Source of the DNA: Amphiscolops sp. MND2022
Lineage: Eukaryota
NCBI GenBank assembly: GCA_964187785.1
Contig: OZ076409.1
Coordinates: 44,890,001-44,954,000 of the forward strand
Reading direction: 5' to 3'
DNA length: 64,000 nt
Below, piece after piece: positions 1-64,000 of the stretch (position 1 is the stretch's first letter; every line of letters starts with the position of its first letter). Under the pieces are notes generated by a model. That model was not told the DNA's origin, searched no databases, and worked only from the letters and a program-made list of their open reading frames with translations. Position numbers and translations under genes: made by a program.

Positions 1-3000
1 GGTGAATCCCTTTCCTTTGTGCGTAAATTTGGTAGTTACCAAATTTGGTGAAAAACTCGTTTGATATGAGTATTTTATTTTGCCATATGAAATATAGACG
101 GGAATTAAAAAACAGAATCATGACTGTACAACCGAATATGACGTGGTAAAATAGGATACAGATCATTTTCTGCTTCTATGTCTTATTCGGCAGAAAACAG
201 CAGAAAAAGTTTTGTGTTAGCCAGAAACGTGGTTCACAAGCAGAATGTGGGGCTTCGAGGCTCGCTCAAGGCTTTCTTTACAAGACGCCCGCTTGCCAGC
301 AAGATTTTCCGTCCAAACAGTTTCATCAATGACTATATTTCGATGCTCAGGAGTAGGCGTTGCAGAAAGTTTGATGAAAATGCAGAGAAGTTTGATGAAT
401 AAAAAATTGACCCTTTTTGAAAAAAATCAAACCATTTCAGAAGGAAACATTTCAAGAACACATTGAACACCAATTTGTTTTTTGTCGACCTGGGGGGATA
501 CGAAAAGCTACAATCAATTTTTATGATATTGCAGGAAAAGTCACTAAAAACGTCAAAATTTGGAAACGTTCGACATCTGGACAAGGTTGCGGTTCTTTGG
601 GGGCACTTTTCCAAGAAGCTGCATATTCATTTTCAAAAACGCCTACTGGATTTCGGGTTCAGTTGGTGTTGAATTAGGAAACTGCTCGGAAGGTTTACCA
701 AAAGGTATAAAAACATTTCGAAAAAAAGAAAATTTAGAAATTTTCAAAATTTTACCAAAAAATTTTACTACCTAGTAGGTCGTTCTAACGAACTTTTTAC
801 ATTCAAAACTGTAGTTTTTTTAAACATTCTGCTTGCCTATTTATTAGGTTTATAGTTTTCGAAGATTACATAGCAATGTTAACGTTCATCAAAAATTCAT
901 TTAAATGTCAAACAACTGCCAAAAGTTTTTTCTCTTTTGGGGTCACGTTGAGGCTCCTTTCTAACGTGTTACTGCAATTGACTTTCAAAAAGTCAACTGT
1001 TTAACGCACTTGTTCGCTCCCGAACAAATTCACTCTTCCAACGATGGCAACTACTCAAAACATCCAGAACTTTGCATAAGAAACAACTCCAAGTTTTAAA
1101 GTTCTAAATTACAAAACCTGTCAAAATTTGAAAAAAAAATGATTTGAAAAAAAACCAAAAAAATTGAAAACTTTTGAATTTTTGATTACTCAGAGTTCAA
1201 TTTTAAACTATTTTTTGAACGTGAAATTGCTATTGATTTTCACAAAGTCTATTATGGTTTGCGTTTGTTTACTGTTGAATGTTTTTCTTTTCATTTTTAC
1301 ATTTCCAATTTTACATACGAAATTTAAAATTTTTCGAAAACGTTGGAATTTCTTTGGGTCATTCTGAGATAATGTTTACCTAGACGATTGCAAAGTTTTT
1401 GTTCACAAAACGTACTGTATAGCTTGGTGAATTGTCTGGAGTTGTAGAACCATCGTATTCACCAAAAGTTTCACAAAGCATGTTCAAATTTGTCAAAAAT
1501 AGAAAAATTTTGATGCTTTATTCTTTACTCGGTTCATTTTGAGACATTTTCATAGACAAATCAGCAAATACCTCAGCCGAAAGCCTCCTGGATATCAATT
1601 CCATTTGTTGTTGAACCATTTTTTTAACCCTCGAAATGTTTAGAAAATTCATAGATTTTGCACATGACGTTCAAATTTTCTACTTTCCGACTCATTGTCG
1701 TTTTGAAAGGTTTTCATGATGTAAAACACAGTTTTTCTCATGAAAAAGAACACTGCTTTCCTAATTTTTTCGCCTTGGATTGTTTTGAACCTTCTAACTG
1801 ACAAAATTCATAAAAACTGTGAATAAAGAAAAAGAAAAAGCTACAAAAACTGGAAATTTTTGAACTTTTTGAGAATTTTGATGTTACATTCAAGCACATT
1901 TGAATAAAAAACTGCATTTTTCCCTTCAAAACGTCTTCTGGACAACGAAATTAGTTGTTGTTGAACTGTTTTAGAGTTTTAATCCATGAAAATTTTGGAA
2001 ATTTTACAGAAAATGAGTTTGAAAATTGCGAAATAAAGGATTTTGCGATACTTGTGTCATTGTGATAATTTTCTTACAAAATTGCTCCAGTTTTCCTGAA
2101 CAACCCTATTACACAACAAATTTATCCGTTGTTGAACGTATTCAACTTTTTGATTCATGAAAACTCTCGAAAATTCGACAAAAGTTGGAAAAAGGTGAAA
2201 AATTGATAATATTAGGAACTTTTGTCGTTTTCGGTCGGAATTTGAGCTTTTTTTCACTGAAAAAGCTGCCTTCAATTTCTCACAAATGCCTCTTAGACAA
2301 CGTATTCTTTCCTTTATGACCGTTTTCAACATTCCTAAGTACCAAATTTATCGAAAACTTGACAAAAACGGCATGAAAACGTTGGAAGTCGGAAAAATGC
2401 TGTTTTGGCCGTTTTTGTGGTCATTTTGGGGGTGCGTCTATTGAATTCTATGGGTTAATCCCTTTCATTTGGGTGTATATTTGGTAGTTACCAAATTTTG
2501 TGAAAAACTCGTTTGATATGAGTATTTTATTTTGCCATATGAAATATAGACGGAAATTAAAAAACAGCATCTTGACTGTACAACCGAATATGACGTGGTA
2601 AAATAGGATACAGATCATTTTCTGCTTCTATGTCTTATTCGGCAGAAAACAGCAAACAAATATTTGTATTACCCACAAACGTGGTTTACAAGCAGAATGT
2701 GGGGCTTCGAGGCTCGCTCAAGGCTTTCTTTACAAGACGCCCGCTTGCCAGCAGGATTTTCCGTCCAGACTGTTTCATCAATGACTATATTTCGAGGCTC
2801 AGGAGTAGCCGTTGCAGAAAGTCTGATGAAAATGCAGAGAAGTTTGATGAATAAAAAATTGACACTTTTTGAATAAAATCAAACCATTTCAGAAGGAAAC
2901 ATTTCAAGAACACATTGAACACCAATTTGTTTTTTGTCGACCTGGGGGGATACGAAAAGCTACAATCAATTTTTATGATATTGCAGGAAAAGTCACTAAA

Positions 3001-6000
3001 AACGTCAAAATTTGGAAACGTTCGACATCTGGACAAGATTGCGGTTCTTTGGGGCACTTTTCCAAGAAGCTGCATTTTCATTTTCAAAAACGCCTACTGG
3101 ATTTCGGGTTCAGTTGCTGTTGAATTAGGAATCTGCTCGGAAGGTTCACCAAATAGTATAAAAACATTTCGAAAAAAGAAAATTTAGAAATTTTCAAAAT
3201 TTTACTAAAAAAATTTACTACCTAGTAGGTCGTTCTAACGAACTTTTTACATTCAAAACTGTAGTTTTTTCAAACATTCTGCTTGCCTGTTTAATAGGTT
3301 TATAGTTTTCGAAGATTACATAGCAATGTTAACGTTCATCAAAAATTCATTTAATTGTCAAACAACTGCTAAAAGTTTTTTTTCTTTTGGGGTCACGTTG
3401 AGGCTCCTTTCTGACGTGTTACTGCAATTGACCTTCAAAAAGCCAACTGTATAACGCACTTGTTCGCTCCCGAACAAATTCACTCTTCCAACGATGGCAA
3501 CTACTCAAAACATCCAGAACTTTGCATAAGAAACAACTCCAAGTTTTAAAGTTCTAAATTACAAAACCTGTCAAAATTTGAAAAGAAAAGATTTGAAAAA
3601 TACAAAAAAACTGAAAACTTTTGAATTTTTGATTACTCAGAGTTCAATTTTAAACTATTTTTTGAACGTGAAATTGCTATTGATTTTCACAAAGTCTATT
3701 ATAGTTTGCGTTTGTTTACTGTTGAATGTTTTTCTTTTCATTTTTACATTTCCAATTTTACACACGAAATTTAAAATTTTTCGAAAACGTTGGAATTTCT
3801 TTGGGTCATTCTGAGATAATGTTTACCTAGACGATTGCAAAGTTTTTGTTCACAAAACGTACTGTATAGCTTGGTGAATTGTCTGGAGTTGTAGAACCAT
3901 CGTATTCACCAAAAGTTTCACAAAGCATGTTCAAATTTGTCAAAAATAGAAAAATTTTGATGCTTTATTCTTTACTCGGTTCATTTTGAGACATTTTCAT
4001 AGACAAATCAGCAAATACCTCAGCCGAAAGCCTCCTGGATATCAATTCCATTTGTTGTTGAACCATTTTTTTTAACCCTCGAAATGTTTAGAAAAATTCA
4101 TAGATTTTGCACATGACGTTCAAATTTTCTACTTTCCGACTCATTGTCGTTTTGAAAGGTTTTCATGATGTAAAACACTGTTTTTCTCATGAAAAAGAAC
4201 ACTGCTTTCCTAATTTTTTCGCCTTGGATTGTTTTGAACCTTCTAACTGACAAAATTCATAAAAACTGTGAATAAAGAAAAAGAAAAAGCTACAAAAACT
4301 GGAAATTTTTGAACGTTTTGAGAATTTTGATGTTACATTCAAGCACATTTGAATAAAAAACTGCATTTTTCCCTTCAAAACGTCTTCTGGACAACGAAAT
4401 TAGTTGTTGTTGAACTGTTTTAGAGTTTTAATCCTTGAAAATTTTGGAAATTTTACAGAAAATGAGTTTGAAAATTGCGAAATAAAAGATTTTGCGACAC
4501 TTGTGTCATTGTGATAATTTTCTTACAAAAATGCTCCAGTTTTCCTGAACAACCCTATTACACAACAAATTTATCCGTTGTTGAACGTATTCAACTTTTT
4601 GATTCATGAAAACTCTCGAAAATTCGACAAAAGTTGGAAAAAGGTGAAAAATTGATAAAATTAGGAACTTTTGTCGTTTTCGGTCGGAATTTGAGCTTTT
4701 TTTCACTGAAAAAGCTGCCTTCAATTTCTCACAAATGCCTCTTAGACAACGTATTCTTTCCTTTATGACCGTTTTCAACATTCCTAAGTACCAAATTTAT
4801 CGAAAACTTGACAAAAACGGCATGAAAACGTTGGAAGTCCAAAAAATGCTGTTTTGGCCGTTTTTGTGGTCATTTTGGGGGTGCGTCTATTGAATTCTAT
4901 GGGTTAATCCCTTTCATTTGGGTGTATATTTGGTAGTTACCAAATTTTGTGAAAAACTCGTTTGATATGAGTATTTTATTTTGCCATATGAAATATAGAC
5001 GGAAATTAAAAAACAGAATCTTGACTGTACAACCGAATATGACGTGGTAAAATAGGATACAGATCATTTTCTGCTTCTATGTCTTATTCGGCAGAAAACA
5101 GCAAACAAATATTTGTATTACCCACAAACGTGGTTTACAAGCAGAATGTGGGGCTTCGAGGCTCGCTCAAGGCTTTCTTTACAAGACGCCCGCTTGCCAG
5201 CAGGATTTTCCGTCCAAACTGTTTCATCAATGACTATATTTCGAGGCTCAGGAGTAGCCGTTGCAGAAAGTCTGATGAAAATGCAGAGAAGTTTGATGAA
5301 TAAAAAATTGACACTTTTTGAATAAAATCAAACCATTTCAGAAGGAAACATTTCAAGAACACATTGAACACCAATTTGTTTTTTGTCGACCTGAGGGGAT
5401 ACGAAAAGCTACAATCAATTTTTATGATATTGCAGGAAAAGTCACTAAAAACGTCAAAATTTGGAAACGTTCGACATCTGGACAAGATTGCGGTTCTTTG
5501 GGGCACTTTTCCAAGAAGCTGCATTTTCATTTTCAAAAACGCCTACTGGATTTCGGGTTCAGTTGCTGTTGAATTAGGAATCTGCTCGGAAGGTTCACCA
5601 AATAGTATAAAAACATTTCGAAAAAAGAAAATTTAGAAATTTTCAAAATTTTACTAAAAAAATTTACTACCTAGTAGGTCGTTCTAACGAACTTTTTACA
5701 TTCAAAACTGTAGTTTTTTCAAACATTCTGCTTGCCTGTTTAATAGGTTTATAGTTTTCAAAGATTACATAGCAATGTTAACGTTCATCAAAAATTCATT
5801 TAATTGTCAAACAACTGCCAAAAGATTTTTTTCTTTTGGGGTCACGTTGAGGCTCCTTTCTGACGTGTTACTGCAATTGACCTTCAAAAAGCCAACTGTA
5901 TAACGCACTTGTTCGCTCCCGAACAAATTCACTCTTCCAACGATGGCAACTACTCAAAACATCCAGAACTTTGCATAAGAAACAACTCCAAGTTTTAAAG

Positions 6001-7353
6001 TTCTAAATTACAAAACCTGTCAAAATTTGAAAAGAAAAGATTTAAAAAATACAAAAAAATTGAAAACTTTTGAATTTTTGATTACTCAGAGTTCAATTTT
6101 AAACTATTTTTTGAACGTGAAATTGCTATTGATTTTCACAAAGTCTATTATAGTTTGCGTTTGTTTACTGTTGAATGTTTTTTTTTCATTTTTACATTTC
6201 CAATTTTACAAACGAAATTTAAAATTTTTCGAAAACGTTGGAATTTCTTTGGGTCATTCTGAGATAATGTTTACCTAGACGATTGCAAAGTTTTTGTTCA
6301 CAAAACGTACTGTATAGCTTGGTGAATTGTCTGGAGTTGTAGAACCATCGTATTCACCAAAAGTTTCACAAAGCATGTTCAAATTTGTCAAAAACAGAAA
6401 AATTTTGATGCTTTATTCTTTACTCGAATCATTTTGAGACATTTTCATAGACAAATCAGCAAATACCTCAGCCGAAAGCCTCCTGGATATCAATTCCATT
6501 TGTTGTTGAACCATTCTTTTTTAACCCTCGAAATGTTTAGAAAAATTCATAGATTTTGCACATGACGTTCAAATTTTCTACTTTCCGACTCATTGTCGTT
6601 TTGAAAGGTTTTCATGATGTAAAACACTGTTTTTCTCATGAAAAAGAACACTGCTTTCCTAATTTTTTCGCCTTGGATTGTTTTGAACTTTCTAACTGAC
6701 AAAATTCATAAAAACTGTGAATAAAGAAAATGAAAAAGCTACATAAACTGGAAGTTTTTGAACTTTTTGAGAATTTTGGTGTTACATTCAAGCACATTTG
6801 AATAAAAAACTGCATTTATCCCTTCAAAACGTCTTCTGGACAGCAAAATTAGTTGTTGTTGAACTGTTTTAGAGTTTTAATCCATAAAAACTTTGGAAAT
6901 TTTACAGAAAATGAGTTTGAAAATTGCGAAATGAAGGATTTTGCGACACTTGTGTCATTGTGATAATTTTCTTACAAAATTGCTCCAGTTTTCCTGAACA
7001 ACCCTATTACACAACAAATTTATCCGTTGTTGAACGTATTCAACTTTTTGATTCATGAAAACTCTCGAAAATTCGACAAAAGTTGGAAAAAGGTGAAAAA
7101 TCGATAATATTAGGAACTTTTGTCGTTTTCGGTCGGAATTTGAGCTTTTTTTCTCATTGAAAAAGCTGCCTTTAATCTCTCACAAATGCCTCTTAGACAA
7201 CATATTCTTTCCTTTTTGACCGTTTTCAACATTCCCAAGTACCAAATTTATCGAAAACTTGACAAAAACGGCATGAAAACGTTGGAAGTCGGAAAAATGC
7301 TGCTTTGGCTATTTTTGTGGTCATTTTGGGGGTGCGTCTATTGAATTCTATGG
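1..7353. repeat. Tandem array, 3 near-identical copies of a ~2450-bp AT-rich unit built from diverged ~172-bp monomers; runs off the left edge
   Basis: Equivalent ORFs recur at 178/2630/5079 (periods 2452 and 2449). A GTTGAA-like motif recurs every ~166-184 bp (about 1273, 1443, 1609, 1785, 1959, 2130, 2314). Confidence 0.95.
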
Positions 7354-9179
7354 CCTTCGAAAGGCCTGCTGGTTAAGGCACGTGTTCGCTTTTGAACGTT
7401 TTCAATATTCCAACGATGGTAACTTCTCCAAAACATTCAGAAATTGGCATAAGGAACGTTGACTTTTGATTTTTCTCAGTTCCGACTCGTCATGGTCATC
7501 AGTTTCAACCCTATATTCAAAATAGCATACTTGGTAGCTTGTTTGTTTGGGTTTGATTGTTTTGAACTTCATTGGCCACAAAATCTCTCAAACGTTGTAC
7601 ACAAACTGCAGAAAAAACGACAAACTTGAACTGGGTTGTGGTAGTTTGAGATGAAACTGAGGCATTTGTCCTATGATAACTTGTAATTTGTTTCAAAATT
7701 CTCATTGAAGAAAACATTCAAAAGATAGTTCAATTTTTCAATGTTCTCGTTTTCAAACTTTTCAAAAATTGCGTTGAAAAAATCAAAAGATTTGGGACTT
7801 TTTGAGGGTTTTTCCAACGTGAAAAGGCAATTGATTTTCTAAAAGTCTACTATACTTTGCGTTTGTTTGCTGTTGAATGTTTTCATGCTTCTAACATACG
7901 AAATCTACGAACCTTCCAACAAAGTTGGAGTGTCGTTTAAAGTTTGGATTTTCCACTCCTTCGGGTTATTCTGAGACATTGCTCTTCCTAGAAAGCTACA
8001 AACGTCTGGTTCACAAGGCGTACAGCGTAGCTTGATGGATTGTCTGGAGTTGTAGGACCATCTTATTCACGAAAAGTTTCACAAACATTCTTTAACATTG
8101 CCAAAAATAGGAAAATTTTAATTTAAATACTTTTTTCGGTTCCTATTGAGACATTTTCATATATAAATCTGCAAAGATCTCCATCGAAAGCCAACGGGAT
8201 TTCAACTGCATTTGTTGAGGAACCATTCTTTTATTCTGACCCTCGAAACGTTTCGAAATTTGACAGAATTGGCACAAAAACTTTTAAAATTATCAATTTG
8301 TTTACTTTTTGACTAACGGGGGTCGTTTTGAACTGTTGCTGATGTTGAACACTTTCTTCTCATCAAAGAAGACACTACTCACCTACATTTTTCGCCTTTG
8401 ATTGTTTGGAACCTTCTAATTGTCAGAATTCAAAAATATTGCACCCAAATAAAATGAAAAAGCTACATAAACTGGAAGTTCTTGTGTTTTTCGATAACTT
8501 TGGTTTTAAATTCAAGCAAAATTTAAAAAAAAACCAATTATCACTTCTAAAGCCTACTTAAAAACAAACTCAGTTTGTAGAACAAAAAGGGAAGATTCAA
8601 GGTTTTTTTACCTTGCAGTCTTTGTGGCAATATTTTCTCAGAAAACTGCTTTAATTTCCGTGGCAAACCCTAGTGGACAACGAATTCCTTCGTTTTTGAA
8701 CGTGTTTAACGTTCTGATCTATGAAATCTCTCGAAAGGTGCCTAAACACCTGAAACATTAGTAAGATTTTGAATTTTGGTCACTTTCGGTTGCAATTTGA
8801 GCTTTTTCCCGCCGTTTGAAAACTGCTTTTTTTCTTCACAAACGCCTCACTAACAACAAATGGTTACCCGTTAGAATGTCTTAAACCTTCTAAGCAACAA
8901 AATCTATCGAAAAATTGACAATTATTGCATTAAATTGTTTACAATCGCAAAAAGTTGCTGTTTTTGCTCTTTTCGTTGTCATTCACCCATAAAATTTTTT
9001 TGACGTACCTCAGGTCAATTGAAATGTATGGGTGAATCCCTTTCCTTCGGGTATAAATTTGTTGCTTATCAATTTTGGTGAAAAAACCCGTTCGATTTAA
9101 ACATTTAATTTCCCATATGAAATATAGACGGAAAATTAAAAAAAAACAAAATCATGACTGTACAACCGAATATGACGTG
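7354..9179. repeat. Older, diverged partial copy of the 2.45-kb unit family
   Basis: Resumes at the equivalent of unit position ~982 and ends with the shared motif CATGACTGTACAACCGAATATGACGTG, also at 120-146. Confidence 0.85.
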
Positions 9180-10107
9180 CTCAACCCTAAATGGACCAGG
9201 ACATTTCCGGATCCATTCAAAAGTCTGGAGTCTGGTGTTTGAACTCTAAACCGCAGTATCTCCTAAACTATTCAAGTCCGACAAATGATTCATGGCGCGT
9301 TCAAAAGAAGGCAATCAGGGCTTTCAATTTAATTTTTGAGACAAAGTTCTTCTTTTTAGCTAAGTTTGCCGAATTTTGGATAAATTTTCCCCAATTTTTC
9401 CTTTTGTTTTTAGAGCGATTCGTACTAAAGGAGGCGCACGACTATTGCGGCTCTTCACTCGGTTTTGCCAGAACGAAAAAGACATCGGAGTTCTACGAGC
9501 GGTGTCTTTTCTGCAGGAAAGGCGTGAAAATCAGAAATTGAGGGCTATCAACGTACGCTGAGTATTGTGGTGGTGCAAAGCACTACCGCCTATACTGTCT
9601 TTACAGCCTTGAGAAAAGTTTACCGTTACGAAATCGAAATGGATCCCTGCTTATTGCTAATTCGCGACGTCTCTTGACTATGCAGTTTAAAGGCGTTGCG
9701 TGTCCCAATTTCGAAAAAAACCCTTTTGGACAGTGGAAGAAGTGTTGGCGATGAAGCGATCAAGTTCGACATTGTGGAGTGCAATCAGAAATAAGAATGC
9801 AGAGGAGTGAAAGAGTGCTTCTGTTTTCAGACGTCTGGTTGTAGGCAAGTTACGAAACGGTGGTGAATTGACAGCCGTGTACAGAGCGTGGACTTTGTTG
9901 TGCCCAACTGATCCTGCGCATTGCAAAATGTTTGGCGAGCGATTTGTGATTGAGTGTGTTTAAATTATTTGATTTGTTTAAGTTTTCAGGTCAAATTTTA
10001 TAATCAAGTGCGTATTAATCGTATTGTATTCGTGAGGACACCTGTTCAGAATCTGGGCTATGTTGTCGATTTTTCTTTTGCTATGCATGCCTGGTTTATA
10101 TGTTTTT

Positions 10108-10736
10108 AGTCGGCGCTTTTCTAGGGAAAAGTGCCCGACTCTTACAGTGGCTAGTTTTTTTTTCTTTTTTTTTTCGTCAGACTACAATCTCACTCTGATT
10201 GGGCCACTTTTCTTACAATCGAAACTACTAAAACTACTAGCATAAGAGGCCAAGTCCGGTCAGCGGAAATTAGTGCAAAAGGGTCCCCCCTTTCATTTTT
10301 TTTTACCTTTTTTACGTAACCTACAAAACCGGAAGAGACCAAAGGGTCCCCCCTTTCAATTTTTTTTTCGGCACTGTGCGAAATTTTTTTTGAAAATTTT
10401 TTAAGGTCTCAAAAGAGTCCCCCTTCGAGTTTTTTGATATTTTGCAACAAAATGTATGTTAATAAATCCCAAAGGGTCCCCCCTTTTCATTTTTCGGCAC
10501 TATGCGACATTTTCGAAGTTTTTTCAAAAAAAATTTTTCAAAAAAATTTTCAAATTTTATTTCGTTCCCAGTCGGGAAACAGTGATTTTCCAGTCATATA
10601 GAGCATGAAAGGCACACTTTGAGTGTCTCCAAAGTGTTTTCAAAGCTTTTCATGAATACGTCCTGAGCATATTTAGAAAACTTTGCGCTTCTTGAGCCTT
10701 AGATATAGCGCCGACTTTAGACGTTCCCGTCTTGTT
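10108..10736 (+). mobile_element. Non-autonomous Helentron-like element (HINE/DINE-1-like), family A
   Basis: 5' AGTCGGCGCT plus short inverted repeat GTGCCCGACT. Internal AAAGGGTCCCCC/TTCGGCACTGTG repeats. 3' subTIR AGCGCCGACT (10707-10716), then stem-loop AGACG-TTCC-CGTCT and T-rich flank. No TSD. Confidence 0.75.
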
Positions 10737-11079
10737 AGTGGCCTAATGGGATGGGTTCTAGAAGAATGGTCATGTGGGCTGAGTTTGCATGTATTGAAAG
10801 TGGCTAGATGAATTTTGGATGTCATTTCAGGCGTTTGTGATTCAAGTATTGTGGCCGTGTGTGTTGTGGGACGTTCATATTGTCGTCAGTGTGTTAACCA
10901 GTTACGGTGTGCATGTGTTCAGCGGAGAAGACGCTTTGGAAATGCATGTAGTCCACTCACCAGATGAGCTGTTCATCACACTCAAGTTGGCTCCTGTGTG
11001 GAAGACTGTCCGGTGGAAGGCAAGGTTTGTGGATTGGTATGACCATTTCGGGGGTGCAATGGCAAACCCTAAAGGCCCT

Positions 11080-11599
11080 TGTTTCGGGGTAGCTCTAAAG
11101 CTACAACGGGGGAACTCAAGAAAGAGTTCGAACTAAGAAGATTGAAGGAATTCAAAGATAGAGTTCAAACTATTGCGATTTGGATCTTGACTCAAGGCAA
11201 GAGATCTAAATATTTATTGACGGTATGAATGATAAATGAAAGAAGAAGAGTGAAAATATGAAGGCTGGTCGTTGACTGGTTAATGGGAAACACAAATGAC
11301 ACTTACACCCCGCGGGCAAGAAAAAAGTTTCAGCAGGTTTTTATATACGTTTGCATCATTGAGAATTTGATCAGTGAATAAGTGATCATCAATCGGTAAA
11401 TATTATAAATGAGAAAAGAGCAACAGTACAATCAAATAATTACAGGTCAATCGAAGTGATACAACAAAGATAAAGAAACAAAAAAGATGCGCCTTCATGG
11501 ATTCGAACCAGCGCGGTGTGGTTCAAAGGCAAGGACTGAGCCACTATGCTAAGTGGACTAATATAGAATGCGCGATCAATGTGATGTCATGCGCCAACA
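11080..11599 (-). mobile_element. 3' LTR of BEL/Pao retrotransposon (~520 bp)
   Basis: Minus strand TGTT...AACA termini, preceded by G-rich GGCCGGCGGGA. TATATAAA at ~11340-11347 and AATAAA at 11213-11218. Its end (TGTTTCGGGGTAGCTCT on plus) recurs next to the PBS at 16081. The 11599 boundary is less certain. Confidence 0.8.
11480..11556 (-). promoter_or_regulatory. tRNA-like Pol III cassette inside the LTR
   Basis: A-box TAGCATAGTGG (11551-11541), B-box GGTTCGAATCC (11509-11499), 31-nt spacing, T6 at 11485-11480. Stems too poor for a true tRNA. Confidence 0.6.
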
Positions 11600-11733
11600 T
11601 CCCGCCGGCCATGAAGTATCAGCTTCATTGAATATATGGTTACCACTCGTTCTAAGACAGTTGGCAATAATATGAAAAGCTAGCACCCGTGAATAATACA
11701 AATAGCAAATGCCTTGAGTTTGAAAAGGAGGAC

Positions 11734-11812
11734 AAAAAAGTTTTTGTACTTCGGGGATTCGAACTCCAGACCTTCTGATGAGGGATTATTGAGTTCACCA
11801 CTGCACCATCAT
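11734..11812 (-). promoter_or_regulatory. Second tRNA-like Pol III cassette, in the BEL 3' UTR
   Basis: A-box TGGTGCAGTGG (11808-11798), B-box AGTTCGAATCC (11765-11755), 32-nt spacing, T6 at 11739-11734. Confidence 0.55.
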
Positions 11813-12043
11813 CATCCATAAGGGGATTCAGTATACTTTGGGTAATTGAGTTGGGTGTGTGCGACTACATTAAAAAAATTGAAATATTGGGTGGCTTCCT
11901 TTATTTTCTTCACACACTAAACCCCCACGAGGAGTGCGGCGTGTGCTCGGCTCGAACCTCCAACATGGCGGCTCGCATTGGATCACTGTCATTATGACGC
12001 TACCGCTGTACCACTGCACGCAATTTCATTGCCGTATGGGCTG

Positions 12044-15000
12044 CTACTCTTTGTGTGCATGACGTTCAACGTTTGCATTGTGGAGGTCAGTGTTCTTAAC
12101 TGGAAGACGTCTCAGCTTGCTGACAGGCCTTGTGAACTCACCGTGCGATGTTCTCATCAATGCCACTCGTGCTACGCCGTCTTGACCAAGTTTCAATTGC
12201 ATCGCTCGACCAACACTCCACTGCAGTGGTGGAAAGCCATCGTCTGTGATCAGCACTACGTCATCACCTGAGAGATTAGCTTGTTCTTGTCGCCACTTGC
12301 TTCGAGGTTGGAGTGATGCTACATACTCAGAAGACCATCGTTTCCAAACTTGAGAGAGTAGCTGTTGAAGACTGCGAAATCGTTTTATTGAATGCCCTCG
12401 GGCATCCTGCTTTTGCACGCAGGGCTGTGGGATAGCATCCAATCAGCTGCCATTGACTATCATTGACGGAGTGATTGCAAAGATGTAATCGGGGTTGTTT
12501 GTGAGAGCCATCAGTGGACGATACATGTTCTATTTCGCAAAGAATAGTTGTCATCTCCTCGTAGTTGAGAATGGAATTGCCCGTGACTCTACGCAAGTGG
12601 TGCTTCATCGACTTCAAGGCTGCTTCCCATAGTCCATCGAAGTTGGGTGATCGAGGAGGAAGGAAGAGCCATTCAATGCTGCTGTACGATTGTGCCCCTG
12701 CCCGAACCACTTTCTCAAGTTCGTTGAGGTCACGCCTTGCAACCACGAAGTTGGTTGATTGTCGGACACAATTAGACTGAGGATGTCTCGCAATGAATCG
12801 TCTTAGAGCTGCCATCATGGCATCTGACGTCAATGATGATACTGCTTCTAGATGAACTGCCTTTGAAGCTAACCATATAAACACAGCTACGTAACCCTTG
12901 ACACATTCAGTTGCATTTTTGAATGTTAGAGGTCCTGCGAATTCGAGGCCTACACAGGAGAAAGCACGTTCGAGAACCTCAATGCGACTGGATGGCAGGT
13001 CACCCATGAGCTGCTGTGTTGGCCCTTAGTTGAAGCGGAAGCACGTGACACACTTTTTGATGCAAGCTAACGCATTCTTCACTGCCTGAGTGACCCAGAT
13101 TTGACGTCTCGTCTCTGCCACTGTTACTGTGGGACCACCATGAAGGGTTCGTTTGTGGGCATCGTTGATTGCAAGTGTAGCCAGTTTGCTTCGGTGTGAC
13201 ACCAGTAAAGGGAACCGCTGATCGTCAGTCCTTGAGTACCCTTCGGCAAAGCTGCCGCCGACCCTGATGACGCCGTTGTCCATGAATGGATAGAGGGATG
13301 CTATTGAGCTCTTCGGGTTGATGGACTCACCATTTGAGAGGGCTTTGAACTCGGCTTCGAAGTGTACCATCTGATCTGCTTTGACCACAGCATACAAGGC
13401 GAGAGCCATTTCCTCCCGACCAAAGATCGCCTTGAGATCTTTCTTGAAAGCTACTTTGCAAATGCACAGGGTTCTTGATAACTTCACTTGTGATTTGAAA
13501 TTCTACAAGTCTACTAACGAGTCAGTGGGCGAAGCTAACACTGTCATGGATTTGACTTCTTGCCGGGCTTCCTCCTTTGAGTCAGCGGTTGGTCAGGAAA
13601 AGATGATCCCAACCACGATGGTCCTTGAAACCAGAATCTGCTGAGCCAAAAACTGCGTTGCTAGCAGTCCACAAGCTGCTGGGTTTTCCTCTGAGGGTAC
13701 GTGAAAGAAGTCAGTTATTGGCAGCATTGACTGAATTTGGGACACGCCGTTTGACACAAACGTATGCCATCGAGCAGGGTCTGCCTTGATCCATGAGAGG
13801 GCGATTGCTGAGTCTGAGTACAGCACAGAGACATTCAATGTTCGCTTTGATTTTGATAGTGTCCCCTTGACTGCTGTCGCATGTTTGGCACCAGTGTGAA
13901 GTTCCAAGAGCTCGAGTCGAGGGAGAGTTGAGGGTTTGATCGGAGCCAACTTGCATTTGGAGGAGATGAAGGTTGAGGTTACGATGTCATTTTTGACTGA
14001 CAACAGATAGACACAGGCACCACAAGCTTTTTGCGAGGCATCACAGAAGACTTGCAAGGATACTTCGTCGTACAAGTGGGTTGGCAGCACCCTCTGGGGT
14101 ATCTTGAGTTGTGATAGCGAGCTCATGTCATCTTTCCAGTTTGTGTATGCCCGTGACACATCATCTGGAACTGCATCATTCCACTCAATATCCAGCTTCC
14201 AGCAAGACTGAATGATGACCTTGGCTACCACGAGAACTGGGGCTTTAAGGCCAATTGGATCGAAAAGCTTTGAAACATCACTGAGTAAAGTTCGTTTGGT
14301 AATGGTTGAAACATACTCACTACAACATGCATACACGAAGTGATCCTCTAGAGACGCCACGTTTTGATTTGATGGGTTTTGTTGTTGATTTCATAGGCCT
14401 TACCAGCTTCCTGAAGGTCTTTCGGAAAACGAGTGACCAGTTGGGGTTCGTTGCTGCCGCACTTGCGTATGCGGAGACAATTCTTGTTGAGGGTTTCAAT
14501 CAAATTGTCAAATGCAATTCTTTTCATTGGTTCCAATTGTTACAAATTAATGGATTGATAAGGTACATCACCTGCGATTGAGTTCAGCACTAGTGGTGTC
14601 ACTGGCAGTTTTTGAGGACCAATCATGAGAATGACTGACTCTTTTGCTGCTTGCTGCCGTCCACCAATCCCTGAGATCTTCACATAACTTGTTGAACGGG
14701 CGATGCTGAGTTTTGATGTTGCATCTGCTGTGATGAAGGATGTTTGAGACCCTGAGTCCAGCAAGGCTCGAAACATCATTATTTTCCCGCTGCATCATCT
14801 ATGCCAACGAATGCTGTTCACAGAATCACAGAGGGACCACTGAATATTGCACCACTCGTCACAACACTTTGCTGCTCGACTGAACGATCAAAGTGCAGTG
14901 ATGTATGATGCCTCCCGTTGCAAGTACGGCAGCTGAACTTCGATGGACAGACAGCCACGAAATGCCGCCCCAATAATGCACAGTTTGAGCTTCCTCACCA

Positions 15001-16066
15001 CTGCCTTCTTCTCACGCGTGCCCAACTACTTCTAACGATCACACTGAGAGATTGATTGCGACCCACTGCATTCTTTCATCTGACAACTCGTTGAGTGCTC
15101 AACAGTTGAGGAGTAGGCTTCTTGATGCACCTTCTTAGGTGTCGTCTTGGGGGCAGAAACCTCAGGTTGGTCACCACTGGATTCCAATGCGCAGCTTCGT
15201 CTATCCATGAATGCAGTTAACTCCTTGAATGTTAACACATCTGTGCCGGGATGAGCCAATTCAAATTGCTTCCTTGTTTCAGCATCAAGTTTCTCCAGCA
15301 GCCAGTACACTAGTACTGCATCCCATTGATTGGCAGGAAGCCTCAAGGGCTTGCAAATGTTCGTTCGTCGATTCAAACAGTTTTTGCATCTCGACACTTG
15401 ACTCTCTCTTTATGGATGGTAGGACATGAATTGCAGCTAAGTGCGCCTTCACAATTGAACGCTTGTTGTTGTAGCACTCCTCTAACTAATGTCGTAGTTT
15501 GTATCATTGACCAACAGTGACAAAGCAATCTTAGCTGCATCACCCTTCAGTGACAATTTGAGGTATGATGGCTTCTCAACGTTGGCCATGTCAACTTTGC
15601 TGTCAACCAGTGTTGTGAAATGGTCCCAGAAAGAGACCCACTGTGTGTATTCATCGCTGAAGGAAGGAAGGGTCAGCTTAGGGAGCTTCGTGATCATACT
15701 GCCACTTGGACCTGCTGCGCCGCTCGTGCTTGGAGGCTGCATCGCCTTGATCTTGCCCAGACACCACTTCACTGCCCTTTCGGCTGCCAAGAACACGTCA
15801 GCAGCTTCAACCACATCGGCTAAAAACTCATCCTCGTCCTCAATGAGTAGTTGAATCTGAGAATCCAACGTCAGCATCTTGCGACGATCAATCAGGAACT
15901 CCAATGTGGCTTGGACATCCCCGAGGGCTCCACCGGCATGCCGGATTGCTGATGCCCGTCTTGTGAGGACGCCGCGATGAGCCCCTCTTGGTCGCTTGAG
16001 CTGAGGCAACTTCAACACACCACCAGAGTCGTCTGAACTGCCTGGACCATCTGCTGTTGACAACAC
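12044..16066 (-). pseudogene. BEL/Pao gag-pol, frameshifted, with most of RT deleted
   Basis: Gag KLPKLTLPSF...FWDHF, protease RALLDSGSQ, RT tail LRKWGSN, KRTLLSDVSKLFDPIG, RNase H FCDAS...PRLEL, integrase LHGG...CVTC, AVHLE, GLWEAALKSMK, RPVSKL. No YxDD segment between protease and RT tail. Confidence 0.93.
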
Positions 16067-19000
16067 GTCGAGGTCACCAATGTTTCGGGGTAGCTCTCAA
16101 GCTTGGCAAGTTTGGCACCAGTGTGAATTTCAAAGAGCTCGAGTCGAGGGAAGGGAAAGTTGAGGGTTTGATCGGAGCCACCTTGCATTTGGAGGGGATG
16201 AGGGTTGAGGATACGATGTCATCTGTGACTGACACCAGATAGACACAGGCACCATAAACTTTTTCCGAGGCATAACAAAAGACTTGCAAGGATGCTCCGT
16301 CGTACAAGTGGGTGGCAGCACCCTCTGGGGTATCTTGAGTTGTGATAGCGAGCTCATGTCATCTTTCCAGTTTGTGTATGCCCGTGACACATCAACTGGA
16401 ACTGCATCATTCCACTCAAAATCCAGCTTCCAGCAAGACTGAATGATGACCTTGGCTACTACGAGAACTGGGGCTATGAGGCCAATTGGATCGAAAAGCT
16501 TTGAAACATCACTGAGTAAAGTTCGTTTGGTAATGGTTGAAACATACTCACTACAACATGCATACACAAAGTGATCCTCTAGAGGATGCCACGTCAGTCC
16601 CAGTGTTTTGATTTGATGATTTTGTTGTTGATTTCATAGGCCTTACCATCTTCCTGAAGGTCTTTCGGAAGACGAGTGACCAGTTGGGATTCGTTGCTGC
16701 CCCACTTGCGTAGTGGGAGACTATTCTTGTTGAGGGTTTTAATCAGATTGTCAAATGTGACACTTTTCATTGGTTCCAATTGTTTCAAGTTATTGGATTG
16801 AGAAGGTACATTACCTGCGATTGATTTCAGCACTAGTGCTGTCACTGGCAGTTTTTAGGACCAATCATGAGATTGACTGACTCCTTTGCTGCTTGTTGCC
16901 GTCCACCAATCCCTGAGATCTTCACATAAATTGTTGAACGGGCGTTGTTGAGTTTTGATGCTGCATCCGCTGTGATGAAGGATGTTTGAGACACTGAGTC
17001 CAGCAAGGCTCGAAACATCATTACTTTCCCGCTGCATCATCTATGCCAACCATTGCTGTTGACAGAATCACAGAGGGACCACTGAATATTGCACCACTTG
17101 TCACACCACTTTGCTTCTCGACTGGACAATCAGAGTGCAGTCATGTATGATGCCTCCCGTTGCAAGTGCGGCAGCTGAACTTCGATGGACAGACAGCCAC
17201 AAAATGCCGCCCCATTAATGCACAGTTTGATCTTCCACGCCACTGCCTTCTTCTCACGCGTGCCCAATTACTTCTAACGATCACACTGAGAGATTGATTG
17301 TGACCCACTGCATTCTTTCATCTGACAACTGGTTGAGTGCTCAACAGTTGAGGAGTAGGCTTCTTGATGCACCTTCTTAGGCGTTGTCTTGGGGGCAGAA
17401 ACCTCAGGTTGGTCACCACTGGATTCCAATGCGCAGCTTCGTCTATCCATGAATGCAGTTAACTCCTTGAATGTTAACACATCTGTGCCGGGATGAGCCA
17501 ATTCAAATTGCTTCCTTGATTCAGCATCAAGTTTCTCCAGCAGCCAGTACACAAGTATTGCATCCCATTGATTGGCAGGAAGCCTCGAGGGCTTGCACAT
17601 GTTCGTTCGTCGATTCCAACAGTTTTCGCATCTCGACACTTGACTCTCTCTTTATGGATGGTAGGACTCGAATTGCAGCTACGTGCGCCTTCACAATTGA
17701 ACGCTTGTTGTTGTAGCGCTCCTCTAACTTTCGCTTCGCAATGTCGTAGTTTGTATCAGTGACCAACAGTGAAAAAGCAATCTTAGCTGCATCACACTTC
17801 AGTGACAATTTGAGGTATGATGGCTTCTCAACGTTGGCCATGTCAACTTTGCTGTCAACCAGTGTTGTGAATTGGTCCCAGAAAGAGACCCACTGTGTGT
17901 ATTCATCGCTGAAGGAAGGAAGGGTCAGCTTAGGGAGCTTCGTGATCATACTGCCACTTGGACCTGCTGCGCCGCTCGTGCTTGGAGGCTGCATCGCCTT
18001 GATCTTGCCCAGACACCACTTCACTGCCCTTTCGGCTGCCAAGAACACGTCAGCAGCTTCAACCACATCGGCTACAAACTCATCCTCGTCCTCAATGAGT
18101 AGTTGAATCTGAGAATCCAACGTCAGCATCTTGCGACGATCAATCAGGAACTCCAATGTGGCTTGGAAATCCCCGAGGGCTCCACCGGCTTGCCGGATTG
18201 CTGATGCCCGTCTTGTGAGGACGCCGCGATGAGCCCCTCTTGGTCACTTGAGCTGAGGCAACTTCAACACACCACCAGAGTCGTCTGAACTGCCTGGACC
18301 ATCTGCTGTTGACAACACGTCGAGGTCACCAATGTTTCGGGGTGGCTCTCAAGCTTGGCAATTTTGGCACCAGTGTGAATTTCAAAGAGCTCGAGTCGAG
18401 GGAAGGGAAAGTTGAGGGTTTGATCGGAGCCACCTTGCATTTGGAGGAGATGAGGGTTGAGGATACGATGTCATCTGTGACTGACACCAGATAGACACAG
18501 GCACCATAAACTTTTTCCGAGGCATCACAGAAGACTTGCAAGGATGCTTCGTCGTACAAGTGGGTTGGCAGCACCCTCTGGGGTATCTTGAGTTGTGATA
18601 GCGAGCTCATGTCATCTTTCCAGTTTGTGTATGCCCGTGACACATCATCTGGAACTGCATCATTCCACTCAATATCCAGCTTCCAGCAAGACTGAATGAT
18701 GACCTTGGCTACTACGAGAAATGGGGCTATGAGGCCAAATGGATCGAAAAGCTTTGAAACATCACAGAGTAAAGTTCGTTTGGTAATGGTTGAAACATAC
18801 TCACTACAACATGCATACACAAAGTGATCCTCTAGAGGATGCCACGTCAGTCCCAGTGTTTTGATTTGATGATTTTGTTGTTGATTTCATAGGCCTTACT
18901 AGCTTCCTGAAGGTCTTTCGGAAGAGGAGTGACCAGTTGGGATTCGTTGCTGCCCCACTTGCGTAGTGGGAGACTATTCTTGTTGAGGGTTTCAATCAGA

Positions 19001-21306
19001 TTGTCAAATGCGACACTTTTCATTGGTTCCAATTGTTTCAAGTTAATGGATTGAGAAGGTACATTACTTGCGATTGAGTTCAGCACTAGTGCTGTCACTG
19101 GCAGTTTTTAGGACCAATCATAAAATTGACTGACTCCTTTGCTGCTTGTTGCCGTCCACCAATCCCTGAGATCTTCACATAAATTGTTGAACGGGCGATG
19201 TTGAGTTTTGATGCTGCATCCGCTGTGATGAAGGATGTTTGAGACACTGAGTCCAGCAAGGCTCGAAACATCATTATCTTCCCGCTGCATCATCTATGCC
19301 AACCATTGCTGATGACAGAATCACAGAGGGACCACTGAATATTGCACCACTTGTCACACCACTTTGCTTCTCGACTGGACGATCAAAGTGCAGTCATGTA
19401 TGATGCCTCCCGTTGCAAGTGCGGCAGCTGAACTTCGATGGACAGACAGCCACAAAATGCCGCCCCATTAATGCACAGTTTGATCTTCCACGCCACTGCC
19501 TTCTTCTCACGCGTGCCCAACTACTTCTAACGATCACACTGAGAGATTGATTGTGACCCACTGCATTCTTTCATCTGACAACTGGTTGAGTGCTCAACAG
19601 TTGAGGAGTAGGCTTCTTGATGCACCTTCTTAGGCGTCGTCTTGGGGGTAGAAACCTCAGGTTGGTCACCACTGGATTCCAATGCGCAGCTTCGTCTATC
19701 CATGAATGCAGTTAACTCCTTGAATGTTAACACATCTGTGCCGGGATGAACCAATTCAAATTGCTTCCTTGATTCAGCATCAAGTTTCTCCAGCAGCCAG
19801 TACATAAGTATTGCATCCCATTGATTGGCAGGAAGCCTCGAGTGCTTGCACATGTTCGTTCGTCGATTCCAACAGTTTTCGCATCTCGACACTTGACTCT
19901 CTCTTTATGGATGGTAGGACTCGAATTGCAGCTACGTGCGCCTTCACAATTGAACGCTTGTTGTTGTAGCCCTGCTCTAACTTTCGCTTCGCAATGTCGT
20001 AGTTTGTATCAGTGACCAACAGTGACAAAGCAACCTTAGCTGCATCACACTTCAGTGACAATTTGAGGTATGATGGCTTCTCAACGTTGGCCATGTCAAC
20101 TTTGCTGTCAACCAGTGTTGTGAAATGGTCCCAGAAAGAGACCCACTGTGTGTATTCATCGCTGAAGGAAGGAAGGGTCAGCTTAGGGAGCTTCGTGATC
20201 ATACTGCCACTTGGACCTGCTGCGCCGCTCGTGCTTGGAGGCTGCATCGCCTTGATCTTGCCCAGACACCACTTCACTGCCCTTTCGGCTGCCAAGAACA
20301 CGTCAGCAGCTTCAACCACATCGGCTACAAACTCATCCTCGTCCTCAAAGAGTAGTTGAATCTGAGAATCCAACGTCAGCAACTTGCGACGATCAATCAG
20401 GAACTCCAATGTGGCTTGGACATCCTCGAGGGCTCCACCGGCTTGCCGGATTGCTGATGCCCGTCTTGTGAGGACGCCGCGATGAGCCCCTCTTGGTCGC
20501 TTGAGCTGAGGCAACTTCAACACACCACCAGAGTCGTCTGAACTGCCTGGACCATCTGCTGTTGACAACACGTCGAGGTCACCAATGTTTCGGGGTAGCT
20601 CTCAAGCTTGGCAAGTTTGGCACCAGTGTGAATTTCAAAGAGCTCGAGTCGAGGGAAGGGAAAGTTGAGGGTTTGATCGGAGCCACCTTGCATTTGGAGG
20701 AGATGAGGATTGAGGATACGATGTCATCTGTGACTGACACCAGATAGACACAGGCACCATAAACTTTTTCCGAGGCATCACAGAAGACTTGCAAGGATGC
20801 TTCGTCGTACAAGTGGGTTTGCAGCACCCTCTGGGGTATCTTGAGTTGTGATAGCGAGCTCATGTCATCTTTCCAGTTTGTGTATGCCCGTGACACATCA
20901 TCTGGAACTGCATCATTCCACTCAATATCCAGCTGCCAGCAAGACTGAATGATGACCTTGGCTACTACGAGAACTGGGGCTATGAGGCCAATTGGATCGA
21001 AAAGCTTTGAAACATCGCTGAGTAAAGCTCGTTTGGTAATGGTTGAAACATACTCACTACAACATGCATACACGAAGTGATCCTCTAGAGGATGCCACGT
21101 CAGTCCCAGTGTTTTGATTTGATGATTTTGTTGTTGATTTCATAGGCCTTACCAGCTTCCTGAAGGTCTTTCGGAAGACGAGTGACCAGTTGGGGTTCGT
21201 TGCTGCCCCACTTGCGTAGTGGGAGACAATTTTTATTGAGGGTTTCAATCAGATTGTCAACGACACTTTTCATTGGTTCCAATTGTTTCAACATAATGGA
21301 TTGAGA
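13875..21306 (-). repeat. Tandem array, ~3.3 copies of a ~2252-bp BEL segment (LTR tip, PBS, gag, protease, RT tail, RNase H start)
   Basis: Equivalent ORFs at 16057/18309/20562 and 15032/17274/19527. Each junction joins RNase H sequence to a ~23-bp LTR remnant. Confidence 0.95.
16064..16079 (-). promoter_or_regulatory. Primer-binding site, tRNA-Trp type (repeated at 18316-18331 and 20569-20584)
   Basis: TGGTGACCTCGACGTG one base after the LTR end. One mismatch to the complement of the eukaryotic tRNA-Trp 3' end. Confidence 0.8.
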
Positions 21307-21389
21307 TATTGTCGTCAGTGGGTTAACCAGCTACGGCGTGCATGTGTTCAGCGGAGAAGACGCTTTGGAAATGCATGTAGTCCACTCAC

Positions 21390-24300
21390 AAGACTGGGAG
21401 GGGACCTACTAAGTCGACTTCCATGAGGTCTTCTGGTCCAATTGACGGATCGTAAATTTTATAAAGAAGTGGTATTAGTTGCGATTTTTTCATTTTTTTT
21501 GGGTGTGGCAAAAGTTTGCATCCATCCATTGTTTTTTAGACTGCTAAATAGGGCGAATATTACCGCTTTTGAAGCTCACAATGCTTTTTCATGGATCCAC
21601 GGTGTCCCTGTATTGGGTTGCTATGTAGGGTCCTGATTATGTCCTCTGTGCATTTTTCAGATACTACAATTTGTTTATGGGTTTTGAGACGGTTATTGTT
21701 AAACATTTTTCTGTTTGACACGCTGTTGAAAATTTCGAGGCGTATGAGGCGTTTAGGTAGTTTTTGGAAGAGGGGGTTCATTGGATTGACTGGGTATTTG
21801 GGTGTTTCATCACCTTTTAAGATGTGGATCATTCGTTGAGTGTCGTTGTTATCCTTTTGTAGGACTACTAAATCAACCTTCCTCTCGGGGGACATCGTGT
21901 TTAAAACCGTTGTACAGGACGCTGTCTTTTGGATGAATTTGTAGTGTTTGGTTTCATCGCCTTGTAGTTGTAGTTCAAGCTGAGAGATGTCAAAATTTTA
22001 GAATGGATGGAACATCATCCAATTTTTATCAACAACGGTGAGAGGGTTGACTTTTTTCTTGTTCTCATCGGACACAGTGACTTAGTTTCGACATGCTATT
22101 TGCATCGTTATCTCGTCTTTTGTGCGTGTTTTGCGCATTGAATCACCAGAGGAGAGAAAACATCTGGTTCGTCTTCCTCATGTTTCGGGTGTTTTTGATG
22201 CAATGTCAATTTCAAAATGGTAGTGAATCATTCAATTTCAAGTGTTAGGCCAATTATTCTTTCTTCAAGCCTTATCTCTAGTCGAGAGAGGTAATCAGCT
22301 GCTGGATTTTCGACGCCTGGTATGTGAGGTAATATGGAGTTGAATTGAATGTTTGCTCACAAAAATTCCACAGTGACGACATTGACGGAAGAATGTCTTT
22401 TGTTTGCAAAAATCTACTTACGGCTTTGTTGCCTGTAATTACGATGATAGGTTCTTTAGCTCGCCACTTTTGCCGTGTAGATTGACACACATGTACATTT
22501 CGATTACGAACCGACGTCCACTCGTCAAAGCTGACAGAAAACGCTTCGCCGTCGCTGAGCTTTGATCGTATAGTCTCTTTGAGATCCTGTTGCACGCTTG
22601 CTCGAATTGATAGATTGTACTGTCGCACAGTAAGATGGTCAGTTGGAATCTTCGTAAATCCACGTGCGACTAAGCCTTGGCGAGTGTCGTGGGATGTAGC
22701 AATCATATGGAGCGAAATGCCATCTTTAGCAGCCATGCAAGAGAGAACCTGAAAACTGAATTTCATCCGCTTTTTATGTTTTTTTGACGTAGAAATCTTA
22801 CAATTTGCGCGTGTCATTACCCTGAGCTAATGAATGACCAGATGTTATGCTGTACAGTGTACTTACAAGAGGAAGTGTATCTCGCTCAATCGACTCAGAA
22901 ATTGTAGCTTGGAGTTTCTTTTTCTTCGATGCGTTGAATGAAGGTGACGCTGACGGACCGCTCTCCCTCGATACTGTCAATGTCTCAAATGCTGCACCGT
23001 GCTTTGCCTGGAGAGGCGACTTTAACATTTTTGTGCTACCTCCAAGCGTTTCCACCTGCTTCGCACAGTGTGAACAATTTGCGGTATCCCTGTCCAGTCG
23101 CTCGTAATGCACCCAGGATACAGATACACTCATATCTGAAAAATACCCAAATTGTAACAACTTTTGCAAGTTGTCAGCGGTCTCAGGATCCCGCGGTGTA
23201 AATTCCGGGATCTCGGGACCTCAAAATTACTCGGAATCCCGGGAGTTCGGGAACCCGGGATCCCAACACTACTGAGCAGCATCTGCGACAGTTGTAACTA
23301 AATAGTTTTGTTCTCCGTAGTCGTTCTTGATGAGGTTGTTTATTCGTCTTAAATCTACTAAAATCCTCAGTCTGCCGTCCGGATTTCTTTGCGCTAAAAA
23401 GTGTGCGGAAGTGTTGTAACCTGGAGTTTTCGTTGGATGTCGTTATCCTTTTGTATGGCTACTAAGTCAACCTCCTTCTCGGGGGACATCTTGTTTAAAA
23501 CCGTTGTACTTGACGCTGTCTTTTGGATGAATTTGTAGTGTTTGGTTTCTTCGCCTTGTAGTAGTAGTTCAAGCTCAAAGATGTCAAAATTTTTGGATGG
23601 ATGCAACATCCAGTTTTCATCGTCAACGGTGAAAGGGTTGACTTTTATCTTGTTCTCATCGGACACAGTGACTTAGTTTCGACATAATATTTGCATCTTT
23701 TTCTCGTCTTTCGCGCGTGTTTTGCGCGTTGCATCACCGGGAATGAAAAAGTCTGGTTCGTCTTCCTCATGTTTATATGTTTTTGATGCAATGTCATTTT
23801 CATTATGGTAGACTGGTATTGAATCATTCAATTTACCTTGTGTTAGGCCTTTTACTTTTTCTTCAGGCCTTATCTCTAGTCGAGAGAGGTAATCAGCTGC
23901 TGGATTTTTGACGACTGGTATGTGAGTTAATCTGAAGTTGAATTTCAAAATTTGATCACAGAAGTTACCCGGTGACGAAATAATGTGTTTTGCTTTAAAA
24001 AATCTACTGAAGGTTTTGTTGTCTGTCAAAAGGATGATCGGTTTTTTAGCACCCCACAGAATGAGCCAAATTGATCGGACTTGAAGTGCTTTGCCAAAAT
24101 TCTTTCGCATATATCGTAAAAGTCATTAGGTTTCCTTGGAACTTCTCTGAGCCAAAGGCGACTGGGCGTATGTTTTTATGTTACCTGAGCCTTTTTCAAG
24201 ACTATCCTCTATGATTAAAACTTATCCTGCTGAGTTTTCGCTAGCGTGGCACATAATGACAAGTTGTTTGTCTGGCAGGGACATATTTAGAGAGACTTTA

Positions 24301-25220
24301 GTTGCTTTTAAGAGAGCTTCGTTATTTCTAGTATCAAGTTTTTGTGACTTTGTTTGAGTTTAAGCGGTATGTCCTCTTTGTTCAAGGTGTGTAAAACTAC
24401 GGTTTTATTGATTAATCTAGGGATGTAGGATCGACGAAAAATGACGAATCCGAGGTAGCGTTGAAGTGCTTCGACAGAATTTGGTAGTGTCAGTTTTCGG
24501 ACGCAGTCGGTGACCCGTTTTCGATTGGTGCTATTCCAGCAATTGAAATCGTTCAGCCTTTGTTTTCGATTTTTTGTTGGCCGAACTCACATTTGCTCAT
24601 GCTCAGTTTGAGTCTTGCTTTGCGGAGTTGTTGAAGACAAGTTCTAGATTTTCCATGGATGTCTCTAGGGTATGTGCCGCAATACCTATGTCGTCTAAGT
24701 ACTGTGCGCAACGATCGGTTTTACGAGAAGGTCTAGGTATTCACGAACTGCACTTGTAAAGACTGACACTGAGCGGTTTAATCCCTGAACCAACCCCAAG
24801 AATGCAAGTATGCGCGAAGTAAAGTTAAAGGATAGTAATTGGATGGATTGCTCCTCTGCTATTGGAAGACAATGGTAGGCCTAAGAACAATGTAACGTGC
24901 AAAAATATTTTTTCCTAGCCGTGTGCTGAGCAGCATCTGCGACTGTTGTAACTGGATGGTTTTGTTCTCCTTAGTCGTTTTCGAAGAGGTGGTTTTTCCA
25001 GGTGAAGTCTACTAAAATCCTCAGTTTGTCGTTTGGATTTCTTTGCGCAAAAATGGCCGAGGAATATTTACGATGAGGAAGTGTAGTATTGATCCCATAT
25101 TCTTGCATCAATGCAAGCTCGACAAGCAAATCGTACTTCGGGTTTGTCTGAGTTGGGATACGTTGCGAATAGACTGGTTTGTCAAGTGGCAATATGACTT
25201 TGACTTTAAAATTGGTGTTT
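21390..25220 (-). pseudogene. Decayed, rearranged Ty3/Gypsy pol (RT, RNase H, integrase start)
   Basis: KLRILVD, AQYLDDI (~24690), TDNK, NPAADYLSRL, LHSNPIQGHRG, EVDLVGP. Internal duplications 21840-22460 vs 23430-24050 and 23272-23395 vs 24926-25048. Confidence 0.9.
22497..23271 (-). mobile_element. 5' fragment of a hAT transposon with BED finger and one intron
   Basis: Terminus TAGTGTTGGGATCCCGGG with CCCGGGA subterminal repeats. WVHY...CSHC...KH motif. In-frame GT-AG intron 22749-22866, then SFDEWTS. Confidence 0.85.
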
Positions 25221-25222
25221 TT

Positions 25223-28200
25223 GGGGCACGAGTTTTGCGAGATGCCCAAATGGTGACGTTTTCTTTGGGGCACGAGCTTTGCGAGATGCTCATATGGTGA
25301 CGTTTTTTTTTCGCAGATTTCGTGACATGTGCCAATTTTTCAAACTTGTGAGCCAAATTTCGCAAAACACAGAACAGATACGGACACCATGTTTTCGCTA
25401 AAAAATGCGCAGGATCATAGGCTACATTTTTGTCGAGAAAAGTTTTCGAAAAAATTTCGGCTTCATGGGTTTTTTCCAAAAGAATTTTTGAAAAAAACGC
25501 TATTTTTGACTGTTTTTCATCTTTGATCCCCTATATCTCAGAACTGAGACCGAATACAGGGAACATGTTTTCGTGAACTGTACAAGCGTTTTGTAGGCTA
25601 CATTTTGGTCGAAAAATGACGTCAAAGTTTTGTTTCATACTTGGTGTTTTTTCGGACAAAAAAGGACAAAAAAATCGAAAAACTTTTTCTCATTGGTAGC
25701 TCGTATTTCTCAAAACTGATGAAAGATACAGAAACCGTTCTCCTTCGAGGAGAACAGCATTGATATAGGCTAATTTTTGGACCAACAAAGTTATCGTCAT
25801 CAAGTATGACGCCTTCGTTTTTTTGCCAAAAAACTTCAATTTTTTTTAAATTCTTGGTTCTTTTTTACTTGAGCTCGTATATCCCATGACGGAGACCAAA
25901 CATGAGATTCATGGTTTCGTTAATTTTACGAAGCCTATGTAGGCTACGTTTTAGGTTAAAAACGTTGTCGAAGTTTTTTCCGCTCTGGTTTTTTTAGCAA
26001 ATAGAGTAATGAAAATATATTTCTGAATTTTTTCCACTTTTTTCTAACTTGTAGCTAATTTTTCTCAGAACTGAAAATAGATACGAAAACTATTCTTCCT
26101 CACCAAGTGAGGCAAGTATGTAGGATATTTTTTGTACTATCAAAAATTCCGTCATGAAGTATGACGCCTTGGCGTTTCTGCCAAAAATACATTTTTTCAT
26201 TTTTCTCAAAAAAATTTTCCTTCTTTTTAGTTCTTTCATCAAAATATCCTCATCTGAGACTGGATAAGTTCACAAGGTTGTGGGCCCTGGAACACAAAAA
26301 ATTTGTAACACCTTCTGCAGACCATTGAACGATTCTGCTCGTGCCCAAGCGCGACATGCCGTCGCGCTTGATTTTTTTCGCAGATTTCGTGACGTGCCAA
26401 TTTTTCAAACTTGTGAGGCAAATTTCTCAAAACCCAGAACCGATACGGACACCATGTTTTCGGTAATAGTTGCGCAGGATCCTAGGGTTCAATTTCGCTG
26501 AAAAAAATTTTCGAAAAAACTCGGCTTCATGGGTTTTTTCCAAAAGAATTTTTGAAAAAAACGCTATTTTTGACTGTTTTTCATCTTTGACCCCCTATAT
26601 CTCAGAACTGAGACCGAATACAGGGAACATGTTTTCGTAAACTGTACACGCGTTTTGTAGGCTACATTTTGGTCGAAAAATGACGTCAAAGTTTTTTTTC
26701 ATACTTGGTGTTTTTGGACAAAAAAGGACAAAAAAAATCGAAGAAATTTTTCTCATTGGTAGCTCATATTTCTCAAAACTGATGAAAGATACAGAAACCG
26801 TTCTCCTTCGAGGAGAACAGCATTGAAATAGGCTAATTTTTGGACCAACAAAGTTATCGTCATCAAGTATGACGCCTTCGTTTTTCTGCCAAAAAACTTC
26901 AATTTTTTTTTAAATTCTTGGTTCTTTTTTACTTGAGCTCGTATATCCCATGACGGAGACCAAACATGAGATTCATGGTTTCGTTAATTTTACGAAGCTT
27001 ATGTAGGCTACGTTTTAGGTTGAGAACGATGTCGAAATTTTTTCCGCTCTGGATTTTTTTAGCAAATAGAGTAATGAAAATATATTTCTGATTTTTTTCC
27101 AATTTTTTCTAATTTGTAGCTAATTTTTCTCAGAACTGAAAATAGATACGAAAACTATTCTTCCTCACCAAGTGAGGCAAGTATTTAGGATATTTTTTGT
27201 ACTATCAAAAATTCCGTCATGAAGTATGACGCCTTGGCGTTTCTGCCAAAAATACATTTTTTCTATTTTCTCAAAAAAATTTTCCTTCTTTTTAGTTCTT
27301 TCATCAAAATATCCTCATCTGAGACTGGATAAGTTCACAAGGTTGTGGGCCCTGGAACACAAAAAATTTGTAACACCTTCTGCAGACCATTGAACGATTC
27401 TGCTCGTGCCCAAGCGCGACATGCCGTCGCGCTTGATTTTTTTCGCAGATTTCGTGACGTGCCAATTTTTCAAACTTGTGAGGCAAATTTCTCAAAACCC
27501 AGAACCGATACGGACACCATGTTTTCGGTAATAGTTGCGCAGGATCCTAGGGTTCAATTTCGCTGAAAAAAATTTTCGAAAAAACTCGGCTTCATGGGTT
27601 TTTTCCAAAAGAATTTTTGAAAAAAACGCTATTTTTGACTGTTTTTCATCTTTGACCCCCTATATCTCAGAACTGAGACCGAATACAGGGAACATGTTTT
27701 CGTAAACTGTACACGCGTTTTGTAGGCTACATTTTGGTCGAAAAATGACGTCAAAGTTTTTTTTCATACTTGGTGTTTTTGGACAAAAAAGGACAAAAAA
27801 AATCGAAGAAATTTTTCTCATTGGTAGCTCATATTTCTCAAAACTGATGAAAGATACAGAAACCGTTCTCCTTCGAGGAGAACAGCATTGATATAGGCTA
27901 ATTTTTGGACCAACAAAGTTATCGTCATCAAGTATGACGCCTTCGTTTTTCTGCCAAAAAACTTCAATTTTTTTTTAAATTCTTGGTTCTTTTTTACTTG
28001 AGCTCGTATATCCCATGACGGAGACCAAACATGAGATTCATGGTTTCGTTAATTTTACGAAGCTTATGTAGGCTACGTTTTAGGTTAAGAACGATGTCGA
28101 AATTTTTTCCGCTCTGGATTTTTTTAGCAAATAGAGTAATGAAAATATATTTCTGATTTTTTTCCAATTTTTTCTAATTTGTAGCTAATTTTTCTCAGAA

Positions 28201-31200
28201 CTGAAAATAGATACGAAAACTATTCTTCCTCACCAAGTGAGGCAAGTATTTAGGATATTTTTTGTACTATCAAAAATTCCGTCATGAAGTATGACGCCTT
28301 GGCGTTTCTGCCAAAAATACATTTTTTCTATTTTCTCAAAAAAATTTTCCTTCTTTTTAGTTCTTTCATCAAAATATCCTCATCTGAGACTGGATAAGTT
28401 CACAAGGTTGTGGGCCCTGGAACACAAAAAATTTGTAACACCTTCTGCAGACCATTGAACGATTCTGCTCGTGCCCAAGCGCGACATGCCGTCGCGCTTG
28501 ATTTTTTTCGCAGATTTCGTGACGTGCCAATTTTTCAAACTTGTGAGGCAAATTTCTCAAAACCCAGAACCGATACGGACACCATGTTTTCGGTAATAGT
28601 TGCGCAGGATCCTAGGGTTCAATTTCGCTGAAAAAAATTTTCGAAAAAACTCGGCTTCATGGGTTTTTTCCAAAAGAATTTTTGAAAAAAACGCTATTTT
28701 TGACTGTTTTTCATCTTTGACCCCCTATATCTCAGAACTGAGACCGAATACAGGGAACATGTTTTCGTAAACTGTACACGCGTTTTGTAGGCTACATTTT
28801 GGTCGAAAAATGACGTCAAAGTTTTTTTTCATACTTGGTGTTTTTGGACAAAAAAGGACAAAAAAAATCGAAGAAATTTTTCTCATTGGTAGCTCATATT
28901 TCTCAAAACTGATGAAAGATACAGAAACCGTTCTCCTTCGAGGAGAACAGCATTGAAATAGGCTAATTTTTGGACCAACAAAGTTATCGTCATCAAGTAT
29001 GACGCCTTCGTTTTTCTGCCAAAAAACTTCAATTTTTTTTTAAATTCTTGGTTCTTTTTTACTTGAGCTCGTATATCCCATGACGGAGACCAAACATGAG
29101 ATTCATGGTTTCGTTAATTTTACGAAGCTTATGTAGGCTACGTTTTAGGTTAAGAACGATGTCGAAATTTTTTCCGCTCTGGATTTTTTTAGCAAATAGA
29201 GTAATGAAAATATATTTCTGATTTTTTTCCAATTTTTTCTAATTTGTAGCTAATTTTTCTCAGAACTGAAAATAGATACGAAAACTATTCTTCCTCACCA
29301 AGTGAGGCAAGTATTTAGGATATTTTTTGTACTATCAAAAATTCCGTCATGAAGTATGACGCCTTGGCGTTTCTGCCAAAAATACATTTTTTCTATTTTC
29401 TCAAAAAAATTTTCCTTCTTTTTAGTTCTTTCATCAAAATATCCTCATCTGAGACTGGATAAGTTCACAAGGTTGTGGGCCCTGGAACACAAAAAATTTG
29501 TAACACCTTCTGCAGACCATTGAACGATTCTGCTCGTGCCCAAGCGCGACATGCCGTCGCGCTTGATTTTTTTCGCAGATTTCGTGACGTGCCAATTTTT
29601 CAAACTTGTGAGGCAAATTTCTCAAAACCCAGAACCGATACGGACACCATGTTTTCGGTAATAGTTGCGCAGGATCCTAGGGTTCAATTTCGCTGAAAAA
29701 AATTTTCGAAAAAACTCGGCTTCATGGGTTTTTTCCAAAAGAATTTTTGAAAAAAACGCTATTTTTGACTGTTTTCCATCTTTGACCCCCTATATCTCAG
29801 AACTGAGACCGAATACAGGGAACATGTTTTCGTAAACTGTACACGCGTTTTGTAGGCTACATTTTGGTCGAAAAATGACGTCAAAGTTTTTTTTCATACT
29901 TGGTGTTTTTGGACAAAAAAGGACAAAAAAAATCGAAGAAATTTTTCTCATTGGTAGCTCATATTTCTCAAAACTGATGAAAGATACAGAAACCGTTCTC
30001 CTTCGAGGAGAACAGCATTGATATAGGCTAATTTTTGGACCAACAAAGTTATCGTCATCAAGTATGACGCCTTCGTTTTTCTGCCAAAAAACTTCAATTT
30101 TTTTTTTAATTCTTGGTTCTTCAAGTAATTTTTACTTGAGCTCGTATATCCCATGACGGAGACCAAACATGAGATTCATGGTTTCGTTAATTTTACGAAG
30201 CTTATGTAGGCTACGTTTTAGGTTAAGAACGATGTCGAAATTTTTTCCGCTCTGGATTTTTTTAGCAAATAGAGTAATAAAATATATTTCTGATTTTTTT
30301 CCAATTTTTTCTAATTTGTAGCTAATTTTTCTCAGAACTGAAAATAGATACGAAAACTATTCTTCCTCACCAAGTGAGGCAAGTATTTAGGATATTTTTT
30401 GTACTATCAAAAATTCCGTCATGAAGTATGACGCCTTGGCGTTTCTGCCAAAAATACATTTTTTCTATTTTCTCAAAAAAATTTTCCTTCTTTTTAGTTC
30501 TTTCATCAAAATATCCTCATCTGAGACTGGATAAGTTCACAAGGTTGTGGGCCCTGGAACACAAAAAATTTGTAACACCTTTCGCAGACCATTGAACGTT
30601 TCCGCTCGTGCCCAAGCGCGACATGCCGTCGCGCTTGATTTTTTTCGCAGATTTCGTGACATGTGATAATTTTTCAAACTTGTGAGGCAAATTTCTCAAA
30701 ACCCAGAACCGATACGGACACCATATTTTCGGTAATAGTTGCGCAGGATCCTAGGGTTCACTTTCGCTGAAAAAAGTTTTCGAAAAAAATCGGCTTCATG
30801 GGTTTTTTTAAAAGAACTTTTGAAAAAACGCTATTTTCAACTATTTTTCATCTTTGATCCCCTATATCTCAGAACTGAGACCGAATACAGGGTCCTTGGT
30901 TTCGTAATTTGTTCAAGCGTTTCAAAGGCTACATTATGGTTTAAAAATGACGTCAAAAGTTTTTTCATACTTGGTGTTTTTGGGCAAAAATAGGACAAAA
31001 ATTTTTCGAAAATTTTTTTCTCATTCGTAGCTCATATTTCTCAAAACTGATAAAAGATACAGAAACCGTTTTCTTTCGAGAAGAGCAGCATAGATATAGG
31101 CTACTTTTTTGACCAACAAAGTTATATTCATCAAGTATGAAGCCTTCGTTTTTCTGCCAAAAAAAATTCTTGGTTCTTTTTTACTTGAGCTCGTATATCT

Positions 31201-31680
31201 CATGACCGAGACCAAATATGGGGTTCATGGTTGCGGTAACTTTACGAGGCTTATGTAGGCTACGTTTTAGGCTGAGAGTGATGTCGGATTTTTTTTCGCT
31301 TTGGAATTTTGTATGCAAATAAAGTAATGAAAAACGTTTTTCTGAATTGCTTCCATTTTTTCCAATTCGTAGCTGATGTTTCTCAGAACTGAAAATAGGT
31401 ACGAAAACCATTTTCCCTCACAAAGTGAGGCAAGTATGTAGGCTACTTTTTGTACTATCAAAGTTTCCGTCATGAAGTATGACGCCTTCGGGTTTCTGCC
31501 AAAAAAACAATTTTTCATTTTCCTTCTATCTTTTTGGTTCTTTCATCAAAATATCCTCATCTGAGACTGGATAAAGTCACAAGGTTGTGGGCCCTGGAAC
31601 ACAAAGAGTTTGTAACACCTTCTGCAGAACATAAAACGTTTCTGCTCGTGCCCAAGCGGGACATGCTGTCGCGCCTATGT
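25223..31680 (+). repeat. Six-unit 1065-bp tandem array derived from a HINE-like element (family C), inserted in Gypsy RT
   Basis: Period 1065 (ORFs 26239/27304/28369/29434). Two 5' ends GGGCACGAG (at ~25223 and ~25267). Six 3' ends CTCGTGCCC plus stem-loop GCGCGAC-ATGCC-GTCGCGC. Flanks rejoin to Gypsy FDIGQ/NTNFKVK without TSD. Confidence 0.92.
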
Positions 31681-34600
31681 TGTCCTATGTCGAACCCATG
31701 CCTAGCAAAAAAGTTGTTGTTTTTGACTAGTAGTTCTTCAACTTGTCGTTCCTGTGCTGTATTGAGAAGAGAATTGTCCCAGTTGAAATTTTTCAAAAAT
31801 CTCATCCTTTCTTCATCCGGTTTTGGGCCTCTAGATTCTCTTATTCTCGCAGAGCAAGGATTTCATCGAAAATTCGACGTTCAATTTTGTTCCATTTGTG
31901 TGCGTCACTGCTTGTTCCAGGTGTTGGGTACCACTTTGTGAGTTTTGTTTCCGGATTAACAAAAAGTTGGTTAATCACTGTTTCTGCTTCTTCAGGAAAT
32001 TTAGAAAGTAACTTGAGGTGTTCTGGTGGCATTGGTGTTAAGTTAGCTGCCTGGTGAGGAGTTGCAATAGGAAAACACTGCTGTTTTTGTTGGCTTCTAG
32101 TGTGAAAGTATGCTTATTCCGATTAGTAACTTGAATCATCGTTTTTCAATCCGTTATGTCAACTATTACTGGTGAGACGAGAAGGTAGGTTTTGCGCATA
32201 AGTACAGGGGTACGTTCGTTCGACTGTACCTGTTGTTTGCGTTATATCGGAGTTACAGCAAACTGGTAACATCATTTGATGGTGTGGCGCAATGACAGTT
32301 TTTTGACGTGAGTACAGATCGATAAGGCCAGTTTTGAATTTTTTGCTGTTGTCGCACTTGTATTGACATCATGTGGTTTGGAATGTGGACTACGTGGTTT
32401 GGAATGTCACGATTTACGGAATACTTTTCAAAAAACTAATTGCCTATTAGAATGGTACCTATTGTCGGACGTACTCGGAACGTTTCTTCAAACACTTTTC
32501 CTGATCTGTAGAAGCGAGCTCAACTTGTTTTCTAATCAGTTCGAGGTTACCGTTCGTGATTAGAACCCTGAAATTTGACGGGAGGTGTTCTATCAAAGGC
32601 GCTTCGGGGAAGGCGTGCAAAAGTTTGCTTAGTTCCACTTCTGAAAGGGCGCTTTCAATAGGACCGGTTTCTAGTAGACCTTGGTTTTCGTACTTATCAA
32701 ATTGCAACGAAACGTACATCTGACGTTTTTTGTTTAAACGTAAAGTAAGAGGGAGTTCATCGCTAAAAATTTTAAAGTTTTGGAGAAGGACTGGTTTAGG
32801 ATTTTCCTGAGCTGATTCATGGAGTCGGTTGTTGTCTGAGAAGTCATCGGAAGGATGCCGTGTTGAGTCGTTTTTCAACTTATTTCCAGCGTACTTGCTC
32901 GCGTCGAAGCGTCTGTGTGGAAATTCATCGCATTTCCATCGTTGTCGTCTGACAATGGTTGGGAACCATTTGTCGTCATCGCTGTCCTCTTGGTAATTGT
33001 GATGTCATCGCATCTGGTCGGGAGGAGTGATGATTTGTTTAGTCGGTCAGGTCCCTTCGAAGGCTGCCTTGTCTTCGTTGGGTTTTAGGGAGAAACGTGA
33101 TAGAGTTGTGTTTGCAGTCGTTTGTGTGCGCATTTTTTTGTTTGCGGGTTGAGATCGTGGCCTTATTGAAAAACTTGCTCATCGTCTGAGTGATTTTCGT
33201 CCTCCCTTTCGGCGGAGCATTCCATTTGGCTAAGTGGTCCTTGCTGTTTTTAAACACCCTTTTTTGATGTCGTCTCTGTTTTCCGCATTTTTTTCCTTCG
33301 CCGAATGGAGGGCTGGTTGATTTGGGGGTTCTTTGATAGCATTCCCGGGCCAACCGGTCAGTGTAACGGCAGATTTGGCACACGTGTTTTCGCTTCTATT
33401 TTGGTTTCTCTTCAGGGCGTTTTTAAGGTTCAACATCGTCTTCCTTCACTGTCTTGCTATGTTCTACGCGTAGTCGTGAGCGGCACTTCTGTTTGCGCAG
33501 TCCAGTTTTGCCGCAATAGAAACATTGGCCCTCGAATTTCGTCTTCTTCGTGTTTCGTGGTCATTGTTGTTTCCTGGTTAATCCTTGTCAACCGCCAGTT
33601 GATGCTTGCTTGAATGGCTGTGCTCTGATTGTTGGTTGGAGAAGGTGCTAAAATTGAAATTTTCTCATCAGGTGAGCTTTGATCTCCTCCGGTGAGCAGG
33701 CCTCTTTGTTTGCCATGGTCAATACTTGTTGTGTCTCTACCGGTAATTTTGCCGAACAAGAATGTTTTGATGTATGTTACCGCGTTTGTTTGCGGTTTTC
33801 TGGAAATTTTTTTACGAATTCTCCGAAGTGCCTCGTTGGTTGGGTCGTATTTTGCCTTGTTCCATTAATTCCTCGCTATTGAATAAGTCCTCTCTGGCGA
33901 ATTCCTTCCGGAATTACGCAAGGACTTCCGTCAGCGTTGTCGGTTAATTTTCGAGATGGTCCATATTCGATGGCTTCTTCTCTCAGTAAGCTCTGTATGA
34001 AAGAAATCTTGTTTTCCGTGATCGTGTTGACGAATGGTCGGAAATGGTTGAGTAGGAGGTGTTCAAAATCATTGAAATTATCTTTGAGACCACAGAAAAT
34101 CGGCACATGCGTTTGTAGAAGTTGTGTGTTGGTGGAATAGTTTGAATTTGACGTGGTAGATCATGTATCGCATTGAGCGGTTGATCTGTATCCAAATTTC
34201 CGGAGGGTGTTCGTAGCGGGTATTCGAATTCATGGTCAGAGTCGCTCCGGATTCGGGGAGTAATAGGAGCCGTACGTCTTGTTTAGTTGTCTCCTGTCAC
34301 CTTGTCGACACGCTTCTGGGTACGTGAGCCAGAGGCTCGAGGAGCGGTCTCTTCCTCTGATCGAGAGATAAATTGTTGAGTTAAGGTCGCCAGTAAGGTT
34401 TTAATCTCGGTCGTGTCATTTTGTGACTTAACGATTTGATGATTAACTTCTGCTTGGGAAGACGAGTTTCTTTCGTCAAGATGTGTTTCAGGTAAATTTG
34501 AGTCAGTATCTTCGTTTGCTCTATTGATCCAGTCAGAATTCATGTTTAGTTGGCTTTTCGATGAATTTTGTATGAAGGATGACTTAAGAATGACTTTTCC

Positions 34601-34815
34601 ACTTCGAAGTTTCCGAGGAGAAACTACGCTCATGTGATTCAGAAAAGAAGAGTTTTGTAGATTATAGGAGTTGAATCAGGTTTTGAGGTAGTAAGTAAGT
34701 GTTGAGTTTTGTAAGCAAACTACTGGTTAGTACGGAACAAAGCAAGTTAATGAGCACCTTCAGAGCTACTGGTGTCACGTCCAATTTCCAACCTTGTCAC
34801 CTAAACGTGACAAGA
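31681..34815 (-). pseudogene. 5' half of the same Gypsy element: leader, gag with two degenerate zinc knuckles, protease, pre-RT region
   Basis: MSVVSPRKLRSGK start, CFFCGK and CQICRY knuckles, LLETGPIESAL protease-like motif, FARHGFDIG. Many frameshifts. Confidence 0.85.
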
Positions 34816-37470
34816 CGCAATTATCGTACTTTTCTCATCATCGTTTGGCTGGTGTAATGAGGTCATAATTGTCGCCCGTTTTAACTCACCAACATCGAAA
34901 GTAAAAAATCGTACTATAATGGATTTGTATAATTGCTCCAAAAGCAGAGCTGCATATGAAGTAAAGGAGTCGGCTCAGTTCTTTTTCTACCTGACTCGCT
35001 CGAATTCCAGTCATAAGAATTTTTTGAAATTGCACACATCGAGCAATATTATGGTATAGAAACCACTGTTCGTTGGCCATTTTGCCGCTAATTTTGGCTA
35101 TGTTTCAACGTTTTGGCTACGGTTTTTGTTCAAACATAAAGTGAGAGGGAGTTCATCGCTAAGAATTTTAAAGTTTTGGAGAAAGACTGGTGTAGGATTT
35201 TCCTGAGCTGATTTATTGAGTTGGTTGTTGTCTGAGAAGTCATCGGGAGGATGCTGTGTTGAGTCGTTTTTCATCTGATTTCCAGCGTATTTGCTCGCGT
35301 CGAAGCGTCTGTGTGGAAATTCATCGCATTTTCATCGTTGTCGTCTGACAAGGGTTGGGAACGATTTGTCGTCATCACTGTTCTCTTGGTAATTGTGATT
35401 TCGTCGCATCTGGTCGGGAGGAGTGATGATTTGTTTAGTCGGTCAGGTCCCTTCGAAGGCTGCCTTGTCTTCGTTGGGTTTTAGGGAGAAATGTGATAGA
35501 GTTGTGTTTGCAGTCGTTTGTGTGCGCATTTTTTTGTTTGCGGGTTGAGATCGTGGCCTTATTGAAAAACTTGCTCATCGTCTGAGTGATTTTCGTCCTC
35601 CCTTTCGGCGGAGCATTCCATTTGGCTGAGTGGTCCTTGCTGTTTTTAAACACCCTTTTTTGATGTCGTCTCTGTTTTCCGCATTTTCTTTCTCCGCCGA
35701 ATGGAGGGCTGGTTGATTTGGGCGTTCTTTGGTAGCATTCCCGGGACTAATGCTCAGTGTAACGGCACTTTTGGCACACGAGTTTTTGCTTGTACTTTGG
35801 TTCCTCTTCAGGGCGTTTTTAAGGTTCAACAGCGTCTTCCTTCACTGTATTGCTATGTTCTACGCGTAGTCGTGAGTGGCACTTCTGTTTGCGCTGTCCA
35901 GTTTTGCCGCAAAAGAAGCATTGGCCCTCGAATTTCGTCTTCTCTGTGTTTCGTGGTCGTTGTTCTTTCCTGGTGAATTCTTGTCCACCGCCAGTTGATG
36001 CTTGCTTGAATGGCTGTGCTCTGATTGTTGGTTGGAGAAGGTGCTGATATTGAAATTTTCTCATCAGGTAAGCTTTGATCTCCTCCAGTGAGCAATTCTC
36101 TTTGTTTGCCATGGTCAATACTTGTTGTGTCTCTACCGGTAATTTTGCCGAACAAGAATGTTTTTATGTATGTTACCGCGTTTGTTTGCGGTTTTCTGGA
36201 AGTTTTTTAGGAATTCTCCAAGTGCCTCGTTGGTTGGGTCGTATTTTGCCTTGTTCCATTAATTCCTCGCTATTGAATAAGTCCTCTCTGGCGAATTCCT
36301 TCCGGAATAATTTTCGAGATGGTCCATATTCGATGGCTTCTTCTCTCAGTAAGCTCTGTATGAAAGAAATCTTGTTTTCCGTGATCGTGTTGACGAATGG
36401 TCGGAAATGGTTGAGTAGGAGGTGTTCAAAATCATTGAAATTATCTTTGAGACCACAGAAAGTCGGCATATACGTTTGTAGAAGTTGTTTGCTGGTGGAA
36501 TAGTTTGAATTTGACGTGGTAGATCATGTATCGCATTGAGCGGTTGATCTGTATCCAAAGTTCCGGAGGGTGTTCGTAGCGGGTATTCGAATTCATCGTC
36601 AGAGTCGCTCCGGATTTGGGGAGTAATAGGAGCCGTACGTCTTGTTCAGTTGTCTCCTGTAACCTTGTCGACACGCTTCTGGGTACGTGAGCCAGAGGCT
36701 CGAGGAGCGGTCTCTTCCTCTGATGGAGAGATAACTCGTTGAGTTAAGGTCGCCAGTAAGGTTTTAATCTCGGTCGTGTCAGTTTGTGACTTAACGATTT
36801 GATGATTAACTTCTGCTTGGGAAGACGAGCTTCTTTCGTCAAGATGTGTTTCAGGTAAATTTGAGTCAGTATCTACGTTTGCTCTATTGATCCAGTCAGA
36901 ATTCATGTTTAGTTGGCTTTTCGATGAATTTTGTATGAAGGATGACTTATGAATGACTTTTCCACTTCGAAGTTTCCGAGGAGAAACTACGCTCATGTGA
37001 TTCAGAAAAGAAGAGTTTTGTAGATTATAGGAGTTGAATCAGGTTTTGAGGTAGTAAGTAAGTGTTGAGTTTTGTAAGCAAACTACTGGTTAGTACGGAA
37101 CAAAGCAAGTTAATGATCACCTTCAGAGCTACTGGTGTCACGTCCAATTCCCAACCTTGTCACCTAAACGTGACAAGACGCAATTATCGTACTTTTCTTA
37201 TCATCGTTTGGCTGGTGTAATGAGGTCATAATTGTCGCCCGTTTTAACTCACCAACTTCAAAAGTAAAAAATCGTACTATATTGGATTTGTATAATTGAT
37301 CCAAAACCAGAGCTGCATATGCGGTAAAGGAGTCGGCTCAGTTGTTTTTCTACCTGACTCGCTCGAATCCCAGTCACAAGAATTTTTTGAAATTGCACAC
37401 ATCGAGCCAAATTATGGTATAGAAACGACTGTTCGTTGGCCATTTTGCCGCTAAATTTGGCTATGTTTCC
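32725..37470. repeat. Direct tandem duplication of ~2.4 kb (Gypsy gag, leader, flank and end of a HINE)
   Basis: ORF pairs 33457/35853 and 34283/36646. Junction at ~35110-35125. Confidence 0.93.
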
Positions 37471-37804
37471 CACATCCCAGCCATACGATTTTGATGCCAT
37501 TGTACAAATAGTACCCTTCTCTGGAGTTAAATGACTGTAGAAAATTTCGTTCCAACCGTATCGACAGTTATTGAGAAAATCGAAACAAGAAAAATATCTG
37601 TTTTTCGGGCTAATTTTGGCTATGTTTGTCACATCCAGTCATACGATTTTGATGTCTTTGCACACGCAAAGGCCACTTTGGTTGTAGAATGACTGTGCAA
37701 AACTTCATTAAATTGTATGGAATGTTTTTGAGAAATTTGACATTTTCGTTGGAAGGTCGGAAAAAAAGGTCACGATTGCATTAGTCGAAATTTTTTCAGA
37801 CTCC
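37303..37804 (-). mobile_element. HINE-like element, family B (partial copy ~34940-35110; another copy ~55292-57292)
   Basis: Palindromic end AGTCGAAATTTTTTC(A/C)GACTCC, opposite subTIR GGAGTCGG next to small hairpin CAGAGCTG, two diverged ~155-bp internal repeats. Confidence 0.6.
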
Positions 37805-38017
37805 CAAAATTTGAATGGGGACCATGTGAAGAAAATTTTCGAAGTCTCATTATGCCAAAAAACTAAAGGGTGGCCCTTTGTGATTTTTTAACAACCATTC
37901 TGTTGCAAAATACTTTTAAGTTTAAAGAGGGGGACCCTTTGGAGACATTAAGAAAATATCGAAAAAAAACGAAAAACTAGAATTTCGAACAGTCTCATAG
38001 CGCCGAAAACTTTACAC

Positions 38018-38148
38018 CCGAGGTTTCAAAACATTACAGCCGAACTTTGAAAACGTTATATCTGAACTTTGAAAACGTTAAATACGAACTTTGAAAACGT
38101 TAACTACGCAGTTTGAAAACGTTACATACGAATTTTGAAACGTTTTAT
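38018..38148. repeat. 22-bp minisatellite (~6 copies) inside a decayed family-A element
   Basis: GAACTTTGAAAACGTTA-N5 repeated. Confidence 0.85.
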
Positions 38149-38498
38149 GAAGTTGAACAAAAAAGTGAACCATTCGGAGTGAATTGAAAAAAACTAATAA
38201 TCGGGTAAATAAACCCCACTGTAATAGTCTGGTACTTTTCTTGTGCCCGAATTGTTAAGGTTATTCCCGAAAGGTTAAGGTTATATGCATTTTGCAAAGA
38301 CAAAAGCAAAGAAAATACTGTTTTAAAAGTACCATATTAGAACTCTGCATAGTTGCATGAACTAGTTCTCAGATCTGTAGATTTTTTTCGAAGGATCCAG
38401 ATACTTCTGTGTCAAACAGTTGTTTGAAGGCCGTCTAATTTTTTCTACAGGTGTACTAGCAGAATATACAAAAATACTGCCATGCAATTGCGCTTTTT

Positions 38499-38955
38499 AC
38501 TCGGCGCATTTTAGAAAATGTGCCCGACTCTTACAGTGGGTAGTTTTTTTCTTTTAGACGCGTAAGGTCCACTTTTTTGTTCAACATCGTCAAACCTCAA
38601 CAACTTCGAACCTCAACAACTCGAACCTCAAAAGCGCGTCCAAAACGAAAAGAAGAAACAAAACAGACGTTCAGAACCTCGAAAACACACTAAGGATCCC
38701 CCCAAAGCCCCACTTTTTTTTCGGTACTGAGACTTTTTGGATTGCACCAAAGGGCCCCCCCTTCATTTGTTTCGACATTTTCCAACACAATGGATGTCAA
38801 AAAATCCCAAAGGCTTCCTTTCCATTTTTCGGCACTGTGACACTGTTCACAAATCTTTTTTGGGAAATTTTTTCAAGTTTCCAAAGGGCTCCCCCCCACC
38901 TTTTACAATTTTGAGTCTTAGATATAGCGCCGACTTTGGCCGTTCTCGGCTTGTT
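38499..38955 (+). mobile_element. HINE-like family A copy
   Basis: Same 5' hairpin. 3' AGCGCCGACT plus variant stem-loop GCCG-TTCT-CGGC. Confidence 0.75.
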
Positions 38956-39099
38956 GTCTTTTTAAACCGTTTATTTCGAACTTTTATCTCAGTCAAGATC
39001 CCTGGATGGCAAATTCCCTTGTTTCTCTGCGTTCTATGGCCTATTTTTTCCAAAAAGCCCTTTTGATAACGCGTTTGTTCGTTGTTAGTCATTATTCGA

Positions 39100-39860
39100 A
39101 CACACGAAATCTCTGGAGAATGTTACAAAATTTGCAGAATAACGTCAAAATTTGAACCATTTTGGATTTTCGAATGTTTTGGGTCAATGTTTTGTTTTAC
39201 TTTGAAAACGGTCGTTTCCTATCAAAGACTGGCTGGTTGTTTCGTCTGGAGCTTTTTACACTTTCTAACCTACGAAAGTTTAGACAAAATTGCATCAAAA
39301 TCTATAAAAGTTACATTTTCTTGGGCTCAATTTGAAAGATTTTCTGACAAAACTCTGCTGATATCTCTTGAAAAAAGCCTACTGTATAACAATTTCAATC
39401 ATTATTGAACTTTTCGAACATTTAGCGAAGTCTACTGAAAATTTGACGAAAGTTGCGTAAAACGTTAAAAATCAGAAAATTTTGGAATTTTTCAAATTCG
39501 GAATTTTTTTTGGAAAACTACATTTATTTTTTCAGACAAGCTTCCTGGACAACGAATTATTTCCTTGTTTCACGTTCTCAACATTCTAAGCCACGAAGTC
39601 TATCGAAAATTTAACAAAAATTACATAAAAACGTTAAAAATTGGAAAATTTTGCAATTCTTCATTTTTGGGCCATTCTGGGGTCAAACCCAAAAATCTCT
39701 ACAAATACACACCGCATGAAACTATATTCATGTTTGTTGAATTCTATGAGTGACACTCCTCAATTTCGATTCAAATTTGGAACATGGCAAATTTGGGGGG
39801 AACAGCGACTGATTTATATATTTTCCTTTTCCATATGGAATTTGCGAAAGATCAGACGAT
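39100..39860 (+). repeat. Dispersed relative of the 2.45-kb/172-bp family (another copy, inverted, at ~63540-64000)
   Basis: Shares CTGGACAACGAA and TTGAATTCTATG...AAATTTGG...CCATATG with the end of the array unit. Confidence 0.65.
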
Positions 39861-40267
39861 AACCTTTTCCTGGAATATATAAAACTAATAATCATCACAT
39901 TGTGTCACAAAAATCGAAGGGCCGTTAAACACAAAAAAGTTATTTTCTAGACTGGAAATATCCAAAAGAACCCCCCCATACACATACTTTTCTCACAAGC
40001 GTCCCATACTAAAGAGAGCAATGTTAGATATTCGAACCAATCAGTATCATCGAAATTCCTGCAATACCGTTCTCATATTTCAATAGCAATAACTATGGCT
40101 CAGTGCTCAGGCTCTTTATGCATGTGAATCATATATTTCAGCAGCAAATTTCGATGAATTCAGGAGCGTTTTGTACTACTTTACTTGGCTTTCAAGTAAA
40201 ACATTCACAATAGAATATAAAACATAGAATCAGAAACTAATATTAATTTCGGTAACAACAAATCATG

Positions 40268-40598
40268 CTATTTCACATTATCATTCATCCATTCAGTTAT
40301 TCTCGCAGACTCTGCAGGGGAAAAATGAAAAGTTCTGTGAGCACAAGCCCAATTGAATGGCTTCCATGGTGGGTTTCTCATTTGCGATACATTAGGAGGG
40401 TCCATTTTGAGAGGTTCTAACAGACGCATGTGCAGACTTCTTCCATCATTATCGCCTTCACTAGTTTCGGACCACGATATTGAAAAGTGGGAAACGTACG
40501 AGTTAACAGACTGCTGCTGAACCTCCACTGCATTCCTATCTCGAATGTTTCTGTTCGTCACGAGTCCATAGCTGTCAATTCTCCGTGATACCAAAAAG
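40268..40598 (-). CDS. PRORP: PRORP-like exon 5 (terminal)
   Basis: Acceptor TTCCAG with matching phase 2. SLHM...WAC resembles the C-terminal WHIP...WLC. Five exons total 1785 nt, giving 594 aa. Confidence 0.8.
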
Positions 40599-41085
40599 CT
40601 GGAATAAACAAAAACTGCCCACTCACTTCTCAATTAGACAAAAATCATCTTTTTTGCAGCTTTAGATCAAAAATACTACATTATACGAATCAAACATTAA
40701 AAATCTAATAACCACGGTTATAAATGAAATTACAAATTCTCCACAAACTCTTCACAAACCTCATCAATCATCAGTAGTCACTTCCGAGAGATTTTTCGTC
40801 CCCAAAGCAGTTTTTTGGTTTCATTTTGAACATGTTGTAGAAGTCTTGAACTTTATCCACACTTTATCATTGTTCGGAAGCATTCATCAACAAAATTCTG
40901 ACATCAGCGAAAAGACCGTCAGAAATCTTCAAAACCTGGCACTTTGGTGAAATTCTTAAGGCATTCAATAATACGTATCAGCTATTTTTATATGCACGAT
41001 AACAGCAAACTTCAGATATTTTGCAAAAAAGGTTTTGCCTTCCTTAGAGCAAAATTAAGGGTCATTTCGACTACAGTCGTACCTG

Positions 41086-41557
41086 GGGTGCCAAAGTAAG
41101 TTCGCCATATTTAAGTTCGCCACGTATAAGTTAGCCCGTAAAACTTAGCCACGTTTAAGTTAGCCACCATATAAGATCGCCACGTTTATTTTCGCCACAT
41201 TTTAGCTAATGAAAGAATTCCATATCAGCGATTATTTTCATTTGGTTATATTTAGTGGCGATTAGCATACTTGTTGTATGGCTCGGTCGCTTCGCTCCCT
41301 TCGCCAAGTAGCAACATTGAGGCATGGCCATATGGCACGTCGCTCCGCTTCGCTTCGCTCCTGCATTTAGGGCACTAGGGGTATGTGAACATATCTGACT
41401 ACGTTATCGTAATTTTGAATGCTCGAATTTGATTGGCCGAAAATGTGGCGAACTTGTATGTGGCGAACATATATGGTGGCTAAATTAAATATGGCTAAGA
41501 TTTACGGGCTAACTTATATGTGGCGAACTTAAAAGTGGCGAACTTAAACGGACACGC
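41086..41557. mobile_element. Foldback MITE inserted in the left TIR of the previous MITE
   Basis: ~15-bp TAAGTTCGCCAC repeats mirrored by GTGGCGAACTTA. Flanking direct repeat CGTACCTGGG at 41078 and 41557 (TSD 7-10 bp, ambiguous). Confidence 0.8.
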
Positions 41558-41830
41558 GTACCTGGGTATAGCGTACCATCAATATAACGTAAACATATAT
41601 ATTACGTAAATCAAAGGCCGGTCCGCTGTCTGCGGTTAACTAAATTTACCATCGATATAGCGTAACCTCCGTATAGCGTAAAACTCTGTATAACGTAGCC
41701 CTTGTGCCGGTCCCGTTGCATTGAACACAGTGCGAAATTTTCTCTTAGCAGAAGGCCTCACCGAAGAGTCTTTTCAGCTGGAGAAGATTACGAGTTCAGT
41801 GAGCCGTGTCGCTGAAGAAAAGTTGAAACA

Positions 41831-42419
41831 AACAAGACGGGAACGTCTAAAGTCGGCGCTATATCTAAGGCTCAAAAAAGCGCTAAGTTTTTAAAATTGT
41901 AAAAGGGGGGACCCTTTCAGCTTTTCGAAAATCCAGTCTGTTGCAAAATATCAAAAAAAATTGAAGGAGACAATAAAAAAATTCGGAAATTTTTTTGAAA
42001 AAACTTTCGAAAAAACGAAAAATGAGAATTTTGAAAGTCTCACAGTGCCGAAAAACTAGAAAGGGGGGACCCTTTGGGCTTTTTGAAACTTCAGTTTGCT
42101 GCAAAATATCAAAAAACTTGAAGGGGGGACCGTTTGGCGACAAAAGAAAATTCGAAAAAAAAGTCGCACAGTGCCGAAAAAAATTCAAAGGGGGGACCCT
42201 GTAGTCCCGTCCGGTTTTGTATCTTACGTTAAAAATTGAGTACACGAAAGGGGGGACCCTTTGCAGTAACGCAGATGTGATTCCGCTTGCCGGTTCAGTA
42301 CTTTTAGTAGTTCTGTAAAAAGTGTCCACTACGCATACATTCTGTGGTCTGACGAAAAAAAAAGAAAAAAAAACTCGCTACTGTAATAGTCGGGCTCATT
42401 TTGATAAAATGCGCCGACT
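41831..42419 (-). mobile_element. HINE-like family A copy
   Basis: Both termini present in reverse complement, in A-runs. Confidence 0.78.
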
Positions 42420-42695
42420 AAAAACAATTACTGACTATTTTCATGTTTGCATCTGATATTTGAAGGACATGCCACATTTTGGGTTGTTTAATTCAAATAA
42501 GTAAGCAAAATTATTGTTTTGGATATAACGTAAACCTGGATACAACGTAGATTGGGCCGACCGCCCAGGGAGGTACGTTATACCCAGGTACGACTGTTGT
42601 GAATTTAGCGGTAAAATCTGTGATAGCAGAATCTTGATCGAAACATGTCTTTTCATTTGAAGGATTGCGTGGATATGAAGTAGAAAGTGTACTAC

Positions 42696-43096
42696 CTTCC
42701 TAAGTCAAGAGCATCAGGGCATAGCTTGACCAACTCAGCAACATGATCACGATAAAAATCATTGGTGAGGATGAAAGAATTTGAGAACAGAGCTGCGTAA
42801 ATGATGAACTTGTCGTCTAGAATGGTAGGGTGAACAACATGTACAACTACGCTGTCCTTATAGTGTGCATCAATCGCTCTCTGCAAATCATTGAATCTAA
42901 ATCTTGAATGATTCAGCATGCTTTTTTTGTCAGGTAAAAGCACAAGGACATTGGGCATATCCAACTTCTCGACCAGTTGCTGTATTTTTGTAAAAACAAT
43001 TTGACCCAAATCCAAATGCAAAGTCTTCACTGCATTTCTGAATGCGGCATTCATTCCATCAATGACGACATCGATTTGTTTTTTCGAACCTATTGT
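42696..43096 (-). CDS. PRORP: PRORP-like exon 4, NYN metallonuclease domain
   Basis: DVVIDGMN, LDDKFIIYAAL and TNDFYRDH match the PRORP NYN motifs (DVVIDGLN, DDPFLLYATL, DLMRDH). Confidence 0.9.
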
Positions 43097-43168
43097 CTAG
43101 AAAACGAAATCCAGATTAAAAGGATCATGAAAAGTTTGGCATATAAGAGAAAATTCTGTAGAACCTAC

Positions 43169-43400
43169 TTTATGCAAAGCATGTATTTGTCCTTCCAATC
43201 GTCTTGTGTCGAGTGCGCTCCGTGACTTGGCTTCTTCCAACATGTACTTCAAAAATTTGTCTCTGAGACTTACAACTTCAGTGCTGGTGAAAGTCAATTG
43301 GGGGAGCAAATCAATTTGGAAATCCTGAACTGATATGCTTCTGTCATCAGCCCCAGTTTTGGCTTGAATGTAAGAAAAACCAGCGTCTTCCAAAGATTGC
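43169..43400 (-). CDS. PRORP: PRORP-like exon 3
   Basis: Acceptor CTGCAG, phase-0 donor GTAGGT, open frame. Confidence 0.82.
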
Positions 43401-43470
43401 CTGCAGATTTAAAAAAATTCAACGCAAGACTCATTCAATTCGAAATAGAAGTAAGACTTTGACAACCTAC

Positions 43471-43794
43471 AACAGTAGATCCTCGTCGCAATGATAAAAC
43501 AGGCAGAGTTTCGAGTGTAACTTGGTACGGAAAAGCAGCAACTCCAGAGCTTTTATGAAATCATCAGCCGCCACTTTGGGTTTTTCGAGGAGGACCATAG
43601 CAGAAACAAGCAAGTCATCAATTATTCCGGTTGCCAACACAACGTCGCCGCAATTGCCTGAAAGAAGATGTTGCAACATCCGTGAGTGGTGTTCATCAAG
43701 TTGAGGCCCAGATATTACGGGGTTCATGGCCAACTCAACCGCAATTGCACTGAACAATCTTTGATCAGGCAGTAGCTTTCGCATTTGATCGGAC
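43471..43794 (-). CDS. PRORP: PRORP-like exon 2
   Basis: Acceptor TTTACCAAG, donor GTAGGT, open frame consistent with neighbouring exons. Confidence 0.8.
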
Positions 43795-44463
43795 CTTGGT
43801 AAAGAAAAGATATCAAGTAACGAAACACAAAAATCAAAGAAGACGCAGAAGTGTGAAAGGAGGTCGCTACCCACTTAAGTAACTTCAACAAAAAATAGCA
43901 CAAAACACCCATTAGAAAGTATTTTTTAATGCATTCAAAACGCCAATAATAAACATTTTCAAACGATTTTATGGATTCGTGTTTTCGCATAATTCTACAG
44001 GGGGCCGTGCTTCGCACTACCTCAAGGCTGACAAAATGTAAGTCCAACAAGAAACTCGAAAAAATATTGTAAAGGCACGAACTCCAAGATGCTCAGCGTA
44101 TGGCTCGCAGTGTCAACAAGTTGCGGGAAGATGAACGATTGTAATAGGGGGTTAAGAGTTGTTACTTTTGTATCACGAAATGCTTTTCATATACACTTCA
44201 ATTAGACCTGGCCTCAGAGGAAACCAAGCTATTCGCAGGTACTGCTCCATTAGTGATGAAACAAATATGTGGATAATCGTGGTGCATTTAGTTTCATTAA
44301 ACCTGTTCAATTGCCATTGGAGCAAACAAAAAAAACGTTTAGATTTTGTTGTTATCTACTGATTTTCATCCTGTGAAGGCACATAGCGACTTTTAGGAGA
44401 AACGTTCCCTGAACAAGCAGCCAGTAAGTTTTAGTTGAATGCAATGAGTCTCGACGCTTCAAG

Positions 44464-47400
44464 TTCAATAGCCTTGAAACTGTTAAAATAGGAAAAACGA
44501 AAAACATGATTTCTGGATACTTTGGATCGAAAGGCAAATTGTTCAATTAGTATTTTCGACAAGCATGGAGCCTGTGAATCTTCAATATGGGAACCTAAAT
44601 GTGGCAGTTGCATCCTCTGAAACGTTACAATCATGGCGTAGCAATTGAATTATCAGGGGTGTCAAGATTATAAAGGGTTTGACATGACTTCACATTTTAT
44701 ACACTATCGCGAGAGAGTGCCTCCGATAGAGTAGATAGTACACTGTGACAGAGTATTGGAAAGAGCAATAAATTTGAAACTGAATTAATGCTAGTATTTC
44801 CCAACACCTGTCGAAAATGCTTGAATAAACTACATGACATAAATCTAGTTGCTGTTGCCTTTGAATCGAGATACAGTTCGTAATACATTATTATCTCTAT
44901 CCTTTCTATTCTTCTAACTTTGCCTCTCAGTAGTCTATTACATGGCGCTGCGAGAAACGTCTACTGCATCGGCGCAAAAAGAGAACCCTTCGTTGCTCCC
45001 CGGTCTGCCGCTTTTCTGGTCGGACAATACAAGATCTCCGTTAATGAAATGGGAGGGATGGTTCGACCTGTTTGCCGTAGCAGTCATGGCGAAATATTCA
45101 ATATCAATAGAAGAGCTGACAAGAATCCCAGAAGCGGACAATCCCAGAATGAAGGCAATAATTGGAATATGGCAGAAGAAGCGGCGGAGAAAAAAGTCGT
45201 AGCTTGGCTATTCCTTTCGGTGGGAGAACCCGCCAGGAAGATGTTCAAAGACAAACATCCCGAGCTATCAGTCTGTAGAAACAGCTCTCACGTTGCACGT
45301 AACAGAACAATAGACAGGTTTCAGTCCAGAAAACAACAAAGTAACAAGTCTCTACAACAATTCTGGCACGAAGTCAACTGGTTGGCTTCGAGATAATTGG
45401 GCAAAATCACCCAAACGTTGGTGCATGACGTGTTCATTTCAAATATGAACAACAAAAAGGTCCAGGAGAGGCCATGTGTAGAGCCCTTCAATGACCCTCA
45501 AGAAGCCCTGCAATATGCCATTTCCTACGAAGAAGGCGTCAAGAGACATAAGACCATGGGGATAGGAGTGGCAGAAAGTTAGAAAGTGGCAATCAAGAGA
45601 GATCTGGTATGTGCGGTGGAAAGGGTCAATAAGAGGCATGCTTTCGTTGCGGAGTAGGAAACTTCACAACAGACCACAAAGAAATGCCCGGCCATAAACC
45701 ATAAATTTGAATTCTGCGACATCATTGGCCACCTTGGAATGTGCTGTAACCAAAAATTCCCCGGAAGGAAGAAGCAGATGAAGCAGAGAATGCAGAACAG
45801 ACGGAGAGGAATGTCGAGAGTGAATTACGTATCAGAAGAATCAGACGAATGGGATAACGACAAAATAATTTTGCAGGTGAATGGAGTAGGAGCAAAACCA
45901 TTCATGATAGAAGGCCTGATGTGTTGAAACAAATTCCAGGCCATCATTGGTACTAGTTCCCCTGTCTCTTTTCCGAGTGGATGACCTAGAAAGCATCATC
46001 GGAAAACATTGGGTAGTCGTCAGAGAGATGATAGGTGATGAAAGATACGTGGACTCTATTAGACGCCCTTTACCGCTGTTGGGATATATGTTCGTTAGCG
46101 TCCAAGTAGGGAAAACGAGAAGGTGAAAGCCGGGAGTGCTTGTCGCGAAGAAAGGAACGAAATCAATTGTCGGCCGTGATTGGCTTATACCGCTGAAATA
46201 CAAAATCGAACAGGCAATAACGCAAGGTGAGAACACATTAAATAGCAGTTCCTGCGAAAGCGTAGATTGTGAGATTAAGCTGAGTGCGACGCGGAGCAAA
46301 AAGAGTTTCCAAATTTGTTTAAGGGACGCGGTAGAGTAGACAATTACAGAATTAAAATTGAGATGAAAGACGGTACTCGAGTCACTCAGCAGAAAGGACG
46401 TAGAATACCACTACAACTGCAGCAAGTAGATGAAGAAATACAAAAAAGGAACACCATAAAAGAAGATGTTTTTATACAACCGGTAGTAATAACTGTAAAG
46501 AAAGATCGTTCTGTAAAAATAGCACTAGATGCACGAGCGCTAAATAACTCAATTGCAAAAGAAAGGTATCAAATGACGAATTTAGACAGTTTAATGGACA
46601 TGACCGCAGAAAACATCGACCGAAAAGAAGGACAACTATGGTATTCTTCGGTCGATATGAAGTATGCCTATGGACAAGTACCATTAGACAAAAGTACTGC
46701 TATACATTGTAATTTTCAAATGATCGGCAGAAAATCAACAGGTACTTATCGATTCATAACCTGAAATTACGGACTGTCAATAATGCCGACCGAATTCCAG
46801 AAACTAATGAATATAACACTTGTAGATATGGACTATACATTTGCGTATATAGACGATATTCTAATTGTGGAAAAAGGTGAAAAAAAGTGTACATATGCAA
46901 AAAGTTCGGGAGGTGTCGAAAGTGTTAGGTAGCGCGAATTTGCAATTGAGAGCAGACAAATGTAAAATAGCTTGTACAAAAACAGAATGGTTGGAATAAG
47001 AGTTGTCAGGGAAGGCATTGCCCCAGTAAATGGCAAAGTGCAAGGATTTACCGAAAGACTGCGACCAGATAATTTAAGAGTTGAGATCATCTCTGGGAGC
47101 AGTTACCCAACTAAATTTGTACCTGATTTAGCTAATATTTGTGCACCATTTAGATCAATATTGAACAAAGAAGCTGAGTGGGAATGGACTCGAGGACATG
47201 AGGCATTATTAAAAATTAACCATGGAGTTAAAAAGAATAACGGAACTGACACATTTTAAAAGAGAAGAAATTGCGAATTATCTGCGATGCGAGCGAACAA
47301 GGCTTAGGGGCTGTCCTAGAGCAACAGCAAGATAACCAAGATTGGAAACAGGTGTCATACGCGTCTAGATTTTTACCAAATTGGATTAAAGAATTCGAAT

Positions 47401-50400
47401 AACGAATTCGATTAACGAATTGGAATTATTAGCTGTAGTTTGGGCGATCGAGCATTTTCAAAATTACGTTTACGGCGTGAAATTTCGAGTTATTTCAGAT
47501 CATAAAGCGTTGGCATCGGTGCTGAAACCGAACAGGAGTAATAAAACATTCTCTAGCCGTTTAACAAGGTGAGTGGATCGGTTATTGCTATGCGAATTCA
47601 TGCACCAGGACGAGTACTAGGTTTTGCGGATTATTTATCAAGACACCCTAGTGAGATAAAAGGAAATGCGATAAATTCCGAAAAACAATGGAATGACTGG
47701 TTCACCGTAATTACAATTACGAAAATTGATGTATTTCAGAGACGCCGAAAGCGGTGAATCTGCCGCGCGCGCCTGATTCGGTATAGAGTGGAGACGAAGC
47801 AAGACGCGCAACAAGCGGGAAGCAAAAGAACGAAACGGTAATCAGCCAATCAAATCGCAGGAAAGTTACGCGCGGACGAACGAACGGAACGGAAACTCAG
47901 TGCGGTACAAAATCTAAACGAAACAAGCGTGCAAAGAAATAGCAAAATGATGCTAAATAACGCTTCCGAAGTAAGACAAAATGACTCATTCCTGCCCGCG
48001 AATTATGAAGCTGATAAAATGCTCCAAAAAGTCATTCAACTACGAAAAACAAAATAAGGGGCAAAAATTTCCGTTTCCTGTACCAGGGATGGCTCAAAAA
48101 TAACAATTGTTATTCAACAGGCAATTTAACAAACACGTGTTATTTGTTTTCACAAACACTTTTGTTATTTTATTCTTTAACTACCGGTACTCTTGGTTTC
48201 AGATTAAAATCATGGGTAAAACGAAAAGCGATATCTGGTATCATTACACAGAAATTCGTCTGAATGGGGTCACTAGAGCCCAATGCTCAGCATGCAAGAT
48301 TGATATGGTAGCAAATGCAGCATAAATGAAAAAACAGAAGATTGTATTAGTAGAGAAAACGAGCCTGTTCCTCGCAAAATGCTGAAACAATCAACTCTAG
48401 TCTCCGCTGATACGCCGGCCACCATGAACGCAAAGTTAGAAAAACAAATTGGTCGCTATTTTGTAGCATCGAACACAGCTTTTCGTCAGGTGGAAAAAAG
48501 GAATTCATTAGAATTGATTGGTGGTTGACATGAAAAAAGCTAGGATTCCAAGAAAATTTGGTGGAATTGTCTACAACTCTTGTGGAAGCAGCGCTCTCAG
48601 CTGCAAGCTTAGAACGGAGCTTTTCGACATTTTGATAGTTATTTTTGAATTTAACATACAATTGACCAACCCTGGCCTGCGCCCTGGCGTGGAAAATTCA
48701 ATTCCTTCAGCGTCGATAGCCGCAATTACTTATATATGAACGAACGGGTAGTGATTCCTATTAATTTACGCGCTTCAATAGTAGTTCGATACGCTATGGA
48801 CATCCTGGCAATCATACCATGCTCCGGTATATCTCCGATATCTGGTGGCCCAAAGTACACCGTGAAGTATTAAGGACGGCGAAATGTTGCGTCCAGTGCA
48901 ACCTAGCAGGTGAAAATATTAACCCTTCACCAAAACAAAAGCAATTTAGGAATATTCCAAAATCGGAAAAACCGAACGATGAAATAGCATTAGATTTCGC
49001 GGGTCCCTTCCAAAATTCGCGGAACACGGAGAGAAATATCAGTTAGTAGCCGTAGACAATTTTTTGCGTGGCCCGACGCCCTATTTTTACATAAACCAAC
49101 AACAAAGAAATTGAAATTAAAAAGCTACATCACAGTATGGTATACCAAAACAAATTAGATCCGATCCAGACACAATGTTTACTAGCGATGAGTTTAAAAG
49201 GTTTTGTCACCAATTTCAAAACACGTAACCTGCCCAGTGCGCGACCACCAGGGAAATGGCAAAATTGAGCGATTGATACAAACCATAAATGAACGACTGA
49301 GGACGAATAGGAACATCGTCTTAAAAAGAGACAAATCAGGACAATCAGAAATTCTATACGCCTTAAGAAGGTGAAAAAGCGGACGGGAAATCGCCATTTG
49401 AGAACTTATACGGTCGAAAACCGAACACGGTGAAAAGTAACAGTAGACAAAATTAAGGGTGTTTCAGAAGTATACCCAGGCCTAAAATTCAGCACGTCAG
49501 ATTTCGAGGAGGAAATCGATCCGGCAATCCTGGTGAGGGAAAGAACCTAAGGGTCCAAACTTGAAAGACAATTTAAAAAGAAGGCCGGAAAGGTGATCAA
49601 GGAGAGTGTCCATACTATCACCTTCCGAAACACGGCAAAAAGGTGATCTACTCAAAACGAGATGTGGCTAAGGCAAAGCCAGAGAAGAAGAGTAGACAAA
49701 ACCCGAAACCCCGAACAGAAGAGGAAGCTGGTCCGTCCACACGATCGGATGCGATGGAAGAATCGTCGGAAGACGAAACTTACGTCGTAACTGAGGAAAC
49801 TGGTGACGACGAATCAAGCCCTACATATACCACCACTACGGAGAATGCCGAGTCAAAGGACGAAACGTAAAACGAAGGAAGAACGGAAGAAGAGGAGCCA
49901 AGGCCTGAGGGAGTTGAGGCAGAAAGGGAGGAAATGTCTATCAGCCTGGAAGAAGCAATCCACCTAGAAGAGGGCATTCCTGGAAAAGAAAAAATTAGAG
50001 GAGGCCGTGAAGGCATCGGTGACATGGACCCCCCTGAAACGAGAAACGCGTCGAATACGGCCAACGGAAAGTTATGGGATCGATGTGATAATGCAAGTAG
50101 ACGAGGAAGAAAGTAGCAACAAGGTGTAGAAGAAATCTGCTGATACACATCAACTGTCAAACATTAGACATCAGCAGTAGCTGGAACTCTGAAGAAACAT
50201 TGAACGTAATCGTGTTTAATTTGGTACATTTGCTGAGTCATGTAATCTGAAATAAATACATTAAAACATTCAATAGCCTTGAAACGGTTAAAATAGGAAA
50301 AACGAAAAACATGATTTCTGGATACTTTGGATCGAAAGGCAAATAGTTCATTTAGTATTTTCGACAAGCATGGAGCCTATGAATCTTCAATATGGGAACC

Positions 50401-50747
50401 TAAATGTGGCAGTTGCATCCTCTGAAACGTTACAATCATGGCGTAGCAATTGAATTATCAGGGGTGTCAAGATTATAAAGGGTTTGACATGACTTCACAT
50501 TTTATACACTATCGCGAGAGAGTGCCTCCGATAGAGTAGATAGTACACTGTGACAGAGTATTGGAAAGAGCAATAAAGTTGAAACTGAATTAATGCTAGT
50601 TTTTCCCAACACCTGTCGAAAATGCTTGAATAAACTACATGACATAAATCTAGTTGCTGTTGCCTTTGAATCGAGATACAGTTCGTAATACATTATTATC
50701 TCTATTCTTTCCATTCTTCTTACTTTGCCTATCAGCAGTATATAAAA
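44464..50747 (+). mobile_element. Ty3/Gypsy LTR retrotransposon, decayed, antisense within PRORP intron 1
   Basis: Shared LTR block 44464-44942 vs 50269-50747. PBS TGGCGCTGCGAG (tRNA-Ser-like) at 44943. Gag, RT YIDD (~46846), RNase H CDAS and LLAVVWAIEHF, integrase GHPG and DFAGP. Purine tract at ~50100-50112. Confidence 0.92.
48084..48674 (+). mobile_element. Internally deleted hAT element inside the Gypsy pol
   Basis: TIRs CAGGGATGGCTCAA / TTGACCAACCCTG. Decayed 8-bp TSD TCCTGTAC / GCCTGCGC. BED-finger remnant IWYHY...CSAC. Confidence 0.78.
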
Positions 50748-50991
50748 CACACGTATAGAAAACAAATTCACCGGCTCAGCAGGGTATCTCTCCGGCGATT
50801 AGAAAACCTTTATTCATAGTGGCTTTTGTCATTTTCGGATTACTTATATCACGATCGGGCTAAGATCGGTTATTAAACACTTGTTCATCCTGAAAATTAG
50901 CCAATTTTACTCAGCGCTTTTCCAAGACCAGCGAACTGACCCATTTCTATGAACATTTCTACAACTTCAAATTTTTATGAATTCCATATGC

Positions 50992-51078
50992 CACTTAGCC
51001 TAGAGGATACGTGCGTGACTGGGCATCAGGTGTACTTTCGTGGGGGGTTCGAATCCTGTGATAGACCAAAAACTTTTT
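50992..51078 (+). other. tRNA-derived (SINE-head-like) sequence
   Basis: A-box-like TAGCCTAGAGG (50996), B-box GGTTCGAATCC (51046), T5 at 51074. Confidence 0.45.
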
Positions 51079-51527
51079 ATGCTTGCGAAAGTAGAGGCGA
51101 GACCACAGGGTCCCCTTTTGTGTTTTTCAAGGCACTGTGCTGCTTTTCAAAGAAATTATTTGGTCAGAGGGTAGCCCCTTTATTTCATAAATTGTTTTCG
51201 GCTAGGAAAGTTTTTTGCGAGCTTATGAGTTTTCGGAACTAAGACTATTCCGGAACGAAAAAAATTTCCAACTGAAAATTAGAATGATTTTCAAGCTTTT
51301 AAAAAGGTTTTTCGAGCGTTATGAGTATTCTTTCTGGTATTTTTCGGCACTGTAAGTTTGATTAGAATTTTCATAATAGTTTCCTTCGCACTTCTAAAAG
51401 ACTTTTGCTTTTTTTGAACCTAGAGCGGAGCACCGACTTAGGCCGTTCCCTACTTGTTTAAATTGTCCCGAAAACTACACATTGAAGTTCCCAATAACGT
51501 AACCATCATTAATGTGATTACACCCAC

Positions 51528-52024
51528 CTTCCCAATTTGCCGTAACAAACAGCTGCCATAAGAAATAATCTATCTTGATTCGTCACTGCAACTGAAGATT
51601 TTTGAAGGGCTTCAAAGCAATCAACAGTTTCTTGCCACTTCCTGGCCTCAAATGCGGCGTTGATGAAACTTTCAAAAATGGCTCTTTTCGGCTGCTCAGA
51701 AGAATGGTTGATGATGTAATCATAGAGGCTTTTGATGGTGCGGTACCATTCCACTTTGTGAGACGTACATTCCTTCTCACTGAGCAAAGTTTCAATGAAA
51801 GAGTCCCTGTGCTTTTTCCAGGGTTTTTGTGTTTTCCTTGCAGTGTATCGCTCCTGTTTCAAGAGTTGCAGGACTGGTAAGACAGGGAACCTCTCCCCTA
51901 TTTTTGTTCCGAGGCTTTCTGAGAGACACGTCCACTCTTCGGGACTTAGGTATCTACCTAAGTAAGCATTAGATACCAACTTTCGGCGGATATGAATTAA
52001 AATGCCCCTCATAACCATTTTCAT
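51528..52024 (-). CDS. PRORP: Protein-only RNase P (PRORP/MRPP3-like), coding exon 1
   Basis: ATG at 52024, basic N-terminus resembling a mitochondrial presequence, helical PPR-like segment. Phase-2 donor AG|GTGGGT matches exon 2 phase. Confidence 0.75.
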
Positions 52025-52413
52025 ACCATATTTATTGACTGAAAAAAATCCAAAATATCCTCTTCTGTCTTAAGAACTAGAACTATATATATTGGCATTA
52101 AGTTTTCAATCAAGCTTTTGCAAGAAAGTGTCGTAGATCGAAGTGCGTGTAATACCTAGCTATACATGCCATGGTTCATATGCAGCGCGCAATTCAGAAA
52201 TTGGTCAAATTTCATGACAAATCCACTAAATTTCAAACTACCATTGACAAAGGGAAAACGTCTGATGCCAGGACGAGGCATAAAAAAGAAACGCAACAAA
52301 GCGGGTTTTCAGCATTTCTTAAGAGAATTATTCCACTCAATGAATGTAAAACTCGTAAATATAACGAGGTGCTTAGTTTTGTTATCAATTGACAAGAATT
52401 ATTCCGGAATAAA

Positions 52414-52494
52414 GAAAAAGCGTGTGGTTTAGAAAAAGCGTGTAGTTTAGAAAAAGCGTGTAGTTTAGAAAAAGCGTGTAGTTTAGAAGAAGCG
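52414..52494. repeat. 18-bp minisatellite, ~4.5 copies
   Basis: GAAAAAGCGTGTAGTTTA repeated. Confidence 0.9.
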
Positions 52495-52701
52495 CAGAAA
52501 GATCGTCGTTGGAACGCATCAAACGTTTTTTTTTCAATCTTCAGAACGTTAGAAATATGTAAAAACCACACCAAATCTCAAGCGTAAAAAACAGCCATTT
52601 CAATTCAAAATTTAATAAATTCAGAAATCTTCAATAATCTACAAACAATATCTATTTTAACATAATAACACTGAAAGCATAATCAAAGAAATATTGGAAG
52701 A

Positions 52702-53264
52702 TTAACTTTCAGGAGAATAGTTAGGGAGCATTTCTGTAAAAAGGTAAAGACTGTTCAATTTCTTCAAAGCTCCAGAGGCTGAAATTTTTTGCATGAGACC
52801 TACAAACTTCCAAGCAGCCAATCTGGCAGTGGGTAGTAAAAGAACTAGTCTATAAAGTCTGTTTTTGTCACCAGGATGACGAGAAGACACAAAATCACGC
52901 AAGGTGTCGTGTAACTGATCCTGCATTTTTTCCACGTCAGCAGCTGCACTCAGTTTCATTGCATCGGGGCAGCAAAGAGTCATTGCCTTGAGAAGCACCT
53001 TTTCCTCACTGCACAATTTGGATTGATGGACCCGGTAGATGGTGGTCAGTGAAAACTCCACGAAGTTCAGCAGATGGGGTTTGTTCCTTAAAAGCTCCGA
53101 GTCCAAACTTGCATCTGCTGTGAATGTGATGGAACTGAAGTTCTGAGATGGCTCATCGTCTTGCAATTGAGAGACTGATCTAAAAGCTACGTTAAGGATG
53201 AACAGATCCGCCCAGCTGTTGTGAATGAGGCGTAACTGGTCCTCTTCTGATAGTTCCAGGAAGC
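52702..53264 (-). CDS. ERR: Nuclear receptor ligand-binding domain, terminal exon; estrogen-related receptor (NR3B)-like
   Basis: GFLELSEEDQLRLIHNSWADLFIL, EEKVLLKAMTL, VEKMQDQLHDTL, LVLLLP and AF-2 LFTEML. Acceptor TTCTAG. Confidence 0.85.
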
Positions 53265-54071
53265 CTAGAAAGAAAAGAAGTTGACAGAAACTTTAACTCC
53301 TCCGATCAAATCAATAAATGCATTTGTCGATTGAATAAAAAGAATGGGATAGCCCACGAAAATTGTGATGTTTACTGATGAAGCGCAATTGTCTCGCAAT
53401 GAAAGTTGGTACATTTATATGCCAATAAGTACAAAGCATTGCAACGTTAGTGTACGTGGTATCAGCAAAAGAGTAGAAATCGACCAGGTGCGATATGTAT
53501 GGAATGAATTGATATCACAGACGGTAAAATGAACCGAGTTATCCTAGTTTCAAATATTCAACTGGTGCTCTCGTTCCGGTGCGCCCACCCGTTGAAAAAA
53601 TCAGTAAACCGCCCCTGAAAGAGACCATGGACTCAAAGAAAACGAGCTACACTAGGGCACCAAAACACTAAAGACACTTTATTTCAAATCTAAAATCGCG
53701 ATAAATTTGCACATAATTAATAGACACAAAAGTCTTTGGAACAAAACATTTCAAATTTCAATCAGAATTACAGATTTATTTTTTGTTTTGAACTCACACA
53801 AAAACTACAAAAATTAGTAGCTAACGAAAGGCTTCGCTAATTTTTGACGTGTTTTTCGAAATTCATCATGCAATATACCGAGAACAGCTGTTTTCAACGA
53901 AAAGTGTTAATACAAACCTTGTACCTTTGACTCAGATCTCTAACTTTTGAATTTAACACTTTCTGAAAATGCCCTCCTTAAGAATTTGCACCACAAAATG
54001 CATAATATTCAATTTTTACTCGGCAGAAATATTGTTTCGACGAAACTACATGTTTTTCGTTATTCATTTTT

Positions 54072-54645
54072 AGTCGGCGCCTTTTCTCTTAATGAAAAAA
54101 GCCCGACTATTACAGTGGGTAGTTTTTTTCAGTTGACAATCTCACTCTGAATGGTCCACTTTTCTTACAATTCTTACAATCCTACAAGTTCTTACAATTC
54201 TTACTCAGCAAATTTATAAATACTGGCGCAAAAAAAGCTGACTAAGTACATTTTACATCATCTAAGAAACTCAACGGCACCAAAGGATACTCCCTTAGAG
54301 TATTTTCGGCTCTGTGAGACTTTTCGGAAAAAAATTCCCCAAAGGATCCCCTTCAATCTTTTAGTTTTCCGACAGAACGGATGCTGAAAAATCCCAACGG
54401 GTCCCCTCTTTCAGTTTTTTCGGCGTTGAGACTTTTTTCAATTTTTTTTACCAAAAGGACCCCTTCTTTTTTGATGATTTGCAACAAAATGGATGAAAAA
54501 TCTCAGTGTCCCCTATGGTGCGCCAATTCGGTTGAGTTTTTGGCTTTTTCGGTTACTGCAGAAGAGAATACTTTGACACTTCGAAGTCCTTTTGCTATTT
54601 TTGAGCCTTAGATATGGCACCGTCTTGAGTCGTTCCAGGCTTGTT
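54072..54645 (+). mobile_element. HINE-like family A copy, diverged
   Basis: 5' hairpin intact, 3' subTIR and stem-loop decayed. Confidence 0.7.
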
Positions 54646-55478
54646 TTACAAAGCACTTTCAGAATAAATGCTAGATATGAAAGTTGAAGAACGGCGCCAC
54701 GGCTACAAAAATGATTGAGGAAGGTTTTTCTTTTGAGAATTTTCCGAGTTTTGAACAGTTTCTGAGTTATTGAAAACGTTCTAAAATTCCTCGGAATACT
54801 GTGTGAAATTACTTCGATTACTTACTGTGCAAAATTTTGCCTCGATTTCAAAACAAAAAATACCCGTGTATTACTGATCAAAATTTGGGTGACTTTTTGT
54901 AGAATGAATATATCACATGATTTCGCGTCATGAAAATTTTCGTTACCCAAGTCGACTGTTCTTAGCTTTTTGGTACCCAAGTGTAGTTGTATATGCATTA
55001 GATGAACGTTGATAAGACACAAGATGAGAACAGTCCAAGTCAGCGGCCGCTGAAGTCTAAAGAACAAAGTCTTTTGAAAATGTTCAGGGACAATTATTGA
55101 GGACAATCTTACAAGGCCGAAAAATATTTGCAAGAGGCAGTAAAATTGTTATTCAAAAAGAAAGGAATAAAAAAACATTCAATGTTTCCGCAACTGTAAA
55201 TAACGTGGAAACGACAAGACGTCCACGACTGGCAAATTGATGGAATCAGCTTTTATCAGCTTTCTAATAGTCACTGCTGACTTGCAGCAATAAACCATCT
55301 GCGGTACAGGAGTTGGCTTAGGTCTTTTTCCTTCTGACTAGCTCGAATACCAGTCATACGAGTTTGATGCCATTGTACATATAGGACTCTAATATGGTGT
55401 GGAAGGACTGTAGAAAATTTCGTTCAAATCGTATGGAGAGTTTGAGAAAATAAAAAAAGTCGAAAAATGGCTGTTTTT

Positions 55479-57093
55479 AGTCGGCGCTTTTCCATTAAGG
55501 GAAAAATGCCCGACTATAGCAGTGACTGTTTTAAGTCGGCGCTTTTCTAGGGAAAAGTGCCCGACTCTTACAGTGGCTAGTTTTTTAGTCGGCGCTTTAT
55601 CCTTTTAAGGAAAAATGCCCGACTATAGCAGTGACCTTTTTTTTTCTTCAGCCTCACACTGATCGGTCCACTTTTTAGAAACACTCCTGAAACCACCCAA
55701 GGCGCCCAGTCCGGCAAATAAGGCCAAGGCAAATTCAGTGCAAACCTTTTTCAAGGTAACCTACAAAATCGGACGTGACTACAGAGTCCCCCCTTTCGAT
55801 TTTTCGATTTTTTTTCGGCACTGTGCGACTTTTTTCGAAAATTTTTCTGTCTCCAAAGGGTCCCCCCTTTCATTTTGTACTTTTTTAACGTAATCTACAA
55901 AACCGTCCGAGGCTAAAGGGTCCCCCCTTTTGATTTTTTTCTGCACTGTGCAACATTTTCCTTAAAAATTTTTTTTCGAAAATTTCAAGTTTTTTTTCGA
56001 AAAAAATGTTTTGCGCTTTTTGAGCCTTAGATATAGCGCCGACTTTAGACGTTCTCGTCTTGTTTTCTTTTTTTTTCGTCAGACCACAGACCTCATCGCG
56101 TATGTACCACTTTTTACAGACTTCACTCTCGCTCACATGTACTCGTCAGTACTCGGTTTACGGTGAACCCAGCGGTAACGGGTTCGAGTCCTTGCTTTAG
56201 CCAGAACTTTTTCGAGCAATTCTTTTCGGCACTGTGCGACTTTTTTTCGAATTTTTTTTTGTCGTCAAAGGGTCCCCCTTCAAGTTTTTTGATATTTTGC
56301 AGCAAACTGAAGTTTCAAAAAGCCCGAAGGGTCCCCCTTTCTAGTTTTTCGGCACTATGAGATTGTTTCAAAAATCTATTTTTCGTTTTTTTTTCGAAAA
56401 TTTTTCCAAAAATTTTTTAAATATTTTTAAAATAATGTCTCTAAAGGGTCCCCCCTCAACTTTTTTGATATTTTGCAACAGACTGGATTTTCAAAAAGTC
56501 AAAAGGGTCCCCCCTTTAACAATTTTTTTTTAAATGCGCTTTTTTGAGCCTTAGATATAGCGCCGACTTTAGACGTTCCCGTCTTGTTTTTTCTTCAGAC
56601 TACAATCCTCACACTGATCGGTCCACTTTTTAGAAACAATCCTGAAACCACCTAAGGCGCCCAGTCCGGCAAAGGGGCCAAGGCAAACTTAGTGCAAAGA
56701 GTCCCCCCTTTCGAATTTTTTCGGCACTGTGCGACTTTTTTTCCAATTTTTTTTGTCTCCAAAGGGTCCCCCTCTTCATTTTTTACTTTTTTAACGTAAC
56801 CTACAAAACCGGCCGAGGCTAAGGTTCCCCCCTTTTGATTTTTTTCGGCACTGTGCGACTTTTTTCGAGAATTTTTAATGTCCCCAAAGGGTCCCCCTTT
56901 GAGTTTTTTGTTATTTTGCAACAGAATGCATGTTTGGAAATCAAAAAGGGTCCCATCTTTTACATTTTTCGGCACTGTGCGACATTTTCCGAAAGAAAAA
57001 ATTTTTCGAAAATTTCAAGTTTTTTTCAATAAAATTGTTTTGCGCTTTTTGAGCCTTAGATATAGCGCCGACTTTAGACGTTCCCGTCTTGTT
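55479..57093 (+). mobile_element. Three nested family-A HINE-like elements
   Basis: 5' ends at 55479, 55534, 55587. 3' ends at ~56064, ~56588, ~57093. Confidence 0.88.
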
Positions 57094-58216
57094 TTTACTA
57101 TCTTTGAGCATGTTTTTCACATCCTAGACAAACGATTTTGATACCATTGCACACGGAGGGGCCCTTTTGGGTGTAGAATGACTGTGTAAAATTTTATGGA
57201 AATCGTATGGACAGTTTTTGAGAAATGTTCATTGAAAGGTCGGGAGAAAAAACGACACGATTGCATAAGTAGTCGAAATTTTTTCCGACTCCCTAAAAGG
57301 CCTTCGGGTTTTTCAAGAAGCCGGAAAGGAAACGAACTGATTGATGTGCAAAACAGGCGCCTGCTCAGAGCTCAAATAAGTAAAGTCGCGTTTGGACACA
57401 AAAAGGGATTTTCCCTACTGGAAAATTCCAAAAAAAAATCAAACAGGGACCTTTTTGTGAAAAAGTCGCACAAAGCCAAGAAACCCACATATAGCTTTGT
57501 AATTCAAATGAATGTCAAATTATTAAAGAGAGGACACTTTGAAAGATGTTCGCCCTTTTTAGATCTTGGGCGTATTACAGAGCGCCCCAGACAAAAGCGC
57601 CCATTTTACACAGACATGAGCGCAACAATACAAACCGCCTAGCTGATTTTAAGCTGTTTTCATCTATTATTAAATATAAATGAAGGTGTTTAAACAAGAT
57701 AACATGTAATTGGTAATACCTTGTTTAACAATTTGGCACCGAACAAATTCCAATTGAAAACGACCTAAACTTAATTTTGACATTTCTGCCAATAAAATAT
57801 TAATTTCTTAAAAAAGCAATTAGTCAAAACACTGTTTTAAAATGAAAATCTCAATTATTTAATTGGAGTGAGAAACCTAAAGTTGGTGGCTTAAAAGAGT
57901 TAGCAAATTCCATGTAGCGTTTGATTGAGGCGCTTTTGGCTGTGTATTTTGGGCGCTTTTGTCTGGTAACCATGACAGATCTTTATTTTATTCTGTTTCT
58001 TCATTTCATAAAGCGCGGACAAGACAATTTGTACTCACCTAAGTTCTCACGTGTTCTTGAGAATTTCAAAGTTTCAGCAGTGATGTCTTGTTTCAAAATT
58101 TTTTGAGTTGAAAGGTTTGAAGCTGACAAAAAGTAACCGGGATACTTTCTCGTATTCAACCTTCTGACCCCAAAAGAATTCTTCCAATACTGAAAGTAGT
58201 AACAACTGCTTTCTAT

Positions 58217-58678
58217 GGTATGCGGAAAACTCGTCGAAAACAACTCGCCGAATACAACTCGTCGAAATTAAAGGGCGGAAAACTCGTCGAAAATTAACTC
58301 GTCGAATAATAATTGAGTGCAAACTCGTCGAATAATTACAGATTACAAACGGATTATCCAGTTCCAATTATGGATTAATTTTCCTTAATTGATGCGTGAA
58401 ATTTTCAGTTTTACGCATAATATAGCCTTTTTAGTTATATAATTGCATGAAATATTTCACTTTTATAGTTTACAGTGTAATACTTCATATTAAGTTAGAA
58501 CTTGATAACACAGTACGATGACTAAGTTAGCGCTATATTTGTCTGAGATTATTTTCTGTCCTTGCGACGAGTTTTCCGCCGGAGCATTTTCGGCAAGTTG
58601 CTTTTCGACGAGTTTTCCGCTTAGTATTTTCGACCAGTTGTTTTCGGCGAGTTTTTTTCGACGAGTTTTCCTAGATTC
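58217..58678. mobile_element. Foldback/Mutator-like MITE
   Basis: AACTCGTCGAA repeats mirrored at the right end. Perfect 9-bp TSD GCTTTCTAT (58208-58216, 58679-58687). Confidence 0.85.
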
Positions 58679-59189
58679 GCTTTCTATATCATCCCAAGTT
58701 TTCATGAGCAAAGGCGTTGTAGAGAGTATCAACCTTGGTGTGATTTGAAATAAAAAAGCACATGGCACCAAAGGGTAATCTGGGTTTTTTGGCACTGTGC
58801 TACTTTTTTCTGAAAATTTTCAATTTCACAAAAGGGCTTTCCGTTTTTTTTTGGTTTTCAATTAGACAAAGGCTTTTTGAAGCTAAAAAAGCCCTCCGAA
58901 TATTTTTGACATTTTTGAGAATTTTTTCAAAATAGTTTCTAAGCAATTTGAAGTCCTTTGGGCATTTCTAGCCTCCAGCAGGGCGATGACTTCTGCCGTA
59001 ATTCCGGCATTAATCTCTGGGCGCCACATCTCTGCATTCAAAAATTCAGATCTTCACTTCAATGCCTCGTTCGTCCCACTGGACTTGAAACATGAATTGT
59101 TTTTCTCAAAAAAAAGAAGCTAGTAAAAAAACTTGATAAGCTTGGAAGAAAGCGGCATGAACAAACTGCTCAAAAAGTGGACTCTACAC

Positions 59190-61371
59190 CAGTGTTGGCT
59201 GAAAAAAAACACCCATGTTTTAAATCACTGTTTCAAACTGTTTTAAATCACTGTTTTAAACAAGATTGATTTTAACAAAGGTTTTAAATGTTTTTTTTTC
59301 TTTCAGGTAGTCATGCTTCAGCGACAAAATTCAGGTCGTAAACGTGATCAGGTATGGAACTATTTCGAAACGTTAGCGAATGGGCGAGCCAAATGCAAGG
59401 ATTGTGCGTTTGATATTGTTCCATTAGTGGAAAGGATGAAAAAACATCGACTGATCCATGACGGAACTGAAGATCACGATGTACCAGCCAAACAATTGAA
59501 GATGGACCGACATGTTTCTAAAAGAACTCCGAAGGAGAAAAGCAAGTTTGATATGAACGTGGCCAAATTCTTTTATGCTTGTAACATTCCATTTAATGCA
59601 GCTGACTCTCCGGCTTTCAAAGAAATGATATGATTGAGATGCTCCATCCTGGATATCGTCCTCCGACTCGAAAAGAAATTGCAGGCCAACTTTTGGATCA
59701 AGTACACTCGGAGCTTATTGTGGACGCAAAGGACGATTTGGCTGATAAAGATGTCACGTTAGGAGTAGATGGATGGTCTAATGTCAATAATGATGCAATC
59801 ATTGCCTTCACAGTTCAAAAAGGACCCAAAATCTACATTGTACATTCCGAAGACACCGAAGACAATAGACATACCGCAGACTACATGGCAGAACTTGTAG
59901 CAAAAAAGTTCCCGAAATTGAAGATAAATTCAAATGTAAAATTTCGGGTCTTGTAACTGATAATGCCGGTAATGTTTCCAAGATGCGAAGAATTGTAGGA
60001 TCAAAATATGAGAATATTATTGAGTTTGGATGCAATGCACTTCAACTCAATTTGCGTAACAAAATCCGAGCTGAAGCATGCAGGAGAATGGATAAAAGCT
60101 GAATATCCAAAAGCTGTTTCTGACTTCTTTGATTTCATAGGCGATGGTAGAGATAAAATTGAACAAGACGAGAACGTCTAAAGTCGGCGCCATATCTAAG
60201 GCTCAAAAAGCGCAAAAGACTTTTTTTGAAAAAAACTTAAAATTTTTTTTTCGAAATTTTATCGAATTTTTTCGAAAAACCAAAAAAATGGACTGAGTGG
60301 CGCGCCGGGGCCCGCTAGCGCGAGCCCCTGGCGCGCTAAAAGAGGGACACTTCCGAAATTGTCAACATTTTTGTTGCAGTTGAAGGAGGAACCCTTTGGA
60401 GAAAAAACAAATTTTCGAAAAAAAAGTCTCACAATGCCGAAAAACTGAAAGGGGGGACCCTTTGGGATTTTTAAACACCCAATGTGTTGTAAAATATCAA
60501 AGAAATTGAAGGGGGACCCTTTGGAGAGAAAATAATTTTCGGAAAAAATCTCACAGTGCCGAAAAAACTGAAAGGAGGGACCTTTTGGGGTTTTTCACCA
60601 TCCGTTCAGTCGCAAAACATCAAAAAATTGAAGGGATGAAAATTTTTTATTCTCGAAAAAAAATCTCACAGTGCCGAAAAAAACTGAAAGGGGGGACCCT
60701 TTGGAATTTTCCAACATCCATTTTGTCGCAAAACAGCAAAAAATTGAAGGGGGGACCCTTTGGAGACAAAAAAAAAAATTTCGAAAAAAAAGTCGCACAG
60801 TGCCGAAAAAAACTCAAAGGGGGGACCCTATTGTCTCGTCAGGTTTTGTATCTTACGATAAAAATGGAGTAACTGAAAGGGGGGACCCTTTGCACTATCT
60901 TAAATACGCTCCCCGTTTGCCGATCCAGTACTTTAGTTTAGTAGTTCTGTTCTGTAAAAAGTGTCCACTACGCATACATTCTGTTATCTGACGAAAAAAA
61001 AACTAGCCACTGTAATAGTCGGGCTCATTTTCTTCTAAAATGCGCCGACTAAAAAGAGTACGAAACTTGCGGTCGATCGAAACCAATTGGGTTCATGAAG
61101 AGTCAAATGATGTTTGGCAATATCGAGGAGTCAAAAGGTAACTTATCGGTGAAGTTTATGTCACTCGTTCCAATAGCTTTCAGCACCATGGGTTTTATAC
61201 AAAACGACTACAGAAATAAACTGAACAATGAAAAAGTTGTAAAATTGGCATTTTGTATGCGAACCCTGAGAAATTGAAAAAGTCTGAAAAAAACATGTTT
61301 TAAACTGTTTTAAACGTTTCAAACTGTTTTAAACGTTTTTTTTTAGATATGGTGTTTTTTATCCAACACTG
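59190..61371 (+). mobile_element. hAT transposon with disrupted, internally deleted transposase
   Basis: TIRs CAGTGTTGG / CCAACACTG, perfect 8-bp TSD CTCTACAC. BED finger, FFYACNIPF, VDGWS, VTDNA and C-terminal RNKL motifs. Frameshifts present. Confidence 0.93.
60162..61050 (-). mobile_element. HINE-like family A copy inserted in the hAT transposase
   Basis: Both termini present, expanded internal repeats. Confidence 0.8.
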
Positions 61372-61946
61372 CTCTACACATACATTTGGCTCTGACGAAA
61401 AAACTAGTCACTGTAATAGTCAGGCACCTTTCCTGAGCCGTAAGCTGAGGTTACAGATTCAAATGACTGTTATTAATTTTCATGCATTTGACCAAAATTT
61501 GAGAAAATCGAATCAACATTGAAAACGGAGGAAAATCTACCGTTGAAAGGTTGATCATCCATCACCTAGTAAACAAAACACCAAACAATTCTGAAACATA
61601 TTACATATATCAGAGTTCTGACACCGCTAATCAATGATTCATCGGCCGCGCAGAATTTTTTCAGTGATTTTAGTAGCGATTCAAATTAGCGGCAGCTAAT
61701 AGACCGTCCAAATTCAAAATTTCCTCGGAAAATACAAGGGGTTTCGAAATGAACTTCGAAAAACTCCAACTCTTACACTAGGACATATATTTACATTCTT
61801 CAATTCAACGTCTATAAGTTTAACGACTTTGAAAGCCTGTTCATTTCATTTTATCTTTATCAACTCCTTCGAAGTTGGTTTCCATTTTAAAAATTAATCT
61901 TCAGTTTTGAAACTTTAGGGTTAGATTTTGAAACGAATTGCCCTAC

Positions 61947-62153
61947 CTGGAACGTGCTTACACCAAGCTATGGTTTCCACCAGCGACTGATCACAAACCA
62001 AGGCTAAAAACTGCACCTGCTCCAAGTTGATCTCCTCCGCGATCAGTGGCGCTTGATGGGCAGGTACATCGTTGAACTTCTTGAATTGGAAGTTCAGATT
62101 GACCGGCAGAGGCTCCACTTCGAGTAGTTTGCGGATGATGTTTGCACGCATTC
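61947..62153 (-). CDS. ERR: Nuclear receptor, penultimate exon (LBD helices 1-3); upstream exons not identified in the window
   Basis: IIRKLLEVEP...CDQSLVETIAWCKHVP-G splices in phase 1 to GFLEL across an 8.7-kb intron. Confidence 0.85.
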
Positions 62154-64000
62154 CTAGTGATAAAAGTTCAATGACGTTCAGAGCATTGCAATTTACAGAA
62201 AGGAGCGGCGTCCTTCCTCATGGCAAAAGGCAACATATTTGAAGTGCAAAATTTTCGTTTCAAATAGAACACAGTTTGTTTCTGCCATTACTGCCAGCCG
62301 AGGCACGCCAAACAAAGGAGCGAGAGAACACTGGAATTGAAGTTCCATTAAAGCTGCTTTTACCAGAGTGCGAAATTCAGTTCAAATTTCAACAGAGACG
62401 GAAAAATATGAATACATTAATGCACGTGTGAATATTTGACAGCAGGCAATGTTAGACCAAAAGAAAATGTCCCCTGTTGCAAAGCAAGAATAATGCGCAC
62501 GCAAACGCCGCAAATCAATCTTAGTCTTTATGTCTCCTCGTTTTTGAAAGCACCACCACCGAGCCACGTAACATTTGCGTTTCTTCTTGGCAAAGAAATA
62601 CTACTTATCTAACTTCATTGCTATTGCATCTTTTCTAATCTGTTCTGCAGCATATTCAGACACTTCACCATGGCAAACAAGCGAATTTTTTTGTCAACTA
62701 TTCTTTCAGAAATTTCAAGTCGAATAGGAGAAAGTAGACAAAAAAGTATAATAATTGTATTTTCGTATCCTAATGCACATTTTGTCTCCCAGCAGCTCAT
62801 TTTCGATAGCAGGAAATATTCGTCAGGAGATTAGGATTACATTATTTCATGAACTGACTCTTTCACAAAACAGAAAAGCCAAAAAATTGCTTTCTTAATG
62901 ATAGAAAAATTAATTTTCAACAGGATAGAGTAAAAAAACTATATTCGAATCGAAAAAAAAGCCGTGACTCTAATTTATCACTCATTGAAAAGTATGGGTT
63001 CGTATCGAGGACTGTCCACACTGGAAAAAAAGAAGACTAATAGCATTTTCTGAAAAAAAGCAAGGTCAGAAATCCAAATTAGAAACTGCTGAGATACCTT
63101 TTCAAAACGATAGTTCCCAATTGATTGGTTAAAAACTGATAACTGGGGAAACAGCTAGCATTTTGAGTTAGAACTATGTGCCATGATCGTTGAGCAAAAC
63201 TTGAAGTTCTTGTTCTTCGAGGACAACTATTTCTCGAACAAATAGAGTAGACGTTTTTAAAAGACTCAGGGCTAGCAAGAATTTCAAAGGGTCCAGTCTC
63301 TTCCGTTTCATTCCAGAAAGAGGAAAAAACATTTTCCCTGGAGTTCTCCCATGATACTAACGCTGAGCAGATCATTGGCAACTAAATCTTTACATCTAAT
63401 TCCAGTAAACAATCCCTCATCAGATGAATCTTCTTCCAGAACCGACCTTCTCTGGACTTGGCCTTACTTCAATTGCAGGATTAGCTTGATCGTTTATAAT
63501 ACGGAGTCGGCAGGGTTTGTTTTCACCCGAATAAAATTTTCAATTATTTTGTGCCCATATTCCATATGGGAAAAGAAAATACTTCAATCAAACGGTTTTC
63601 TTTTAAACAAAATTTGCCAAGCACCAAATTTATATTCAAATTGAAGGGTGTCACCCACAGAATTCAACTCACATAAATTTGGCTTCGTGCGATATGTATT
63701 TGTAAAGACTTTTGGAAATTTTTGACAATGACGAAAATGACCCCACAATGACCCCGAAAATAACAAAGATTCCCGATTTGTTTCAACAGACATTGTGAAA
63801 TACACTATGGTAGCAAAAAGCGACGTACAGCTGAAAATTAAATCTTATTCAGTTTGTGAAGAACTTTTCATTTTCATTCTCAACCGGAAAAGAAATCAAT
63901 CACTCTTGAATTAAACATTGTTGAGAATGGTCAAACCGTTGGATTCATACGTTGTTTGCAAAATCGTTACACTTCGCCAAATGGGTTTATCATACAAACA

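Follow-up and report, generated by a model that had tools for sequence, protein, structure and literature searches.

Within the 64-kb window (the whole stretch of DNA analysed), an insert of 6.5 kb at 25220-31679 consists of two 44-bp 5′ ends followed by six bodies, each with a 3′ subterminal inverted repeat (subTIR) and a hairpin (Table 1). The 5′ ends form a tandem pair, the 5′ motif GGGGCACGAG occurring only at 25223 and 25267, and the 3′ motif CTCGTGCCCAAGCG is present at six places (26338, 27403, 28468, 29533, 30605 and 31645). Each body begins at the first position given for its unit, U1 to U6. The outer and inner 5′ ends differ at 4 of 44 sites, and Ts flank both the outer and the inner junctions. 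U1 and U6 are 86.0% identical, while the units between them, U2-U5, are 99.25-99.91% identical to one another, 96.0-96.6% identical to U1 and 87.0-87.4% identical to U6. These results bear out the first-pass annotation, which had counted two 5′ ends against six bodies with 3′ ends and had described the first and last bodies as distinct variants. It had also spoken of a satellite, a term that we do not retain: there are six units (6.4 kb) at one known locus, which is a short array rather than a long, high-copy satellite. After rephasing, the interior of the array is homogenised in a satellite-like manner (R2-R4, 0.1-0.2% apart), and the edge units R1 and R5 lie 1.1-1.9% from R2-R4 and 2.8% from each other.

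U2, U3 and U4 are just 1-2 sites apart, as would be expected if near-identical middle units had been over-expanded in the assembly or drawn from merged haplotypes. Such an artefact is extremely improbable, however: all six units are distinct in sequence, U5 and U2-U4 are separated by 8-10 events, one of them an 8-bp insertion, nine changes common to the middle units are absent from both U1 and U6, and at least U1, one unit of the U2-U4 type, U5 and U6 must be real.

Judged by its sequence, the array element (1.1 kb, non-coding) is built like a non-autonomous Helentron of the HINE/DINE-1 type. The inner subTIR GGGCACGAGC at 25268 is the 10-bp perfect inverse of 26337-26346, which lies ~35 bp from the 3′ end. 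The 3′ hairpin of U1 has a 10-bp stem (z -3.97, with 0 of 200 shuffles as good), and that of U6 is damaged by a mismatch (z -1.36). Pairing is also predicted in the outer 5′ end, at a level not above shuffles (z -0.72); a nested 5′ inverted repeat is a trait of DINE-1 only. The body contains five degenerate subrepeats of ~175 bp (46-68% alike) and no long reading frame, the longest stop-free stretch in U2 being 104 codons. The array element had no match in Rfam, and neither a Rep nor a helicase was found among the window's 19 ORFs of at least 150 aa. A canonical Helitron (HLE1) has 5′ TC and 3′ CTRR termini and inserts between A and T. We considered this class and rejected it for the array element, whose termini are T-runs with subTIRs and in which U1-U5 end in the hairpin and TTGA.

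A structural scan for Helentron-like ends returned the array locus only, and a second family, described below, was found by reading the sequence (its 3′ stem is 5 bp). No other copy of the array family was found in the 64-kb window. Metagenome contigs, from collections that need not include this animal, gave 0 loci for the 5′ motif and 10 for a body motif (longest match 37 bp, none extending), which we took as chance. The 3′ motif gave 80 prokaryote and 62 viral-contig loci (GC at least 0.43, longest match 38 bp), likewise taken as chance, and the body motif gave 0 loci in viral contigs.

The left flank has 327 homologs, 150 of them listed. Six of the listed homologs were scanned and contained reverse transcriptase (6/6), RNase H (5/6) and integrase (4/6) regions. 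When the flanks were queried separately, 68 of the 150 listed homologs matched both; among these listed matches, the flanks were adjacent with zero codons gained or lost in 62 of 68, and overlapped by 1-7 residues in the other six. The flanks are thus adjacent pieces of one Gypsy pol, and 25220-31679 is therefore a single insertion site without codon-scale target duplication; this check resolves codons only, and the exact end of U6 is uncertain in its last bases owing to a 7-bp direct repeat at 31674-31690. The Gypsy host itself carries several stops and frameshifts. The window also has an ORF with nuclear-receptor ligand-binding character, which together with its BEL/Pao and Gypsy elements suggests that the DNA comes from an animal.

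Table 1. Positions of the array, its flanks and parts, and the triple nest of the second family within the window
Feature	Position	Strand	Description
Left flank	24974..25219	-	first part of the reverse transcriptase region in a decayed Gypsy-type pol
Outer 5′ end	25220..25263	+	leading Ts, subTIR GGGCACGAG, short inverted repeat, T-tract broken by the inner element
Inner 5′ end	25264..25311	+	subTIR GGGCACGAGC at 25268, own 9-T tract at 25303-25311
U1	25312..26378	+	body of the putative inner element; 3′ subTIR 26337-26346, hairpin stem 26346-26370, then Ts
U2	26379..27443	+	hybrid: head U6-type, tail U1-type
First exchange tract, as in U2	26521..26539	+	19 bp, identical in U1 and U6
Putative second exchange interval, as in U2	27266..27379	+	alignment columns 904-1017; downstream of it, U2-U4 match U1 but not U5
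U3	27444..28508	+	hybrid unit
U4	28509..29573	+	hybrid unit
U5	29574..30645	+	hybrid; private 8-bp insertion and four substitutions near the 3′ end; putative descendant of the first hybrid
U6	30646..31679	+	body and 3′ end of the putative outer element; hairpin mismatch; last bases unlike U1-U5
Right flank	31680..31820	-	directly preceding part of the same Gypsy-type pol
Triple nest, second family, not amplified	55474..57093	+	5′ subTIRs at 55479, 55534, 55587; 3′ subTIRs at 56036, 56560, 57065

Hybrid middle units and the probable exchanges behind them

To locate the switch between types, we compared U1, the majority sequence of the middle units and U6, which yielded 160 variant events, 144 of them informative. 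Before the best breakpoint, 16 events were U6-type and 3 were U1-type; after it, 11 were U6-type and 114 were U1-type (Fisher p 1.4e-11), and a breakpoint of this strength was reached in 0 of 5000 permutations. The switch falls in alignment columns 146-164, a 19-bp tract that is identical in U1 (25457-25475) and U6 (30790-30808). The middle units are mosaics with a last-type head and a first-type tail, as had been claimed, but the mosaic is inexact: of 142 sites in the middle head, 6 depart from U6, and of 890 in the middle tail, 19 depart from U1; the hybrids are 2-4% away from each parent. Since U1-U6 divergence is even along the unit (13.9% in the head, 13.7% in the tail), the middle unit is the recombinant. 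The converse, with U1 as the recombinant, was dropped on the same ground and because middle-U6 divergence leaps from 4% to 14%. Going by the geometry, a last-type head joined to a first-type tail would be the expected product of duplicating a segment between direct repeats. Both sides of the crossover are 86-87% homologous, and the first exchange took place between copies that differed by about 12-14%, a figure relevant to the amount of homology that such duplications need.

Tail events include nine that are private to the middle majority and eleven at which U1 alone differs. With nine changes found in the middle consensus alone, a single burst directly from the dimer is ruled out; most simply, one hybrid persisted a while before multiplying. 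In addition, U2-U4 differ from U1 by 22-24 events in columns 165-903 and by 0 in columns 904-1081, where U5 is off U2-U4 at four sites (Fisher p 0.003, for a breakpoint that was picked after seeing the data and that rests on those four sites). This pattern points to a likely second exchange near the 3′ end, one that would have involved a hybrid and U1 and would make U5 the older hybrid; gene conversion would give the same pattern. One site runs A, T, A, T across U2-U5, which would fit a two-unit step. The alignment of the six units that the first-pass annotation had recommended for mapping a crossover thus yielded one clear switch and a likely second one. Given a hybrid that aged before multiplying and a likely second exchange, the amplification was not one event, and on this point the first-pass annotation, with its unequal exchange of the chimeric unit, was overstated. 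In-register amplification is still the best reading, although unequal crossover, homology-guided template switch and gene conversion are indistinguishable here.

The same hybrid could also have come from a circle, either excised by body-body exchange or made by the element's own replication, that was copied into a concatemer and integrated. Excision between U1 and U6 at the 19-bp tract would give exactly the hybrid sequence, the closeness of U2-U4 speaks for it, and Helitron circles and tandem arrays have been reported in PMC5148889 and, for Xiong 2016, in the summary given by PMC12628747. However, head-to-tail copies would put a 5′ end in each unit, and the array locus has two 5′ ends against six 3′ ends; the Xiong-type arrays, as PMC12628747 summarises them, combine many 5′ ends with a single 3′ end, opposite to what we observed. 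Furthermore, the nine private changes and the phased shift at columns 904-1017 demand at least two separated events. We regard a rolling-circle origin of the array as quite improbable, though a circle could still explain the last, recent step.

Origin of the stacked 5′ ends

The 44-bp 5′ repeat and the 1065-bp body repeat both break within the T-tract behind the 5′ end, a coincidence that one insertion would explain and that otherwise takes two coincident duplications. We consider it probable that an element nested into the post-5′ T-tract of an 86%-identical relative and that successive in-register exchanges then multiplied a hybrid of the two. The order of events that we infer would begin with an outer element, X, at the Gypsy site. 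A relative, Y, would have entered the T-tract of X 44 bp in, giving 5′X-5′Y-bodyY-3′Y-bodyX-3′X, in which two direct repeats lie 1.07 kb from each other. Exchange within the 19 bp of identity would then have duplicated the Y tail and the X head to produce U1-M-U6. M would have aged, collecting about nine private changes, before a second exchange of M with U1 in the last ~170 bp and further recent steps yielded the four middle units. The 4 of 44 differences between the 5′ ends have a P of 0.02 if the pair is as old as the hybrid (2.4%) and are unremarkable at 14%, which is compatible with 5′ ends that are too divergent for a slip as young as the hybrid and that come from two subfamilies.

A duplication in place offers another account, in which no second insertion took place. 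Here, an old duplication between two T-runs would have copied the body and 3′ end of one element with a native or later doubled 5′ end; the two copies would then have drifted by 14% in situ before exchange amplified them. The host Gypsy pol is decayed, and its age would allow much of the 14% to have accumulated in situ; the U6 hairpin is damaged, and PMC5148889 describes Helitrons with two 5′ ends that move as one unit. The lack of any solo copy of the array family in the window or in the collections of prokaryote, viral and metagenome sequence would also agree with a 5′ end that was doubled from the start. Tandem duplications whose junctions lack homology occur commonly in the vicinity: three other tandem arrays with a period of 2.2-2.5 kb (1-7353, 13879-21306 and 32723-37469) lie within 38 kb, and the two with ends in view have no homology across their junctions, unlike the array locus with its 86-87% homology on either side of the breakpoint. 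The presence of these kb-period arrays means that the region duplicates kb segments whatever their type. Nevertheless, in-place duplication requires the two duplications to be independent and yet to break in one T-tract, whereas a second family in the window nests at that very position and has single-5′ solos. U1-U6 differences are, moreover, clustered (p 0.003). Their depletion at conserved subrepeat columns (23 of 217 against 95 of 586) falls short of significance (p 0.056). We judge duplication in place to be unlikely.

The second family is unrelated to the first and has the same plan: a 5′ subTIR in a hairpin (z -3.5, -4.1), a T-tract, and a 3′ subTIR with a 5-bp stem. It totals eight 5′ ends and eight 3′ ends in the window. 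Five solos have one end of each kind, at 10108, 38499 and 54072 on the plus strand and at 42419 and 61050 on the minus strand. At the triple nest, three stacked 5′ ends are followed by three bodies with 3′ ends, both inner junctions lie in the post-5′ T-tract, and a paralogous repeat copy at about 37474-37809 has the two flanks joined without a break. The 5′ ends of the nest are 81-91% alike and the body starts 46-81% alike; parts this divergent are not the outcome of a recent duplication. Compared with the solo at 10103, the nest's middle 5′ end is 98% alike and its middle body only 56%, so body similarity does not confirm which 5′ end goes with which body in the nest. By analogy, the triple nest together with the single-5′ solos provides the strongest support for nesting at the array locus, where the pairing of 5′ ends with bodies is putative. 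The Gypsy flanks and the triple nest support insertion into the T-tract behind a 5′ end, as first proposed, and this is the best reading; the element would not have inserted into itself, however, but into an 86%-identical relative. With this and the changes noted above, the mechanism in the first-pass annotation was largely right.

Nesting need not have happened at this site. A composite built elsewhere could have been moved here by a transposition that bypassed its internal 3′ ends, or the middle unit could be a third free subfamily that arrived in this way. Nested Helitrons have been proposed as movable multi-terminus elements in maize and Fusarium (PMC3288121 and PMC5148889), and a middle unit 2-4% from both parents would suit an independent subfamily. 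Against this, five intact internal hairpins would have to be bypassed, and both edges of the array switch type at the same phase, which points to one local dimer. An imported composite is very unlikely.

Returning to local nesting, we compared its target with those of other insertions. Six non-nested second-family insertions have 2-5 Ts on the right side, and 3 of 10 Helentron-like insertions in the window, from two unrelated families, lie at a post-5′ T-tract. In a simple model with small numbers and with amplified copies masked, the chance that 2 of 8 second-family insertions hit a same-family 5′ tract is 3e-5 to 4e-3 when targets are T-runs of 2 to 5 or more, 0.02 for T-runs of at least 6 and 0.35 for at least 8. 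We tentatively raise the possibility that Helentron-type elements home to the T-tract behind a resident relative's 5′ subTIR, beyond an ordinary T preference, and so routinely build nested direct repeats that in-register exchange turns into arrays of hybrid monomers; the cause is perhaps a transposase already bound at the resident 5′ subTIR. If homing does occur, rolling-circle elements would have a general path to satellites, one that could be searched for by its k stacked 5′ ends and n > k 3′ ends.

The array itself is small and probably functionless; no function is apparent, and it is most probably a neutral by-product in a repeat-rich region. The passage from transposon to tandem array is usually inferred after the parents have been lost. 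This locus keeps both parents, the outer ends and the target gene, one and probably two exchange points can still be made out, and in the same window a second family shows the precursor state before amplification. Counting stacked 5′ ends against 3′ ends separates the nesting route from rolling-circle concatemers and from central-repeat expansion, and such counts can be surveyed in long-read assemblies.

Comparison with known systems

HINE and DINE-1 elements (Thomas et al. 2014; Yang and Barbash 2008), as described in PMC4067079 and PMC2374699, are non-coding and have subterminal inverted repeats (one 2-4 nt inside the 5′ end, the other some 38-60 bp short of the 3′ end), a 3′ stem-loop and central repeats; they insert into T-rich targets with Ts on both sides and no target-site duplication. 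The array element has in common with them the lack of coding capacity, the subTIRs, the 3′ stem-loop, the central repeats and the T-rich insertion. Its perfect subTIR is shorter, at 10 bp against the 12-15 bp given for HINE in PMC4067079. Known satellites of this group come from the central repeats, whereas the unit at the array locus is the whole body with the 3′ end. Helitron arrays arising from internal repeats also figure in PMC12001565 and PMC8268682.

Multiple 5′ termini have been attributed to nesting before. In Fusarium FoHeli elements, multiple short 5′ termini (31-85 nt) were proposed to result from self-insertion (Chellapan et al. 2016, PMC5148889; PMC13342296), and a possible triple 5′-terminus case is mentioned for Metarhizium acridum; in maize, PMC3288121 gives nested Helitrons as a source of multiple termini. 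FoHeli resembles the array locus (44 nt) in having 5′ ends stacked by a proposed insertion just behind a relative's 5′ end. As far as those sources describe it, however, FoHeli has several 5′ ends per one 3′ end and transposes as a composite, whereas the array locus keeps all its 3′ ends, the nest is complete and the direct repeat has been amplified.

In Drosophila, TE dimers from double insertion expand by unequal exchange (McGurk and Barbash 2018, PMC5932611), and the authors note tail-to-internal junctions that are possibly nested insertions. There, as would be the case at the array locus, two insertions give an expandable dimer. The Drosophila dimers described consist of near-identical copies side by side at a duplicated target site; the array locus would differ in its internal insertion, absence of target duplication, 86%-identical relatives and hybrid monomer without a 5′ end. 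For the maize CRM1TR and CRM4TR tandem repeats, nested insertion was suggested as the origin (Sharma et al. 2013, PMC3648361). These repeats have kb-size monomers of related elements and recombinant monomers, as here, but they derive from LTR retrotransposons and their origin is suggested rather than preserved, whereas the array locus retains both parents and both outer ends. The plant rolling-circle arrays of Xiong et al. 2016, as summarised in PMC12628747 and PMC8268682, are also tandem truncated Helitron copies, with many 5′ ends and one 3′ end and thus with the opposite end polarity.

A 2025 review (PMC12628747) lists rolling-circle arrays, hybrid MITEs, double insertion and unequal crossing-over, and the part of its mechanisms section covered here does not list nesting followed by amplification of a hybrid. 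Nor did we find nesting and hybrid amplification with mapped crossovers in the full-text literature searched, a body that most subscription papers lie outside; closer cases may be among the multi-terminus copies listed in the supplements of PMC5148889. The novelty implied at the outset is narrowed by the published self-insertion (PMC5148889, PMC13342296), dimer expansion (PMC5932611) and nested origin (PMC3648361), and it would hold for the combination. Each step has a precedent; what merits further attention is the combination preserved at this locus, together with the apparent preference of two families for the post-5′ T-tract.

Nested and solo copies of a second Helentron-like family

In the window, we observed a second, unrelated Helentron-like family, with ~116-bp internal repeats, as five solos (copies with one 5' end and one 3' end) and one triple Russian-doll nest of copies inside copies. 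Each inner copy of the nest sits in the T-tract behind the preceding 5' end.

Features of the window
Feature	Coordinates	Strand	Details
Array, extending past window start	1-9179		at least 3 units of 2449 bp; includes diverged relative
Solo, second family	10103-10735	+	
Tandem array	13879-21306	-	~3.3 units, period ~2250 bp
Tandem duplication	32723-37469		period ~2390 bp
Solo, second family	38494-38955	+	
Solo, second family	41832-42424	-	
ORF, nuclear hormone receptor ligand-binding domain	52702-53292	-	PF00104, E 4e-15
Solo, second family	54067-54645	+	
Triple nest, second family	55474-57093	+	
Solo, second family	60162-61055	-	

Other mobile elements and a host-type gene

The last solo splits 59190-61375, a likely hAT-type DNA transposon judged by eye from its inverted ends and transposase-like coding. 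Two 475-bp direct repeats (97.5% alike, spaced 5805 bp) lie within 44464-50743 and have a weak RVT_1 match between them (46279-46764); this stretch is probably an LTR element. A decayed pol stretch in two copies (21832-22467 and 23429-24057, 83% alike), together with a second RT fragment (23272-23433) within 21832-24057, suggests that Gypsy elements here underwent older duplications or inserted into one another. We also noted two small foldback-like elements (41097-41546 and 58224-58671), whose minisatellite arms are inverted relative to each other. The ORF was the sole host-type gene match seen within the window.

Kilobase-period tandem arrays

The 2449-bp units at the window start are 97-98% alike. 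The array end directly abuts a relative (7356-9179) that corresponds to part of the unit and is 70-83% diverged; this may be another direct-repeat-seeded array. The ~2250-bp array lies in a BEL/Pao element, and every unit (94-98% alike) is a DUF1759 (gag) piece fused to a Peptidase_A17 piece; a search for extended homology at its junction found none. The copies of the ~2390-bp duplication are 95.8% alike, and their junction (35107-35118) carries a short filler, similar to adjacent sequence, that resembles a product of end-joining repair.
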